Virus record (IMG/VR): IMGVR_UViG_3300025276_000001
Coordinates: 32,001-96,000 of that record
Direction: 5' to 3' (one strand)
DNA length: 64,000 nucleotides
DNA from: a virus
Made by a program: the position numbers and the translations under genes. How positions within the stretch are numbered: the stretch's first letter is position 1; the number at the start of each line of letters is the position of its first letter. The notes under the pieces were generated by a model that had not been told where the DNA came from, ran no database searches, and worked only from the letters and a program-made list of their open reading frames with translations. Of the stretch, positions 1 to 64,000 are shown piece after piece.

Positions 1-72
1 ATACATTATAGAGATGCAAAAGCATCTAACATGACTCCTTCAAATTACGTCATGACTAACGTTATAGGCTAA
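1..72 (+). CDS. 3' end of an upstream gene (partial)
   Basis: Frame 1 is open from base 1 (IHYRDAKASNMTPSNYVMTNVIG) to TAA at 70-72, followed by an AT-rich intergenic region. Confidence 0.5.
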   Translation: MHYRDAKASNMTPSNYVMTNVIG

Positions 73-107
73 CGTTAAACCTTAAAAATTAGTAAATCTC
101 TTGATTT

Positions 108-129
108 ATTTGTATATTAATAATATAAA
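108..129 (+). promoter_or_regulatory. putative late (phage) promoter motif ATTTGTATATTAATAATATAAA
   Basis: 21/22 identical to 35690-35711; both copies end 9-10 nt before the start of a + strand structural gene block. Confidence 0.55.
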
Positions 130-138
130 ATCATTGTT

Positions 139-3100
139 GTGAAAGTAAACAAATTAAGTTTAAAACAGGGTGGAGGAAGTAGTGAACAACCTTCACATCA
201 AATGCCAGATGGTAGTGTTATGCCAGGTGCAACTCATCAAGAAGCTGAGGGACAACCTATTATGCAAGACCCAAATCAACAACAAGATCCCGCTATTGCA
301 CAAATAACAGAGATGGTAAGTAGTGCTTTATCAGATGGAGAAGACCCAGTTGGTATAGTAATGGCTTTGATTGAACAGCAAGTAGATCAAAATATTATAG
401 CTCAAGCTTTTATGAGTGGTGGTTATGCAGAAGAAGATGTTGTTGCTTTATTTGAAACAGTACAACAAAAATCTCAACCTCCGGCTGCTGCTTCAGCAGA
501 AGAACAAACTAAAGATCCACAAGAGATTGCAAGAAATCAAGCTATGCAGGAAGAAGCTGTAGCTGCTGAAAGCCAAGAAGCAGAAATGCTTGCGGCTGAA
601 CAAGATGCAATGTCTGAAACCCTAATGGGTAAATCTGGTATAGAAATTAAACCTGAGAATAAAGGTAAATTTACCAAATGGGCTAAAGCCCGTGGAATGT
701 CTGTTTCTGAGGCTTATAATAAAGTAATGTCTAACAAAGACAAGTATGCTCCTAATGTAGTAAAGATGGCAAACTTTGCTAAGAATGCAGCAGGTTGGAA
801 AAAAGAAGAAGGTGGAGAGCAAGAAGCTTATAAGCCACACTTTATGTATAAGGGTAAAAGAAAAATTAGGGCTAAAGATATGGAAACACATCTTAGACTT
901 AAAGAAGCTGGTTATAATCATGATACACCTAAAGCACAGCCAGGTGGAGAACAAGGAACACAACTAGGAAGAGGTGAATCAATAAATACTAATGGAGAAA
1001 AAGTAAATAAATTTGGTAATACTAATGCTCAACAATCTATAATAAATCAAAATACAACAAGTAAACAAACAACATATCCAACTGAGTATTCCAATTATAG
1101 GAATGCTATGACAGCAAGAAGTGTTTGGGAAGATGGTGATGGTGGTAAAAACTTTTTGAAAGATTACCCACAACAAGCTGAATTAGATTCACTAAGAACA
1201 GTGTATAGAAATTTACCTAATATAACTAATATACCTAAAGGTAAACAAGGTAAAGAAATGATTAAGCGTGCTGATGGATCATATTCTCAAAGAGGCATGT
1301 GGGATAACATTAGAGCTAATAAAGGAAGTGGAAAAAAACCTACAGCTGAAATGTTAGCAGAAGGAAGAAAACTTAAAACAGCTCAAACGGGTACTGGAAA
1401 AACTGCTGCACAAAAATTCTATGAAACAACAGGTGTTGTTAAAAGAGGAGATGTATTAACTAATACTGCTCCAAGATATACATTACCAACTACATTCAGT
1501 GATGGAACAGATTTTACTGTATCTGGAGCTCTATCAACTCTTGCAGATGTTGGATCAACTTTATTTAGTAGTGAACTTGATGAAAATGGTTTGAAGTCAG
1601 GAACCTTTATGGATTGGAAAAAAAAGGGTGCTGTTGAAGATGAAATAAAAGGAAACTATTATAACTATGAAGGTACTATAGACCTTAATGATCCAAACCA
1701 ATATGCCGGAGATAATTTAGATTTATATAATGCATCTAAATATAAGAGACCACTTAGAACAGTAGAACAATATAGTGAAGACGTTATGGAAAACTCCATG
1801 GTCAACTATAATGAAGAAACAAAAGAATATGATTTTACTAGATCAAGTAGAAAAATCAATCCTAATCTACCTGGTGTTAATCAAAATTCTTTAGATGGAG
1901 AAAATCTAAATTACTTTAATGAAGTAGATGCTAAGACCAGACAAGAATTATTAGATTTTGGAAGTAGTGATGCTCCAGAAGGTACTACATTAAGTATAGA
2001 TGAAATGGGTGCAACAAGTTATGTAGATCCAGAAGCTGAGAATCTTAATGAGTATGGTACTATGATGGGTTATAATAAGTCAGGAGTAGATAGACGGCCT
2101 AAAGTTATTGAAGAGGAACAAACTTCTATGATACAACCCAATGAGCAAGGTATGTTTAGAGAGCCTAGTATTGTATCAGTTGATCAAACAGAAGAACCTT
2201 TAAGTTTTAAGGAATGGGCAATGCAAGATAGTGTTCGTAGAATGGGTGCAAATGCTCCACAACAATATCAAGACTATATTAATGGTGTAGAAACAGAAAC
2301 AACTAAACCAAGTCTAGAAGATAAGATAAAAACTGGATTAAATGAAGCAGGTGAATTTATTGAAAGTAAATACAATCAAGCTGCTCCAGTTGTTAGAAAA
2401 GGTATTGATGATGCGGGTATGTTTGTTAAAGACAAAGTTAACAGTGGATTAGAATACTTAGAAAATAAGTTTAAAGAAGGTGGTGATTTACCAAAAGCAC
2501 AGTTTGCTGGACAACCAGGATTCTATGATGCCTTATCAGAGTTTACTAGCAACTTGGATTATTCATCAAATTCAGATCAATCAGATATGTTTAATCAACA
2601 ACAAATGAGTTTTGATAATAATCTTCCTTTTGATAATCCAAATAATCAAAATGCAATAGCAGATTTAAATAATGCTATCAGCTTTGGTCAACAAACTGAT
2701 TACAATAGAGATACTGAAGCTGTTAAACGTGCACAAATTGATAATGGGACTTATGGTAATAATAAACAACAATGTCCTGAAGGTCAAGAGTATGATGAAG
2801 TAATGGGACAATGTGTATTAAAAACTGTTGATGTTGTTGAAGATGAAGTTGCAGTTGCAAAACCGCTATATGAACCTGATGCTCCTACAGTTAAAAGAAC
2901 AAATAAATTTAGTGGTGGTTTAAATAGATTTTTAGATAGTAAAGAAGTTGGTGCTTTTGAAGATGTTTCTACAGCAGCTGTAGCAGTAGCAGGTGTAGCA
3001 AATGATTTCTTTAGAGAACGTAGTGTAAATGAAGCAACAGCAAGCAATAGAGCTAATGCAACAGCAGATGAAGTATATGGAGTCAATGAAGATCCATTTA

Positions 3101-3423
3101 TGAAAAGAGGTTCATGGGATATTAATACAGGTACATTTGGTAGTGAAGGACAAAGAACAGTAAGAACAAATATGGGTACTGCTAAAAATGGAGGAGGAAT
3201 AAACAATGCAGGATTTAAAGCTTTGCCACCACAAGCACAACAAAATATTTTAGATAACATGTTATATGGTGGTGATCCAAACCCAGGTATTAGAGCACTT
3301 AGAAAAGTTGCTCCAGAAGTAGTATCAAAAATGGGATATAAATCAGGTGGAGAAACCATCAACGTAAATTCTACTATCTTAGCAAAACTAATTGCAGCGG
3401 GAGCTGATATTGAAATACTATAG
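139..3423 (+). CDS. putative virion cargo protein, modular and low-complexity (GTG start)
   Basis: 1094-aa ORF; Q/E-rich linkers; short basic modules such as GIEIKPENKGKFTKWAK...ANFAKNAAGW separated by xxGG motifs; lies upstream of the giant ejection genes, as in crAss-like phages. Confidence 0.7.
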   Translation: MKVNKLSLKQGGGSSEQPSHQMPDGSVMPGATHQEAEGQPIMQDPNQQQDPAIAQITEMVSSALSDGEDPVGIVMALIEQQVDQNIIAQAFMSGGYAEEDVVALFETVQQKSQPPAAASAEEQTKDPQEIARNQAMQEEAVAAESQEAEMLAAEQDAMSETLMGKSGIEIKPENKGKFTKWAKARGMSVSEAYNKVMSNKDKYAPNVVKMANFAKNAAGWKKEEGGEQEAYKPHFMYKGKRKIRAKDMETHLRLKEAGYNHDTPKAQPGGEQGTQLGRGESINTNGEKVNKFGNTNAQQSIINQNTTSKQTTYPTEYSNYRNAMTARSVWEDGDGGKNFLKDYPQQAELDSLRTVYRNLPNITNIPKGKQGKEMIKRADGSYSQRGMWDNIRANKGSGKKPTAEMLAEGRKLKTAQTGTGKTAAQKFYETTGVVKRGDVLTNTAPRYTLPTTFSDGTDFTVSGALSTLADVGSTLFSSELDENGLKSGTFMDWKKKGAVEDEIKGNYYNYEGTIDLNDPNQYAGDNLDLYNASKYKRPLRTVEQYSEDVMENSMVNYNEETKEYDFTRSSRKINPNLPGVNQNSLDGENLNYFNEVDAKTRQELLDFGSSDAPEGTTLSIDEMGATSYVDPEAENLNEYGTMMGYNKSGVDRRPKVIEEEQTSMIQPNEQGMFREPSIVSVDQTEEPLSFKEWAMQDSVRRMGANAPQQYQDYINGVETETTKPSLEDKIKTGLNEAGEFIESKYNQAAPVVRKGIDDAGMFVKDKVNSGLEYLENKFKEGGDLPKAQFAGQPGFYDALSEFTSNLDYSSNSDQSDMFNQQQMSFDNNLPFDNPNNQNAIADLNNAISFGQQTDYNRDTEAVKRAQIDNGTYGNNKQQCPEGQEYDEVMGQCVLKTVDVVEDEVAVAKPLYEPDAPTVKRTNKFSGGLNRFLDSKEVGAFEDVSTAAVAVAGVANDFFRERSVNEATASNRANATADEVYGVNEDPFMKRGSWDINTGTFGSEGQRTVRTNMGTAKNGGGINNAGFKALPPQAQQNILDNMLYGGDPNPGIRALRKVAPEVVSKMGYKSGGETINVNSTILAKLIAAGADIEIL

Positions 3424-3425
3424 TC

Positions 3426-6179
3426 ATGGCAAAAATTAAAATAAATAAATTACCAAAAGGGTTTAAATTACTAGACGGCAAAGTTGTTGAAGAACAAGTT
3501 ATGAGAGACGGAGGTGATTTACAAACTGGTGACCAAGCTGATTATGGCCTAGTTACAACTCCACAAGAATACTATAATAATACTAACTTTAACAACACTG
3601 ATGATAGGGATGTTAGATATAGTTTATCTAGTGTACCTAGAGAAAATGCTAATATAGAAGCTGAAGGTGGAGAAACTGTTTTAACAGATTTGACTAATGA
3701 TGGTACGTTTGGATTATATGATATAACAGGACCTAGACATTCTAAAGGTGGAGTACCAATGTTTTTACCTGAACAATCATTTATATATTCAGATACAGAC
3801 AAAATGAAATTTACAAGTGAAGAGTTATCTGAGTTTGGAATTAATAGTAAAAAGAAAATAACACCTGCTAAGTTATCTAAAAAATATCAATTGAATGATT
3901 ACTATAACCATTTAACAGATCCTTATGCAGATAATATACAAGCACTAACTTCAGAGTTAATGCTTAAAAAGAATATGATGAATCTTTCTAAGTTAGCATT
4001 TACACAAGAATCAAAAAAGAAATTTGAAGAAGGAGTTCCATTAGCTGCACATCCATATTTAGTACAACAAGGTATTGACCCAATACAGTTTACAGCAGAG
4101 ATGGAACAAATCAGTAGAGAGCAAGCTGAAATGGAAGCAATAGCAGCATTACCGCCTGAGCAACAACAACAAGTAATGATGATGCAACAGATGATGGCTC
4201 AAGAACAAGAACAACCTCAACAGCCTCAAGGTCAAGAAATGCAAACAGAAGAAATGATGATGCAAGAAGATGCTATGGCAAGATTTGGTGGTGAAAGAAA
4301 ATTAAAAAGATATCAAAAAGCAGGAGAGACAGGTAAAGAATATTCAGAAAGAATGGGTCAAACATGGGATCCAACACTTAAGAATCCTACATATGATAAG
4401 AAAAATAAGATGTGGGTATACGGAGATGGTACTCCATCTGTATCTAAGTCTGATGCTATGAGAATGGCTATGTCTGGACAAAAACCAAGTCAAGATTATT
4501 ACATTTCAGAAACTGAATTAGAAGGATCAGTAAATACAAATACTCAAACTGGAGGTGATAATGTAGAAGTATTAGAAACTGAAATTACTGAGTCATCTAC
4601 ACCAGGTACAGGTAATCCAGGTATACCTGCTGAACAGTGGGCAATATGGAAACCTTATATAGATAATGGAGCAACGCTAGAAACTATTACTCTTGATGAT
4701 GGAAGAAAAACAGTTAGAATTTCTACTCCAAAAAGTGATGTACAAAAACTTAGAGAACAAGTTACTGCTACAAATCTTGTAGGACGTGGAGGTACAACTG
4801 ATATATATGGTGAAGATATAAGTGGTCAAGGAAGAGCTATTAAAGAAGGAACACAAGAAGGATGGGTTTATAAAGAAGGACCACTTACAGGAGGACAAAG
4901 AAATGTTACTCAAGCAGGTGTTGATGGTGTGTATGGTTCTAGTGATATTAATTCTGAGACAACTCAAACAATATTTAGAGATAATTGGGGAGATACATTA
5001 GAAAAAATTGAAGAGCAATTTGGTGTTCCTTTTGACAATACCAATGATGAACAAGTTCTGGCATTTCAAACTGCTGCAGAAGAACAAAGAAAATTAGATG
5101 CAGCAGCAGCAGGTGTTGATTATATCCCATACTTTAAAAAACCAGGAGATGAAGGCTATGTAAAAGGACAGTCATTAGATGGCAAGATGGGTTTATATAC
5201 TATTAACATTCCTAGGTTAAGTAAGAATGACCAATTTAATGATGAAGCTACATACGGAGACATAACAAAAGATGATCTTGTACCAGGAGAAATTGACGTT
5301 AAAGAAAGAGGTCAACCAGAATGGTGGATTCAAGATCAAAATAATTTAAATGCATTAGGTCAAATAGATGATAATTTATATTTACCATGGGCTCCAGATG
5401 CACAACGTGTTACACTTGCACCAACGTTTGATGATTGGAGATCAGCTGTTAATTCAAATAATTCAACAGCTTCTACTATTGCTCAAGCTTTAGGAGCAGT
5501 TGGTGGACCACAAGCAGTTGCAAATTCACAAATACAAGGTCAAACATTAGAAGCAAATGCAAAAGCTATAAACAGAACTAACACAAATAATGTTGGAATT
5601 GCAAATCAATATGGAGCAATGCAAGCTCAGTATGATAATTTAGCTAACCAGGAGAATGATAAAAGAAAGATGGCTGTTTATGACAACACTCAGAAAACTT
5701 TGCAAGCACATGACAACTTTCTAAATTGGAAAATTGGTGAGAATGTTAAGCTACAAAACGCAGCATTAACAAATAGAGCTAATACATTTAATTTAAATAG
5801 CACATATGATAACTATGAAATTGATCCAAGAACAGGTGGTATAATTGATTTTACAGATCCAAGAGCATTAGAAAAACAAGGGCCAATAGCAGATCAAAAA
5901 TCAAGAGAAAGAGATTATTTTGAAGGAGTTACTTCTCTTGCTAAAAATTTAAATAGAGAACCTACTAGTGCAGAAATAGAAGGTTTCTTTGATTATACTA
6001 GAGGTAGTGGAAAGCCAGCATATAGAGATCCAAATATATCTAATGCAGCTGCTGAATTACAAAAAAAAGGTGCACCAGGAAGATCAGTAAATGCTAATGT
6101 GAACACACAAACAGCAAGAAAAGGAAAAGAACTTAAACGAATGGTAGTACCATTCTATAGTGGTAAAATGGGGAGATAG
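3426..6179 (+). CDS. putative virion cargo/structural protein with NIEAEGGE...GPRHSKGG domain
   Basis: 917-aa ORF 2 nt after the previous stop; the N-terminal EAEGGE/GPxHxxGG motif pair is typical of crAss-like cargo proteins; N/Q-rich coiled-coil C-terminus. Confidence 0.7.
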   Translation: MAKIKINKLPKGFKLLDGKVVEEQVMRDGGDLQTGDQADYGLVTTPQEYYNNTNFNNTDDRDVRYSLSSVPRENANIEAEGGETVLTDLTNDGTFGLYDITGPRHSKGGVPMFLPEQSFIYSDTDKMKFTSEELSEFGINSKKKITPAKLSKKYQLNDYYNHLTDPYADNIQALTSELMLKKNMMNLSKLAFTQESKKKFEEGVPLAAHPYLVQQGIDPIQFTAEMEQISREQAEMEAIAALPPEQQQQVMMMQQMMAQEQEQPQQPQGQEMQTEEMMMQEDAMARFGGERKLKRYQKAGETGKEYSERMGQTWDPTLKNPTYDKKNKMWVYGDGTPSVSKSDAMRMAMSGQKPSQDYYISETELEGSVNTNTQTGGDNVEVLETEITESSTPGTGNPGIPAEQWAIWKPYIDNGATLETITLDDGRKTVRISTPKSDVQKLREQVTATNLVGRGGTTDIYGEDISGQGRAIKEGTQEGWVYKEGPLTGGQRNVTQAGVDGVYGSSDINSETTQTIFRDNWGDTLEKIEEQFGVPFDNTNDEQVLAFQTAAEEQRKLDAAAAGVDYIPYFKKPGDEGYVKGQSLDGKMGLYTINIPRLSKNDQFNDEATYGDITKDDLVPGEIDVKERGQPEWWIQDQNNLNALGQIDDNLYLPWAPDAQRVTLAPTFDDWRSAVNSNNSTASTIAQALGAVGGPQAVANSQIQGQTLEANAKAINRTNTNNVGIANQYGAMQAQYDNLANQENDKRKMAVYDNTQKTLQAHDNFLNWKIGENVKLQNAALTNRANTFNLNSTYDNYEIDPRTGGIIDFTDPRALEKQGPIADQKSRERDYFEGVTSLAKNLNREPTSAEIEGFFDYTRGSGKPAYRDPNISNAAAELQKKGAPGRSVNANVNTQTARKGKELKRMVVPFYSGKMGR

Positions 6180-6242
6180 TTAAACCTAAAAGGTTTTTAT
6201 ATTTACCTTGTTAAACTTAATAAATTATAGTAATTTTATATT

Positions 6243-9200
6243 ATGGCAACATACGTACCAGGATCAGAAACTTATTTACCGGATATCAAACCGTTTACAC
6301 CAGACTACAAGTTTTTGTCTGCTGTACTTGGTCAGAGACAAGATAAATACAACACAAATTGGCAAGCAACAAATGACATATACAATAAGGTAGTATATGC
6401 GGACATATCACGTGAAGACACTAATGTTAAAAGAGAGCAATATGTAAAAAACTTAGCTCCATCTTTAGAGAAAATAGCTGGTTTAGATTTGTCAATGCGT
6501 GAAAATGTACAAGCAGCTAAGTCTGTATTTCAACCATTTTTACAAGATGATTTGATTGTAAAAGATATGGCAGTTACTGCTAACTATAGAGATCAAATGG
6601 CATTAGCTGAACGTTATAAAAATTCCCCTGATGCTGATACAAGAAAGTTATGGCATAGAGATGGTGTTGCAGCTTTGCAATACAAGATGGAATCTTTTAT
6701 TAATGATGATGCTACAAAAGCATTAAACTTTAGAGCACCCAAGTATGTTCCAGAAGCAAACATAATGGCATTGTCTGAAGAAATTTTAGGTGAAATGAAA
6801 CCACCTTTAAAATTAAAAATAGATCATTTTGGTGTTAATGCAGACGGATCAGTAAATACTGACTGGATTGTTACTGATCAGAATGGAGAAAGATTAGTAG
6901 GTCCTGCATTACAAATTATAAGAAACCAATTACAACAAGATCCAAGAGTTGCAGATTCTTATCAAGTAAAAGCTTATGTAGCATCTATGGACTTTGGAAG
7001 AGCAATGGTAGATAATGGTACATTTGGTTCTGTTGATGAAGGGAGAATGGCTTGGGCTGTTGAAACACTTACTAGAGCACAAGAAAATAATGCTATTAGA
7101 TTAACTGAAGGTGCTGGAGAATTAAGAGAATATAACAATATAAATGTAAGATGGCAAAATTATCAAGCCATTAATGGAGTTATTCCTGGTTCTGATGAAG
7201 AAACTACAATGAAAAATAACTTGTCTGCTTATGAGAAGACAAGAATGCAAATGGCGCAAGATCAAAAAATTGCTGGTATAATTGATACACCTCCTGCTGA
7301 TTTAGAAAGCACATTGGCTACTGCATATCAAGTTCTAATGTTAACTAACATGGATGGAGATATGATTAAAGCAGCTAAATCATATAGCATGAGAGATATG
7401 GAATCTACTTTTAGAGTAAATCCATATGCTAAACAAGATAAGCAGTTTAAATATGATATGCGTAAAGAAGCTGCTAGAGCACAAAATAACTTATTTAGAG
7501 ATTCTGAAAAAGATAGACGTGCTAGACAATTAGCAATAGATAAAGGGGAGATAAAAACTCAAGAACAACTTGATCAAGAAAATAAATTAAGAATAGCTTT
7601 AGGTAATGCTAGTACTGTTCGTGGTGATTCAAGAACAAATACAGCTGATCTAGAGGATGGTGATGTTTATGCTGATGAACAAGCTGACTTTCAGAAGATG
7701 TTAAGTACAAATACTAAAGATCAAGCTAGTCAAATACTTTCATCAATGAGACAAGTTGATCCTATGGGTGAAGTTGTAGATGGAAAAGGTACATACCAAT
7801 GGAGTATGGAACTTGATGGTAAAAAAGTAACAGGTGATATGGCTAAATTAGAAAAAATTCTATATAGCACAAAAGCCCTTACTGAAGAACAAGAAGGAGA
7901 TGAAGACTTTATGAAGTCTTATGTTCCTGAATTTATCTATCAACATGATATTGATAGAATCCATGATGAGAAAATTCAGCAGATGAATTCAGTTGATGAA
8001 AATGGAGCATTGAATATTATTCAATCACATACATCTGAAATTGTTACTCCTGCGTATAAAGCTTTAGTAGAAAGTATGCTAAATACTCAAACTAATAATG
8101 GAACATTAATGAAGACTCATGCTAACTTGCTAGAAGCATATGCAAGGACTGGTGTCAAAACTGATATAGAAGCAAGAAATATTAATGATAACTTAGTAGG
8201 ATTTCAAGAAAGTGGTTACCCAAGTATTTTTCAAAAAAATGCATCTGGTGTAACAGTTAGATTAGGTAGAGAAGAGTATGCTGACTTAGTTGAAAAAATG
8301 GCAAAGGAACGCAAGCTTACAAACTTTGATAGAGATTGGATTGACGGAGGTACTGATCAAAAGAATTACATGAAAGACAAAAGAGGTGTCAATGAATATG
8401 TACATTATGTAACAGAACCAATGTTAGATTCAAATGGTGAACCAGCATTTACTGCAAATGGTGCACCAAGAATGACAAGAAGAAGTATAGTTACTAAAGA
8501 GAAAGTAGACGGTGTTAGAAATTACAGAACAAAAACAACCTACATGGTTGATCAGTTTGGTGAAGAGGTGCGTGCAGCAGACCGTCAAATGAGTAAGATA
8601 ATTGATGGTAAAGAAGTAAGACTAAACTATACTGTAGCTAAAATGCTTGATGTAAGAGGTGTAAGGACTGAAGCAGATTATGTATATGATAAGTATAATG
8701 CTTCTTTTAAAGATGGTCTTAATGGTAAGTTAACTGACCAAGTAGGAGTTTTGGAAACAGGATCACTAAATTCAGCTTTATTAGGATTAGATAATACAGT
8801 AGGAAACCTATCAACTGGAACTTTATACAAAGGGGATTTCAATCCAATGAGTCCTAATGAAGGACAAGGTGCAGTAATATATACTCAATTTTTAGATCAA
8901 GTAGCCTCAATGAATAAATTAGGTATTCAACCTAATTACTACATGGGTAACGAACAAGACTTTGAAGTAGAAGAAACTAGTCCAAAAGCAAAAGCTTTTA
9001 TGGATCAAGTACGTCAGGATGTTATTTCAGACATGCAACCAGCAAATAAAAAATCAACAAGAACTACAGCAAGAGGGGAATGGTTTTATGCTCCAGTATT
9101 AGGATCTGCTGATGATATGGACAAGAGTACTGCTGGATATATTTTTAAACCAACTGAAGATTATGTAACATCAAAAGTTAAAGGTGGAGGTCTAGCTAGC

Positions 9201-9644
9201 CAATGGGCAGGTTTAGATGCAGGAGAAAGAAAGAAAATTCTTGAAGGTGGAATTTCCATGGTGTTTGATCAGAAAGATGATATCAATCCAAGAAAAGTTG
9301 CAGACAACTGGGGGAATACAATAGTAGCACAGGTAATGGGTAGTCCAAATCAAACTAAACAATGGAACCCTACTGATGCTAATGGTGATCCAGCCGGTTC
9401 CTATAGTATAAGTAGAGTTAATCAAAACTTATATGTTATGAATTATCAATATTCTACATATCAGGAAGGTGGAACATATACTCCCAGTACACCAATGATA
9501 ATGAATGTTCCTATTTCTAGGCAAACCGGAGGTTTTAAAGCTTTAACTGCTGCTCAAAATTCTATACTAGAAATATATAAGCAAAGAGGCTTACTCAATA
9601 TGGCAGCTAAAAAGAAAGACAAAGGATTGAACGCAAAAAAGTAA
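6243..9644 (+). CDS. large virion/ejection protein (first of three giant genes)
   Basis: 1133-aa ORF; helical N-terminus MATYVPG...FTPDYKFL; immediately precedes the RNAP-containing giant gene. Confidence 0.65.
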   Translation: MATYVPGSETYLPDIKPFTPDYKFLSAVLGQRQDKYNTNWQATNDIYNKVVYADISREDTNVKREQYVKNLAPSLEKIAGLDLSMRENVQAAKSVFQPFLQDDLIVKDMAVTANYRDQMALAERYKNSPDADTRKLWHRDGVAALQYKMESFINDDATKALNFRAPKYVPEANIMALSEEILGEMKPPLKLKIDHFGVNADGSVNTDWIVTDQNGERLVGPALQIIRNQLQQDPRVADSYQVKAYVASMDFGRAMVDNGTFGSVDEGRMAWAVETLTRAQENNAIRLTEGAGELREYNNINVRWQNYQAINGVIPGSDEETTMKNNLSAYEKTRMQMAQDQKIAGIIDTPPADLESTLATAYQVLMLTNMDGDMIKAAKSYSMRDMESTFRVNPYAKQDKQFKYDMRKEAARAQNNLFRDSEKDRRARQLAIDKGEIKTQEQLDQENKLRIALGNASTVRGDSRTNTADLEDGDVYADEQADFQKMLSTNTKDQASQILSSMRQVDPMGEVVDGKGTYQWSMELDGKKVTGDMAKLEKILYSTKALTEEQEGDEDFMKSYVPEFIYQHDIDRIHDEKIQQMNSVDENGALNIIQSHTSEIVTPAYKALVESMLNTQTNNGTLMKTHANLLEAYARTGVKTDIEARNINDNLVGFQESGYPSIFQKNASGVTVRLGREEYADLVEKMAKERKLTNFDRDWIDGGTDQKNYMKDKRGVNEYVHYVTEPMLDSNGEPAFTANGAPRMTRRSIVTKEKVDGVRNYRTKTTYMVDQFGEEVRAADRQMSKIIDGKEVRLNYTVAKMLDVRGVRTEADYVYDKYNASFKDGLNGKLTDQVGVLETGSLNSALLGLDNTVGNLSTGTLYKGDFNPMSPNEGQGAVIYTQFLDQVASMNKLGIQPNYYMGNEQDFEVEETSPKAKAFMDQVRQDVISDMQPANKKSTRTTARGEWFYAPVLGSADDMDKSTAGYIFKPTEDYVTSKVKGGGLASQWAGLDAGERKKILEGGISMVFDQKDDINPRKVADNWGNTIVAQVMGSPNQTKQWNPTDANGDPAGSYSISRVNQNLYVMNYQYSTYQEGGTYTPSTPMIMNVPISRQTGGFKALTAAQNSILEIYKQRGLLNMAAKKKDKGLNAKK

Positions 9645-9672
9645 ACCAAAAATAATAAATTACTATTCATAG

Positions 9673-12600
9673 ATGGAAGAGGTACAAAATAATACAGGCT
9701 TAGCTGAAACAATCAAGTCACAGGAAGTTCCATTACAGGAGATACCTAAAGACAGACCTTATATTCCAATTGAGGAAATGTTTAATACTCCGGAATATGA
9801 TGAATGGATAAGCAGTGCTGACGTTGCACAAATACAACAACTTCAAGAGTCTAAATTAGACATTGATAAGTATAGCCCAGCTGCTATGGCCAACCTAGGT
9901 ATAGCACGTCCATCACAAGCAACTACAACATTTGATCCTGTTGCACAACAAAACCCACCAACATTAGAAGAAGAAGGTGGATTCACCAGGCTTCTTAATG
10001 AAGGTATGAATAAAAACTTATCTGTATTAGCTAAAGAAGCAAATGATAACTTTACTGTTGATCCAGTTATATCAAACATTAGACAAACTAATTTTAAAAG
10101 ATATTATGAACATCCTGAATATGCTGATTTAGGTTTCTCTCCTTTTGCAAATAATGAACAGTTCTATAATGAGAATTCTACAGTGTGGGATGATTACTCT
10201 AGAATGTGGGGTCAGTTTGGTAGCTTAGCGGGTACTGGATTTATGAGTGGTTACAGATCAATAGGTGACTTTTTTACAGGAGAAGGTTTAGAAGCAGATA
10301 GACAAAGTGCTTATGAGTTTGAAGATGCTATGGCAATTGGAAACTCATCAAGAGGTGGCGCAATGGCTTGGACAAATAACTTATTGCTTAACTCTGGATA
10401 CACTATGGGTATCATTAGTAGTATAGCATTAGAAGAACTTGTTTTAGCAGGAGCTACAGCTTTATCTGGAGGAGCATTAGGAGCTCCTGCCGCTATAAAA
10501 ACAGGAATTAATGCTGCAAAAATTACTAAGACAGTATCTAATTCATTTGGTGTAGGAAGAATGGCCAACTGGACTAGAAATATGTTGAAGCAATTAAATA
10601 ATGCTGATGCAGCTAAAGACTTATATAATGGTGCTAATAGTGGAAGAAAGTTTTTAGGTAAAATATTTTTACCAGAAACAACAGCAGCTATTAGAGGATT
10701 AAAAACTACAGCAAATGGTGCACAAAATGTAACTAATTTTGCTAAGGGTGCAAAAACATTTGGTGGATTCTATAAAGATTTAAGATCAGTTAACTATGCA
10801 TTAGCTGAGTCTAAGTTAGAGTCAGGTATGGTTTATAATCAGAGGTTAAGACAGAATTTAAATATTGCTAATGAATCAAATTTTGGAGGGGAAATAACTA
10901 CTGAACAAATGGAAGCTGCAACTAGTAATGCTAGTGAAGCTGCATTTGAAACTTTGATAAGAAATGCACCATTAATCTATGCAAGTAACTTTTTTGTTTT
11001 AGGTAATGCATTTGGTGGGTTTAATAAGTCATTTGCAAGAATGGCTAATGATAGTTATAAGTCTATTGGTAGAAGGATAATGAGAAAAGGTGCTGCTACA
11101 GGTGCAGACGGACAAGTACTTAAGAATGTTTTTTCTGATGCGGGTACAGGACTTAAAGGTTTATGGAATAGAACAAAGAATGCAGGAGTAAGAGGTGGGG
11201 GTAAAGCTTTATTTCATTCAAGTGCAAGATACTTTGCAGCAAATTTTGCAGAGGGTATACAAGAGGTAGGGCAAGAAGCAATATCACATGGTGTAAACCA
11301 TTACTATGAATCATTATTTAGAGATCCAATGTCAGGTGGTGCTCAGCTACATAAACAATCTGTTAATTCAGGTATGGGTTCTCAGTTTAGTGGGCAAGGA
11401 CTTGATGTATTTATGTCAGGTTTCTTAATGGGTGGTGTAGTATCAGGACCACAAAAACTTTTCTTCCAAGGCGTACCTGCAGTATATAACTTTGCAAAAG
11501 GTAAAGGAGCATTTGGTGCAGAAGGAGCAGCAGCAGTTGCTGAACAAAACAAAACAGAAAAAGAATTTATTGATTCTGTAGTAGCTTCATATAATGCAGT
11601 TGCAGAGGGTGTTGGTGGAGTAGCTCAGTCTGAAGGAAAAGATTCTGTTGATCCAGGATCTGCTTTTGACATGACTTTACTTAATTTTTTAATTCAAAAA
11701 CAAACAGGTGCTGAGTTAACAGGAAACTCATATGATGGTAACATCTTTGGATATCAAGATGCAAAAGACTTTGGTACATTCCATAACTTATACCAGGTGT
11801 TTAGTACTGGTGGTGCTGCTCAGTTTGAGAGTATGATAAAAGATTTCCAAAAACTAGATGATGCAGCTTTACTTGAAGCATTCCCTGCTAGCAAAGCAGA
11901 AATCAAAAGTGGTAAGTTTAGGTCTAAGTTTACTAAGATGGAACAAAACATGGACAAGATGGAAGTGGATTACAATGCAGCTAAGGATTTATTTCCTAGC
12001 CCATTTGATTCTAGCCAGATGGACAAAGGTACTAGAGCATACCAAGATGAAAGAATAAAAGAAATGTCTTGGAGACATGCACAGTATTTATACATGTTTA
12101 CTAAAGATGGATTTGATCAAGCATTGGTTAGATCAAGTAGTATATATAAAAGATTAGCTGCTGATCCATTATTTGAAGGAATGGCTACTAGTGATGTAAC
12201 TGTTTTATTAAGTCCAGATAGTTTAAAAAATGAAATAAGATTATTAAAAGAAGAGCTATCTACTTATGAAGTAGATGAAGACTCTAAGAAATTAAACAAA
12301 GAAATTATTGCTGCCAAGAAAGGTAAGCAAACTAGATTAGAAGCTTATTTAAAAGTAGTAGAGGATCCTAAAAATCAAAGTAAGGATGGTATCTATGACA
12401 GAAGAAGCATGACTGAAATTGAAAGAGTCTTTGATGATTATATTAAATTTATTGCTAAGAGTGAAGGCAGCTTTATAAATAAAGAAGCTAGAAGAGAAGC
12501 ACTAAAAGATATTATAGATTACAAAGCTTTAAAAGGAAGAGCTATAGTGTATGATAGAACTATGGAGATGATGGCAAATCCTGCTAGGTTCCAAGAGATA

Positions 12601-15600
12601 TTAGACAGAAACAATGCTCTTCATGATTCATACTTTGCTAACATAAAAGAAGAGTATAGAAAGACAATAGAAGACTATGTAGGTGTTGTAAAAAGAAATG
12701 AGTTAATGAATCAAATCACCAACATAGAAGGTGAAGACGTGATTCCTCATCCTTTATATGCTAAGATGTTTTTACAAACGGGTGATGCTTCTATATTTTT
12801 TGAAGGAGATAATTCTTTCTTTTTTGTTCCAGAAAAAGGAAGAGTAACTAAACTAAATAATCCTGTATTATTTGAAAAATTACAAAGTATTGTTTCAATG
12901 TATGAAGCAACAAATGTAAAAGAAGCTAAAATAGCTGAAGAAAAAGCTGAAGCAGATATTGCAGAAAAAAATAGACAAGAAGTTAAAGATGTACTAAATG
13001 ATATTGGAGTAGAAGAAAACCTACCATTCTCAACAAGTTCAGTATATAATAATTTATTAGATTCAAAGTATAATGCTTATGTAGCTACACAAGCTAACCT
13101 AGGTAAAGCTCCATTAACAAAAGATGAGTGGGTAAACAAGGATGGTAAAAACTTTAGAACCGCTTTTCAAGCACTTAGACAAGTCTGGGTTGCTAATGAT
13201 AAATTAATTAATCCCAACAAACCCTTAACTCAAAATGAAATTCTTGATGATACTAAATTTATTAACTGGTTGCTTTCTCCAACAGGAGGTCAAGTTTCAC
13301 CAGAGGTTGATTTGGTATTACAGAAATTAGAGATTTCAATGTTTGACGTTACAGGTCAAAAAGAAACAATACAAGATGGTGCTCAAGTACAAGATAATAT
13401 AGAAAGAGAAGTTGTTGGACAACCTGGTTTATTATTTGCTGTAGTAGAGGAAAATATTGAAGATCAAGAAACACTAAAGAAACAAGTTGTATACAAAATA
13501 ATAGATCTTAATACTCAAGAGGAAGTAGAAGACGCTATTCTACAAAGGTTTGGTTCAGACATAAACATATTTATGACCATAGGAGAAGCTCAAGCAACAT
13601 TGCTTTCTATGGAAAAAGATATGGGTGATGGTAAAACATTTGAGTTTACTGAGCCTGGTATTGGAAATGATAAAGAAACATCAACTACTTTATCTTTTGG
13701 TACTATTGTTTACAATAAAGATGGTGACCAGTTTATAGTACAAAGTAAAATGGACGGTATTATAAATGGTAAAGATTTATTCTTAATTCCTATTGATAAA
13801 GTAGGTTTATCATTTAAAGCCAAAGCAGAATTTTTAGTAAGAGTTCCAAGAGGTGGATTTGCTGGTGTATATAGTTTACAAGAAGTTAAAAATATATCAC
13901 CTGAGTCAGTATCAAGAGTAACACTAAATGAAATTGTTACTCCATATCCATATGTAAATAAAGATCAAAGTGTAAATCCTATAGCTGCTAGGAATGAAGA
14001 TCCTGCTAAAGCAAGAGATAGATATAATGCTATACTTTCAATTTTAACTGATGAAGAAATAAGTCAATTAGAACTTGTAGTTACAATAGATCCACTTGCA
14101 GTAGAGGGTGTATCAAAAGATTATCAAAGAAAAGGTTTTGAACCTAACCCAAACATTAGACAACAAGTATCTAAGTATCAAGTAGGTCTTAAGGCAGGAA
14201 GTATTGAAGCACAAGCAAAGATTGATACTTTACTTAAAGATATGGGATTAGATGATAGTGTAGATCCTAATAATATATTTGGGTTTATTGCTATAGAAAA
14301 CTTTAAGTTTATTAATACTAAGAACGGACCAGCTATTGATCCTTCTAGTATGTCTCAACTTGAGTTAGAAAACTTTATCAACGTACCACAATACTTAAAA
14401 GATAAACTTACAGCTTCAGAGATATTAGAAATGGTTCAGAAAAATTATGCTACAAGCATGGTTTTACAAGGTGTGTTAGATGCAAAAATGAAAGATCAAC
14501 CAATTGGTGTTTCAGTTTCAATACCTATATCATCTTTAAATTTAGATGAAAATGGTAAAGACCTAGGTCATAATATATCATTAGATCTAAAGCTTGGTCT
14601 AGTTGATTATGATAATAACACAAAAGGATTAAATGATCTGGAGTACTCTAGTGTAAATGAAAATGGTGATTACTTAATTTATAAGCTTGAAATGGGTAGT
14701 ACTGAGAGATCAGTGGTTCCTGTAACAAATCTTAAAGAAGGAGCAAGAGATAAACTTATTGCAGAAGTAGAAGTTCAACTAAAAAAGCAAAGCTTGTGGA
14801 ATGAACTTGCACAAGGTAAAGATGGTTATAAAGCTGTAGTACTATTACCAAATGGTACATATGCATTGATTCCATTGAAGGCTGTGCCTCTAGACATTAA
14901 TGAGTTAATGACTGAGACTATTGAGGCTGCTCAAAAAATTATAGAACAAAAAGATCATAATAGTAAAGATGGAATAAAAGGTGAAGCACTTAAAAAGTTA
15001 AGGGCTGATAACAAATTACGTTCTTCTAAATTATTTATAAGTTCACAAAGTGGATATTCTATTTCATTACAAGTCACTAAATGGGGTAAAATACAATTAG
15101 AGTTAGCACTTAAACAAGGAGAAAACTATTCTAGTGTAGCAAAAGTAACGTTGAGTGTTAAGGATATATCAAGTGATATAAGTATTGCTGATAAAACTAA
15201 AATACTTTTTGATGCTTTCAATAAAAATGCTGGTGTACAAGAAGCAGGTATATCATATACTGATGATAATGGAAACTTAAAAGGAATAGGAGCTAAAAAC
15301 TTTAGAGTATCATTTCCTAGAACAGCAAGTATAGCAGAGTTACTTGCAGTTACAACAACTGATGTAATGCCTAAAGTAGTAAATGATAATAACTTTACGT
15401 TGTCTGCTAGTTCATCTTCTATCCAAGCACAACGTGATATGGAAATGACTACTAGTGGAGTATTCCAACAAACAGAATCATATGTTGATGCAGAAGGTAA
15501 TGCTATACCTAAAGGTCCAGAATTAAGAACTGATTCTAACAATAAACCTTTAGTAGAAGTATCTGAAAATGTTGAAGACTCATTGTTAGATTTAACTCAA

Positions 15601-18600
15601 GAAGAATTTGATGAATATGCAGCAAGTAACTTTAACAATTTCCCTATAAAGTATTTACAACATATTGCTAATAAGTTAGATTTAACTGAAGTAGAACTTA
15701 ATGAGAAAGAAGCATTAGTATTTGAAGCACAACGTGAAGCAATAGCCGCATTAGCAGCTATAAATCCTCAAACTCCTGCAATAGATAATTCAGAAGTATT
15801 AGAAAGATCTGCACTTGTTGCTGTTAAAGAAAATATAAAAGCTTTAAAAGCTAAATTACAAAAAGGTAAAACTGGAATAGATAAAATTATAGTACTAAAT
15901 GAAAGTGAACAATTTCAAAGACTTTTAAAAAGAAAAGATGAATTAACTGGAGCGGCTAATAAAATTATAGCTGCTATGGAACCTCAAGATATAGAAGATA
16001 TAAATATCTTTTTAGCTTGGGCCAGTAATAATCTTCCGGGTAATATTACTATACAAGACATTGCTTTATTAGGTGACAACTTAAAAGCAGGCGGTGTCAG
16101 AGTTGGTGCATTTGTTTTAAACCTTAGCAACATAGCTGGTGGAGAAACAATTAATGGTACACTATATACTGGAGCTCAGTCTTCACATAGATATCATGAA
16201 GCTTTCCACGGTATATTTAGAATGTTACTTAGTGATGTTGAAATTAACAAGTACTTAGCAATTGCTAAGAAAGAAGTAAGAGCTAAACTAAGAGCTGAAG
16301 GTAAGACTTTAGAATCTGAGTTAAAAATGTTTAGACGTTCAGCTAACACTTATACTAATATGAGTATGAGTAGACTTGAACAAGAGTACTATGAAGAGTA
16401 TTTAGCTGATGAGTTTCAGAAATTTAAAAGAAATCCAAAGAGTAGTAATACTTCTTCAGAAGTTAAATCATTGTTTACAAGAATATTAGATTGGATTAAA
16501 TCTGTATTCACAAGTTATGATACTAAAGAGCTTCAAACATTATTTGATAACATTGATGCAGGTAAATATAGTGACGCTCAAGTAGCATCTAATCAGTTTA
16601 CTAATTTAGGTATTACATTAGAGGCTAATGCAATTATTCCATATTCTGAAAAAGAGGAAACTGCACTAGTGTCAGATACTGAAGGTGTACAAACAAGAAA
16701 GAATAGAACTGGTTTTTTATATTTAGATAGCGTAGTTGCTGATCCATTGGTTGCTTCTATAGCAGCAATGTATTTACAACGTGTTAGTAATAACACAGAT
16801 CCTTTACTTTTAAGATCTACAATGTTACAAGATGTATTAAATGATTTTTATGTATTGTATGATGTTGAATCACCACATAACTTATCTAAGTCTGATAAGC
16901 AAAAGGTGTTACTAGAACAAGCAAGTACTGCAATCATAGAATATAAAGAATCAATTAAAAAACAAGTATACGGAATATTAAATGTTATTGATACTCAAGT
17001 AACAGAAGAAGAATATAATGCTGAGTTTTTTGAAGACAAAGTTGGTTTAAGAACATCAAGTCAATGGAATACTGACGCATCAATGATTGGTGGTATACAA
17101 TCAACACCTAGAGAAGTAAGAGCTTATCTAGCTACTACTACTATTTCTGAGAAAGATTTCTTTGGTAATACAGAGTTAACACCTGGTGAACGTATAATTG
17201 TTCCTGTAAACTTTTCTGAAGTATATAATGGATTATTAAAGTCTGTTAAAAATATTGAAGACCCAAAACTAATGTTGCAGAACATGTACTTCTTTGGTCA
17301 ACAGAATCCACAAACTGGAGCAGCAGTAAGTAGAATTTTAAGTGACATAGGTATATCTGAAGAAGTGTTACTAAGTGATGCGCCTCTTCCTTTACAAATG
17401 AAAAATGCAAAGTTGTTTCAAGCAATTACTAATGCATTTGAAAACTTTAGAATAGATTATTTATTTACTCAAACAGATAACTCTGGTAATGTATTAATGT
17501 ATTCTGCTGCACAAAGGGATGATGTAAACTCTCAGTTAGATAGATGGTCTCAAGCTTGGGGTCAAGCATCTAAAAAACTTTCAGCAGACAAAGCAGTAAA
17601 GGTTCAATTAGAAAGAGTTTTGGATAGTCTTCAAGATTCATTAAATAACAATCAAGAAGAAGTAGGTATAAGTATAATTGACGCTCTTCAAGACAATGGT
17701 TTATTATCAACAGAAGAAAAAACTGCAATATCTGATAAGGCATTAACTGAAATGTCTCAAAAGTTCTCATCTAATATATTTGACTTAACAGGTATAAAGC
17801 TAAGTGCTCAGTTTATTGCATTTAGTATGATTAAAAATAGACAGGTTAAATTCTTAACACCTAAACAAAAGGCATTAATAAATGTCAATGCTCAAGAAAC
17901 TCCTATATCTCAACTTGATATAATTGAAATGAGACGTTTGATAGTAGACAATAGTGATATCTTTAGTGATGGGGATCAAGGAATGAATTCCAGACTTAGA
18001 AGAATGGCTATTGACAATGCACCTTTTGATGAAACAATAGGTCTCTCAGTATTTAAAAACGCTGAAGGTAACTTGGTTTATGCACATCAGAAAGGAACAT
18101 ATCATTTAAAAGAAGTACAAAAGTTAAATGATTTAGCATACTTAGAACAACTTAAAGAACAAGATCCTTATTTAGATAACAATCATCTTTTAAATAATGA
18201 AGCCTTTAAGCAATTATCAAATGACAATCAACAAAGAATATTAAGAATAGCGGGAACTGCAGTTGGTAAGATTAATGCTACTGAAGAAGAAATTAATGAT
18301 AACATATCTGGTATATCTTCAAGATCTACATATGGTAACTTTACTCCTCAAGAGTTTGCACTTAATTTAATAAACTCTTATACCGGATTACTAAATACTA
18401 AATCAGGAAAGGTAAAGTTTGTAGAATACAAAGATGGTAGAACTGGTAAAATGGTTAGGGTAGCATTAACTGCAAGCCTAATAAGAGTTTTAGAATCATC
18501 AAATACTGGAGATCTAATGTACATGCCGGTTGTTAATGCTGTAAGGTATGCAAGTGGTGACAGAGGATCAAGTGTGTTAACTGATGATGTACTTGTAGCT

Positions 18601-21600
18601 TTTACTAATTCTATAAAGACAGAGTATACACGTATACAAAGAGAAAGGTCTGATGCTTCTAATAAAAATGATGTAGTAGGTTATAACAAAACAGAATTTA
18701 ATGAAGAGACTGGTGAAGAAATAATTGGTAGAGCATTTAAATTACATAACTCAGCATTATTATTAGATCCAACAGTTAAAGGTCAATTAGAAGAAATAGC
18801 AAATAGATCTGAAAGTGTTTCATTTGAAGAAGCTTTAAAAGAATTAACTATAACACCTAAGCAATTTAGTAATCAACTTAATCAAATACTAGAAGCACAG
18901 TTTACTGAATTTAAATCTGAACTTGATCAATTAAATATAAGCAGTGAATTAAGTTTCAATGTAAAAAATGGTTTAACTGCAGATGCTAAATTTAGTGAAG
19001 CTGCTGAACTACTTAATTTAAAACAAGATAAAGATTATAACTTAAAGCAAATCTTTTTTAGTGACTGGGTAAATACAAAAGCTATTAATGAAATACTATT
19101 AGGTGATCAAGCTGTAACATTAAAGAATGGTGTAGATGCAATTAAAAGAGCTAAAGCACAAAATGCAGCTACAGTAACTGCAGCAAGTGTTATTGCTGAT
19201 CCAACAGTAGGTGTAATGCATCCAAATCAAAACTTAAGTGCTTTTGTTTTTGAAGAACCAAGAGGTGAATCTTCACTTACAGGTAAATCAATTGATGAAG
19301 CTGATGCGCAAGCATACTACACTCTTAAAGGATTAAGGTATAGTGAGTTTGGTTTTGGTACATTAACTCCAATGCAAGCAGCATTAATTACAAGATTAGA
19401 ACAAGGAGAAGACATTCCTTCTGAAGAAATATTTGGACAGGATGGTTTTGTATCTAATGGAAGCATGATCAATTCTAGAAAGCTAGTTTATGCAGATGGT
19501 AAAACATTTATTAAAATGTCTACGTTTGTGTTGATTCCTGCTTATACTTCTAATCCAGTTAGAGATGATAACGGAAACATTATTGACTGGGTGGCTAAGC
19601 CTAATAGAGTAGCTCTACACAATCTTAGAATGAAGATGGAGGCAGAAGAAGTTCTAACTGAAACAACGTCTATAGCGGCTCCCTTAAGTGCATTTAAAAT
19701 GCTTAAGCAGAACGTATCTTCTTTAGAAGAAATAGAAAATACTGATGATGTCTTTACTGAAAAACCTACTAAGTTAAAAGCTAAGTATCTTGGACTACAA
19801 GTTCCAGGTCCATCAAACAAAATGGAAATGGTTGATCCAACACAGATAAAAAACATAGTTACATCAGAACAGAAAGATGACACACCTATACCAGGAATGC
19901 AAATGAATGGTAAAACTATGACTGTTGGTGATGTAAGAAGAGAATACAATAAAGCTACTAGTCAACGTTTTGAATTGAAGTTTAAAAATAAAAGAAATTT
20001 GACTTTTAGTTTTGAATCAGCAATGAATGAATTAAGCATATCTAAAAAGGTTGGAGCAATAACTCCTAACCTAATGGCATTTTTAAAATTTGCTCAGAGT
20101 GGTTTAAAATCATCTCAATCAAGTAGTAATCAATTAGAATTCTTTAGTACAAAAGATGGAGAGCAACAATATGATTTAAATAATCCTATTACTATAAATA
20201 ACTTTGAGAGTTTATTTTTAAACTATTTAAGTAAAGGAACACTTGCTGAGAAAATACCTGGGCATAGTCTTGTATTAGTATCTGACTTTGGAAGTAATAT
20301 ATACAGAAGAGTATTTAGCTTTGATGAAAATGGTATTCCTGATAGATCAGTAGTAATAAGACAAAAAGAATGGGAAAGCTCAACAGGTATAAACTCTAGT
20401 GTAAATAATACAATTCAAAATTCTACACAAATAGATGGTCAACCAACTTGGAAAGAAGTTAAAGTACCCGCAGAAGGTGTAGTAATTCTTGACCGTTTAA
20501 GATCAGCTGTAAAAGAATATGATAGTAAAGGAGTAGCAACAGGACTTAGGTATACAGAAATGATGATGCCTTCTCACTATGCTGATGTAATGGATATGAT
20601 TGAGAATGATCCAAGTGCATCTATACCAGATGTGATTGCTAAGATGTTTGCAATACGTATACCATCTCAAGATAATCATTCAACTATAAATAGTAAGTTG
20701 GTAGACTTTATGCCTGCAATCTATGGTTCAGTAGGTATGTATTCAAGAGAACTGGTAGAGATATCAGGAGCGGATTTTGATATTGATAAAGTGTTTAGTC
20801 AAATAAAAGAATGGTACATAAAGAACAATGAGTTTGTTGAGTATGGTAAGACTACTAATGAACGTGAAGCATATGAAAACTATATTGAGTATGTAAAAAT
20901 AAAAGTTAGTAGAAAAGGAACAATATACAATGAAGCATACCAACTAAAAGATTCAGACAATCAATCAATTAGAGAAGGTAACCCTTCAGCGGAAGTTGTA
21001 TCTGATGAATTAGGGCCAGTATATGATCCAGCTATTACTGCATTAGAGATGTTAGGTTTACCAATATCATTTGAACAATATAAAGAATACAAAAATAAAA
21101 ACGGTGAACCTTATGAAGCACCACACAGTAATAAAATTTTAGATTATAAGTATGCTCTGATGGGTAATACAGCAGTAACTGAAGAAGCTTTAGTTGGAGA
21201 ACTTCCAATATCATATACTCCGGCAAGTCTAGATATTCTTGAAGATATATGGAAAGAGTTTAGTGATGAGACAGAAGATAGTTCTACTAGATCTGAGTAT
21301 CTAGTTAAGCGTTCTAGAGAAGATAACATTGATATAGATAACTTATTAGGTAAGATAAAAGCTTTTGCTGCAAATAAAGGTGCGGCCATTGGTGCAGTTG
21401 TTTCTCCTAATCAAGCATTGAGTTTACTAACAGAATATAAAATTCCTTTGGGAGGTATAAATGCTCCGGTAATTGAAATAGATGGGGTTACCTTTAATAG
21501 TTTTGAATACTTAAGAGAAAGATTAGCGGATGGTAAACTAGGATTAAGAAAACAAGATATCATTTCTTCTCTGATAACAATGGCAACAGATAATGCTAAA

Positions 21601-23940
21601 GAAAGATTAGTTGCTAAACTAGGCCTAAACAAAGAAGCGTTAGCTTTAGTTACAAATATGGTTGCATTAGGTATGCCTATAAAGACTGCTCTACTGTTAA
21701 TCAATCAACCGTTTATTCAGGACATTTATACTGAAGCAATAAATAAAAAAGAGAAGACTGATCCGGGAGTAGATAGTTTGGTTAAGGCACTACTAAGTGA
21801 TAAGAAATATAAGGATCTTCAAATGGTAGATGTTACATCAGGTATGATGCGTGAAGGTTTGGATGTTGAATTATCTGATGCACAAACAATGTCTATCCTT
21901 CTTACTTTCCAAGAAGCATTAAAGGTCTCTAAGTTTACAAAAAACATGAGAGCTGTTTCTGATTTAACAAATGGTTTAGGAAAAGATATTGCAAGTGTAA
22001 ACTACAAGAGAGAACAAATGGATTTATTGTTTGAAGAAAATGCAATAATGGATCTTTCACCTATCTATAAAAGTGATACATGGCAGTCTAAATACTTAGA
22101 GGTTTTTGATCAGATATATGATGAGTTGTTGCCTGCTACTTTCTTAAGTGCAAGTCCACAGTTTACAGATATTATGGATGAGTTATTAAAAAGTATTGAC
22201 ACACAGAAAATGGAATTTAATTCTGAAGTTCAATCTAAGATTTCTAAAGATTTATTATCATATATAACAATTAAAGCATATCAAAACAATGTAGGTAATG
22301 GAACAACAGCTTCTATTGCTAATTTAAATAATGACTTTTTATATCCATCTGGTAAAAACTCTATCAATAATATAGTAGAGAACTTAAGACTAACAGAAGC
22401 TGGAAAGAATAACTTCTTTTTAGATACGTTTGCTTTAAGTATTCCGGCAAGTGATAAAAGTAACTTTAGTGGAATGAATCTTTTAATGGCTAATACATTT
22501 AGAAGTTTAAATGCATCACAGAAAGTTGATTTACAAACGTCATTTGCTAAATTGTATGGGTCATTAGAAACTAAAGATGATGCATTATCAATCATTAATT
22601 ATATGATGGTGAAGGATGGTCTTCAGTTATCCTATGGTACATTACTAGAAGCAATATCTCCATTTACAATGAGCTCATATTTAGATCATATAGCAACTGC
22701 TAACTTAGCATTGCGTGATAGTTCTGATTCTAAAATGAATGAAGTTTTTGGAATGACACTAGAAGAAATGAAAACAGACTTTAGAGATGGTTACTTACAG
22801 TCTAATATAAATAATGCTTTGCTTAATACTTTCTCAAGCGCAAACAAAGATGTAAATGTAAAAGATGATGTTGTAAGTGTTAAACTTACAAGTCAACTAG
22901 TTACTAAGGATGTTAACTACATCAGAATAAAAACTATTTCAGGTGATACAGCTTTCTATAAGACATATAAGGTAAATGAAGATTTATCTAATAAAGATGT
23001 ACGTACTTTTGAATTGGTTGATACATATGGATCCAACCAACAGAACGGAATAGGTTTTATGTTTGGGCCAAGATCAACATATGCTGAGGTAAGAAACACA
23101 ATTACTGAGCTACATAAAGATCCTATTGAAAGTAATAATCAGTATTCACAAACTGAAGATAGTGATTTATCTCAAAAAGAAAGAGATGTTGAAAAAGTAA
23201 TACAACAAGCTGATGAAGTTGAAATAGTGATTGGATCAGCTAGACAAGGTGGAACAAAAGTAGAAGTAGATGGTAAAAATGTAGCAGATGTAAAACCTGT
23301 TACTGAACAACCTTCTTTTAGAACTATTACATATACACCAACTGGAAAACCTAAACAAGAGTATACTATTGATGGTGATAGAATACTTAATAAAAAAGGT
23401 ATTGAGGTTTTTAAATCAATGAGTAAAGACAGACTTAAGATATTTGCTAATCTAGCTATTAAGGAAGGTAGAGCTAAGGTTGTTACATATAGAGGTAACA
23501 GTTATGTAGTTAATGACAAGAATCAAATAATGTCAGTGCGTACTGGTTTAGAAATGAAGTGGGAGGAAAACAATGGTAATAGAATTGCAGTGTTAAACCT
23601 AGCACAAGATCCACAGAGTATGAACAGACAAGAGTTTGAAGATGCATCTGAGGAAGTTGCAGATGAGTATACTCCTGGTGCTCTATACGGTGCTGCTCTC
23701 CTAGACAATCAAATGACATTGGAGTTTGAAGCAGAAGATAGCGTTAAGCTAACAGAGTTTTGGGATAATGAAGTTGAAAAATATCCAGAAAAAAAGGCTA
23801 TTTTTGCTAATAACAAAATGCCTACTTATAGCAGCATGGTTATGTTTTATAACACACAGAAATTAAAAGGATTCTTTCAAGGAACTGCAGAACAAAGTTC
23901 AGAAGAGGAGTTTATGGAATCATTAAAATGTTTAAGATAA
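9673..23940 (+). CDS. giant virion-associated RNA polymerase polyprotein (crAss-type) with zincin domain
   Basis: 4755 aa; RIPSQ (~20656) and GADFDIDK catalytic loop (DFDID at 20773-20787, aa ~3701), as in phi14:2 gp66; HEAFH at 16195-16209 with downstream EEYLADEF; Gly/Ala-rich hydrophobic helices in the N-terminal ~650 aa. Confidence 0.9.
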   Translation: MEEVQNNTGLAETIKSQEVPLQEIPKDRPYIPIEEMFNTPEYDEWISSADVAQIQQLQESKLDIDKYSPAAMANLGIARPSQATTTFDPVAQQNPPTLEEEGGFTRLLNEGMNKNLSVLAKEANDNFTVDPVISNIRQTNFKRYYEHPEYADLGFSPFANNEQFYNENSTVWDDYSRMWGQFGSLAGTGFMSGYRSIGDFFTGEGLEADRQSAYEFEDAMAIGNSSRGGAMAWTNNLLLNSGYTMGIISSIALEELVLAGATALSGGALGAPAAIKTGINAAKITKTVSNSFGVGRMANWTRNMLKQLNNADAAKDLYNGANSGRKFLGKIFLPETTAAIRGLKTTANGAQNVTNFAKGAKTFGGFYKDLRSVNYALAESKLESGMVYNQRLRQNLNIANESNFGGEITTEQMEAATSNASEAAFETLIRNAPLIYASNFFVLGNAFGGFNKSFARMANDSYKSIGRRIMRKGAATGADGQVLKNVFSDAGTGLKGLWNRTKNAGVRGGGKALFHSSARYFAANFAEGIQEVGQEAISHGVNHYYESLFRDPMSGGAQLHKQSVNSGMGSQFSGQGLDVFMSGFLMGGVVSGPQKLFFQGVPAVYNFAKGKGAFGAEGAAAVAEQNKTEKEFIDSVVASYNAVAEGVGGVAQSEGKDSVDPGSAFDMTLLNFLIQKQTGAELTGNSYDGNIFGYQDAKDFGTFHNLYQVFSTGGAAQFESMIKDFQKLDDAALLEAFPASKAEIKSGKFRSKFTKMEQNMDKMEVDYNAAKDLFPSPFDSSQMDKGTRAYQDERIKEMSWRHAQYLYMFTKDGFDQALVRSSSIYKRLAADPLFEGMATSDVTVLLSPDSLKNEIRLLKEELSTYEVDEDSKKLNKEIIAAKKGKQTRLEAYLKVVEDPKNQSKDGIYDRRSMTEIERVFDDYIKFIAKSEGSFINKEARREALKDIIDYKALKGRAIVYDRTMEMMANPARFQEILDRNNALHDSYFANIKEEYRKTIEDYVGVVKRNELMNQITNIEGEDVIPHPLYAKMFLQTGDASIFFEGDNSFFFVPEKGRVTKLNNPVLFEKLQSIVSMYEATNVKEAKIAEEKAEADIAEKNRQEVKDVLNDIGVEENLPFSTSSVYNNLLDSKYNAYVATQANLGKAPLTKDEWVNKDGKNFRTAFQALRQVWVANDKLINPNKPLTQNEILDDTKFINWLLSPTGGQVSPEVDLVLQKLEISMFDVTGQKETIQDGAQVQDNIEREVVGQPGLLFAVVEENIEDQETLKKQVVYKIIDLNTQEEVEDAILQRFGSDINIFMTIGEAQATLLSMEKDMGDGKTFEFTEPGIGNDKETSTTLSFGTIVYNKDGDQFIVQSKMDGIINGKDLFLIPIDKVGLSFKAKAEFLVRVPRGGFAGVYSLQEVKNISPESVSRVTLNEIVTPYPYVNKDQSVNPIAARNEDPAKARDRYNAILSILTDEEISQLELVVTIDPLAVEGVSKDYQRKGFEPNPNIRQQVSKYQVGLKAGSIEAQAKIDTLLKDMGLDDSVDPNNIFGFIAIENFKFINTKNGPAIDPSSMSQLELENFINVPQYLKDKLTASEILEMVQKNYATSMVLQGVLDAKMKDQPIGVSVSIPISSLNLDENGKDLGHNISLDLKLGLVDYDNNTKGLNDLEYSSVNENGDYLIYKLEMGSTERSVVPVTNLKEGARDKLIAEVEVQLKKQSLWNELAQGKDGYKAVVLLPNGTYALIPLKAVPLDINELMTETIEAAQKIIEQKDHNSKDGIKGEALKKLRADNKLRSSKLFISSQSGYSISLQVTKWGKIQLELALKQGENYSSVAKVTLSVKDISSDISIADKTKILFDAFNKNAGVQEAGISYTDDNGNLKGIGAKNFRVSFPRTASIAELLAVTTTDVMPKVVNDNNFTLSASSSSIQAQRDMEMTTSGVFQQTESYVDAEGNAIPKGPELRTDSNNKPLVEVSENVEDSLLDLTQEEFDEYAASNFNNFPIKYLQHIANKLDLTEVELNEKEALVFEAQREAIAALAAINPQTPAIDNSEVLERSALVAVKENIKALKAKLQKGKTGIDKIIVLNESEQFQRLLKRKDELTGAANKIIAAMEPQDIEDINIFLAWASNNLPGNITIQDIALLGDNLKAGGVRVGAFVLNLSNIAGGETINGTLYTGAQSSHRYHEAFHGIFRMLLSDVEINKYLAIAKKEVRAKLRAEGKTLESELKMFRRSANTYTNMSMSRLEQEYYEEYLADEFQKFKRNPKSSNTSSEVKSLFTRILDWIKSVFTSYDTKELQTLFDNIDAGKYSDAQVASNQFTNLGITLEANAIIPYSEKEETALVSDTEGVQTRKNRTGFLYLDSVVADPLVASIAAMYLQRVSNNTDPLLLRSTMLQDVLNDFYVLYDVESPHNLSKSDKQKVLLEQASTAIIEYKESIKKQVYGILNVIDTQVTEEEYNAEFFEDKVGLRTSSQWNTDASMIGGIQSTPREVRAYLATTTISEKDFFGNTELTPGERIIVPVNFSEVYNGLLKSVKNIEDPKLMLQNMYFFGQQNPQTGAAVSRILSDIGISEEVLLSDAPLPLQMKNAKLFQAITNAFENFRIDYLFTQTDNSGNVLMYSAAQRDDVNSQLDRWSQAWGQASKKLSADKAVKVQLERVLDSLQDSLNNNQEEVGISIIDALQDNGLLSTEEKTAISDKALTEMSQKFSSNIFDLTGIKLSAQFIAFSMIKNRQVKFLTPKQKALINVNAQETPISQLDIIEMRRLIVDNSDIFSDGDQGMNSRLRRMAIDNAPFDETIGLSVFKNAEGNLVYAHQKGTYHLKEVQKLNDLAYLEQLKEQDPYLDNNHLLNNEAFKQLSNDNQQRILRIAGTAVGKINATEEEINDNISGISSRSTYGNFTPQEFALNLINSYTGLLNTKSGKVKFVEYKDGRTGKMVRVALTASLIRVLESSNTGDLMYMPVVNAVRYASGDRGSSVLTDDVLVAFTNSIKTEYTRIQRERSDASNKNDVVGYNKTEFNEETGEEIIGRAFKLHNSALLLDPTVKGQLEEIANRSESVSFEEALKELTITPKQFSNQLNQILEAQFTEFKSELDQLNISSELSFNVKNGLTADAKFSEAAELLNLKQDKDYNLKQIFFSDWVNTKAINEILLGDQAVTLKNGVDAIKRAKAQNAATVTAASVIADPTVGVMHPNQNLSAFVFEEPRGESSLTGKSIDEADAQAYYTLKGLRYSEFGFGTLTPMQAALITRLEQGEDIPSEEIFGQDGFVSNGSMINSRKLVYADGKTFIKMSTFVLIPAYTSNPVRDDNGNIIDWVAKPNRVALHNLRMKMEAEEVLTETTSIAAPLSAFKMLKQNVSSLEEIENTDDVFTEKPTKLKAKYLGLQVPGPSNKMEMVDPTQIKNIVTSEQKDDTPIPGMQMNGKTMTVGDVRREYNKATSQRFELKFKNKRNLTFSFESAMNELSISKKVGAITPNLMAFLKFAQSGLKSSQSSSNQLEFFSTKDGEQQYDLNNPITINNFESLFLNYLSKGTLAEKIPGHSLVLVSDFGSNIYRRVFSFDENGIPDRSVVIRQKEWESSTGINSSVNNTIQNSTQIDGQPTWKEVKVPAEGVVILDRLRSAVKEYDSKGVATGLRYTEMMMPSHYADVMDMIENDPSASIPDVIAKMFAIRIPSQDNHSTINSKLVDFMPAIYGSVGMYSRELVEISGADFDIDKVFSQIKEWYIKNNEFVEYGKTTNEREAYENYIEYVKIKVSRKGTIYNEAYQLKDSDNQSIREGNPSAEVVSDELGPVYDPAITALEMLGLPISFEQYKEYKNKNGEPYEAPHSNKILDYKYALMGNTAVTEEALVGELPISYTPASLDILEDIWKEFSDETEDSSTRSEYLVKRSREDNIDIDNLLGKIKAFAANKGAAIGAVVSPNQALSLLTEYKIPLGGINAPVIEIDGVTFNSFEYLRERLADGKLGLRKQDIISSLITMATDNAKERLVAKLGLNKEALALVTNMVALGMPIKTALLLINQPFIQDIYTEAINKKEKTDPGVDSLVKALLSDKKYKDLQMVDVTSGMMREGLDVELSDAQTMSILLTFQEALKVSKFTKNMRAVSDLTNGLGKDIASVNYKREQMDLLFEENAIMDLSPIYKSDTWQSKYLEVFDQIYDELLPATFLSASPQFTDIMDELLKSIDTQKMEFNSEVQSKISKDLLSYITIKAYQNNVGNGTTASIANLNNDFLYPSGKNSINNIVENLRLTEAGKNNFFLDTFALSIPASDKSNFSGMNLLMANTFRSLNASQKVDLQTSFAKLYGSLETKDDALSIINYMMVKDGLQLSYGTLLEAISPFTMSSYLDHIATANLALRDSSDSKMNEVFGMTLEEMKTDFRDGYLQSNINNALLNTFSSANKDVNVKDDVVSVKLTSQLVTKDVNYIRIKTISGDTAFYKTYKVNEDLSNKDVRTFELVDTYGSNQQNGIGFMFGPRSTYAEVRNTITELHKDPIESNNQYSQTEDSDLSQKERDVEKVIQQADEVEIVIGSARQGGTKVEVDGKNVADVKPVTEQPSFRTITYTPTGKPKQEYTIDGDRILNKKGIEVFKSMSKDRLKIFANLAIKEGRAKVVTYRGNSYVVNDKNQIMSVRTGLEMKWEENNGNRIAVLNLAQDPQSMNRQEFEDASEEVADEYTPGALYGAALLDNQMTLEFEAEDSVKLTEFWDNEVEKYPEKKAIFANNKMPTYSSMVMFYNTQKLKGFFQGTAEQSSEEEFMESLKCLR

Positions 23941-23947
23941 AATAGAT

Positions 23948-26900
23948 ATGGCAAAATGTCCCAACGTAAATGCAGCAGAGTACAAAGCACTGCAAGCAGT
24001 TTATAAAACTGAAATTGAAACAAACAGTATTATTAATTCTTGGCAGAACGCTAATGAAAGTGATAATTTTCCAACAGCTGTTCAGGCGGCAAAGTTTGTT
24101 AAAACTACAAAGGCTGTCTATGCACTTAAACAAAAGCAGTTTGGTGAAAGTGTTATCAGTAACTTAGTTAATAAGAAACTAATCCACATGTTTAATGGAA
24201 ACTATCTTGTTAATGTTGCATACCCAGGTACACAAGAATATAATGCGCAAGCTGTCAAGGATAATTTAAAAGCTATATATAAGTATTTAGATATTAATAA
24301 AATTCCTTTAGAGACTATTGACTTTGCTGCAACAGATAAAACATTTAAAGTAACAATGCTTAATAATGTTTTTACACCTAAAGATATATTAGAATCTACA
24401 CGTGGGTGGGATACTTCTAGATCACAAAAGGTTGTAGGCCATCTTAAAAGAATGTTTCCGGGGGTTGAGGTAAGATTAGTATCAGTTAAAGAAGCTAAAA
24501 GAATACATGATGGTTTACCAGCATGGAGAAAAACATCAGGTAGCTTTGCTAATGTAAATTCATTTTACTATGATCAAGTAGCTTATTTAGTTAAAGGAAG
24601 AGTAACAAATGAAACAGCAATAGAAGAGATGCTTCATCCATTCATTGATGCTATTAAGGTAGACAATGAATCTTTATTTAATAACTTACTTGAAGAAGCT
24701 AAAGTAAACTTTCCAGAAATGGTTCAGCAGATTACTGAAGCTTATAATAATAAGAGAAACTTTAATGACTTAGATAGAAACTTAGAAATAGTAACACAAG
24801 CATTAACAAGACATTTTAATAATGAATATGAATCACAACCTACTAATTCTTTTTTAAAGTTAATTCAAGATGCATTAGAATGGTTTAAGAGTGTTATAGA
24901 AAACTTACATGAATATGTTACTGGTAATCCTTTGCCTGTTTCTGCTATAAGTAAGAATGCAACGTTTACTGATATTGCTAAATTATTAAATACAGAAGGT
25001 ATTAGGTTTAAGTTAGAAAAAAGAGCAAGTGCAAAACTTAGATATTCTTTTACTCCAGAAGTACAAAGTATTTTACAAGGTGCACGTTCTGTTGCTAACG
25101 GTATTCAGCTAGAAATACTAAATAAGATGTTTGGTATAGCTGAAAAAGATAGTAGAAATAATGATAGGTTATATGCTAATGCGGCTGAGCCAACTGATGC
25201 AGGTCCTAGAATAGTATTCAATCAAAAGGATCACACTTATATAGATGTCAATAATCCTAATGGTCAGGTGTATGCTTCTGCAACAACTGCAATAAAAGGA
25301 AAACTTAGTAATAAAGAAGGTGAAGCAATCATTAGAAGAGATGAAGCACTACAAGCTTTAAGTGATAAAGGTCAAAAGCCTAATGCTAAATTTACTGAGA
25401 AATATAAAAAAGAAATTGCTAATGGAAAAGCAGATGACATCCAAAAAGAAAAAGATGTTAAGCTTAACCTAGATCTGGGTAATGATGTTGACATGATTGT
25501 TGAGTCAATAGTTAAATTAATGAATGGCTATGAAGGAAACATTAATACTGAATTAGAAAAGGCTATGGATAGCATGGCTGTACTTAGCCGTGATCAAGCA
25601 AGAGAATTTTTTGGTGCAATGAAAGTTGCAATAAGAGACTTTATGCCTATTGATGGAATAGCTCTTTCTCAAGTAGTTGTATATGATGAAGCAACAAAAC
25701 TTGCTGGTACTGCAGATTTAGTTATAATTGATAGGAATGGTAAGATTAGAATATTTGATTTAAAGACTAGTAAGAATTCTATAGAGAAGAAAATTTCATT
25801 ATCTCAAAGTGCAGGTAGAAGAGGTTTAGGAAGTTATGAATTTAGTGAATGGACTTTACCAGCTGATAGTAGGTTAAGAAGTGAGAGTAAAGAAAAGATA
25901 GGTAGAGAAGTAACTAAGTTGAGTACAAAGGGTCAACATAATTTACAAGTAAATCTTTACAGAAGAATGTTTGAGAACATGGGCTTCTCAGTTTATGAAG
26001 GTTCATTTGCAGCATCTACATTTCATGTTCAATTGGATATAGCTAATAAAGGTGAAAAACAAGAGTATAAAGGAACTTGGGATTATGAGGGTAAAGTAGA
26101 TCATTATGAAACTAATATATCTGAAAATAGTGTTTATGTAGACATGCTTATTCCGGCTACTGTTGATAACAGAAACAAGAAAAAACTTGATGCTAAACTT
26201 GCAGAACAACCTGAAGCTCCATATAGAGGAGATCAAGATAAAATGGCTCAAGAAGAAATTGAATCTACTGTTGAGGAAGAAGTAGCACAAGCATTATATC
26301 CAGAAATGAATACAGTATTTGGTGCGTTAGAATCTTATAGTACTGCATTAGATCAAGCACAAAGAGGAGACCTAAATACTAAGAAAGTATATTCTAAACG
26401 TTCTAAAGAACAAAGGTTATTGGACATTGCAAAATTACAAGCATATATTACTAGTGGTATTAGCAGAGGTCCTAAAGCACAATCAAAGATCTATACTGGA
26501 TTATTAAGTAATGCTTTAAAAGACATAAGAGAGTTTACTGATTATGTTACTGATCCTAATAATGTAACAGGTGATCCTGAATACATTGGTTTTGTATTAA
26601 ACTTTAATAGATTCCTTGCAACTTATGAACCTTTATATGCAATAGAAGGGTCTAAGGAATTAAATGCAACACAACAACAGTTGGTGTTAAATTTAAAATT
26701 AGAAGTTGATAAATTAATTGGTGGTACTAGATTAGTCTCAGAAGGTAGAGAGGGTATTATCAATGATGCAATTTTTAATTATGTAAAAGAAACAGTAAGA
26801 CTTAGATCATCTAAACAATTTGGTGTAGAAGGTAGTGGGTTTACTGAAGCTGATTTAATTAAAGAATTAACTATAGTTAATGATATCCCTGGTATTGATT

Positions 26901-29900
26901 TACAAACCAGAGACATGGATACTTCTACAGATACTTTACTTGCTGTAGTAGCTAAGATATACAAATCACAAAAACAACTTTTACTAGACAGGATTCAGTA
27001 TAGAGAAAAAGTAATTAGAACTGCAGGTAATAAAGTATTAATGCTTAGCGGTACTAATAAAGAAAATGCATATAATTATATGCAAAACTTTAATGAGGAT
27101 GGAACACGTAATGGTACTTATGTTAAACCTATTGGTAGTAAGTTTTATGACAAACAAAAAGAACTAAGAGCTGCAACTAGAGATGCTGATAATGTACCAT
27201 ATACTTATTTCAATATAAGTGATAAGAACCAAGCATCTGAAGAAGAGCTGGAATACAATATAGATTTAGCAAATAAAAAAAGAGCTGCATCTCAGTTTGG
27301 ATTTGCTGAAAGAGTTAATGAAAACGGACAAAGAATTGATGGAGAATACTATTCATATAACCAAGAGTTTATTGATGCAAGAAATAAATTTGAATACTTT
27401 GTAAGTAATGATGCATATGAAGGACGTTGGTTTAAAAAACAAAGAGTTGATAGTGTAGAGTTTAATGCTTATGAAGCTAGATACTATAACATTACCAAAT
27501 ATAATCAAGCACTTAGAAATCCTAATGGTGAAGCTACTGGTGTAATCATGCAAGGTGTTGATGGAAGGTTTGTTAAACCGGAGTATAAAGATAAGAATCA
27601 GTTTAGACTAGACAAAGAAGGTAATAGGATAGAAGATTTACGTAGTGATAAATACAAAGCAATATTTGATCCTGCTAAAACTGATGCATTGTCAATAGCA
27701 CAAAGAGAGTTTTATGTTTTATATGTAAAATTCTTTGAAGAAGAGTTGCTTAGAATGTTGCCTGATAACGTTAGGCAATCAATGCTAGGAAAGAACCCTG
27801 TTGTAAAAAGCAATCTTTTAGATGATCTTAAAAATAGACCAAGTATAGTTTCTAGAATGTATGCAAGTAGTGTTAGAGGAGTTAAGAATTTATTCCAAGA
27901 AACTTCTGTACAAAAAGCTGTTCTGCTTGATGAGGTGGGTGACATAACTAATAGTCTACCTATTTTTATGGTAGGAAGCCCAAGGAAAGAAGGGGATATG
28001 GAAGCTGTAGAAGCAAAAATAATAATCCTTGAAGAGAAGTATAAAAAGAATACTGTTAATAGAGAAACTTATAAAAGTCAGTTAGCAGTATTAACTGGTG
28101 AATTAGCAAAAATAAGAAGTAGACCTTTAGCAAGTGAGCTGAGTGGAGATCTAGCAACAAGTTTAATAAAGTTTAGTGCAATGGCAGAGCACTATGAAGT
28201 TATGGGTCAAATAGAAGATACCTTAACTGCAATACAAAGAGTAGTTAATAATAGACAGTATGAACCGTCTGATGTTAATACAAAATTTGTAGGGCGTGGA
28301 CAGAACTTAATAAATAAAGCTAAGAAACAAGTTGACGCAGCTGTTAGTGGTGTTGAACAAAGTGGATCAGTTGGATTTAAAAAAGAAACAAGTGGTGATT
28401 CTAATACTGTAAGAAGATTAAGAAAGTATATGTCAATGGTATACTATGATAATGAATTAATCACAAAAGGTGCAGTAGATAAAATAGCTGATCTTTTAAT
28501 TCAACAATCTTCTCTTGCTTATGTAGCCTTTAATCCTTTTGGTAACTTTAATAACTACCTTATGGGTAGGATTAACAACAACATTGAGATGTTGGGTGGT
28601 AGATTCTTTAGTAAGAAAAACTTTCTTAGAGCGGGTGGTGAGTGGAATAAGCAAGCTATAACCGGCCTTGTTGAAAGAACTGGTTCTGGACTTAGAGATT
28701 TAGCTGATGTATCCACTGCAGGTCTAGCAGGTATTGGTAAGTCTAATTATGATCCTGACTTTGCAAATAATAAGTATGAAGCATTCACACAGCTTCTAAG
28801 AATGATGGATGATTCTACAGACATACGTGAATCTGGTAAAGACTCAGATGGTAAAAGCATATGGGAAAGGTTTAAAGAATGGGGTTATGTAATGCAAGAT
28901 GCTGCAGAGTACAATGTACAAAGTAGAGTAGGTATTGCTATGATCATGGATACTAATTTAATAGATGAAGCAACAGGAGAAACATTATCTATGTATGATG
29001 CATTTAACTTTAATGCTAAAACTAAAGAGTTAGATTTAGAAAGTGGTAAATGGTCAGTATTAAACAAAGACGGATCTACTCAAGAATACAATGATGCATT
29101 CAGATATGACTTAAGAAATAAAATTAGAGAAGTCAACAAACAAATTCATGGTAACTACGCTGCAGAAGATAGAATGGTTATTCAATCACATACGCTTGGT
29201 AATTTAGCTGCTCAGTTTCATAAGTGGGTTGCTCCGGCAATTAGAGCTAGATTCCAAACAGAATACTTTGATGAAAATCTTGGATGGATGGAAGGTAGAT
29301 ATAAATCTTGGTTTAAGTTTTTGGCTTTCTATTTTAAGAATGTAGTAGAAGCTAAGGGTAACATGAAAGAACTTACTGAAACCTTCTTAAAAGAACAAGA
29401 CGGTTATGATGGTAAAGGTGGTCAAGCGGATCAAAAGGGTAAAAATAGACTTTTTGGATTCTATAGAACAATGGGTGAGATGTCTATTATAGCTGGAGTA
29501 TTTTTAACTAATCAACTTTTAGCAGGTTTATTAGAAGGAGATGATGATGATAGTGATACTGAAAAAAGAATTAAAAACTTAACTAAGTATCAAGGAGATA
29601 GACTGTATAAGGAATTAGTATTATTTGCTGTTGTTTTACCAGCATCAATGGAACAGATATTTCAAATGGCTAAGTCACCAATTGCTACTACAAGAACAAT
29701 GGGTGAATTAGGTCAAGCTTTAAGTATGACAATATGGACACCATATGAATTAATTACAAAAGGTAAAGAAGGTTATGAGGCAAACTCAGAATACGTATAT
29801 CAAAACAATCCTAATAAAGGACAGTGGAAACTAGGGAAAGAATGGAAAGATGTTATTCCAATTCTATATACTATACAGAAATGGAAGAATGCTCTTAAAC

Positions 29901-29923
29901 TAGATAAGTTCTGGATTAAATAA
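23948..29923 (+). CDS. giant virion/ejection protein with PD-(D/E)xK nuclease and degenerate zincin domains
   Basis: 1991 aa; AGTADLVII...IFDLKTS and QVNLY (RecB/Cas4-like nuclease motifs, ~25700-25960); EEMLHP at 24623; hydrophobic C-terminal helices. Confidence 0.8.
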   Translation: MAKCPNVNAAEYKALQAVYKTEIETNSIINSWQNANESDNFPTAVQAAKFVKTTKAVYALKQKQFGESVISNLVNKKLIHMFNGNYLVNVAYPGTQEYNAQAVKDNLKAIYKYLDINKIPLETIDFAATDKTFKVTMLNNVFTPKDILESTRGWDTSRSQKVVGHLKRMFPGVEVRLVSVKEAKRIHDGLPAWRKTSGSFANVNSFYYDQVAYLVKGRVTNETAIEEMLHPFIDAIKVDNESLFNNLLEEAKVNFPEMVQQITEAYNNKRNFNDLDRNLEIVTQALTRHFNNEYESQPTNSFLKLIQDALEWFKSVIENLHEYVTGNPLPVSAISKNATFTDIAKLLNTEGIRFKLEKRASAKLRYSFTPEVQSILQGARSVANGIQLEILNKMFGIAEKDSRNNDRLYANAAEPTDAGPRIVFNQKDHTYIDVNNPNGQVYASATTAIKGKLSNKEGEAIIRRDEALQALSDKGQKPNAKFTEKYKKEIANGKADDIQKEKDVKLNLDLGNDVDMIVESIVKLMNGYEGNINTELEKAMDSMAVLSRDQAREFFGAMKVAIRDFMPIDGIALSQVVVYDEATKLAGTADLVIIDRNGKIRIFDLKTSKNSIEKKISLSQSAGRRGLGSYEFSEWTLPADSRLRSESKEKIGREVTKLSTKGQHNLQVNLYRRMFENMGFSVYEGSFAASTFHVQLDIANKGEKQEYKGTWDYEGKVDHYETNISENSVYVDMLIPATVDNRNKKKLDAKLAEQPEAPYRGDQDKMAQEEIESTVEEEVAQALYPEMNTVFGALESYSTALDQAQRGDLNTKKVYSKRSKEQRLLDIAKLQAYITSGISRGPKAQSKIYTGLLSNALKDIREFTDYVTDPNNVTGDPEYIGFVLNFNRFLATYEPLYAIEGSKELNATQQQLVLNLKLEVDKLIGGTRLVSEGREGIINDAIFNYVKETVRLRSSKQFGVEGSGFTEADLIKELTIVNDIPGIDLQTRDMDTSTDTLLAVVAKIYKSQKQLLLDRIQYREKVIRTAGNKVLMLSGTNKENAYNYMQNFNEDGTRNGTYVKPIGSKFYDKQKELRAATRDADNVPYTYFNISDKNQASEEELEYNIDLANKKRAASQFGFAERVNENGQRIDGEYYSYNQEFIDARNKFEYFVSNDAYEGRWFKKQRVDSVEFNAYEARYYNITKYNQALRNPNGEATGVIMQGVDGRFVKPEYKDKNQFRLDKEGNRIEDLRSDKYKAIFDPAKTDALSIAQREFYVLYVKFFEEELLRMLPDNVRQSMLGKNPVVKSNLLDDLKNRPSIVSRMYASSVRGVKNLFQETSVQKAVLLDEVGDITNSLPIFMVGSPRKEGDMEAVEAKIIILEEKYKKNTVNRETYKSQLAVLTGELAKIRSRPLASELSGDLATSLIKFSAMAEHYEVMGQIEDTLTAIQRVVNNRQYEPSDVNTKFVGRGQNLINKAKKQVDAAVSGVEQSGSVGFKKETSGDSNTVRRLRKYMSMVYYDNELITKGAVDKIADLLIQQSSLAYVAFNPFGNFNNYLMGRINNNIEMLGGRFFSKKNFLRAGGEWNKQAITGLVERTGSGLRDLADVSTAGLAGIGKSNYDPDFANNKYEAFTQLLRMMDDSTDIRESGKDSDGKSIWERFKEWGYVMQDAAEYNVQSRVGIAMIMDTNLIDEATGETLSMYDAFNFNAKTKELDLESGKWSVLNKDGSTQEYNDAFRYDLRNKIREVNKQIHGNYAAEDRMVIQSHTLGNLAAQFHKWVAPAIRARFQTEYFDENLGWMEGRYKSWFKFLAFYFKNVVEAKGNMKELTETFLKEQDGYDGKGGQADQKGKNRLFGFYRTMGEMSIIAGVFLTNQLLAGLLEGDDDDSDTEKRIKNLTKYQGDRLYKELVLFAVVLPASMEQIFQMAKSPIATTRTMGELGQALSMTIWTPYELITKGKEGYEANSEYVYQNNPNKGQWKLGKEWKDVIPILYTIQKWKNALKLDKFWIK

Positions 29924-29967
29924 TTTAGACAAATTTACATAGAAAAATCTTCTAAGTTTAAATAAGA

Positions 29968-30007
29968 ATGACTATATTATTGTATAAACCTACAGTAGTA
30001 TAGTCAT
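29968..30007 (+). other. 17-bp stem-loop in the intergenic region
   Basis: ATGACTATATTATTGTA-taaacc-TACAGTAGTATAGTCAT; 15 Watson-Crick and 2 G-U pairs on the + strand; no U-tract. Confidence 0.7.
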
Positions 30008-30023
30008 AACTTAATACTTGTAT

Positions 30024-31238
30024 ATGAAAAAAATTATTGTCTTTTTACTTTTATCATTATTTATAACAAGTAATGTATCTGCACAAGGAAAGTTCTTTAG
30101 TGGTTTATATAAGGACTTTTTAAAATACGGTACCGTATACGGTGCTGGAGATATTTCTAATTCCATTGAAGCTGCAGAGCCCACTTACTTTGTAAGAACA
30201 GGCCAAGACGGCAGTCTATATTCCATTCCTGTTGTGGTTGATAATACTCCTAATTATCCCTTTGATTATAGATACGGAATTGGTATTAGAAAGTTAGCTA
30301 GATTTAGTTATGAAAGAAAGCCTAAAAACTTTTATGACGGAACAGAAAATCAGCTAGCATTTTCAGCACCAACATCTGCTTTCAAAGGTTTAGAATATCA
30401 AATACATTTTGAGAAGGAGAGATGGAGAGGGGAGAATTTTACAAACCACCATTTATTTGTAAAGCACACTGGTAAATATCATATTTTTAAAGTTCAAAGT
30501 AGAGAGGTAGATAAAATCAATTTAGAATTCTTTTCAATTGAAGCTAGAGCTAGGTTACCACTTGGTGAGAAGTTTTCAATATCAGCAGGAGTTATAGCAC
30601 GTGGACACGAAAGAGCATATGGTTATAACCCAATAGAGATATGGTTAAATGAAACTACAGAATATATAAACCCAGATGGTACAACTGAGGAGTTTCCAAC
30701 TAACCCTTGGTATACTTTAGGATTCTTATATGGTTATTCTGATCACTTCACAACTTCTACTGATGCTGCTACAGGAGAAGAAACTCAAGACTGGATTTGG
30801 AAAGATGCTGATGGAAACATAGTAGCACATACTGATTTAGAGTTTAGAGAAAATATATTTACTGACTTAATGAATAGGTACAATGGAGAACAATGGGAGC
30901 TCTTAGATCCTTGGGTAGAGATTGCTCCTATTATAGGTGCTGATTTTTATCATTATAAAGGTAACTTTTGGTTACATGCATATGCTAATTATATATTACC
31001 AATGCACAGATATATAAAAGGTGATGAAGACTTTTCATACCTAAACAGAAACAACTACGGTGCAGGAGGTTTAAATCCAGAGTCTGAATTAGAACAATGG
31101 AATGATTATTCTGCTGGACTTAGTTTTGGATTTAAAGTAAATAAAAGCTTAGGGGTTTTTGTACAGGGAGAATACTCTAAGATGTGGGATAGTGAATTAT
31201 ATCAGACTACATTTGGTCTTAATTATACATTTAGATAG
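30024..31238 (+). CDS. outer-membrane beta-barrel protein
   Basis: Signal peptide MKKIIVFLLLSLFITSNVSA-Q (ATG at 30024 preferred over TTG at 30018); aromatic-rich alternating strands; C-terminal beta-signal TTFGLNYTFR. Confidence 0.75.
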   Translation: MKKIIVFLLLSLFITSNVSAQGKFFSGLYKDFLKYGTVYGAGDISNSIEAAEPTYFVRTGQDGSLYSIPVVVDNTPNYPFDYRYGIGIRKLARFSYERKPKNFYDGTENQLAFSAPTSAFKGLEYQIHFEKERWRGENFTNHHLFVKHTGKYHIFKVQSREVDKINLEFFSIEARARLPLGEKFSISAGVIARGHERAYGYNPIEIWLNETTEYINPDGTTEEFPTNPWYTLGFLYGYSDHFTTSTDAATGEETQDWIWKDADGNIVAHTDLEFRENIFTDLMNRYNGEQWELLDPWVEIAPIIGADFYHYKGNFWLHAYANYILPMHRYIKGDEDFSYLNRNNYGAGGLNPESELEQWNDYSAGLSFGFKVNKSLGVFVQGEYSKMWDSELYQTTFGLNYTFR

Positions 31239-31240
31239 AT

Positions 31241-31954
31241 ATGAGAACGTTAATTATTTTTATGATAGTATTATTAAGTAGTTGTTCTACTTATAAAGTA
31301 AGTACAATGGGTCACGATCCAGAATACAGTCTTAATCTACCTGATAATATAACGATTGATACCCTTAACTATAGACAATTACAGTGGAAGCTTAGAACAG
31401 ACTTTAACTTTAGATATGATTTTGCAGTCTATGCAATGAATCAGCCATTTAATTATAGGTTTGGTAGATACAATAGATTTGGTATGTTTAATCCTCAATA
31501 TAGTAGCACACAGTATTGGATGAATTGGGCATTTGGAAATACTAATTTTAATATGTGGGACAACTGGGGTTACCCATATAGTAATAACTATGTATGGAAT
31601 GGATGGAGTAATGGATATGGATATAATGCATGGCACCAATTTGGTGGAATTTATGGTAGAAGAATGTCTATACAAGATAGGCGAGGTATAGCTGCTATGG
31701 GAAATTCAAGAATATCTAGAGAAACGACTGCTGTTATTCATGGTAATAACAATACTAGAGTGAGAGTAAAAAGAACTAATGTTAAACCAAAAGTAGTAAT
31801 TAGAAACAAACCTATAAAAGTATATAAGCCTATACCTTTTAGAAATAATTCAATTCCAATTAACAATACTAGAAGTAATAGAGTAGTACGTAACAACAAT
31901 AATAATAGTACAGTAATTAAAACAGTAAGTAGGAACCCTACTAAAAATCAATAA
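31241..31954 (+). CDS. lipoprotein with W/Y/N/G-rich and R/N-rich low-complexity tail
   Basis: Lipobox LLSS-C at residue 15 after a short hydrophobic signal. Confidence 0.75.
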   Translation: MRTLIIFMIVLLSSCSTYKVSTMGHDPEYSLNLPDNITIDTLNYRQLQWKLRTDFNFRYDFAVYAMNQPFNYRFGRYNRFGMFNPQYSSTQYWMNWAFGNTNFNMWDNWGYPYSNNYVWNGWSNGYGYNAWHQFGGIYGRRMSIQDRRGIAAMGNSRISRETTAVIHGNNNTRVRVKRTNVKPKVVIRNKPIKVYKPIPFRNNSIPINNTRSNRVVRNNNNNSTVIKTVSRNPTKNQ

Positions 31955-31959
31955 TAATA

Positions 31960-32244
31960 ATGGCCCAGGAGATAGGAGAAGGAACTAAAGTAACTTTAGA
32001 TCTAAAGACAATAGGAATGATAGTAGGCTTTACAGTTTCATTATCATCAATGTATTTTATACTACAAGCAGATATTGCTCAAGCAATGGTTTTACCAAAA
32101 CCAAGTATAGAAAGAGTTGAGTATGATCTGAAAGATGAACTAATTAGACAAACAATTATGGACACTCAAGAAGATGTTGATGCCATATTAGAAAAAATGG
32201 ATAAAATGGAAGAGCGTATGTATGAGCTCATGAAAGGTAAATAG
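31960..32244 (+). CDS. small membrane-anchored coiled-coil protein
   Basis: TM segment IGMIVGFTVSLSSMYFIL followed by heptad-like acidic C-terminus. Confidence 0.7.
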   Translation: MAQEIGEGTKVTLDLKTIGMIVGFTVSLSSMYFILQADIAQAMVLPKPSIERVEYDLKDELIRQTIMDTQEDVDAILEKMDKMEERMYELMKGK

Positions 32245-32246
32245 CA

Positions 32247-32663
32247 ATGAAAAAATTAATTTTTGTATTCATATTATTAGTGTGGAGTCAGTTACTTCAT
32301 GGCCAATCATGGATTGATGATACTAATTTTGGTGATACTATAGCTGATAATTCTACATTTGATGATACTAAAAGCATTATCATAATAGAGTTTTATGCAG
32401 ATTTTAACAAACAAAATGCTTTCCATGAATGGGAAAAATTGGATGAAATAGATGGTGTTAAATATTTCAGATGTGATATTACAAAAGCTCCTTCTGCTAA
32501 GAAAGAGTATAGGATCAGAATGGTTCCTACAATACTAATCTTTTCAGAAGGAGAAGCTTTTATAAAATTTAAGGCCAAGGCAGGACTAGACTTACTATGT
32601 CCAGTAGACTTACCTAAAATGCTTAGAGCAATAGAAGTAGTTAAGAGAGAATCACAATTCTAA
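32247..32663 (+). CDS. exported thioredoxin-fold protein lacking CxxC
   Basis: Signal peptide; IIIEFYADFN where Trx has VDFWAxWCxxC; KEYRIRMVPTILIFSEG matches the Trx cis-Pro strand. Confidence 0.7.
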   Translation: MKKLIFVFILLVWSQLLHGQSWIDDTNFGDTIADNSTFDDTKSIIIIEFYADFNKQNAFHEWEKLDEIDGVKYFRCDITKAPSAKKEYRIRMVPTILIFSEGEAFIKFKAKAGLDLLCPVDLPKMLRAIEVVKRESQF

Positions 32664-34285
32664 CCTTCACAACTAGAACACTCTAGAATATTCCTTGCAA
32701 AATCTTGAGCAGAACTTTTACTAAATTGATAGTATAAAGTTTTAACCCCTTCTTCCCAAGCGTACATATATAGTTTATTTATATCTTTAGCAGAGACGGA
32801 TGGGTCAATCATTAAGTTTAATGACTGAGACTGGTCAATATGTTTTTGTCTTTGTGCTGCTTGCAATACAATCTCTTTAGGAGATATTTCAACAAAAGAT
32901 TTAAACACTTCTTTATTAGGAAAATCTAAGTGTTGAACTGAACCATCCTTTTTAAGAATACCTTTCCAGATAGCCGGGGTGTTCAAACCATGCTTTTCTA
33001 ATTGAGTTTCTAAGAAAGGATTCTTATATACTGTTTTAGACTTAGCAAGATCTTTTATAAAGTAATTAGACTTAATAGGTTCAATACCCATACTCACAGC
33101 TCCGTGAATGAACGAACTAGATTTAGTTGGAGCAATTGCCATTAGAGTTGTGTTAGCGTAACCATCCCTAATAGATCTATAACCATACTCTTTATTTAAT
33201 TCTCTTGATGCTATTTCACTTCTGTCTTTAAGTGTTCTAAATATTTCACTGTTTAAACCTTTAGCCTGTAGTGAGTCAAACTCAATAAGCTTAGATTGAA
33301 ATAATGAATGGTAACCCATAACACCTAGGCCAACAGCTCTGTGATTTTTTGCAAAATTATAAGCTCTCTTCATACCGGGCATTGTTTCAGCCTTAATAAT
33401 AAACTCATCCATTACAGCATTAAGAAAATAGACATATGTTTCTACAGCATCTGTTTCTTTAATCTCATCCCAGTGTAACAGGTTGATAGATCCTAAGCAA
33501 CAAACAAAAGAATTATAACTATCTGTAGGTAATTGTATTTCAGAACATAGATTTGAAGCAGTGATATCTAATCCTAACTCTTTATAAGGAGAATTGTTAT
33601 TAGAGTTATCTTTAAACATTATGTAAGGAAAACCAAATTCACTTCTGTTTTGAATAATCTTGGCCCAAATTTTACGTTTGCTTTTGTCCCCAGCTTTCAT
33701 ATCTTCCATCCACTGGTCAGTAACAGTAACACCATACTGTAGATTTTGTATTGGATTACCTTCTGTTCCAATATCTAAAAACTCTAAAATATCTGCATGC
33801 TCTACAGGTAAGTATACAGCACATGCTCCACGCCTAGCTTCAGATTGTTTACAAACATCTACTACCGTATCATATATCTTAGCATAATGAATTGGTCCAT
33901 CTGCAAATCCTCCTGTAGAAATAGGTGCACCTCTTTCTCTAATGTTTCCCAAGTAACCAGAAGTTCCACCTCCATACTTAGACATCATTCCAATTTCACG
34001 GCCAGCATTTAATATACTGTCCAAGTTGTCATCTATATTAGATCCGTAACAACTGATAGGTAATCCTTTTGCTTTACCAAAGTTAATCCACACCGGGGTT
34101 GACAAAGAGTAATACCCTTTGGCCATATAGTGTTCAAACTTTTCTGCAAATCCTTTTATATTCAAATACTTTTCTGCCTTAATAGCAATGTCTTTGATTC
34201 TTTGTTCAGGGGTCTCTGTAATATATCCCCTTGATAAAAATGTACGGCTGTCTTCATTTAGCCAGTAGTAGTTATTATACTCCAT
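32660..34285 (-). CDS. nrdA: ribonucleotide reductase class I alpha subunit (short, no ATP cone)
   Basis: PISC, GGGT, SNLCSEI, APTKSSS, DQSQS, KTLYY and C-terminal CSSCEG. Confidence 0.95.
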   Translation of the reverse strand: MEYNNYYWLNEDSRTFLSRGYITETPEQRIKDIAIKAEKYLNIKGFAEKFEHYMAKGYYSLSTPVWINFGKAKGLPISCYGSNIDDNLDSILNAGREIGMMSKYGGGTSGYLGNIRERGAPISTGGFADGPIHYAKIYDTVVDVCKQSEARRGACAVYLPVEHADILEFLDIGTEGNPIQNLQYGVTVTDQWMEDMKAGDKSKRKIWAKIIQNRSEFGFPYIMFKDNSNNNSPYKELGLDITASNLCSEIQLPTDSYNSFVCCLGSINLLHWDEIKETDAVETYVYFLNAVMDEFIIKAETMPGMKRAYNFAKNHRAVGLGVMGYHSLFQSKLIEFDSLQAKGLNSEIFRTLKDRSEIASRELNKEYGYRSIRDGYANTTLMAIAPTKSSSFIHGAVSMGIEPIKSNYFIKDLAKSKTVYKNPFLETQLEKHGLNTPAIWKGILKKDGSVQHLDFPNKEVFKSFVEISPKEIVLQAAQRQKHIDQSQSLNLMIDPSVSAKDINKLYMYAWEEGVKTLYYQFSKSSAQDFARNILECSSCEG

Positions 34286-34297
34286 AATTAGTTGGTT

Positions 34298-35281
34298 TTA
34301 AAATAAGTCATCTTCTGTAATGCTCTTGCTTTTCTTGTTGTAGTCTACACTCTTTTTGTAAAAGAAGTCTCCTTCTTTGGTTCCTAATATCTCTATATCA
34401 AACCACTCAGTAGATTCTAATAGTTTTAAGTCAACTTGAAAGATTGGTTTCATACCTATCTTTTCTAGTGAGTTGTTGAATCTATTCTTAATAAAATGTT
34501 GTATTGTATTTTGTGGTAAAAAGCTAAGTTCACCTTGTTCAAAGATCCAGTCTAGTATACCACACTCAGCTCTATAAGCTTTTCTACATGCAGAATAAAT
34601 TAACTCCTCAAACTCTTCATCAAACCACTCAGGGTTTTCTTTTTTAATGATATTAATAAGTTCAGCTCCAAAGTTACCATGGATATCTTCTTCTTTTGAT
34701 GTGGCTTCTACAACGTTAGATATGCCTTTAAAGACATTCTTTTCCTTATTAAAGCTCATCATAATTAAGAATTGACTAAACAAACTTACATGCTCTATAA
34801 ATAAAGAAAACAATAATACAGATTTAGTATACATCTTATTGTCTTTAGAGCGTGTACCATCCAGGTACTTTTTTAAGTACTTAAGTCTACCGGCAATAGC
34901 AGGCACTTCAATAACACTTTGAAATTCTTTTTCAAGTCCAAGTATCCTAAGCAACCTGGCGTAAGCATCTTTATGTCTTACTTCTGATTCTGCAAATGTC
35001 ATTCCAACATCTCCAACTTCTGTAATTGGCATTCTTTTATAAAGATCTGCCCAAAAGGTTTTTACATTAACTTCTATTTGTGCAATAGCAAGCATTGTTT
35101 TTTTAATAACATCACGTTCCTGAGAACTGATAGTTACTTTAAAATCTTGTATATCTTCTGTAAAATTAAACTCTGTGTCAATCCAATAGGAATGTCTGAT
35201 AGCATCTTTATATGCTAGGAGTTGAGGGTATTCATAAGGTAAAATATTGACTCTGGGTTTAAAAATGTTTTTTGCTTTCAT
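34298..35281 (-). CDS. nrdB: ribonucleotide reductase class I beta subunit (class Id/NrdBi-like)
   Basis: Ferritin-like ligands LAIAQIEVNVKTFW, ESEVRHKDAY, IEHVSLFSQF, EEDIHG; C-terminal DDLF. Confidence 0.93.
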   Translation of the reverse strand: MKAKNIFKPRVNILPYEYPQLLAYKDAIRHSYWIDTEFNFTEDIQDFKVTISSQERDVIKKTMLAIAQIEVNVKTFWADLYKRMPITEVGDVGMTFAESEVRHKDAYARLLRILGLEKEFQSVIEVPAIAGRLKYLKKYLDGTRSKDNKMYTKSVLLFSLFIEHVSLFSQFLIMMSFNKEKNVFKGISNVVEATSKEEDIHGNFGAELINIIKKENPEWFDEEFEELIYSACRKAYRAECGILDWIFEQGELSFLPQNTIQHFIKNRFNNSLEKIGMKPIFQVDLKLLESTEWFDIEILGTKEGDFFYKKSVDYNKKSKSITEDDLF

Positions 35282-35301
35282 GTAGATTAAATTTGTTTGA
35301 A

Positions 35302-35343
35302 GATATAAAAGCTGTACCTCCGGTAGGAAATACAGCCTATATC
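35302..35343 (-). terminator. stem-loop directly upstream of nrdB (terminator or leader hairpin)
   Basis: Minus strand GCTGTATTTCC-TACC-GGAGGTACAGC followed by TTTT; outer GATATA/TATATC extension. Confidence 0.55.
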
Positions 35344-35373
35344 AATGTAAGAAAATTTTACTAGATTAAAAAA

Positions 35374-35562
35374 TTATGTAATCATATTTACATAACTAAT
35401 TGTAAAAAATATCAAACCAATTTCAACACCTAAAACTTTACGGTATTCATCATCCTCACACAGGACTTCACAATTGATTGATTTTATGCCAAATAGAGTC
35501 TCTGTTGGGAGAATTTCTATAGCTATTTTATTTTTAAAAACTAAAGGATTTACTTTTTCCAT
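35374..35562 (-). CDS. small hypothetical protein with hydrophobic beta-strand C-terminus
   Basis: 62-aa ORF with A-rich leader and an upstream TAnnTTTG promoter. Confidence 0.6.
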   Translation of the reverse strand: MEKVNPLVFKNKIAIEILPTETLFGIKSINCEVLCEDDEYRKVLGVEIGLIFFTISYVNMIT

Positions 35563-35598
35563 GTTTGGTTTTTTTGTATATTATTATAGTATACGATG

Positions 35599-35614
35599 CA
35601 AATATAGCAAATTT
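35599..35614 (-). promoter_or_regulatory. Bacteroidota sigma-A type promoter (-7 TATATTTG), extended AAATTTGCTATATTTG
   Basis: Matches TAnnTTTG; exact 16-bp copy at 60070-60085. Confidence 0.7.
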
Positions 35615-35689
35615 ACTATTTTTAATATGTGGTTTGTTAATTTAATTGATTAAAGAATGATAAGGCAAGACTTGCTTAAGTTATTAGAA

Positions 35690-35711
35690 ATTTGTATATT
35701 AATAGTATAAA
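35690..35711 (+). promoter_or_regulatory. putative late promoter motif ATTTGTATATTAATAGTATAAA
   Basis: 21/22 identical to 108-129; 10 nt before ATG 35722. Confidence 0.55.
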
Positions 35712-35721
35712 GTATATAATT

Positions 35722-35883
35722 ATGATTAAAAAATTCTTCTGTTTGTTATGGTGTTGTAGTCTACAAGATGTATGGCAGTACTTATGGTCTAAGACTGAGG
35801 TAGATGAAAAGGTTATTAAAGTAGTTAAGGAAACTAAATCAAGAGCTAAAGCTGTTAAAAAAGCAGTTAAAGGCAAAAAATAA
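35722..35883 (+). CDS. small basic hypothetical protein (53 aa)
   Basis: MIKKFFCLLWCC...KAVKKAVKGKK; ATG at 35722 preferred over the upstream TTG, which lies inside the promoter motif. Confidence 0.6.
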   Translation: MIKKFFCLLWCCSLQDVWQYLWSKTEVDEKVIKVVKETKSRAKAVKKAVKGKK

Positions 35884-35890
35884 AATCAAA

Positions 35891-36016
35891 ATGATGAAAA
35901 AGATATGTTTGTTTATTAGGTGGGTAACATTTGGTAAAGTGTGTTTAGGACACTGCAAATGGGATATTTGTACTAATACAGAATCTTGTAGTTGTAACGA
36001 TTGTAATTGTAAATAA
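35891..36016 (+). CDS. 41-aa Cys-rich microprotein (not in ORF track)
   Basis: MMKKICLFIRWVTFGKVCLGHCKWDICTNTESCSCNDCNCK; fills the gap between neighbours; A-rich leader. Confidence 0.6.
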   Translation: MMKKICLFIRWVTFGKVCLGHCKWDICTNTESCSCNDCNCK

Positions 36017-36017
36017 T

Positions 36018-36161
36018 ATGGATTGGCAATTAGAGATGGCTTTTCACTGGCCACATGATAGATGTGCTTTAGGTTGGGAAACAATTGCTCCTGATCCTGA
36101 ACATAATTATCATACGATCAAAGTATACTTAATTATACTCACGCTTACATTAGATATTTAA
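36018..36161 (+). CDS. 47-aa microprotein (not in ORF track)
   Basis: MDWQLEMAFHWPHDRCALGWETIAPDPEHNYHTIKVYLIILTLTLDI; 1 nt after the previous stop and 4 nt before the next start. Confidence 0.65.
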   Translation: MDWQLEMAFHWPHDRCALGWETIAPDPEHNYHTIKVYLIILTLTLDI

Positions 36162-36165
36162 TAAA

Positions 36166-36408
36166 ATGAAAAGACAAGGTTTACAACGTCCAAAGATGAC
36201 AAAACAAAAAGCCAAGCTAATGTGTAAACGGGCTGGTGGAGAACTTGATGACATCATGTATGGATCTATGGTTGAAAAAATGACCAAAGGTGGTACTGCT
36301 AAACGTAATGTATATAGTGCTGAAACCGGAAGAGAGTCTATGCAAGAATATAATCTTGGTGGCGGAACCCACAACACATATAGTGGTAAAAGAAAAAAGA
36401 AAAAATGA
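36166..36408 (+). CDS. small basic protein with repeated xxGG motifs
   Basis: KRAGG, MTKGG, YNLGG; K-rich end overlapping the next start. Confidence 0.65.
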   Translation: MKRQGLQRPKMTKQKAKLMCKRAGGELDDIMYGSMVEKMTKGGTAKRNVYSAETGRESMQEYNLGGGTHNTYSGKRKKKK

Positions 36409-37478
36409 ACATTCTAACTGACATACTAAGTTTATTCAGACGTAAGAAATTTGTAAAAGCAGCACTTCCAAATGATGTTATAGTTTTAGGCCTTAATGAA
36501 GAGCCTGATATGACTGGTGTTGCATCACCTATACCTTATAAAAGTGTTAGGTTAATCAAAGTAAAAGATTTTAAAATTGCTGCTGAACACTGTGATCATG
36601 TTAATGTTCCAACAGTACCAGGTGCAAATACCGGTGCTGTATATCAAAAAACTGCAGTAGATAAAGAAACTGAAAAGTGTACGGTTAGTTTCCGTACATT
36701 AAAGTCATTAAGTACTAACCTTACTATTGGTCCATCATCAGACAATGATTATGTAGAGTTTACAACTACAGGAGAACCAAACACTGCTGCAAATGTAGGA
36801 TCAGGAAAAGGTGTTTGGAAAGATAAAGTTGGGGAGACTCTTAATTTTAAGTCATTAGTAGAAGGAAGTGGTATTACGATAGCTGAAAGTTTAAATGAAA
36901 TAACTATTACATCTACAGGTGGAGGCGGTATAACATCTGTAACAAATTCAATATCCGCTGGATCTACAACACCTCTAACTGGTTCTATAGCTGGAAGTGT
37001 ACTTACTTTAACGTCAAATGTGTATGGAGGTGGCACCAAAGTTGGGTATGTACCTTCCGGTTCAGCCGGAGAATCAAAGGTTTTCTTAGATGGAACAGGA
37101 ACTTGGAGAGAACCATCATATACAGTATTGCCTAGTGTAGCATATAATGAATATGCCGCATTAGTTTCACAAACAGGAACAGGTGATCCTACTTTAATAG
37201 TATTAGAATCAGGTATATCAGTAGGTGGTACAACAGTAGTTATAGCAGGTACATATACTAATGTAGGAACATGTACTTTTACATTTACCCCAAACATACC
37301 AGATGCAGATAAAGTTGTAATTGCTGTAACAGAAACACAGAAAAATGCTCCGTGTTTATTTAATGTCATTAATGTAACAACTTCTGGTTTTCAAATTATA
37401 CAACATTTTGGTTCTGAAGTTACACAATCAAATGGTTTGTTATTTAAGACACCATTACTAATAAAATTATATAATTAA
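36405..37478 (+). CDS. fibre-like structural protein
   Basis: T/G/S/V-rich; NVGSGKGVWKDKVGETLNFKSL fibre motif; C-terminal YAALVSQTGTGDPT...IKLYN domain; N-terminus shared with the 37488 and 39471 proteins. Confidence 0.7.
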   Translation: MNILTDILSLFRRKKFVKAALPNDVIVLGLNEEPDMTGVASPIPYKSVRLIKVKDFKIAAEHCDHVNVPTVPGANTGAVYQKTAVDKETEKCTVSFRTLKSLSTNLTIGPSSDNDYVEFTTTGEPNTAANVGSGKGVWKDKVGETLNFKSLVEGSGITIAESLNEITITSTGGGGITSVTNSISAGSTTPLTGSIAGSVLTLTSNVYGGGTKVGYVPSGSAGESKVFLDGTGTWREPSYTVLPSVAYNEYAALVSQTGTGDPTLIVLESGISVGGTTVVIAGTYTNVGTCTFTFTPNIPDADKVVIAVTETQKNAPCLFNVINVTTSGFQIIQHFGSEVTQSNGLLFKTPLLIKLYN

Positions 37479-37487
37479 AACAAAGTT

Positions 37488-38132
37488 ATGAGCAATATAT
37501 TACAAGACATGTTAGGAATGCTTACTAGGAAAAAAGTAGCAACTCCAAAGTCAGATGATTATTTAGTTGTTTCCAGGTATGCAGATCCACAACAAGTACT
37601 TAAACCTTTACCTAAGATCAATACAGAATTGATTACATTAAAGGCATTAAAAACATTTGTTAATGTAGGTGGAGCAGATGAATATGTTAATGCAGCAACT
37701 TTTGATGGAGCTACGGACTTATTAACTCTAACTAGAGTAGGAGGAACTGCTATTACAGTAGATATGGACCGTAAGGATACTAAAGAATTTGTAAACTTTA
37801 CTGCCTTAACTGTTGCAACTGGTGCTACTACAGTAATAAATACTAATTCACCAGGTCAATTATTTCTTGTTGCTAGAACAGGAGAAGATGGAACAGGAAC
37901 ACTTCAGTTACCCCCGGCAGCTGGAACAGAGAATTGGCAATACAGAAAAATAACTATTACAACTAATGGTTCAACTTCAGCAGCTAAACCAATTACACTT
38001 GATGCACAAGGATCTGAAACAATTAATGGTGGAGCTAATCTAGTGTTAGATAAGGTATATGCATCAGTAACAATTTGGTCTGATGGTACTAATTGGATTG
38101 TACTTTCATCATCTCAAGTAGCAGCTGTATAA
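37488..38132 (+). CDS. short fibre/decoration protein
   Basis: Shared N-terminal domain; C-terminal LQLPPA...TINGG...SDGTNW beta domain common in phage fibre proteins. Confidence 0.7.
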   Translation: MSNILQDMLGMLTRKKVATPKSDDYLVVSRYADPQQVLKPLPKINTELITLKALKTFVNVGGADEYVNAATFDGATDLLTLTRVGGTAITVDMDRKDTKEFVNFTALTVATGATTVINTNSPGQLFLVARTGEDGTGTLQLPPAAGTENWQYRKITITTNGSTSAAKPITLDAQGSETINGGANLVLDKVYASVTIWSDGTNWIVLSSSQVAAV

Positions 38133-38142
38133 ATAATATATT

Positions 38143-38544
38143 ATGAGCGGAATTTTAAGTAAAATATTTTCAGGAGGAGCAACTAAGTTAGTTGAAGGAA
38201 TAGGTGGTGTCTTAGATAACCTTATTACTTCTAAAGATGAAAAGTTAGCCGCTGAATTAAAGATAAAAGAACTAGTCTCAAAGTATGAGACAGACATGGA
38301 GAAAGAAATATCAGCACGTTGGAATGCAGATATGAATTCTGATAGTTGGTTAAGTAAAAATGTAAGACCTATTATATTAATATTCCTAGTAGTATCAACA
38401 GTACTATTAGTTTTTATTGATGCAGGAGTAATTGCATTTGATGTTAAAGCTTCTTGGGTAGATCTATTACAGTTAGTCTTAATTACTGTAATTGGTGCAT
38501 ACTTTGGTGGTAGGTCATTAGAAAAAAGAAATAAAAAACAATAA
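38143..38544 (+). CDS. holin (3TM/GTA-holin family)
   Basis: RWNADMNSDSWLSKNVRP, two TM helices, GAYFGGRSLEK basic tail. Confidence 0.8.
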   Translation: MSGILSKIFSGGATKLVEGIGGVLDNLITSKDEKLAAELKIKELVSKYETDMEKEISARWNADMNSDSWLSKNVRPIILIFLVVSTVLLVFIDAGVIAFDVKASWVDLLQLVLITVIGAYFGGRSLEKRNKKQ

Positions 38545-38575
38545 CAATAACAATAACAATTAAAATTTAGAAATT

Positions 38576-38845
38576 ATGCCAAATAATATGAAAAAAGCAG
38601 GAATTAAGTATGGAAACGGTGGTTCCAAAGCAATGAAAAAAAAGAACATGGGCGGTGGAGGATTCTCTTACGGAGATGGAGACATGCAAGAAGATCCAAG
38701 ACAAGCAAACATGAGAGCTATGGCTGCAGGTGGTGGCTTAAAAGGCTTTATGGCTGGAGGTAGTGTTGTGGATGGAATGATTGAAAAGAAAGCTTACGGT
38801 GGTAACGCTGGAGATATAAGTAGATCTGCTAGTACTGATTATTAA
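38576..38845 (+). CDS. small G/M/K-rich protein with five xxGG motifs
   Basis: YGNGG, KNMGG, MAAGG, FMAGG, KAYGG. Confidence 0.65.
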   Translation: MPNNMKKAGIKYGNGGSKAMKKKNMGGGGFSYGDGDMQEDPRQANMRAMAAGGGLKGFMAGGSVVDGMIEKKAYGGNAGDISRSASTDY

Positions 38846-38865
38846 TTTTAAAAAAGCAAGAAATC

Positions 38866-39108
38866 ATGGGTAAAGCATCAAAGAAAGCTTCATTTCCTTT
38901 ACAGGGTGAAGTATTCAAAAGGGAAACAACTAACGGTTATTATAACCCAACTACAATCCCGGCTAAAATACAAGCTAAGAAAAATGCAACAGCAACAGCA
39001 ACTAGAGAAAGGTTAGCTGCAGCAGGTTTTCAAGCTAAACAAATAACAACTAGAGCAACTGAACCAGAACAATCAGCTGCATTTAAAAACGGATACCGTA
39101 ATTCATAA
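38866..39108 (+). CDS. small basic hypothetical protein
   Basis: 80-aa ORF in a tightly packed operon. Confidence 0.6.
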   Translation: MGKASKKASFPLQGEVFKRETTNGYYNPTTIPAKIQAKKNATATATRERLAAAGFQAKQITTRATEPEQSAAFKNGYRNS

Positions 39109-39113
39109 ATAAA

Positions 39114-39458
39114 ATGGCTCAATTAACTGCTCAAAAAATAGTACAAGCTGGCCTTAAGCCTGCTTATGCTGCTGCTACTGCAGCTGGTGATACACTGATT
39201 AATACTGGTATACAATTTTTTCATGTTAAGAATGGAAGCGGGGTATCAGTAACTGCATCAGTAACACCTGTAGTTACAACTTACTTAGATGTTGACTTAG
39301 GTCTCTTAGTAAAAGAAACTGCAAAATTAGTACTAGCAGCAGGAACAAGTGGATTTTTAGGTCCATTTGAAGTTGATGCTTTTAATAGCCCTACGGGAAC
39401 AATAGAACTTGAATATACTGCGGCAACAACTGTTACAGTAGCAGCATTATATATATAA
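39114..39458 (+). CDS. small beta-rich structural protein
   Basis: 114 aa, A/T/V-rich; FFHVKNGSG...GFLGPF pattern resembles phage virion accessory proteins. Confidence 0.55.
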   Translation: MAQLTAQKIVQAGLKPAYAAATAAGDTLINTGIQFFHVKNGSGVSVTASVTPVVTTYLDVDLGLLVKETAKLVLAAGTSGFLGPFEVDAFNSPTGTIELEYTAATTVTVAALYI

Positions 39459-39470
39459 AAACAAAAAATT

Positions 39471-41984
39471 ATGAGTGTATTTATACAAGAGGTTTTAGGT
39501 CTCTTAACAAACGGAAAAAGAAAAGATAGTCTTAAACTTAAATCTGATTATATTGAATTAGGTAGGTTAAAGGATAGTTCTTTGAATACTGGATCAAGTT
39601 ATAGTCCAAAAATGGATCCTTATGTTATGAGGCTTGATGATTTTGTAGCGGCTTTGCCGGGTGGTACAGATACAACTTATTTATTACAAAGTGCACAATC
39701 TGGAGACAACGTTGCTATTACACTTAATGCATCAGCAGGAACAGATTCTGTACTTACACTTAGACCTGGAACAAATGTTACATTATCAGATAATGGTTCA
39801 GGTCAAATTACTATAAACTCTACTGCAGGCGGAGCAGGGACTGTAACAAGCGTTGGTCTTGTAGTGCCTACTGGTTTTACAGTAATTAATTCTCCAATCA
39901 CAGCTTCAGGAGTTATGACAATTGAAGGAGCTGGTACAGTAGCACAATATATAGATGGTACTGGTGGACTGACTACGTTTCCAACTATTCCTGCAGTTCC
40001 TTTTACTAGTTTAACTACTAATGGATCAGGAGCAGCTACTTTAGCATCAGGAGTATTAAATGTACCTACACCAGATTTAATTACAGGTTCTGGAAGTGCT
40101 AAGCAAATGGCTATGTGGACTGCAACTAAAGAATTATCAGATGCAGCTCCTGTAGCAATGATACAAAATGGAGCTCCAGGTGCAACAGCAGTTTTAACTA
40201 TTGGTACTGATGATACAGAAACAGTAATAGTTGAATCAACAATTAGTCTTCAAGGAGGAGTAAAAGATGAAGTAAGTAGTTTAGGGACATCTGGTATGGT
40301 TCTTACAAGTACAGGTTCAAAGGCTAGATGGCAAACTATACCTGCAGCGGGTGTAACATCTATAGTAGCAGGAACAAATGTAACAATATCTCCAGTAGCA
40401 GGAACAGGTGCTGTAACTATAAATGCTACAGCAAGTGGAAGCGGAACAGTTACTACAGTAAGTTCAACAACCGCAGGAGATGCTTTAGATGTAGCTGTTA
40501 CAAATGCATCAACCACTCCAGCTTTAGCTTTTACATTTGCAGGAGCAACAACAGAGTATATTAACGGTGAAGGTAATTTAATTACTTTCCCGGCAAGTTC
40601 TGCAGGAACTGTTACAAGTGTAGCATCATTAACATTAGGTACATCAGGAACTGATTTAACTAGTACAGTAGCAAACGGAACCACTGCTGCGGTTATTACA
40701 TTAAATGTACCAACAGCATCAGCAACAAACCGTGGTGCACTATCAGCAGCGGATTGGACAACTTTTAATAGTAAAGGAAATGGAACTGTAACTACAGTAT
40801 CATCTAGTTTTGCAGGAACAGCATTCACATCAACCGTTACTAATGCTTCAACTGCTCCGGCAATTGCAATCACTGCAAACGGAGCAAATACTGATTATGT
40901 AAATGGAGCAGGTGATTTTATAGCTTTAAGTACATTGCCTGCTACTAATGCATCAGGAGCAGACACACAAGTACAATACAATAATAGTGGAGCTTTTGGA
41001 GCAGGATCATTCTTTACTACAAACAAAACAAGTAAAGTAGATATTATATATGAATTAGGTTTAGTAGGTGATGGAACAAATCAAGGTTTATTAAAACTTT
41101 ATTGTGAAGCAGGAACTCCACACTATGTAGGACTTAAAGGGCCTTTACATTCAGGTGGTAGTAGTTATACATTACAACTACCTAATACTTTACCTAACGT
41201 AGCTAATCAAATACTAGAATCAAATGCTGCAGGTACTTTATCTTGGGTAAATACACCAGTTGGTAGTGTAACAAGTGTTGGATTAACAATGCCAGCAGCT
41301 TTTGCAGTTGCAAGTTCACCAATAACTTCAAGTGGAACAATAACAGTATCAGGAGCAGGAGCAACAACACAATATATAGACGGAACAGGAGCGTTACAAA
41401 CATTCCCTACAATTCCAGCAGCTTATACTGGTTGGAATTTAACTGGAGATTTAGGTAGTGCACAAACAATTACAACAGGTAATACTGCATTAATAGCAGG
41501 GGGTGTTGGTTTAACATCAACAGCATCTGCAACAGATACATTAACTATTAATTTAGATAACACAGCAGTAACTCCTGGGACTTATGAAAATCCTAGTATT
41601 GTTGTTGATGCACAAGGTAGAATTACATCAGCAGCAAGTGGAACAGGAGTAGTATACTTATCTTATGTTGCTACATGGACTGATCTTAAAGGAACCGGTA
41701 TTGTTGTAACTGAAATGTCTAATGATACAGGATTAACTTTTGCATGGGCCAATGATAGTGCAGGTGGATATACTATAACTCCAAGTGCAGTTTTAGGAGG
41801 TTATAAAAGTGCTTGGGTAATGGTTAACGGTAGTGGTGGAACTAGAGAAAATAGATCAGAAGTTTTCTTTGTAGAAGTTGTTGGTGGTAAAGTTAGTCTT
41901 GAAAATGTAAGACAAGACTTTATAAGATCAAACGTCTCAGTTAATGCTGGTAATATTGAAATAAGATATTATAAAGCAGAATAA
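39471..41984 (+). CDS. tail fibre protein with GTVTSV repeats
   Basis: 837 aa, T/G/A/S-rich; repeated GTVT(S/T)V...Y(I/V)(D/N)G units; VDAQGRITSA motif; IEIRYY end. Confidence 0.8.
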   Translation: MSVFIQEVLGLLTNGKRKDSLKLKSDYIELGRLKDSSLNTGSSYSPKMDPYVMRLDDFVAALPGGTDTTYLLQSAQSGDNVAITLNASAGTDSVLTLRPGTNVTLSDNGSGQITINSTAGGAGTVTSVGLVVPTGFTVINSPITASGVMTIEGAGTVAQYIDGTGGLTTFPTIPAVPFTSLTTNGSGAATLASGVLNVPTPDLITGSGSAKQMAMWTATKELSDAAPVAMIQNGAPGATAVLTIGTDDTETVIVESTISLQGGVKDEVSSLGTSGMVLTSTGSKARWQTIPAAGVTSIVAGTNVTISPVAGTGAVTINATASGSGTVTTVSSTTAGDALDVAVTNASTTPALAFTFAGATTEYINGEGNLITFPASSAGTVTSVASLTLGTSGTDLTSTVANGTTAAVITLNVPTASATNRGALSAADWTTFNSKGNGTVTTVSSSFAGTAFTSTVTNASTAPAIAITANGANTDYVNGAGDFIALSTLPATNASGADTQVQYNNSGAFGAGSFFTTNKTSKVDIIYELGLVGDGTNQGLLKLYCEAGTPHYVGLKGPLHSGGSSYTLQLPNTLPNVANQILESNAAGTLSWVNTPVGSVTSVGLTMPAAFAVASSPITSSGTITVSGAGATTQYIDGTGALQTFPTIPAAYTGWNLTGDLGSAQTITTGNTALIAGGVGLTSTASATDTLTINLDNTAVTPGTYENPSIVVDAQGRITSAASGTGVVYLSYVATWTDLKGTGIVVTEMSNDTGLTFAWANDSAGGYTITPSAVLGGYKSAWVMVNGSGGTRENRSEVFFVEVVGGKVSLENVRQDFIRSNVSVNAGNIEIRYYKAE

Positions 41985-41991
41985 TATAAGA

Positions 41992-42026
41992 AAGTGTCCA
42001 GTTGATGGTTGATTAACTGGACACTT
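41992..42026. terminator. bidirectional terminator between convergent operons
   Basis: Perfect 12-bp inverted repeat AAGTGTCCAGTT...AACTGGACACTT between stops at 41984 and 42034. Confidence 0.8.
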
Positions 42027-42033
42027 AAACTTA

Positions 42034-42378
42034 TTATTTACCCCATTTATTACGGTTAACTAACATAGCTATAATACTATAGTTAGCAAGATCAATCCAA
42101 GAATCTTCTAAAGACTCATTGTAACCTTTCTTTTTATTCCAAAGTAAGTTTTGTATACGTGATATCTTATCATTCATACGAAACCATAAGCCTTGATGGC
42201 TAAACATCTTGTTACTATCTATTGATAGATCTCTACCTATAGCAATGTTATTAGGACCATAGTCCATTTGTTTGCTACAGAATAACTCAAGTTGTTCCTT
42301 TTGTATAGATTTAAATGCTTCTACTGTTTCAGGATACAATTGACTGCACGCTGATACTACTAATTGTTTTTTTTCCAT
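42034..42378 (-). CDS. nucleotide modification associated domain 1 (DUF1599) protein
   Basis: KQMDYG, RMNDKISRIQNL, ESLEDSWIDLANY; start moved to MEKKQ to avoid overlap with groEL. Confidence 0.8.
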   Translation of the reverse strand: MEKKQLVVSACSQLYPETVEAFKSIQKEQLELFCSKQMDYGPNNIAIGRDLSIDSNKMFSHQGLWFRMNDKISRIQNLLWNKKKGYNESLEDSWIDLANYSIIAMLVNRNKWGK

Positions 42379-42415
42379 TTTTTTGAAGGCCAAATTACTA
42401 CTATATTTCCACCCA

Positions 42416-44065
<1,650 letters not shown>

Positions 44066-44087
44066 TTAAATGTTATGTAAAATAATC

Positions 44088-44169
44088 AAAAGGGAAGGAC
44101 AATAATAAATTAAATAAGTGCTCTTATACACTCTTTAGTTTTATTTGGGAAAATCCCCCCTCCCCTTTT
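44088..44169 (-). ncRNA. candidate structured RNA element upstream of groEL
   Basis: 12-bp outer stem AAAAGGGGAGGG/TCCTTCCCTTTT enclosing GGGA-TTT-TCCC and AAATA..GAGTGT-ATAAGA-GCACTTATTT hairpins. Confidence 0.45.
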
Positions 44170-44175
44170 AATTAG

Positions 44176-44256
44176 TTAAAATGGTTCATCAGACTTATTT
44201 GTTACTATATAAGCACCTATTAGTATGATTAGTAAAGCTACCATTATGTTTACCAT
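44176..44256 (-). CDS. 26-aa single-TM microprotein (not in ORF track)
   Basis: MVNIMVALLIILIGAYIVTNKSDEPF; ATG directly abuts the upstream TAG. Confidence 0.5.
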   Translation of the reverse strand: MVNIMVALLIILIGAYIVTNKSDEPF

Positions 44257-45165
44257 CTAGTTACTGTATGTATCAAATGCAAGTTGACCTTCTGTAATTT
44301 CTTGGTCTATTTCTATTGCCACTCCTTCTAATACATCATGTTCAATGTCTTTATGATCAAACTCCGGGTCCATTGTAATTGCAAAGTCATTTATGTTTAC
44401 TTCACTAAAACTCTTTGGTCCTGCAGTAACAACCTGCGTCATCATAAAATCATGAAAGTCTTGACTATCCTGCATCCAGTCTCTTGGAGGAGATACTTTT
44501 AATGAATGAGTAACATGATTGTAAAACGCCCATGCATTATCATCATTACATCCATAGTCAAATGAAGCCTTCTTCATCTCTTTCTTAATAGTAGATACTT
44601 GTGTTGGTGTAATTATCTCATCATCAGCAAACAATCTTCCTAATAACTCAGACTGTTGAAGGTTTGATAAGGTAATACCTCTCAATGCATCTCTATCATT
44701 TAAGATACGTGTGTAATGCTTTTCACCATTTTTAATTTGATTACTTAATTGCATTACAATATCATGGCCTGCTGATCCGGTGTGCTTTCTTTTGAAGTTC
44801 ATCATATCTCCACACATCATACCATTACTACATACCATTACATATGCACCAATTGCACATTGAAATCTTGTACTCTTGTCATAAGAGTTTGTCCAGGCAA
44901 ACATCATTCCTAATTCAGTCTCATTGTTGATTTGATCATCAGTTGACTGTGTAGGGTAAATATGATATATGCCCTGTGCTACTTGGGCATTCATGTTTGC
45001 TCTATATACTTCTTTACGGATAGTGAAACCACTATCCTCCAATAAATTTTTTGTGTTCTCTATCACGTCTTTATGTGATACCACTGTATAGCTCTTACCA
45101 TGGTTAGGTAAGGGTTGGTTTTCTAAAAATACTTGTGTTGTTTCTGTTGCTCTTTTGTAGCGCAT
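44257..45165 (-). CDS. DUF932/DUF945-like phage protein
   Basis: SYTVVSH, NSYDKS, VCSNGM, RKHTG and NAWAFYNHVT motifs. Confidence 0.75.
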   Translation of the reverse strand: MRYKRATETTQVFLENQPLPNHGKSYTVVSHKDVIENTKNLLEDSGFTIRKEVYRANMNAQVAQGIYHIYPTQSTDDQINNETELGMMFAWTNSYDKSTRFQCAIGAYVMVCSNGMMCGDMMNFKRKHTGSAGHDIVMQLSNQIKNGEKHYTRILNDRDALRGITLSNLQQSELLGRLFADDEIITPTQVSTIKKEMKKASFDYGCNDDNAWAFYNHVTHSLKVSPPRDWMQDSQDFHDFMMTQVVTAGPKSFSEVNINDFAITMDPEFDHKDIEHDVLEGVAIEIDQEITEGQLAFDTYSN

Positions 45166-45184
45166 AGTTTAAACTTTAATAGTG

Positions 45185-45200
45185 TAAAGATAATAAATTT
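45185..45200 (-). promoter_or_regulatory. variant host-type promoter AAATTTATTATCTTTA
   Basis: Aligns with AAATTTGCTATATTTG; 19 nt upstream of ATG 45165. Confidence 0.4.
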
Positions 45201-45218
45201 AAATGGTTTACACAAAGA

Positions 45219-45530
45219 TTATCTATCTTTAACAAACGTACCATTTATCATTCTACCGGTTCTTTTGCTTATAACATTATAAGCTGCTGTCAAACATGAT
45301 TCTAGAGAAACATTTTGCATTTTAGCTTGGATAATTAACGTTACCATTATATCACCCATAGCATCTACAATCTCATCTCTATCTTCATTATTGATAGCTG
45401 CACATAACTCTGTGCATTCTTCCATAGTCTTCAAAGCTTGCGCCATTGGGCTAGCTTTAGACATTATACCTTTTTCATGTGCCCATTCTTCAACAGCACA
45501 TTCTAACTCATAATAATCCTTTGTCTTCAT
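45219..45530 (-). CDS. MazG-like NTP pyrophosphohydrolase
   Basis: KTMEECTEL...EIVDAMGDIMVTL, AYNVISKRTG. Confidence 0.85.
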   Translation of the reverse strand: MKTKDYYELECAVEEWAHEKGIMSKASPMAQALKTMEECTELCAAINNEDRDEIVDAMGDIMVTLIIQAKMQNVSLESCLTAAYNVISKRTGRMINGTFVKDR

Positions 45531-45531
45531 T

Positions 45532-47523
45532 TTAAAATAATTTTAATTGGTTTGATGATACATTTATAATACCATTTATCTCTTCTTCTATGGCTTCCAG
45601 ATAATACTTTTTATCAATGTTATAGTCTTCCCACTTAGGTTTGATTTTCATATCATTAAACACTACCTGTAACCATCTACCGGCTTCAAGTTGTATTTCT
45701 CTTTTATCTAACTTATGAACTTTAACCATCTTTACTCCTGATTTAGATATATAATATCTATTGATCTTTTGTAAATCATCTTCTGCAAAAATACCATTTT
45801 TAATCTGCCTTGCAACTTGTTTCCATTCTCCTTTAGATTTACCACCTATACAATAATCCAATATGTTTTTATTTGTATCAAGATATTCCTGCGGGAGTAT
45901 ATTATGTACAAAGTATTGGTAGATTGCCTTTGGTATAACTAATTTAGATTTGTTTTTATGCAATTGTAGATCATGAAAATCAAATCTACCTTTTAACTTT
46001 ACTGGAGCAAAACTAAACTTATCACCTTCTACTTTAAATAGATAGTGAGGATTAGCTTCTTTAATTTCTCTCCATTTTGTAATGTCTACGTTTACATATT
46101 TGTTTATACCTATGTAATTATTGACATCACCTAAAATTAACTTTTGATATTCATCATGTTCTAAGTTCAGATTGGTAGTTACTTGCCATTCTTCACATAT
46201 CTTCATGTACTCATCATAATAAGCTTTAGGAATCACAGTCTCTACACCGTCAGTGTTTTGCAATAAAGCAATTGCACCTGGTATTCTTTCCATAATTTGT
46301 TCATAAAGCATCATTAGAGTAAGTTGACCATTGATAGTGATCTTCATACATAACTCTGGATCATAAAAGAAGCTGTTCTCATCATTACTAAGGCCAAAAG
46401 TTGAATTAAGTATAATCTTATATACATAGTTCATTGGATTGCTCTTAGGTATCTTCTTACGCTCTTCAAAGAACCATTCATATTGGTTACAGAATTCTTC
46501 TTTAGGGAAGTGTCCTGGTGACCACTTGTTCTTTATAGCAAGATTAGGATAAAAACTAGTAACATCTGATGACATAATCATCATATCTTCTTCCGGTTCA
46601 TACACTCCTTTACTAGCAGCACCATGTACACCACCTAAACCAAAATGTGTCTTTACATTTTTATAGTCAATGTGATATTTGAAGCTGCCTTTTAAAGCAA
46701 GCGCATTAACTTCTAAAGCTTTAAACCTGTCAAGTAACACGTTAAACTCAGGAGATGTAAACTTAATATAAGGAAGTATAATATCCTTCACTTTAATAGT
46801 GTCCCTATAAGTTCTCATTTGTTTGAGATCTCTTTTAGGTATATTCAGTTTCTTAGTAAGGAAGTAACCAAATACTTCTTTACTTATCCTTGGTTCTGAT
46901 GCACTAAACAAGTTAACACCATACTCTTTAGTAAGTTCTTTTCTTAATTTTATCTGTGATTTAGATCTGTTGTAGATTTCCTTTGTTGACTTAACATCAT
47001 TAACGCAGTATTCTAGTATAATATCTATTTCTGATTGTTTATCTATTAATGTCTCATGATGAATTGGCATATCAATAATGTTTTGCCAATCCATACTATA
47101 CTGTATCCACTTTAAGCTAGAACGCTTAGCAGGATTATCCCAGTGATGCATTTTAAATACATCTATTTGACCCATTTTCATTTTCCACTGAGGATAATCA
47201 CTAAATTCTTTCTTATTTGACTTTGTGATACATCTTTGAGCATATGTATAGATAATAGCTGCTATTTCACAGCCACTTAGATTCTTCCATAAAAAATGGT
47301 TATCTAATATATAATGAGTGACCTGCGCATCAAATGCTAATCCGTTGTAGGATATATGCCACTCTTTGTTTTTTATGTTATCTTCTAAGAAATTAATAAA
47401 CCTTGGTAAATCATTTTGCAGGTCATGAATTACAAAAATCTCAGTCTCCTGAGTGTTGTAATGTTCAAATACTCCTGTAAAACAATTAGCCAATGTCTCA
47501 TAATCCATTACCCAATGTCTCAT
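45532..47523 (-). CDS. family B DNA polymerase (crAss-like)
   Basis: Exonuclease DYET and YNGLAFD; polymerase SDVTSFYPN, KIILNSTFG, NTDG. Confidence 0.92.
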   Translation of the reverse strand: MRHWVMDYETLANCFTGVFEHYNTQETEIFVIHDLQNDLPRFINFLEDNIKNKEWHISYNGLAFDAQVTHYILDNHFLWKNLSGCEIAAIIYTYAQRCITKSNKKEFSDYPQWKMKMGQIDVFKMHHWDNPAKRSSLKWIQYSMDWQNIIDMPIHHETLIDKQSEIDIILEYCVNDVKSTKEIYNRSKSQIKLRKELTKEYGVNLFSASEPRISKEVFGYFLTKKLNIPKRDLKQMRTYRDTIKVKDIILPYIKFTSPEFNVLLDRFKALEVNALALKGSFKYHIDYKNVKTHFGLGGVHGAASKGVYEPEEDMMIMSSDVTSFYPNLAIKNKWSPGHFPKEEFCNQYEWFFEERKKIPKSNPMNYVYKIILNSTFGLSNDENSFFYDPELCMKITINGQLTLMMLYEQIMERIPGAIALLQNTDGVETVIPKAYYDEYMKICEEWQVTTNLNLEHDEYQKLILGDVNNYIGINKYVNVDITKWREIKEANPHYLFKVEGDKFSFAPVKLKGRFDFHDLQLHKNKSKLVIPKAIYQYFVHNILPQEYLDTNKNILDYCIGGKSKGEWKQVARQIKNGIFAEDDLQKINRYYISKSGVKMVKVHKLDKREIQLEAGRWLQVVFNDMKIKPKWEDYNIDKKYYLEAIEEEINGIINVSSNQLKLF

Positions 47524-47544
47524 ATAGTTTTATGTTTTAGAGCC

Positions 47545-47577
47545 AAAAAAAACCTCCGTCAAGAGGCTTTCTTTTTT
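47545..47577 (-). terminator. intrinsic terminator
   Basis: Minus strand AAAGCCTC-TTGACG-GAGGTTTTTTTT; T-tracts on both strands. Confidence 0.7.
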
Positions 47578-47602
47578 AAAGTCAATAAGTATATTTCTAG
47601 CT

Positions 47603-48022
47603 TTACTGACCTGGTACTATAAGTTTAGATACTTTAGTTTCTTCTACATCAACAAAGAATTCTTCAACTGAAAAGTCTTCTGCATTTACTGCAAACATAT
47701 GAATGAAAGTGTCAATATCTTTTCTATCATTTAAATAAAACTCAGAAAATGTATCTACAAGCCTTCTTTCTTCCTTAACAGTCTTACCTGTCTGTGGGTT
47801 TGGAGCTTTTAATTTTTGTGGTTGACCTGATTCATCTAGTTTAGGAACCATGTGGTAAGATTGTTTCATAACCTTACTGATTACAGCTAAGATGCTTGAT
47901 GATGGATCAAACATAGCTTCTACATATGGTGAGTCATTGCTCACTGGTATTAAAGTAAAGGATTTTACACCTCTGAAACTAGAATTAACTAGCATCATAT
48001 TTTGTCCTATTGGTTTTGACAT
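47603..48022 (-). CDS. hypothetical protein
   Basis: 139-aa ORF with its own TAnnTTTG promoter and a downstream terminator. Confidence 0.75.
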   Translation of the reverse strand: MSKPIGQNMMLVNSSFRGVKSFTLIPVSNDSPYVEAMFDPSSSILAVISKVMKQSYHMVPKLDESGQPQKLKAPNPQTGKTVKEERRLVDTFSEFYLNDRKDIDTFIHMFAVNAEDFSVEEFFVDVEETKVSKLIVPGQ

Positions 48023-48033
48023 AATGTTCTTTT

Positions 48034-48612
48034 TTATTTTTCCAAATATATGGAGTTCTTTATTAATAGACTATTTAATATTTCATTATTTTCATGAAAT
48101 GTTTCTTTATCTAAATCTGGTATACTGCATACTTCATATACACTAATTATATATTCTATCTCTACTCCTAATGCTTCTGCATAATCTTCATGCGCATCAT
48201 CAGGTGATAAGAAGGAAGTAATATAGTGTAACATGTTACCTGCTGAACTAAAGAAATCCAAGATTGTTATCTTAGACTCTAAACTGAATTGAGAATAGCT
48301 GCCCTTTATAAATCTATTGAAATCATTCTTATAACTTGTAAAGTCAAATATAAATAAATGTTTGTTGTTTCCAAGATCCATATACTTATGAAATAATTTA
48401 TGACTTTTTAAGTATCTATCACAGAATGCTATAAACTTATCTGTTTTCTTAGCATGGTATTCACATAACAACATGTGTTCTCCTGCAGCATATACATGCT
48501 CCCAACAAACATAAGTTTGTATGGGAACATAAGCAATGCCTTTTCTAAGTTTTAACAGAGGGTAAAGAAAAACTTTACTCTTTTGAAAATAGTCTGTGTA
48601 CACTCCTTCCAT
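48034..48612 (-). CDS. hypothetical protein
   Basis: 192-aa ORF packed in the operon after the exonuclease. Confidence 0.7.
   Translation of the reverse strand: MEGVYTDYFQKSKVFLYPLLKLRKGIAYVPIQTYVCWEHVYAAGEHMLLCEYHAKKTDKFIAFCDRYLKSHKLFHKYMDLGNNKHLFIFDFTSYKNDFNRFIKGSYSQFSLESKITILDFFSSAGNMLHYITSFLSPDDAHEDYAEALGVEIEYIISVYEVCSIPDLDKETFHENNEILNSLLIKNSIYLEK
48043..48050 (-). promoter_or_regulatory. Bacteroidota -7 element TATATTTG
   Basis: TAnnTTTG 20 nt upstream of ATG 48022. Confidence 0.5.
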
Positions 48613-48613
48613 A

Positions 48614-49600
48614 TTATAATTTAATGTTTCCTACTAGAAAATCATAAGGTAGCTGATAGTTTCTTTCTTTATAATGATAGCTTGCAACTTTTATAACTCC
48701 CTCAAGACCATCAGCCCAACCAGCTAAAGTCTCATCAGTAACATCAAATACATAAACTTGTTTGTATGTATCTATTACTACAAACTTAAATTTAATACTG
48801 TACTCTTCTGCTTTATCACCTAACGTATCATAAACTAATTTACAATATATAGCCGCTTGCAGCCAGTAATTATAAAAGTCTATAGTCTCCCGGAAATCAG
48901 AAATAGTTTTACCTGTAGTCTTAAGGTCACAGATAACAACTTCTTTCTTATCATGGTTTACTTTATAGAAATCTATATAACCATGTAATCCAAAATCATT
49001 GCCTGCTAGTTCAGACTTTAGATAATCTTCTGCATGAGTCTCTATTGGATCTAATTCAAAGTCTGTTTTCTGTTCAGTAAATAAAGACATTACATCTTTG
49101 TTTTCTTTTATAGTCTCAACCATTTCTGTACACTTAGCAACAGTATCTTGATCTACAACATCAACGTTTGTATTAGATAAGAACTTCCAATAAGGTGCAT
49201 TATCCTCAGTAATAACTTTCTTTAGTCTTTGTTCATCTGTTTTAAGAGACTGGAAAAGATTTAAAGTTTTTAATGATTCTAAGGCCTGTATCTCACATAG
49301 ATCTAATGTTTCTGCATTAGTATGAATAGACATGTCTTTCATTACTTTTCTAATATTATCACTTGGTGCTTTACCAGGTATAATATTAAACTTTTCAGCT
49401 ACTTTCTCTGGTTCAAACAATAAGCAATGTACAAGCTTTCCTTCTACAAGGTGTTTGTCTGTTCTGACTTCACGGTCAAACAGTATATATTCTTTATAAA
49501 ATAAAGATGGTGAAAACAATAATTTATTCAAAGAAGAGTAACTAAAACAAAAGTCTTTTTTTGCATAGAATACTTCTTCTTTACTCTGGTTTTTTTTCAT
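48614..49600 (-). CDS. PD-(D/E)xK exonuclease (RecB/Cas4-like)
   Basis: SYSSLN, GKLVHCLL, HGYIDF...ICDLKTT, YWLQAAIY. Confidence 0.85.
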   Translation of the reverse strand: MKKNQSKEEVFYAKKDFCFSYSSLNKLLFSPSLFYKEYILFDREVRTDKHLVEGKLVHCLLFEPEKVAEKFNIIPGKAPSDNIRKVMKDMSIHTNAETLDLCEIQALESLKTLNLFQSLKTDEQRLKKVITEDNAPYWKFLSNTNVDVVDQDTVAKCTEMVETIKENKDVMSLFTEQKTDFELDPIETHAEDYLKSELAGNDFGLHGYIDFYKVNHDKKEVVICDLKTTGKTISDFRETIDFYNYWLQAAIYCKLVYDTLGDKAEEYSIKFKFVVIDTYKQVYVFDVTDETLAGWADGLEGVIKVASYHYKERNYQLPYDFLVGNIKL

Positions 49601-49742
49601 TAGATTTAATTAAGTTATCAATTATGTCTAGCTGCTGCTGAAGTTTTTGGATTTGTAATTTAACTTCATTTGACGGAGCTTTCTGTTTATATAGTAAAAT
49701 TGTCTCTGATATCACTTTCTTCATGTCTGATTTCTTGCTCAT
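49581..49742 (-). CDS. 53-aa coiled-coil microprotein (not in ORF track)
   Basis: MSKKSDMKKVISETILLYKQKAPSNEVKLQIQKLQQQLDIIDNLIKSNEKKPE; bridges the gap between flanking genes. Confidence 0.5.
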   Translation of the reverse strand: MSKKSDMKKVISETILLYKQKAPSNEVKLQIQKLQQQLDIIDNLIKSNEKKPE

Positions 49743-50892
49743 CTGTTTCTTTTTTAATTATGTTATCTGTTAATGTATCTTTTAATTTTACACTATCCAA
49801 GCTAATAGAGAAAACATTAGCATTATTACCACCTATATCACGTAAAACTTCATGGTATAACTTTTCTCTAGTGTTGTCTAATGCAAACTTAGTTAATTTT
49901 TTATCTTCAATTAGACATTCTATGTAGTTATTATAAGCATATATCATTGTAGCATTACATCCGCCTTGATACTTCTTAAGCCTTTTTCTTAAAGCTTTAA
50001 CATTAACCGTATTCCAATTACTGGTGTCTTTTAACCAATCAAAATACCAGTAAAACACATGAGATACAATATCAAAAGACTTATCAATATTACAGTTAGC
50101 AAGCATTTCTAATGCTAGGGTCCTGTTCTCTTTACCATCATTTTTTACCATTTTAACTATGGTGTCAAGTTCAGTATTTTCTAGCACTGCTAATTGTTCA
50201 TCTATTATATTAATAATATCTGTATCATAAACAATTATTGCTTTAGAATTTACAATATTATTGTAATTTACTACATTAACTTGATGAAGTATAATATCTC
50301 TACTATTAGTATCATCACTTACAAAGAGTTTTTCCTTTAACACTTGAAAAACATTTCTAAGATTATCTTCTGCAGTACTATTACGACTGTAATTATAAGG
50401 AAAATCAAGTTTAATCATAGCATCTGGCCCCATATCATGAAGCATTTCTCTACACTTTGATAATCCACTTTCTGATATAAAATCTTTTTCTTTGGCCTCT
50501 TGTAAGAGTTTTATCAAAAGACTTACTTTAACAGAAGTATTCCATTCATAATCAAATAAGTTATCAAATAGTTGATCTGATACTACATTTATATCTGCTT
50601 TATTAATATCTCTTATGACTTTACAATTATACTTTTCCTTTAGTAAATCCACCTTTTGTCTAGGTAGATCTAATTTAGGAAACCTATACAAAGTTTTGTC
50701 TTGTACAGTGAAAGCTTTAGCAGGTGTAAAAGATATACCTAACTTTGCTTTATCTTTATCATCTAAGTTATAATTATCACTACTACCCATCCAATAGCCT
50801 TTAGATTCATGATTAAAAGCATTATCATTTAACTTACCATTTATGAATGTCTCAGTATTAATACTTATGGATACGTTATATTTTTTCTTCAT
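49687..50892 (-). CDS. hypothetical protein with BRCT-like segment (paralogue 2)
   Basis: LYRFPKLDLPRQKVDLLKEKYNCKVIRDINKADINV; paralogous to the adjacent gene. Confidence 0.65.
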   Translation of the reverse strand: MKKKYNVSISINTETFINGKLNDNAFNHESKGYWMGSSDNYNLDDKDKAKLGISFTPAKAFTVQDKTLYRFPKLDLPRQKVDLLKEKYNCKVIRDINKADINVVSDQLFDNLFDYEWNTSVKVSLLIKLLQEAKEKDFISESGLSKCREMLHDMGPDAMIKLDFPYNYSRNSTAEDNLRNVFQVLKEKLFVSDDTNSRDIILHQVNVVNYNNIVNSKAIIVYDTDIINIIDEQLAVLENTELDTIVKMVKNDGKENRTLALEMLANCNIDKSFDIVSHVFYWYFDWLKDTSNWNTVNVKALRKRLKKYQGGCNATMIYAYNNYIECLIEDKKLTKFALDNTREKLYHEVLRDIGGNNANVFSISLDSVKLKDTLTDNIIKKETDEQEIRHEESDIRDNFTI

Positions 50893-51937
50893 TAGTTTTT
50901 GTTTTATTAGTTAAATACTGTAAGTATTCTTTTTTTACAGATACTTTAAATGTATAAAGATCTCTATTTTGTATCCTTATCTCTTGTCTTACTATAGGTT
51001 CTAAGTATTTAAAAGTTGTTTGACACAATTCTTTTTTCTTTTCTAACCATAGTATCATGCCTTGTGCAGACAATCTAGTGAACTGATCAAAGTTTGATTC
51101 TTTTAACCAAAACTGGATATCTTTGTCTCTATTATAATTCCACATGTTATTCTCACAATCCTGAGCAAATTGCCACAGTAAATGATAGTTCTTTGTATAA
51201 TCTATACAAGGAATAATCTTAGCAGCCATAGCTTTATTCTCATCACCATAAGCATTTAACTGTTTCTTTAAATCAACCAGCAACTCTTCATCCATAATCA
51301 TCTTTGTAGATGAACTATGTAATACAGTTTCTGGATCTATAACACTTACTTCAGTAGTATCAATTATATGCGCTAGATTAAGAGCCATACCTGTAATCAT
51401 CCACTCATCATAAAGACTGGTAATTATATTAAAATCATAATATCTGATATTCTCAGTTATCTTAGATGTTAATATTACATTACCGTGCTTCTTAATAAGT
51501 TGATTAATAGGACTAGTAGAGCTTGTTGCTCCATCAGTAGTTTCATAGTTCCATAACTTTGCTAACATTATAGAAGTCATTATTGGATCAGCATTTTCAA
51601 ACCTTCTTTCAATACCCTCATGACCTACTATAAGATCTGCTTTAGTGTAATCATTTGTAACGGTAATACCATGCTCTTTTAAAGCAGCTTTTAATCTATC
51701 TTGTGATACTTCACATCTAGGTAAAATGAATGCTTTCTTTTTTGTTATAAACGTACTCCCTGATTCAGTTGGTACTGATAAAGACCTTGTTATTTTTTCA
51801 TATGTTGTTTGGTCTTGAGTACACAATACATCTTCTACTACAGAACCAACAAGAACTCCCATTAAAGGAGCTCCTGCTAGATCATAATAGTTTAATGCAG
51901 TAGTATCAAAACTTTGATAAACTGATTTATTTGCCAT
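50876..51937 (-). CDS. hypothetical protein with BRCT-like segment (paralogue 1)
   Basis: AFILPRCEVSQDRLKAALKEHGITVTNDYTKADLIV. Confidence 0.65.
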   Translation of the reverse strand: MANKSVYQSFDTTALNYYDLAGAPLMGVLVGSVVEDVLCTQDQTTYEKITRSLSVPTESGSTFITKKKAFILPRCEVSQDRLKAALKEHGITVTNDYTKADLIVGHEGIERRFENADPIMTSIMLAKLWNYETTDGATSSTSPINQLIKKHGNVILTSKITENIRYYDFNIITSLYDEWMITGMALNLAHIIDTTEVSVIDPETVLHSSSTKMIMDEELLVDLKKQLNAYGDENKAMAAKIIPCIDYTKNYHLLWQFAQDCENNMWNYNRDKDIQFWLKESNFDQFTRLSAQGMILWLEKKKELCQTTFKYLEPIVRQEIRIQNRDLYTFKVSVKKEYLQYLTNKTKTNEEKI

Positions 51938-51938
51938 T

Positions 51939-53216
51939 CTATTTCATTGTCATTTTGATGATATCTGGATTCATCATCAATTTATTAAACTTAGATTTAT
52001 TACCATTAAAGATGGTTCTTATAACTAGATACTTAAGATCATTTGTAAAGTAATCTTTGGTAGCTAATGATTGTAACCTGTCTGTAATTTTAGCTGATAT
52101 AGTATTTTCTTTAGAATACACTACAGCAAAATTGGCCAAACGTGTTGCTAAAGTAGCAGCAATATCTGCCCGGTACGTGTCATCTTTACCAATACAACTA
52201 CGTAATTCACCTAGGATGTATGATTCACTTTCATGAGTTAATAGATCTTTTGGTGAAACTAACTTATCAAGTTTGTTATTAATAAATGTAGTAAACATAG
52301 AAGCAAATGCATCTCCAACTGAACCTTCACCAATCATTTGTATTAATGATAAGTTATCTTCAAACTTCTCAAAACTTGATATTGAATTAAAGAATGTTGT
52401 AATTGATCTTGCATTAGTTTCTTGTGTTACTAATTCCGGGTGTAGCAACAAGAAGTTAATACATCTTGAATCTATGCCAGCACCTTCCGCCCACTCAGCC
52501 CATACATTAACATCAAACTTAAGATTAGCAGTTACATATCTAGTTTTCTGTGCACTATCTACACTGTTAACCATATAGTCTCCGTTGTCTGGATTTGCTG
52601 TTAGCATAATATGCCAGTCTTTTGGTAATTTCCATGAGATGTAAGTCTGACGGTCTATTAATTCCATAACTGCCTGTATAAAACGTGTATCAGCTCTATT
52701 CCAGTCATCTAGTAATAATATACCACCCTCTTTAGCATCCGCAATCCATTCCGGTGCACAATAAGACATTCTGTTCTTACCTGTCATTTTGTATCCATTC
52801 TTTAGATACTCTTGTACAGCAAGTTCATCTACCCACATACCAACTTTCTTAGTAATAGTAGCAGGCATTTTAGCTAGATCAGCTGATGCTGATGCTCTTT
52901 GTGCTGCAGTATAGTTAAGATCATCAATCTTTTTCTTAGGGTTAGCAATTGTTTTTTCCTTGAACATTTGAAATTGTCTTACAGGAAACCCTACTAGGTC
53001 ACCTAACTCTTCTATCTGTGCAAGATTTAGTTTAACAAATTTTAGTTTGTTTTCTTCAGCTAATTCAACAATAGTAGAAGTTTTACCAATCCCTGATTCA
53101 CCCACTACCTCTATAGAGACAGGAGCTTTATTATTCTCTTGTAAATACCTATTATTTCTTATAATATGATTTACAAATCCTTTTAATTCTGTTACATTTA
53201 AATTTACTTGAGCCAT
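51939..53216 (-). CDS. MoxR-like AAA+ ATPase
   Basis: Walker A GESGIGKT, GDLVGFP, Walker B LLLDDWNRA, TANP, DSAQKTR. Confidence 0.88.
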   Translation of the reverse strand: MAQVNLNVTELKGFVNHIIRNNRYLQENNKAPVSIEVVGESGIGKTSTIVELAEENKLKFVKLNLAQIEELGDLVGFPVRQFQMFKEKTIANPKKKIDDLNYTAAQRASASADLAKMPATITKKVGMWVDELAVQEYLKNGYKMTGKNRMSYCAPEWIADAKEGGILLLDDWNRADTRFIQAVMELIDRQTYISWKLPKDWHIMLTANPDNGDYMVNSVDSAQKTRYVTANLKFDVNVWAEWAEGAGIDSRCINFLLLHPELVTQETNARSITTFFNSISSFEKFEDNLSLIQMIGEGSVGDAFASMFTTFINNKLDKLVSPKDLLTHESESYILGELRSCIGKDDTYRADIAATLATRLANFAVVYSKENTISAKITDRLQSLATKDYFTNDLKYLVIRTIFNGNKSKFNKLMMNPDIIKMTMK

Positions 53217-53221
53217 TTTTC

Positions 53222-54385
53222 TTAATTTAATTTGATTACTTGTCCTGGTAATTCATCATTCACTTCTGATATACTGCTTAAACACCATAAGGTATTATTT
53301 GGGCAGTTCTCAGGTGGATATGCTTCACCATCTGTTAGATATATAAGGGCAGTATATTTCCCTTTGTGTTCATTAAAATAGTCTATAACTGGTTGGAAGC
53401 TAGTCCCACCTCTACCGTGTATTTCCCAATCTTTTTTAGGATTGAATTCTTCCACAGTTCTTAATTGAGTATCACATTGTGCAACTGATATCTTATGACC
53501 TGTTTTAGTCATGTGAGATAATTCACTAAAGAATTCTTGCAACTCATCATTGTTTACAGATCCTGAAGTATCTACACCTACTAATATGTGATTTTTAAAC
53601 TTAATCTTTAAGCCTGGGCTAGCGGAGTAACGTTTGTTATACTTACGTCTTAGTTTCTTTGTATAAACTACACTTGAGTTACCTACAAATCTTCTTAGAT
53701 ATTGTTTCCAATCAAACTTAGCAGGTTCTATATGAAAGAGTCTTTCTATTAACTCTTTAAATTCACCCGGTATGTTACCTTGTTTTTTAACTGTTTGTTC
53801 TGCAGCCTCCTTAAGTTGATGTTCTACTTGTTTTTCTAATAATTTCTTATCAGGTTCTGACATGCCGTCAAATTCATCCCAAGTAGTATGATCATACTCA
53901 GTTTCTCCATTCATCTTATCCATTAGGTTATCTAATGAAGGACATGTTCCATCTTTCTGTCCTTGTTCCAAAAGATTGTAATATACTTTTGTACCTGCCT
54001 TACTAGGAAGATTTAGTTCTGGAAAACTTGACAATAATAAACCACCTTCTGGTAATCTATCACTGGATATATATTGATTAATCTCTAAATCAGCAGCTAT
54101 ATTAAATAACTTATGATCTGAATAAAGATCTCTCATGATTAAATGTCCAAATGCTATGTGCAACAGTTCATGTTTGATTAACCCTACTCTGTGGAGTAAT
54201 GGTAATCCTTCATAAAACTCTGGATTTATAGTTAACTGCATACCAATACCTTGCTTGCTTACACCTGCTGTAGGTATTTGTAAACTAAACTTCTTATTGA
54301 TACCAATCAAAAAGAGCCCGTAAAAGGGCTCATCTAAAATTAGGTCTTTAGTTGTCTTAGCAACTAAGTCTTGTATGTTCTTCAT
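53222..54385 (-). CDS. zincin metallopeptidase-vWA protein (DUF2201-like)
   Basis: HELLH and NIAADLEIN; MIDAS DTSGS, GGTSF, TDG. Confidence 0.88.
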   Translation of the reverse strand: MKNIQDLVAKTTKDLILDEPFYGLFLIGINKKFSLQIPTAGVSKQGIGMQLTINPEFYEGLPLLHRVGLIKHELLHIAFGHLIMRDLYSDHKLFNIAADLEINQYISSDRLPEGGLLLSSFPELNLPSKAGTKVYYNLLEQGQKDGTCPSLDNLMDKMNGETEYDHTTWDEFDGMSEPDKKLLEKQVEHQLKEAAEQTVKKQGNIPGEFKELIERLFHIEPAKFDWKQYLRRFVGNSSVVYTKKLRRKYNKRYSASPGLKIKFKNHILVGVDTSGSVNNDELQEFFSELSHMTKTGHKISVAQCDTQLRTVEEFNPKKDWEIHGRGGTSFQPVIDYFNEHKGKYTALIYLTDGEAYPPENCPNNTLWCLSSISEVNDELPGQVIKLN

Positions 54386-54390
54386 ATTTT

Positions 54391-54708
54391 CTAAGTCCTC
54401 ATGATTAGTATAAGTATTTGTTTATAGATATGTTTGTTTCCGTTTCTTTTGATTTCACTGTAGATGTTCCTACTAAGCAATTTTTGATAAGTATAAACAA
54501 GACCAGGATCTCCCGGCCAGTAGTTAGTCCACTTAATAAACCTTTTCCTGTTAATACCTTGTAATGATTTAACAAGCAATAGATCTAATAGAGCTTTGTC
54601 ATTATACATTAAGTTATCTAAATTGTTAATAGCAATATAATAATCTTCATCTACACCATTCAATAATTTCCTTAATGATAGGAACTCATCAATTGTGATG
54701 TTACTCAT
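54391..54708 (-). CDS. hypothetical protein
   Basis: 105-aa ORF; N-terminal helix pair resembles a motif in both BRCT-like proteins. Confidence 0.65.
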   Translation of the reverse strand: MSNITIDEFLSLRKLLNGVDEDYYIAINNLDNLMYNDKALLDLLLVKSLQGINRKRFIKWTNYWPGDPGLVYTYQKLLSRNIYSEIKRNGNKHIYKQILILIMRT

Positions 54709-55072
54709 CCTTAAGTATTTCTATCCATACACCCGGATTCTCCTTATCATAAGAGTACTGTTCAAAGGCAGGTAAAATAAATTCTGCATTATCATCTTCA
54801 ATCCATCCTGCTTTAACCATATCATCTTGCACTGTTTGTGCTGGATTTATATAGTCAAACTTATGACGACTGCCTCTGATAAATTCAAAAGATATTTTTG
54901 CTGGTAGTGAATGTTTAGCTAGCTCAGCTTTAAACTCATCTGCATATTGTGCATAATAGTCTTTAGCTACTTTTCTATAATTCATTACAGCTTTACTAGC
55001 TATAAAGTATTTACCTGTCCATCTACGGCCATTCTTACTGCTGGGCACTGAGCCCGGTATAAACCATTTCAT
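54701..55072 (-). CDS. RusA-like Holliday junction resolvase
   Basis: VPSSKN, FDYINPAQTVQDDMVKAGWIEDDN; start placed at MKWFIPG, just after the primase stop. Confidence 0.8.
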   Translation of the reverse strand: MKWFIPGSVPSSKNGRRWTGKYFIASKAVMNYRKVAKDYYAQYADEFKAELAKHSLPAKISFEFIRGSRHKFDYINPAQTVQDDMVKAGWIEDDNAEFILPAFEQYSYDKENPGVWIEILKDE

Positions 55073-55074
55073 AT

Positions 55075-56052
55075 TTATTGTTTTAGTGTTTCCTTTAGTA
55101 AAGGTTTTAACATAGCATGAACTATATCTAAACCATGCAACTTCATAGCATCTGATATGTCTTTGCATATAGTTGGTACAAAACCGTTGATTTTATATGC
55201 ATTAGCATATCTTTCTACAGCTTTGAGGCCAGCCTCATCATTATCAAAAAGAGTAATTACTTTTTTGTACTTCTTCTTTAAGTGTTCAATGACATATGGT
55301 TTAATAATAGTGTTCTCACTATCAGGTGCTACAACTTCTATATTGTATCCCATTCCTTTTAAACATAATGCATCTTTTAATGATGAACATATTACTAAAT
55401 AGGGTTGATTAAATTTTAATTGATCATATCCTTGAAGGTGAGGTTTGACTTTATGAAATTTATGCTTGCTACTCTTAGGTTGATATACTTTATATATATC
55501 ACCTGATTTATCAAAGTAACCATAAAGGCCAGTCCCTTCTATCTTCAATGCTTTAACTTGATCCGCCTCTGACTTAACTAAATTATAATATTCTATGGGT
55601 TTAACATTGTATTCTGTTAATATAGACATGCCAATTCTAAATGATAACCAAAACTTACTATCATCTTGATTCCATGGCCTAACTTTTACAAAGTCTACTT
55701 CCCACTTAGCTTCTGGTTTAAAATTTATCTCTTCAAATCCTTCTGTCTTGACATGTAGATTGTAATCTTTTACAATTCTCATAGCCGCAGCAGGGTATTC
55801 TAGATTAAACATTAACTTTACCAGGTCAACTTTATTACCATTCTTGCCTGTAGAGAAATCTTTAAACTTATATTGATTTATGTTTTTATCTACATAAATA
55901 CAAAAGCTTGGTGTTTTCTCATTAGGGTTAAATACAGAAGTTAGCTTTATATCCTGACCAGTTAGTTTCTCTGGTAGGTTCAAATAATACTGAAATACCC
56001 AATAACTAGGTATGTCAGATTCTTCAAGAACTAAATTTTTTGTATTAAACAT
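55075..56052 (-). CDS. DNA primase (TOPRIM)
   Basis: SVFNPNEKTPSF..FKDFS N-terminal domain; SSLKD, FDNDEAG, KDISD; start at MFNTK downstream of the terminator. Confidence 0.85.
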   Translation of the reverse strand: MFNTKNLVLEESDIPSYWVFQYYLNLPEKLTGQDIKLTSVFNPNEKTPSFCIYVDKNINQYKFKDFSTGKNGNKVDLVKLMFNLEYPAAAMRIVKDYNLHVKTEGFEEINFKPEAKWEVDFVKVRPWNQDDSKFWLSFRIGMSILTEYNVKPIEYYNLVKSEADQVKALKIEGTGLYGYFDKSGDIYKVYQPKSSKHKFHKVKPHLQGYDQLKFNQPYLVICSSLKDALCLKGMGYNIEVVAPDSENTIIKPYVIEHLKKKYKKVITLFDNDEAGLKAVERYANAYKINGFVPTICKDISDAMKLHGLDIVHAMLKPLLKETLKQ

Positions 56053-56068
56053 AAATGCCAAATTAAAT

Positions 56069-56099
56069 AAAAAAAAGGAGCTGACCATAAGCCAACTCC
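56069..56099 (-). terminator. intrinsic terminator after the SSB-like gene
   Basis: Minus strand GGAGTTGGC-TTATG-GTCAGCTCC followed by T8. Confidence 0.8.
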
Positions 56100-56119
56100 C
56101 TTAATTTTATATCAATTAT

Positions 56120-56794
56120 TTACAAATCAAAATCATCACCTGCTGTCTTAGCCGGTTCAAACTGATTTGTTTCTACTACAGCTTTCTTAACTGTAGGTCT
56201 GTAATGATTCTTATCATTAGGATTATATGCAATCAACCTAGAATTTTCTACTCCCAAAGCCTCAAGAGGAATTCCTGCTTTGCTCATCTTTGGTAGGTAT
56301 AAATCATTGTTCACATAACCTTCTTTGTTTTCCCACTCACGTGATCCTAAGCACATGTTTACAAATCCTGTATTAGATAGTACACCATTACAAGCAGTCA
56401 TAAACTCTTCAATAGTATTTGCTTTAATAGCATCCAACTCAGTTCTCTTACCAATTTGCTCTGATAAATATATCATTGCTTTCATAACTTCAGTATCTCT
56501 ACTAATTTCAGCACCACTTGCTAATATTGCATCTTTGTATGGGTATGGAGAGAATCTTACTCTACCAACTTGACCTGCATAACGTGGGCTGTTTGGGTTA
56601 TTTGCATCTAATAAAAATCCTTGAAATTCACCTTCTACTGGCTCACTTTCTATATGTAACATAATATTAAATGCATCCATATCATATGGTGTTACATCAA
56701 ACGTTACTGAATTGATCTTTACTACATGATTTCCTGGACCAATTACTGGTTTTTCTTTACCGCTTCCGGCTGACATTCCGCTAGTACTTAACAT
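56120..56794 (-). CDS. putative single-stranded DNA-binding protein
   Basis: PGNHVVKINSV OB-like start; acidic-aromatic tail GDDFDL; located after the Sak4-like ATPase. Confidence 0.65.
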   Translation of the reverse strand: MLSTSGMSAGSGKEKPVIGPGNHVVKINSVTFDVTPYDMDAFNIMLHIESEPVEGEFQGFLLDANNPNSPRYAGQVGRVRFSPYPYKDAILASGAEISRDTEVMKAMIYLSEQIGKRTELDAIKANTIEEFMTACNGVLSNTGFVNMCLGSREWENKEGYVNNDLYLPKMSKAGIPLEALGVENSRLIAYNPNDKNHYRPTVKKAVVETNQFEPAKTAGDDFDL

Positions 56795-56821
56795 AATTTT
56801 TGTTTTTTAATGGTTTATTAA

Positions 56822-57505
56822 TTATTCTTCATATTTTTTAATACAGTCTTTTACATACTGCAGGTTGTTTGGAATGAAGAAATCTTCAAACATACCTTGA
56901 GGTGATTTACATGTGTTCTCTCCATTGTTTTGAGTCTCAAAACCATATTCAAGTTCACCATCATCATTTTTATTTACTTTCCCAAATAATACAATTGAAA
57001 ATAGGCCTTCCAAAGTTAAAGTATTATCTATCATTTTACCTATAGTTTTAGCTTTGATTTTTCTATTTCCATTGATATCAGTTGAATCTTCTGAGTGAGT
57101 TAAGAAGATTACAGTTAAGTCATCTCTTAAATCTTTAGGCAACTTTGCCACCATGGCAAGGTTAGCTGCAATTTGAGTAAACTTATCATAACCTTTCTCT
57201 GTGGCTCTATCAAAATATTCAAAAGAACTCATATACTGCCAATCATCAACAACTAATGTTTTGATTGTTGGCCTTTTCTGATCTACATGATTTATTGCTT
57301 TTATAATACCTGCCGCAGAAGATGCTGAGGCCAAGTTACCCTGTGGATTATCCTTACTTATTAATGTGTAATTCTTTTTCCAACCCTTAAATGGTAAAGG
57401 CTTATTAGCTATGTTTATAATGAATGTTTCATCTGGATTTAAATTTCTAATTGCAGTTGACTTACCAGTTCCTGAGTCAGCAATGATTAATACACTTTGT
57501 GCCAT
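56822..57505 (-). CDS. AAA_24 / Sak4-like P-loop ATPase
   Basis: ADSGTGKST, LVVDDWQY, KTIGKM, CKSPQGMF. Confidence 0.85.
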   Translation of the reverse strand: MAQSVLIIADSGTGKSTAIRNLNPDETFIINIANKPLPFKGWKKNYTLISKDNPQGNLASASSAAGIIKAINHVDQKRPTIKTLVVDDWQYMSSFEYFDRATEKGYDKFTQIAANLAMVAKLPKDLRDDLTVIFLTHSEDSTDINGNRKIKAKTIGKMIDNTLTLEGLFSIVLFGKVNKNDDGELEYGFETQNNGENTCKSPQGMFEDFFIPNNLQYVKDCIKKYEE

Positions 57506-57509
57506 TTTA

Positions 57510-58067
57510 CTATCTATATTTAGTTATTACTTTAGTTAATGTTATTAAGGTTTGATTTATTTCTTCTAATTTATCTACAAGTGCTGTTGATGGTGTTTCA
57601 TCTGGATCAGTCAAACTAAATAGATCTGTAACTTTACCTATTACTTTAGCTGTAGTCTCTTCTCCTTTAGGTGATAAACCTGCTTTTAAACTAGCAATAT
57701 AACCTCTACTGGTTACATCATTAATGACTTTCAATTCACTAACCGGTATCATATGTCTTTGAAATCCTGAATTTGAAGTAATAAGTTCATACTCTGATTT
57801 CCAGTGTGGATTGTAGTTTAGTAAATACAATGTTCTTTTAGGATCTTCAGAAACATAATCTATAGATACAAACTCTGTATATATATCTTCTTCTTTTTCC
57901 ATTTCACTAGGAAAGAAACTAACATGTAATTCATCCTTACCAGAAGGTCTGTATGCCATCTTAGGAATGTATAATGCATTTATCTTACCTTCTTTTTGAA
58001 AGTAATCTTCATGCTCCTCTTTTAAAGTAGAGACTCTTTGCTTGCGCACTGCAGTTGTTATTGCCAT
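57510..58067 (-). CDS. hypothetical protein
   Basis: 185-aa ORF between the helicase and the ATPase. Confidence 0.7.
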   Translation of the reverse strand: MAITTAVRKQRVSTLKEEHEDYFQKEGKINALYIPKMAYRPSGKDELHVSFFPSEMEKEEDIYTEFVSIDYVSEDPKRTLYLLNYNPHWKSEYELITSNSGFQRHMIPVSELKVINDVTSRGYIASLKAGLSPKGEETTAKVIGKVTDLFSLTDPDETPSTALVDKLEEINQTLITLTKVITKYR

Positions 58068-58084
58068 AATTTAAATTATTATTA

Positions 58085-59041
58085 TTAACGTCTTTCCTGT
58101 TGACCAGGGGTTTGCATTTCTTCTATCATCATTTGTTCAAACTTTGCTTTGAAGAAACTCATACGTGCATCACCATTTCTAGCTTTTAGAAAGTGTAACA
58201 CTAATGTTCTATCATTTTCTATGATATATCTGTCAGGTCCATAGAACCTAATCTTTTGTTTAGCAGGTCTATTAATACCAATCAACATATCTGCATGCTG
58301 TAACATAGCATCTGAGCCAAATATATCTGATTCAAGTATATAGTTACCATACTTACCATCTATTGCTCTATCTGGGCTATCAATATTTCTATTAAGCTGT
58401 GATAGTGCAATAAACAAACAAGGATAGTCTCTCTTACATTGTGTAAAGAACTCACCTAACTCAAACATCATATCTAATGTATTATTTTGATAGGGTGCTC
58501 TCTTTACTAACATAGTATGATCTAAAGTGATCATAGTCTTCTTGCCTTTATGCATGTCCATATATACATCAATCTGCTCACGCATTTGATTTACTGTTAA
58601 TGGAGTACTAATTATATCCACTGGATTCTTAACTCTTTCTTTAGCATACTGGTGACATGTGTTAAGCACATCCGGTTGTAAAGTACTACCAGCACTACAC
58701 AACTCTTTGTATGTTTTACCTGTAAAAGAACTAAATTCTCTAATAGCTGAGGTTCTACCCACCATCTCAAATTGAAATTCTAATACTCTAAAGTCATCAT
58801 TAGGGTTCAATGCAAATGATTCCCTAATAATCTGATCTTTTATTAATGTCTTACCTGAACCAGGTCTTCCACCAATAACAGTTAATGTATTCCATTCTAA
58901 ACCATCAGTAGCAGCATCATTAAATTTAGGCCATGGAGTATAGATAGATTTCTCTTGTCCATTCTGTCTGGCATGCATATATTTTAATGCTTCATTAAAG
59001 GCAGCATATTGACCTACCCATCTTTCTTTTGGTTTACTCAT
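58085..59041 (-). CDS. DnaB-like replicative helicase (C-terminal domain only)
   Basis: GGRPGSGKT, FEM, ITLDH, LSQLNR, KARNG. Confidence 0.9.
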   Translation of the reverse strand: MSKPKERWVGQYAAFNEALKYMHARQNGQEKSIYTPWPKFNDAATDGLEWNTLTVIGGRPGSGKTLIKDQIIRESFALNPNDDFRVLEFQFEMVGRTSAIREFSSFTGKTYKELCSAGSTLQPDVLNTCHQYAKERVKNPVDIISTPLTVNQMREQIDVYMDMHKGKKTMITLDHTMLVKRAPYQNNTLDMMFELGEFFTQCKRDYPCLFIALSQLNRNIDSPDRAIDGKYGNYILESDIFGSDAMLQHADMLIGINRPAKQKIRFYGPDRYIIENDRTLVLHFLKARNGDARMSFFKAKFEQMMIEEMQTPGQQERR

Positions 59042-59631
59042 TAGACTACTTTTTCTTTAAAGGTTTTTTCTTCAGTGTCTATGCCGTCTCTGATCATATC
59101 ACAGTAGTCAGCTAGGGTAGAAGACTTAACCCTATGTTTATCTTGCTTGCAAATAAAGTACTGACTGGTTTGCATATACATATACTCTGCATCCCTGTAC
59201 TCATTTACATACATCTTAGTAGCATTAATAACATCTTGCCACTCATAATCATATGTTTCAAAGAACCATCTAAATGATTCTGATAACATTTTAACATTAA
59301 CTCTTGCAGGTTTACCGCTAGGTAGCCTTGTATTAGGAAATGTTTCTCTATAGATATTTATCTTCTCAGAGAAGTCTTTACCCATTAATTGGATATCAGT
59401 TTTCTTCTTTGCTTTTATAAAATAGTTATCTAAGTGTGCTATAAAAGCTTTTGATTGAGGTGTGAGTTTATATATTTTCTCTTCCTTAATCAAAAACCCT
59501 AAGTCTACAAGTTCATCAAGCTGTACATCAATTTTTGACAGTACTGCTGTCTTCTGTTTTATTCCAAATAGAAGATAGGCCTGATTTGGTGTCAGTTTGT
59601 TCTTTAATATTTTCTGGAAGATTTCCCACAT
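59041..59631 (-). CDS. putative replication initiator/loader with N-terminal winged helix
   Basis: LDELVDLGFL..YKLT wHTH-like segment; coupled to DnaB by a TAATG overlap. Confidence 0.5.
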   Translation of the reverse strand: MWEIFQKILKNKLTPNQAYLLFGIKQKTAVLSKIDVQLDELVDLGFLIKEEKIYKLTPQSKAFIAHLDNYFIKAKKKTDIQLMGKDFSEKINIYRETFPNTRLPSGKPARVNVKMLSESFRWFFETYDYEWQDVINATKMYVNEYRDAEYMYMQTSQYFICKQDKHRVKSSTLADYCDMIRDGIDTEEKTFKEKVV

Positions 59632-60046
59632 ATTCTCTGATTTGTTTAGTAATGTTACAATGTGCGTTAATAGTTAATGCATCTTTTTGAACAAAGTTAT
59701 TTTCTATTGTTTTAATAGACCATATTATTGTTGCATGATTTCTACCAATGCTGTTTCCTATGGTGCTTTTTCTGTGCCCTTCTTTAAAAGCAAAGAAAGC
59801 CATAAGCTGAGTATAAACTAAATACTCCCTTCTTCTTAGTTGAACATGTAAGCTTTTAATATACCTAAACTCTGGTTCATTAGCATGCAATGCTCTTATA
59901 ACACAGTTGTGTAGGACCTCTAAACTTAACTTAAAACCTGTTTGTTCTTCTGTTAAAATATGTAAGGATACACCGTGCTTCTTGTAGAAACGAGTCTTAA
60001 ACTCTTGTATGTCTACCTGCTGTGTAAGGTATTGAATATTAGTCAT
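59528..60046 (-). CDS. DnaA C-terminal (domain IV) HTH-like protein
   Basis: RRREYLVYTQL...STIGNSIGRNHATIIWSIKTIEN resembles the DnaA IG..FG.RDHTTV signature. Confidence 0.7.
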   Translation of the reverse strand: MTNIQYLTQQVDIQEFKTRFYKKHGVSLHILTEEQTGFKLSLEVLHNCVIRALHANEPEFRYIKSLHVQLRRREYLVYTQLMAFFAFKEGHRKSTIGNSIGRNHATIIWSIKTIENNFVQKDALTINAHCNITKQIREYVGNLPENIKEQTDTKSGLSSIWNKTEDSSTVKN

Positions 60047-60069
60047 TTAGTGTTGGTTTGTGGGGTTTA

Positions 60070-60085
60070 CAAATATAGCAAATTT
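60070..60085 (-). promoter_or_regulatory. Bacteroidota-type promoter AAATTTGCTATATTTG
   Basis: Exact copy of 35599-35614; 23 nt before ATG 60046. Confidence 0.7.
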
Positions 60086-60771
60086 TACCATATTATACAA
60101 GATTTACCTTGTCTTTCTAATTCATCATTTACTTTGCCAAATATATTATCAGCCTTCCAAGTGCCACCATTATATGCTGCTGCAGCCGGGTGTGGACACT
60201 TTAATATTCTTTGTCCTGGTATAACTAACTGCCAAGATTCTGCTTTCCTACCCATTAATATAAATATGATATCCTTATCTATCTTATTAATAGATTCAAA
60301 TATATATTCTGTAAATGGTTTCCATATAGCATAATGGGATCCAATCTTGTTAACTTCACAAGTCTGAGCTGTATTAATAAGCAATACACCTTGGTTAGCC
60401 CAACGTCTTAAATCACTATCATATCCTCCTTGCATGCCATATAACTCTTTAAAAATATACCTAAGAGATGGTTGAGGTTTCTCAGTGTTAGAACAACTAA
60501 ATGCTATTCCATCTGCAACACCTAATTGTGGATAAGGATCTTGTCCTACTACTACTACTTTAAGATCTGATAGGTTTGTTTCTTTAAATGCATTGAATGC
60601 ATCCTTTAACCTAGGAGTAAATCTTCTATTTTGTTCTACTAATCTTATTAGTGTATCAGTTATATTATCAAACTCTTTGCTATCTAAGAAAGGGTTTAAT
60701 ATTTTGTGCCATCCTGATGACTCAAGGTCCTCCTTAAGAGTTTCCTTGATTAAATCTATTTTATCTTGCAT
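60085..60771 (-). CDS. ung: uracil-DNA glycosylase family 1
   Basis: GQDPYP, ADGIAFS, PSLRYI, WANQGVLLIN, HPAA. Confidence 0.93.
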   Translation of the reverse strand: MQDKIDLIKETLKEDLESSGWHKILNPFLDSKEFDNITDTLIRLVEQNRRFTPRLKDAFNAFKETNLSDLKVVVVGQDPYPQLGVADGIAFSCSNTEKPQPSLRYIFKELYGMQGGYDSDLRRWANQGVLLINTAQTCEVNKIGSHYAIWKPFTEYIFESINKIDKDIIFILMGRKAESWQLVIPGQRILKCPHPAAAAYNGGTWKADNIFGKVNDELERQGKSCIIW

Positions 60772-60787
60772 ATTTTTGCTATCTTTG
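60772..60787 (+). promoter_or_regulatory. Bacteroidota-type promoter ATTTTTGCTATCTTTG
   Basis: TATCTTTG -7 element; 13/16 match to the extended motif; 18 nt before ATG 60806. Confidence 0.65.
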
Positions 60788-60805
60788 TATTATAAATTAT
60801 TTATT

Positions 60806-61243
60806 ATGGCTGAAGAACAGAAACAACACGAAACTGAAACTTATGATTTTACTAAAAATATCACTGATATTGAAGTAAGTCCTGCGTTTATTATAGGTTT
60901 ACAAAGAATTTGTAATCAGTTAATTGTTAGTAAGCCAGAAAGGGGTGCTGAAATGCCAGCTATCTTCAAAAAGTTTGAAAAGATAGTGCACTACTATGGT
61001 AATAAAGATGAATATGAGGAAGAGCCTGTAGTAGAATTAGATGTCTTTGAATCTGATATCTATACTTTGTTTTCTCTTATTCAGTTGTTTAAGCATAAAG
61101 CTAAAGAACAAGGTCTTCAGGTATTAACTGAGACTAATGTTACTAAAGTAGAAATGCAAGAACTAGCTAAGATAGTTGAAGCAGGTGGTGACGCTACTGA
61201 AAAAATTAGAGAGCTGAATGCTAAAATGACTGTTGTTAAATAG
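60806..61243 (+). CDS. acidic hypothetical protein, counter-oriented (145 aa)
   Basis: Start at MAEEQKQ; the track's 5' extension is antisense to ung. Confidence 0.75.
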   Translation: MAEEQKQHETETYDFTKNITDIEVSPAFIIGLQRICNQLIVSKPERGAEMPAIFKKFEKIVHYYGNKDEYEEEPVVELDVFESDIYTLFSLIQLFKHKAKEQGLQVLTETNVTKVEMQELAKIVEAGGDATEKIRELNAKMTVVK

Positions 61244-61627
61244 TTATCTTAGATTCATATTACTAAAGTCTCCAATTTCTACACATGCTTGTATAACTAA
61301 GTTTAATTCTTCTTTATCACAATCTCCAAAAGACTTGCAATATTCTTGCTTGTCTCTTACAAAACATAAACCTGAAGCTCTTTTAACTGCTAGTTTAGCT
61401 TCTTCAAATGTATAGCCAATTTCTTGTGCTATCTCTCTGATCATTGCATGTATCCTAGCTAACTGAGGATTACTGCCTTTATCACCGCTCACTCCTATAA
61501 AGATCTCTAATTTAGAGTCATCAGGTAACTGATTCAGAAACTTTTTAAACTTAGTTCCTGTAGCTTTTATAGGGAAATGTAATTCTCCATCTTTAATAGA
61601 TGCTTTTACAAATAGGTTATCTTTCAT
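61244..61627 (-). CDS. NinB/Orf-like recombination protein
   Basis: SNPQLARIHAMIREIAQEIG...KSFGDCDKEELNLVI pattern. Confidence 0.55.
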   Translation of the reverse strand: MKDNLFVKASIKDGELHFPIKATGTKFKKFLNQLPDDSKLEIFIGVSGDKGSNPQLARIHAMIREIAQEIGYTFEEAKLAVKRASGLCFVRDKQEYCKSFGDCDKEELNLVIQACVEIGDFSNMNLR

Positions 61628-61688
61628 ATACTACTATTACGTGGGTTCCTGGTTGTTCATCACCTGGGTCTGATATTATTATAGTCAT
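61617..61688 (-). CDS. 23-aa micro-ORF (not in track)
   Basis: MTIIISDPGDEQPGTHVIVVYER; ATGA overlap with the upstream stop. Confidence 0.35.
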   Translation of the reverse strand: MTIIISDPGDEQPGTHVIVVYER

Positions 61689-61882
61689 AATTGTGATATA
61701 AATTTAGTGAGGTAGTTAACTACCCATGTTATTACTGGCCATGCAAATACTACTACCATACATCCAATACCAAATAACATAGTGAACATACATCCTTTAT
61801 ATTTTTTAGTAATTTTAGCATCTTCATAAGATTCTAAATCTTTTAACTCTTTAGCTCTTTTGTGAAATTCAGTATTTTTCAT
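61685..61882 (-). CDS. small membrane protein
   Basis: 65 aa with a C-terminal TM helix. Confidence 0.6.
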   Translation of the reverse strand: MKNTEFHKRAKELKDLESYEDAKITKKYKGCMFTMLFGIGCMVVVFAWPVITWVVNYLTKFISQL

Positions 61883-62024
61883 ATCCTCTGTTTTTTATAT
61901 CCCATGCATCACGGTAGTCTGGGTCATGTGGATCTAACTCTAAGCTAGATCTATCATGTACCCATTTACCACTAATGTAAACATAGGTCCTGTTATTAAT
62001 TATTTTACTTATTCTATCACTCAT
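61869..62024 (-). CDS. 51-aa hypothetical protein (not in track)
   Basis: MSDRISKIINNRTYVYISGKWVHDRSSLELDPHDPDYRDAWDIKNRGYEKY; fills the gap with short overlaps. Confidence 0.55.
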   Translation of the reverse strand: MSDRISKIINNRTYVYISGKWVHDRSSLELDPHDPDYRDAWDIKNRGYEKY

Positions 62025-62268
62025 AACTTTCTAGTATTTCTTCTTCTATATCATACTGGTTAACTATGTCTAGAGGAAGTATATCAACCATTACATCATT
62101 ATTATTTCTATCCTTTAATAATGAGTATGCTGCAGTAATTTCTACACTAGGAGCTATACCAGGTGTTCCTGGGTCTCCATTAGATTCTGTCCACACTTCT
62201 GCTTCACCTGGATCATAAGTATAAACTACATCTAGTTCTATACCATCCATATCATATGTAAACTCCAT
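62017..62268 (-). CDS. small acidic hypothetical protein
   Basis: 83 aa; YDPGE...GDPGTPG motif. Confidence 0.65.
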   Translation of the reverse strand: MEFTYDMDGIELDVVYTYDPGEAEVWTESNGDPGTPGIAPSVEITAAYSLLKDRNNNDVMVDILPLDIVNQYDIEEEILESYE

Positions 62269-62269
62269 A

Positions 62270-62506
62270 TTATAAGAATCTTAGTGCTGATCCTACATAA
62301 ACAAATTGTTGCTCACACTCTAAACATTTAGCATTACCTTCATTACGTAATAATGATGGTTGATTACAATTGGGACAAGGTGTATCACCTTCAGTAATAT
62401 ATTCTTCTATTGCACGCCTAGATAAACCATGTATCATTGCGTCATGGGTACCTTTGTACTCTAATTCCTCCTGCTGTTCTATGAACAATTCTTTCATCCT
62501 TCCCAT
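62270..62506 (-). CDS. small zinc-ribbon protein
   Basis: MGRMKE start; CPNC...CLEC. Confidence 0.7.
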   Translation of the reverse strand: MGRMKELFIEQQEELEYKGTHDAMIHGLSRRAIEEYITEGDTPCPNCNQPSLLRNEGNAKCLECEQQFVYVGSALRFL

Positions 62507-62667
62507 TATAGTATTCTTTTAAGTTTATCAGTTTTGTGATTAAGCATGTCTCTGCATGTCATTTGATTGATCTGTCTCTTAATGTTTCTTTTGCCAGATT
62601 TAATTCCTAGTTGATAGGCAGCTATAGTTGTTATAGTTGTTATAATTCCTAATATTAATATTTCCAT
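62506..62667 (-). CDS. 53-aa N-terminal TM protein (not in track)
   Basis: MEILILGIITTITTIAAYQLGIKSGKRN...; TAATG coupling to the next gene. Confidence 0.55.
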   Translation of the reverse strand: MEILILGIITTITTIAAYQLGIKSGKRNIKRQINQMTCRDMLNHKTDKLKRIL

Positions 62668-62669
62668 TT

Positions 62670-63788
62670 TTAGTTTTTTAGTGGGTTATGGTATTTAACT
62701 TTTGTTGGGTCAAAGTCTTTAAGTGCATTTTGCACCCATACTTCATCTTGTGTGCCTATGTAACATAATATGTGACATATTGCTGTATCACTTGGATTTA
62801 GCCTAAGCAGTCTTCCAATTCTTTGTGATGACTTTCTTTCATTACCATATGCATGCATAATGATACCTTGCTTAAGGTTGGGTATTGTTACACCTTCACT
62901 TAATTGTAGTACACATGATAGCCTATCTATTCTTCCATCAGAGAACAACTCAAGGTTATCTTCTGATTGTGGATTCTTAGAATGGTAGCTATGCTTGCAT
63001 AATTTGTCTGCCTGTTTCTGAGTATTTGCAAATATAATACACTTAGTACCAAGACTTTTAGCTAATGACTTAGCATACAACTCTTTGGTATTGTATTCCA
63101 TAATTGCTCTCATCCTCATAATAGAAGCAAACTGTTTCTGTTTAGGTGTCTGTGCTTCAGCAACTCTACTAGATACATAATTATAATCTTTTTGTTCTGT
63201 AGTATACCAATGTCCCCCGGCTTTTGTCTTCTTCTTTAAAGCTGGTATTTTTGATAAAACTAACTGATGAACTATAATTTTATAATTATTTAATATGTTA
63301 GAGTCTGTTGCTTGATCTACAGAAAACTTAAACTTCATTGGACAATACTTTCTAACCATTAGGCCCTTAGTTGAGCTTTCATCTTTAGGAGGTGTGCCTG
63401 TTAATCCAAGTATCCTACCTTTAAATACTGATAAAAATGCATCATGATTAGGTAGTAAACTATGACATTCATCTAAATAGACAACATCATACTCTGTAGG
63501 TTTATGTTTATTGATGGACAAGTAAGTTGTAAACGTTATATGTTTAACTAAACTTTGTAAGTTCATCTTTTCTAACTCATCTATCCAAGATTGAGCTACA
63601 GAATGTTTTGGTATAACAACTAAAGCTTCTACTAATGGGTTATAACAATACTGTAAATGTTGTATTGCTATTCTAGTTTTACCTACACCCATAGAAATGC
63701 CAAGTCCACATCTTTTATTTGCTATTGCAATGTCTAATGCTTTTTTTTGTATTACATCTCTGCTAGTTTCAGAATTATGTGGTGCCAT
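62670..63788 (-). CDS. superfamily 2 helicase (DExH)
   Basis: SMGVGKT, LDECH, GLTGT, QRIGRLLR. Confidence 0.9.
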   Translation of the reverse strand: MAPHNSETSRDVIQKKALDIAIANKRCGLGISMGVGKTRIAIQHLQYCYNPLVEALVVIPKHSVAQSWIDELEKMNLQSLVKHITFTTYLSINKHKPTEYDVVYLDECHSLLPNHDAFLSVFKGRILGLTGTPPKDESSTKGLMVRKYCPMKFKFSVDQATDSNILNNYKIIVHQLVLSKIPALKKKTKAGGHWYTTEQKDYNYVSSRVAEAQTPKQKQFASIMRMRAIMEYNTKELYAKSLAKSLGTKCIIFANTQKQADKLCKHSYHSKNPQSEDNLELFSDGRIDRLSCVLQLSEGVTIPNLKQGIIMHAYGNERKSSQRIGRLLRLNPSDTAICHILCYIGTQDEVWVQNALKDFDPTKVKYHNPLKN

Positions 63789-63862
63789 AGTGTTATTGTT
63801 ATTATTAAGATTATTGTATAAACTACTAATATTAGTAACTTATCTTTTTTGTTATTTTTCAT
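63752..63862 (-). CDS. 36-aa TM microprotein (not in track)
   Basis: MKNNKKDKLLILVVYTIILIITITLWHHIILKLAEM; ATGA overlap with the HNH stop. Confidence 0.45.
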   Translation of the reverse strand: MKNNKKDKLLILVVYTIILIITITLWHHIILKLAEM

Positions 63863-64000
63863 ATTCTATCTGTAGATAAACCTAGTTCTTTAGCTTCTTG
63901 TGGATGTTCTTCTATATATGTATGACAAGTTCTACATACTGATAACCAAGTACTTACCACTAGGTAATATTCACCACGTCCTTTCTTGTGGTGCACATCT
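63859..64000 (-). CDS. HNH endonuclease, 3' part (partial)
   Basis: DVHHKKGR...WLSVCRTCHTYIEEHPQEAKELG. Confidence 0.8.
   Translation of the reverse strand, partial: DVHHKKGRGEYYLVVSTWLSVCRTCHTYIEEHPQEAKELGLSTDRI

Follow-up and report, generated by a model that had tools for sequence, protein, structure and literature searches.

The window, a stretch of 64,000 nucleotides, belongs to the complete, 114-kb genome of an uncultured phage that encodes a crAss-like portal (genome 108809–111565). Gene g1, taken from the list of open reading frames, lies close to its start, within a series of very large late genes whose products have 2100, 1438, 1094, 917, 1133, 4755, and 1991 residues. The g1 product is composed of short modules and longer conserved regions joined at recurring junctions, here called seams, and has no recognisable enzymatic domain by Pfam, whether on the whole protein or on the mini-modules. 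The features of g1, from N- to C-terminus, and of its two neighbours are as follows (residue numbers refer to g1 unless another protein is named).

1–72, + strand: end of the upstream 1438-residue multi-enzyme virion protein (genome 27756–32072), with SLT, two LysM, and YkuD domains
139–3423, + strand: g1, a 1094-residue (about 120 kDa) modular cargo-type protein with a GTG start
139–177, + strand: N-terminal leader of 13 residues ending in G11–G13, the first seam (conservation; pLDDT <50)
178–285, + strand: His/Met-rich cassette, residues 14–49, in only part of the MAFFT-aligned homologues; net charge −5
286–477, + strand: four-helix island, residues 50–113, many invariant columns; pLDDT 69–76
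634–816, + strand: module A, three helices, residues 166–220 (pLDDT 59–87), and its closing seam, 221–226 (pLDDT <50)
817–948, + strand: beta-hairpin and helix module, residues 227–263, and its seam, 264–270; pLDDT 82–87
949–1251, + strand: clade-specific low-complexity insert, residues 271–371, within the 267–415 block; pLDDT about 30
1252–1392, + strand: module B, residues 372–412, closed by an A-Q-x-G seam that reaches residue 418; G418 invariant
1402–2238, + strand: conserved central region, residues 422–700, colinear in nearly all homologues; pLDDT 60–75 at 466–550
2470–2502, + strand: best-conserved seam, residues 778–788, F-K-E-G-G then D-L-P-K-A-Q; G781 in 57/60 and G782 in 58/60 homologues
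2884–3189, + strand: conserved C-terminal domain, residues 916–1017, many invariant or near-invariant columns; pLDDT 65–71 at 911–950
3196–3351, + strand: two 26-residue cassettes, residues 1020–1045 and 1046–1071, with G-G ends; absent from 53/59 homologues
3352–3420, + strand: C-terminal cap module, residues 1072–1094; E1072 in 59/60, and 1081–1094 nearly invariant
3426–6179, + strand: g2, a 917-residue folded cargo-type protein with seams at its residues 25–64 and 263–296

The AlphaFold model of g1 (mean pLDDT 46.9) is confident only in islands, at residues 50–112, 176–218, 231–260, and 466–550; the seams at 1–21, 219–230, and 266–381 have pLDDT <50, and the helices at 760–779, 1031–1042, and 403–414 stop 0–2 residues ahead of a seam motif. 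The four-helix island is formed by predicted helices 51–65, 70–79, 84–93, and 98–112, and the hairpin module by strands 234–238 and 241–245 and helix 248–256, with invariant columns at H234, M236, K238, and A245. At least 519 homologues of near-full length are colinear with g1 and variable in their inserts; mean column identity across 60 homologues is 21%, and close homologues have ATG at the position of the g1 GTG. The model of g2 has a mean pLDDT of 75.6, with both seam regions <50, and its homologues comprise 1654 cluster representatives at E ≤ 0.001.

A Pfam scan assigned no family to g1 or g2, each g1 mini-module searched separately gave no Pfam match at E ≤ 1, and no Pfam family was found for the giant neighbours of g1, which by BLASTP also had no match to the stabilization, gp46, and RNAP proteins of gut crAss phages. 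Foldseek on the g1 and g2 models and a wide VIA-align search with the g2 model returned generic helical or coiled-coil matches only; megablast of 20 kb against phages gave no match, nor did tblastn of module B or of g2 against cultured phages. Among cultured phages, g1 is matched only through module A, by crAss-like phages of Bacteroides. The modules had been described as mostly basic, which is so for four of the six named ones (net +3 to +7), but one has net charge 0 and the His/Met-rich module −5; a DNA-condensing role was not borne out, the whole protein being net acidic.

All ten pentapeptides listed in the original prediction occur in g1, at residues 8, 164, 222, 266, 368, 415, 778, 1015, 1041, and 1067. 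The motif x-x-x-G-G does recur at module edges. Of the listed pentapeptides, GKSGI opens a module and is not a seam. AQPGG, GKQGK, AKNGG, MLYGG, and YKSGG are parts of inserts specific to the clade of g1. Plain GG in g1 is within chance (12 against 8.1 expected, p ≈ 0.10), whereas [KYMF]xxGG is clearly in excess, with 8 against 1.45 expected and 0 of 300 shuffles reaching 8. A second form of seam in g1 is K-A-Q-x-G, and the variants Q-D-G-V and A-Q-x-G-L are tolerated. In 70 non-redundant relatives, 517 GG pairs were found against 319 expected, with K/Y/M/F at position −3 at 3.0–3.7 times and E directly after GG at 3.1 times expectation; g1 and g2, about 5% of the proteome, hold 9 of the 19 cases in the genome of GG followed by D/E. 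The upstream 1438-residue protein has 6 [KYMF]xxGG against 1.95 expected (p = 0.02), and the presumed cargo proteins g3, g4, and g5 are not enriched.

Seam glycines are kept in 54–59 of 60 g1 homologues (besides G781 and G782, for example, G12 in 55, G13 in 57, G1070 in 59, and G1071 in 54), and L784, P785, K786, A787, and Q788, which follow the best-conserved seam, in 56–59. One listed pair, the incidental GG at residues 94–95, is conserved far less, with G94 kept in only 9 of 60. The related motifs reported in g2 fall at conserved columns for MRDGG and ARFGG (G30 invariant, G288 in at least 90% of homologues), while ARKGK is a degenerate variant. The seam pattern is real and widespread, and literature searches found no published description of it.

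The four commonest large indels of the g1 family all abut seams, and three of them have both ends at seams. The block 267–415, bounded by two K-A-Q-x-G seams, is missing from 53 of 59 homologues, as is the block 1018–1069, in whose absence the flanking seams are joined directly; insertions lie right after the closing seam of module A (residue ~230) in 34 of 59 homologues and immediately upstream of the best-conserved seam (before residue 777) in 25 of 59. Modules are also mobile beyond the family. The first 26-residue cassette (1020–1045) recurs in unrelated proteins, and two mini-modules are found in ~1,900 other proteins and on at least 580 viral contig stretches, where they stand in either order, singly, or joined to lysozyme domains. 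Module A is present in 57 crAss-like phage records and on at least 580 such stretches, and copies of module B, 70–83% identical, are found in many unrelated proteins and in both orders relative to module A. Each cassette has its own C-terminal seam, and in stand-alone module proteins of 134 residues the internal seams are degenerate. The proposal that small, self-contained modules are strung together between copies of a recurring motif is supported, as is their gain, loss, and reshuffling as cassettes. Order is nevertheless polar and not free, the C-terminal cap module type lying at most 4 residues from the protein end in 127 of 127 matches. A dedicated recombination site at the seams was considered and dropped because DNA microhomology is slight (only ~8–9 shared bases) and the glycine codons match the general GGT/GGA usage.

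Like g1, PhiCrAss001 gp45 (cargo protein C1) is a product of the late virion gene block in a crAss-like phage and is largely disordered or unresolved, with small structured segments. The likeness in sequence is limited to ~60 residues, module A with its flanking G-G motifs, which g1 has in common with gp45 homologues of uncultured as well as cultured crassviruses (PhiCrAss001, DAC15, and jaberico among the latter): residues 168–233 are 47% identical to residues 235–300 of cr128_1, which matches PDB 7qog_M at E 1.5e-148. Extrusion of gp45 through the portal and tail, N- to C-terminus, has been proposed (Bayfield et al., 2023, PMC10172136; PDB 7QOG), and gp45 residues 425–552 have clear density on the portal wing and were modelled continuously (PMC10172136). 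By alignment, the gp45 seam closing module A is residues 426–428, inside this modelled stretch; the portal-bound segment starts at a seam and holds two further G-G pairs. The same paper makes no mention of seams or cassettes, and “protease” and “cleav-” have 0 occurrences in it. PhiCrAss001 virions give bands of 15 to >300 kDa, with size discrepancies only “moderate.”

The two proteins also differ. gp45 has a predicted helix at 136–158, whereas g1 is without a transmembrane-like segment (maximum 19-residue Kyte–Doolittle mean 1.29, in the C-terminal module), and the portal-bound domain of gp45 (425–552) was not found in g1. Pfam crAss_CARG1 (PF25725, 133 positions) had no match at E ≤ 10 in a six-frame search of the complete genome. 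A portal-binding region may lie in g2, if anywhere: hhalign of g2 residues 109–202 with the gp45 portal-bound region gave a probability of 18% (E 1.3e-3), while searches of PDB sequences with g1 and g2 (phmmer) and with a profile of the g2 family did not retrieve gp45, and gp45 was not among the Foldseek and VIA-align matches of the g2 model. We think it most likely that the g1 product is carried in the particle and injected into the host by a distant marine crAss-like phage.

We infer that g1 is packaged and ejected as a string of beads whose seams serve as joints left uncut inside the virion, a reading we favour tentatively, at somewhat less than an even chance. The beads would be autonomous folds of 25–100 residues joined by [K/Y/M/F]-x-x-G-G (often with E/D/S next) or K-A-Q-x-G, so that a seam would end one fold and, after a flexible Gly-Gly, begin another. 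Beads could then fold and unfold one by one while the chain is stored in the portal and tail and threaded through them, N- to C-terminus, as has been proposed for PhiCrAss001 gp45. With a seam supplied by each cassette, seam-to-seam indels stay in frame and leave the neighbouring folds undisturbed, and selection would therefore tolerate cassette gain, loss, and reshuffling. The uncut state is suggested by one seam in one distant phage, that of PhiCrAss001 gp45. A purely passive hinge is countered by GG within the first 16 residues of 168 of 239 collected proteins (~15% expected), leaving a seam after only 6–13 N-terminal residues; by a motif of K-M-G-G type with which g2 homologues end, only 0–1 residue following it; and by bare hexapeptide seams in tandem arrays, with no modules between, in relatives, as well as by the preference at position −3. 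The motif at the extreme termini is therefore more than a passive linker, and the seam may in addition be recognised, as a loading or docking handle.

Such recognition might instead be the main function, the seam being a short linear motif bound by a putative virion component (portal wing, tail-barrel rings, or an assembly factor) that would recruit its carriers to the capsid or tail cargo zones, with multivalency setting copy number and ejection order. Motifs at the extreme termini and as bare tandem repeats fit this, as do two ORFs of 80 and 89 residues that consist almost wholly of such motifs and lie among tail-fibre-like genes, the higher motif density in late-strand proteins (1.67 vs. 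0.78 per 1000 residues), and the seam at the start of the gp45 portal-bound segment with its two further G-G pairs. The degenerate internal seams of the 134-residue stand-alone proteins and the lack of enrichment in g3, g4, and g5 count against it, and we regard it as unlikely in this form; a capsid-targeting signal, as originally suggested, has some support from the N-terminal motif (168/239) and the C-terminal motif of the g2 family. That G-G arose by chance in a glycine-rich, low-complexity protein whose modules are arbitrary would agree with the count of plain GG and with the unconserved pair at 94–95, but is already contradicted by the enrichment of [KYMF]xxGG, the conservation of seam columns, the placement of indel boundaries, and the modules in ~1,900 other proteins, and is very improbable.

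The original prediction took the seams for maturation-protease sites, which was not supported. Searched for in the whole 114-kb genome at E ≤ 1, the Gly-Gly-specific families C5, C48, and C39 had no match (protease-family controls matched in 1, 7, and 3 of 14 control genomes, with none above the cut-off for PF00770), nor did the prohead protease families S78 and S77; around the head genes, PHROG scans picked up capsid, portal, and terminase and no protease. A processing model would draw on two HExxH motifs in neighbouring cargo proteins: one in the upstream 1438-residue protein (residue 461), with Asp three residues later and a weak DUF3810 match around it (E 0.029), and another at residue 2175 of g4. 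These zincin-like candidates could supply a protease that acts after G-G in g1, g2, and the upstream protein, in the capsid or once they are ejected, and sets free ~10–20 small peptides and domains. The strong conservation of the G-G pair with its −3 and +1 preferences, the short N-terminal leaders ending in G-G, the G-G-type ends of g2 homologues, and the C-terminal seam on each cassette all fit cutting, and zincin-like peptidase (HExxH) domains are predicted to process large multidomain phage proteins, P1 DdrB being cut before packaging (PMC5512222). N4 vRNAP, however, has such a peptidase domain and is packaged unprocessed (PMC5512222). The HExxH regions had no HMM match to LPD or MPTase models, LPD23 being an embedding lead only, and no curated peptidase model fits them; the region in the 1438-residue protein had no tblastn match among 82 loci with module A, 80 of them viral contigs, so there is no co-occurrence argument for a protease. 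Gly-Gly specificity is not a known property of zincins. In the PhiCrAss001 structure the corresponding seam is unbroken, the variants Q-D-G-V and A-Q-x-G-L are tolerated, and the terminal module is never internal. Cleavage, unproven, is the less likely reading, and the polyprotein built on it seems doubtful to us. A version of it in which the block of 1438-residue protein, g1, and g2 is a self-processing polyprotein whose zincin-like domain cuts after G-G to give ~20 products is likewise unlikely; if true, it would be a customisable library of small peptides and enzymes released in the capsid or after injection, and cutting would be another account of the gp45 segments on both sides of the portal.

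Few known phages are as abundant as crassviruses, yet no part of their particle is less understood than the cargo proteins, most of which cannot be seen by cryo-EM and which, to our knowledge, have not been assigned to families. A conserved junction motif provides a simple rule for dividing such proteins into units, could account for their fast diversification, and offers an experimental handle on how proteins are loaded, stored, and threaded in a phage particle. Should the seams be cut or bound, they would amount to a new processing or packaging code in thousands of marine and gut phages.

Gly-Gly processing is known from adenovirus protease sites, from ASFV pp220 and pp62, which are cut by pS273R, and from double-glycine leaders cut by C39 peptidases; these resemble g1 in that G-G is preceded, by a few positions, by a residue that is hydrophobic or basic, is followed by a variable one, and is repeated along one precursor. 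They differ in that their C5, C48, and C39 peptidases are not detectable in the source genome, and the g1-type leaders are of 6–13 residues against 15–30 in double-glycine leaders. In T4, internal proteins carry capsid-targeting sequences, a short N-terminal leader that is cut by gp21 at Leu/Ile-x-Glu and needs an S77 protease, which was not detected in the source genome. These T4 proteins and the ejection proteins of T7 (gp14/15/16) and P22 (gp7/16/20) are packed in the head and leave ahead of the DNA, as presumed for g1, but none is built from an array of cassettes around a recurring junction motif. The cargo block also resembles the polyvalent proteins known from phages and from conjugative elements (Iyer, Burroughs, Anand, de Souza, Aravind, 2017, PMC5512222), large multidomain proteins that travel with the DNA and whose domains are shuffled combinatorially. 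That description (PMC5512222) is without a fixed junction motif, and the word “linker” is absent from the paper. The 1438-residue protein, with SLT, two LysM, YkuD, and HExxH, fits this class, whereas g1 differs in its mini-modules of 25–60 residues and its lack of enzymatic domains. Giant late-gene runs comparable to that around g1 are found in cr128_1 and jaberico.

The window covers bases 32001–96000 of a viral genome that is complete at 114,099 bp, has direct terminal repeats and carries capsid, portal and terminase genes detected in PHROG scans; its portal is 23–32% identical, over 82–99% of its length, to those of gut, Cellulophaga, Flavobacterium and Leptolyngbya crAss-like phages. The ORF under study, g1, lies within a series of giant late genes (2100, 1438, 1094, 917, 1133, 4755 and 1991 aa), and in gut crassviruses the cargo genes occupy the equivalent slot, flanked by the stabilization (muzzle) gene and virion RNA polymerase genes.

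Window 139–3423, + strand: g1, GTG start, 1094 aa
Window 3426–6179, + strand: g2, the next gene

The modules of g1 are joined by short junction peptides, or seams, and all ten pentapeptides named as module brackets in the original prediction are present where it placed them. Plain Gly-Gly pairs are unremarkable in g1, where 12 occur and 8.1 would be expected (p about 0.1); K/Y/M/F-x-x-G-G occurs 8 times against 1.45 expected, a count reached in 0 of 300 shuffles, and 9 of the 19 genome-wide cases of G-G followed by Asp or Glu fall within g1 and g2. Across 70 non-redundant relatives, G-G is found 517 times (319 expected), with K/Y/M/F enriched 3.0–3.7-fold at position −3 and Glu 3.1-fold right after the pair. 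The seam glycines are retained in 54–59 of 60 aligned sequences (mean column identity 21%), in which the D/S-L-P-K-A-Q stretch after one seam is almost invariant and an incidental glycine, G94, is retained in just 9. The second seam type, K-A-Q-x-G, is conserved too, with G418 invariant. Chance composition is excluded as the origin of the motif, of which we found no description in the literature searched.

Homologues of g1 are colinear and range from 633 to 1428 aa, with the commonest large indels as follows.

Commonest large indels among 59 g1 homologues (g1 residues)
After ~226–230: insertion in 34/59, after a G-G seam
267–415: block missing in 53/59, between two K-A-Q-x-G seams
Before ~777: insertions in 25/59, immediately upstream of a seam
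1018–1069: block missing in 53/59, between two G-G seams

The remaining indels of the family lie in low-complexity stretches, and the cassettes inserted in relatives each have their own terminal G-G. Portions of the N-terminal 430 residues of g1 are shared by 1,890 shorter proteins. Module A (residues 166–220 plus its closing seam) and module B (372–412 plus the seam to 418) are arranged A–B in stand-alone 134-aa proteins and B–A in 400–540-aa proteins also containing SLT or DUF5754 domains, and are combined with the cassette of residues 1020–1045 in further orders; by itself, module A is present in no fewer than 580 stretches of viral contigs that measure 8–225 kb, in ORFs of 58 to ~1,270 codons. 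Between the modules of most of these proteins x-x-x-G-G is found again, and some carry tandem bare hexapeptides. The proposal that g1 is built of mini-modules behaving as cassettes was correct and applies far beyond g1. On large IMG/VR contigs (L036–L048, 100–225 kb), module A sits in ORFs of just 65 codons with a stop inside the module, which may reflect stop-codon reassignment or a truncated domain.

AlphaFold, run with the family alignment, gave g1 a mean pLDDT of 46.9, with confident islands at 50–112 (four helices), 176–218 (module A, three helices), 231–260 (hairpin and helix), 466–550 and 911–950; the seams at 1–21 and 219–230, the insert 266–381 and the final 55 residues are below 50. 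A structure search with the model returned no fold match. The predicted helices 760–779, 1031–1042 and 403–414 end 0–2 residues ahead of a seam motif, which would be consistent with a hydrophobic-x-x-Gly helix stop. The g2 model is far better folded (mean pLDDT 75.6), with both seam-bearing regions, 25–64 and 263–296, below 50. Residues 672–793 of g2 (window 5440–5800) form, in a high-confidence prediction, a very long helical hairpin (helices 672–700 and 703–793), with only a generic likeness to coiled coils of other ejection/translocator proteins (Z 6–7.6).

Similarity of g1 to known phages is limited to the ~60 residues of module A (166–226), whose matches are the gp45/C1 cargo genes in 57 crAss-like records; the gp45/C1 homologue of cr128_1 matches the solved “Cargo protein 1 gp45” of Bacteroides phage PhiCrAss001 at E 1.5e-148. 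Because g1 showed neither a crAss_CARG1 match nor a transmembrane-like segment, two marks of C1/gp45 membership, we describe it as a cargo-type protein with one C1-shared module. The portal-bound domain may lie in g2 rather than in g1.

The most likely reading, which we hold tentatively, is that the seams stay uncut: they would separate the small folds from one another within a g1 chain that is stored partly unfolded and then threaded through portal and tail, and would make seam-to-seam exchange of cassettes harmless. That the seams are cleavage sites of a polyprotein, as first proposed, we think unlikely. Six-frame searches of the complete genome found no Peptidase_C48, C39, C5, S78 or S77. 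By sequence alignment, the seam closing module A corresponds to residues 426–428 of PhiCrAss001 gp45, which has two further G-G pairs at 434–435 and 447–448; assuming native numbering of the deposited chain, this seam is intact in mature virions, because it lies inside residues 425–552, which have clear cryo-EM density bound to the portal wing (Bayfield et al., 2023, PMC10172136). PhiCrAss001 virion gel bands, among which gp47, gp49 and gp50 (the three RNA-polymerase-associated subunits) were identified, span 15 to >300 kDa, and the size discrepancies reported are only “moderate.” The chain is also polar, the C-terminal cap module lying ≤4 residues from the end in 127/127 matches and internally in none, a fixed position that would be unexpected if the order of the pieces were irrelevant, and seam variants such as Q-D-G-V and A-Q-x-G-L are tolerated.

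Either cleavage or a recognised motif would nevertheless account for the presence of G-G by residue 16 in 168 of 239 proteins (about 15% expected), and for the K-M-G-G-type motif, followed by 0–1 residue, in which g2 homologues terminate. Such terminal motifs would also be explained if the motif were a docking handle, a role that overlaps with uncut seams and that we consider improbable. In favor of processing, HExxH occurs at residue 461 of the neighboring 1438-aa protein, with Asp three residues on, and at residue 2175 of g4; such an arrangement has been described for peptidase domains of phage “polyvalent proteins,” which they are predicted to process (Iyer et al., 2017, PMC5512222). That study also records that N4 vRNAP is packaged unprocessed. 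The HExxH regions reached no curated peptidase model, the matches being DUF3810 (E 0.029) and, through embedding alone, LPD23.

The 1438-aa virion protein upstream of g1 (genome 27756–32072, L004:7756–12072, ending at window 72) combines SLT, two LysM and YkuD L,D-transpeptidase-like domains with its HExxH and a weak DUF3810 match, and is a “polyvalent” cell-wall toolkit and candidate protease carrier. The g4 product (window 9673–23940, 4755 aa), with a single HExxH, is presumably a virion RNA polymerase polyprotein; it had no Pfam family at E ≤ 0.01 and no BLASTP similarity to gut crAss RNAP subunits. Cysteine is nearly absent from the cargo genes (window 139–29923, ~9,900 residues), with two in g1, none in g2 or g3, and one each in g4 and g5.

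Both g1 and g2 begin with a common signature (window 139–177 and 3426–3530), Lys-Ile/Val-Asn-Lys-Leu in the first 10 residues, which could be a targeting or ejection leader; similar starts are found in unrelated module-A proteins of viral contigs L013 and L016. Two small ORFs of 80 aa (window 36166–36408, +) and 89 aa (38576–38845, +) consist almost wholly of x-x-x-G-G motifs, with 3 in the first against 0.42 expected and 6 in the second against 1.25; their products may be short peptides that use the seam motif in the virion or its assembly. The two ORFs are set among three tail-fiber-like genes (36405–37478, 37488–38132 and 39471–41984) with an N-terminal segment in common. A full-length GroEL-type chaperonin is encoded at window 42416–44050 (−) (PHROG 5725, E 9e-171), adjoining DNA polymerase and nucleotide-metabolism genes.
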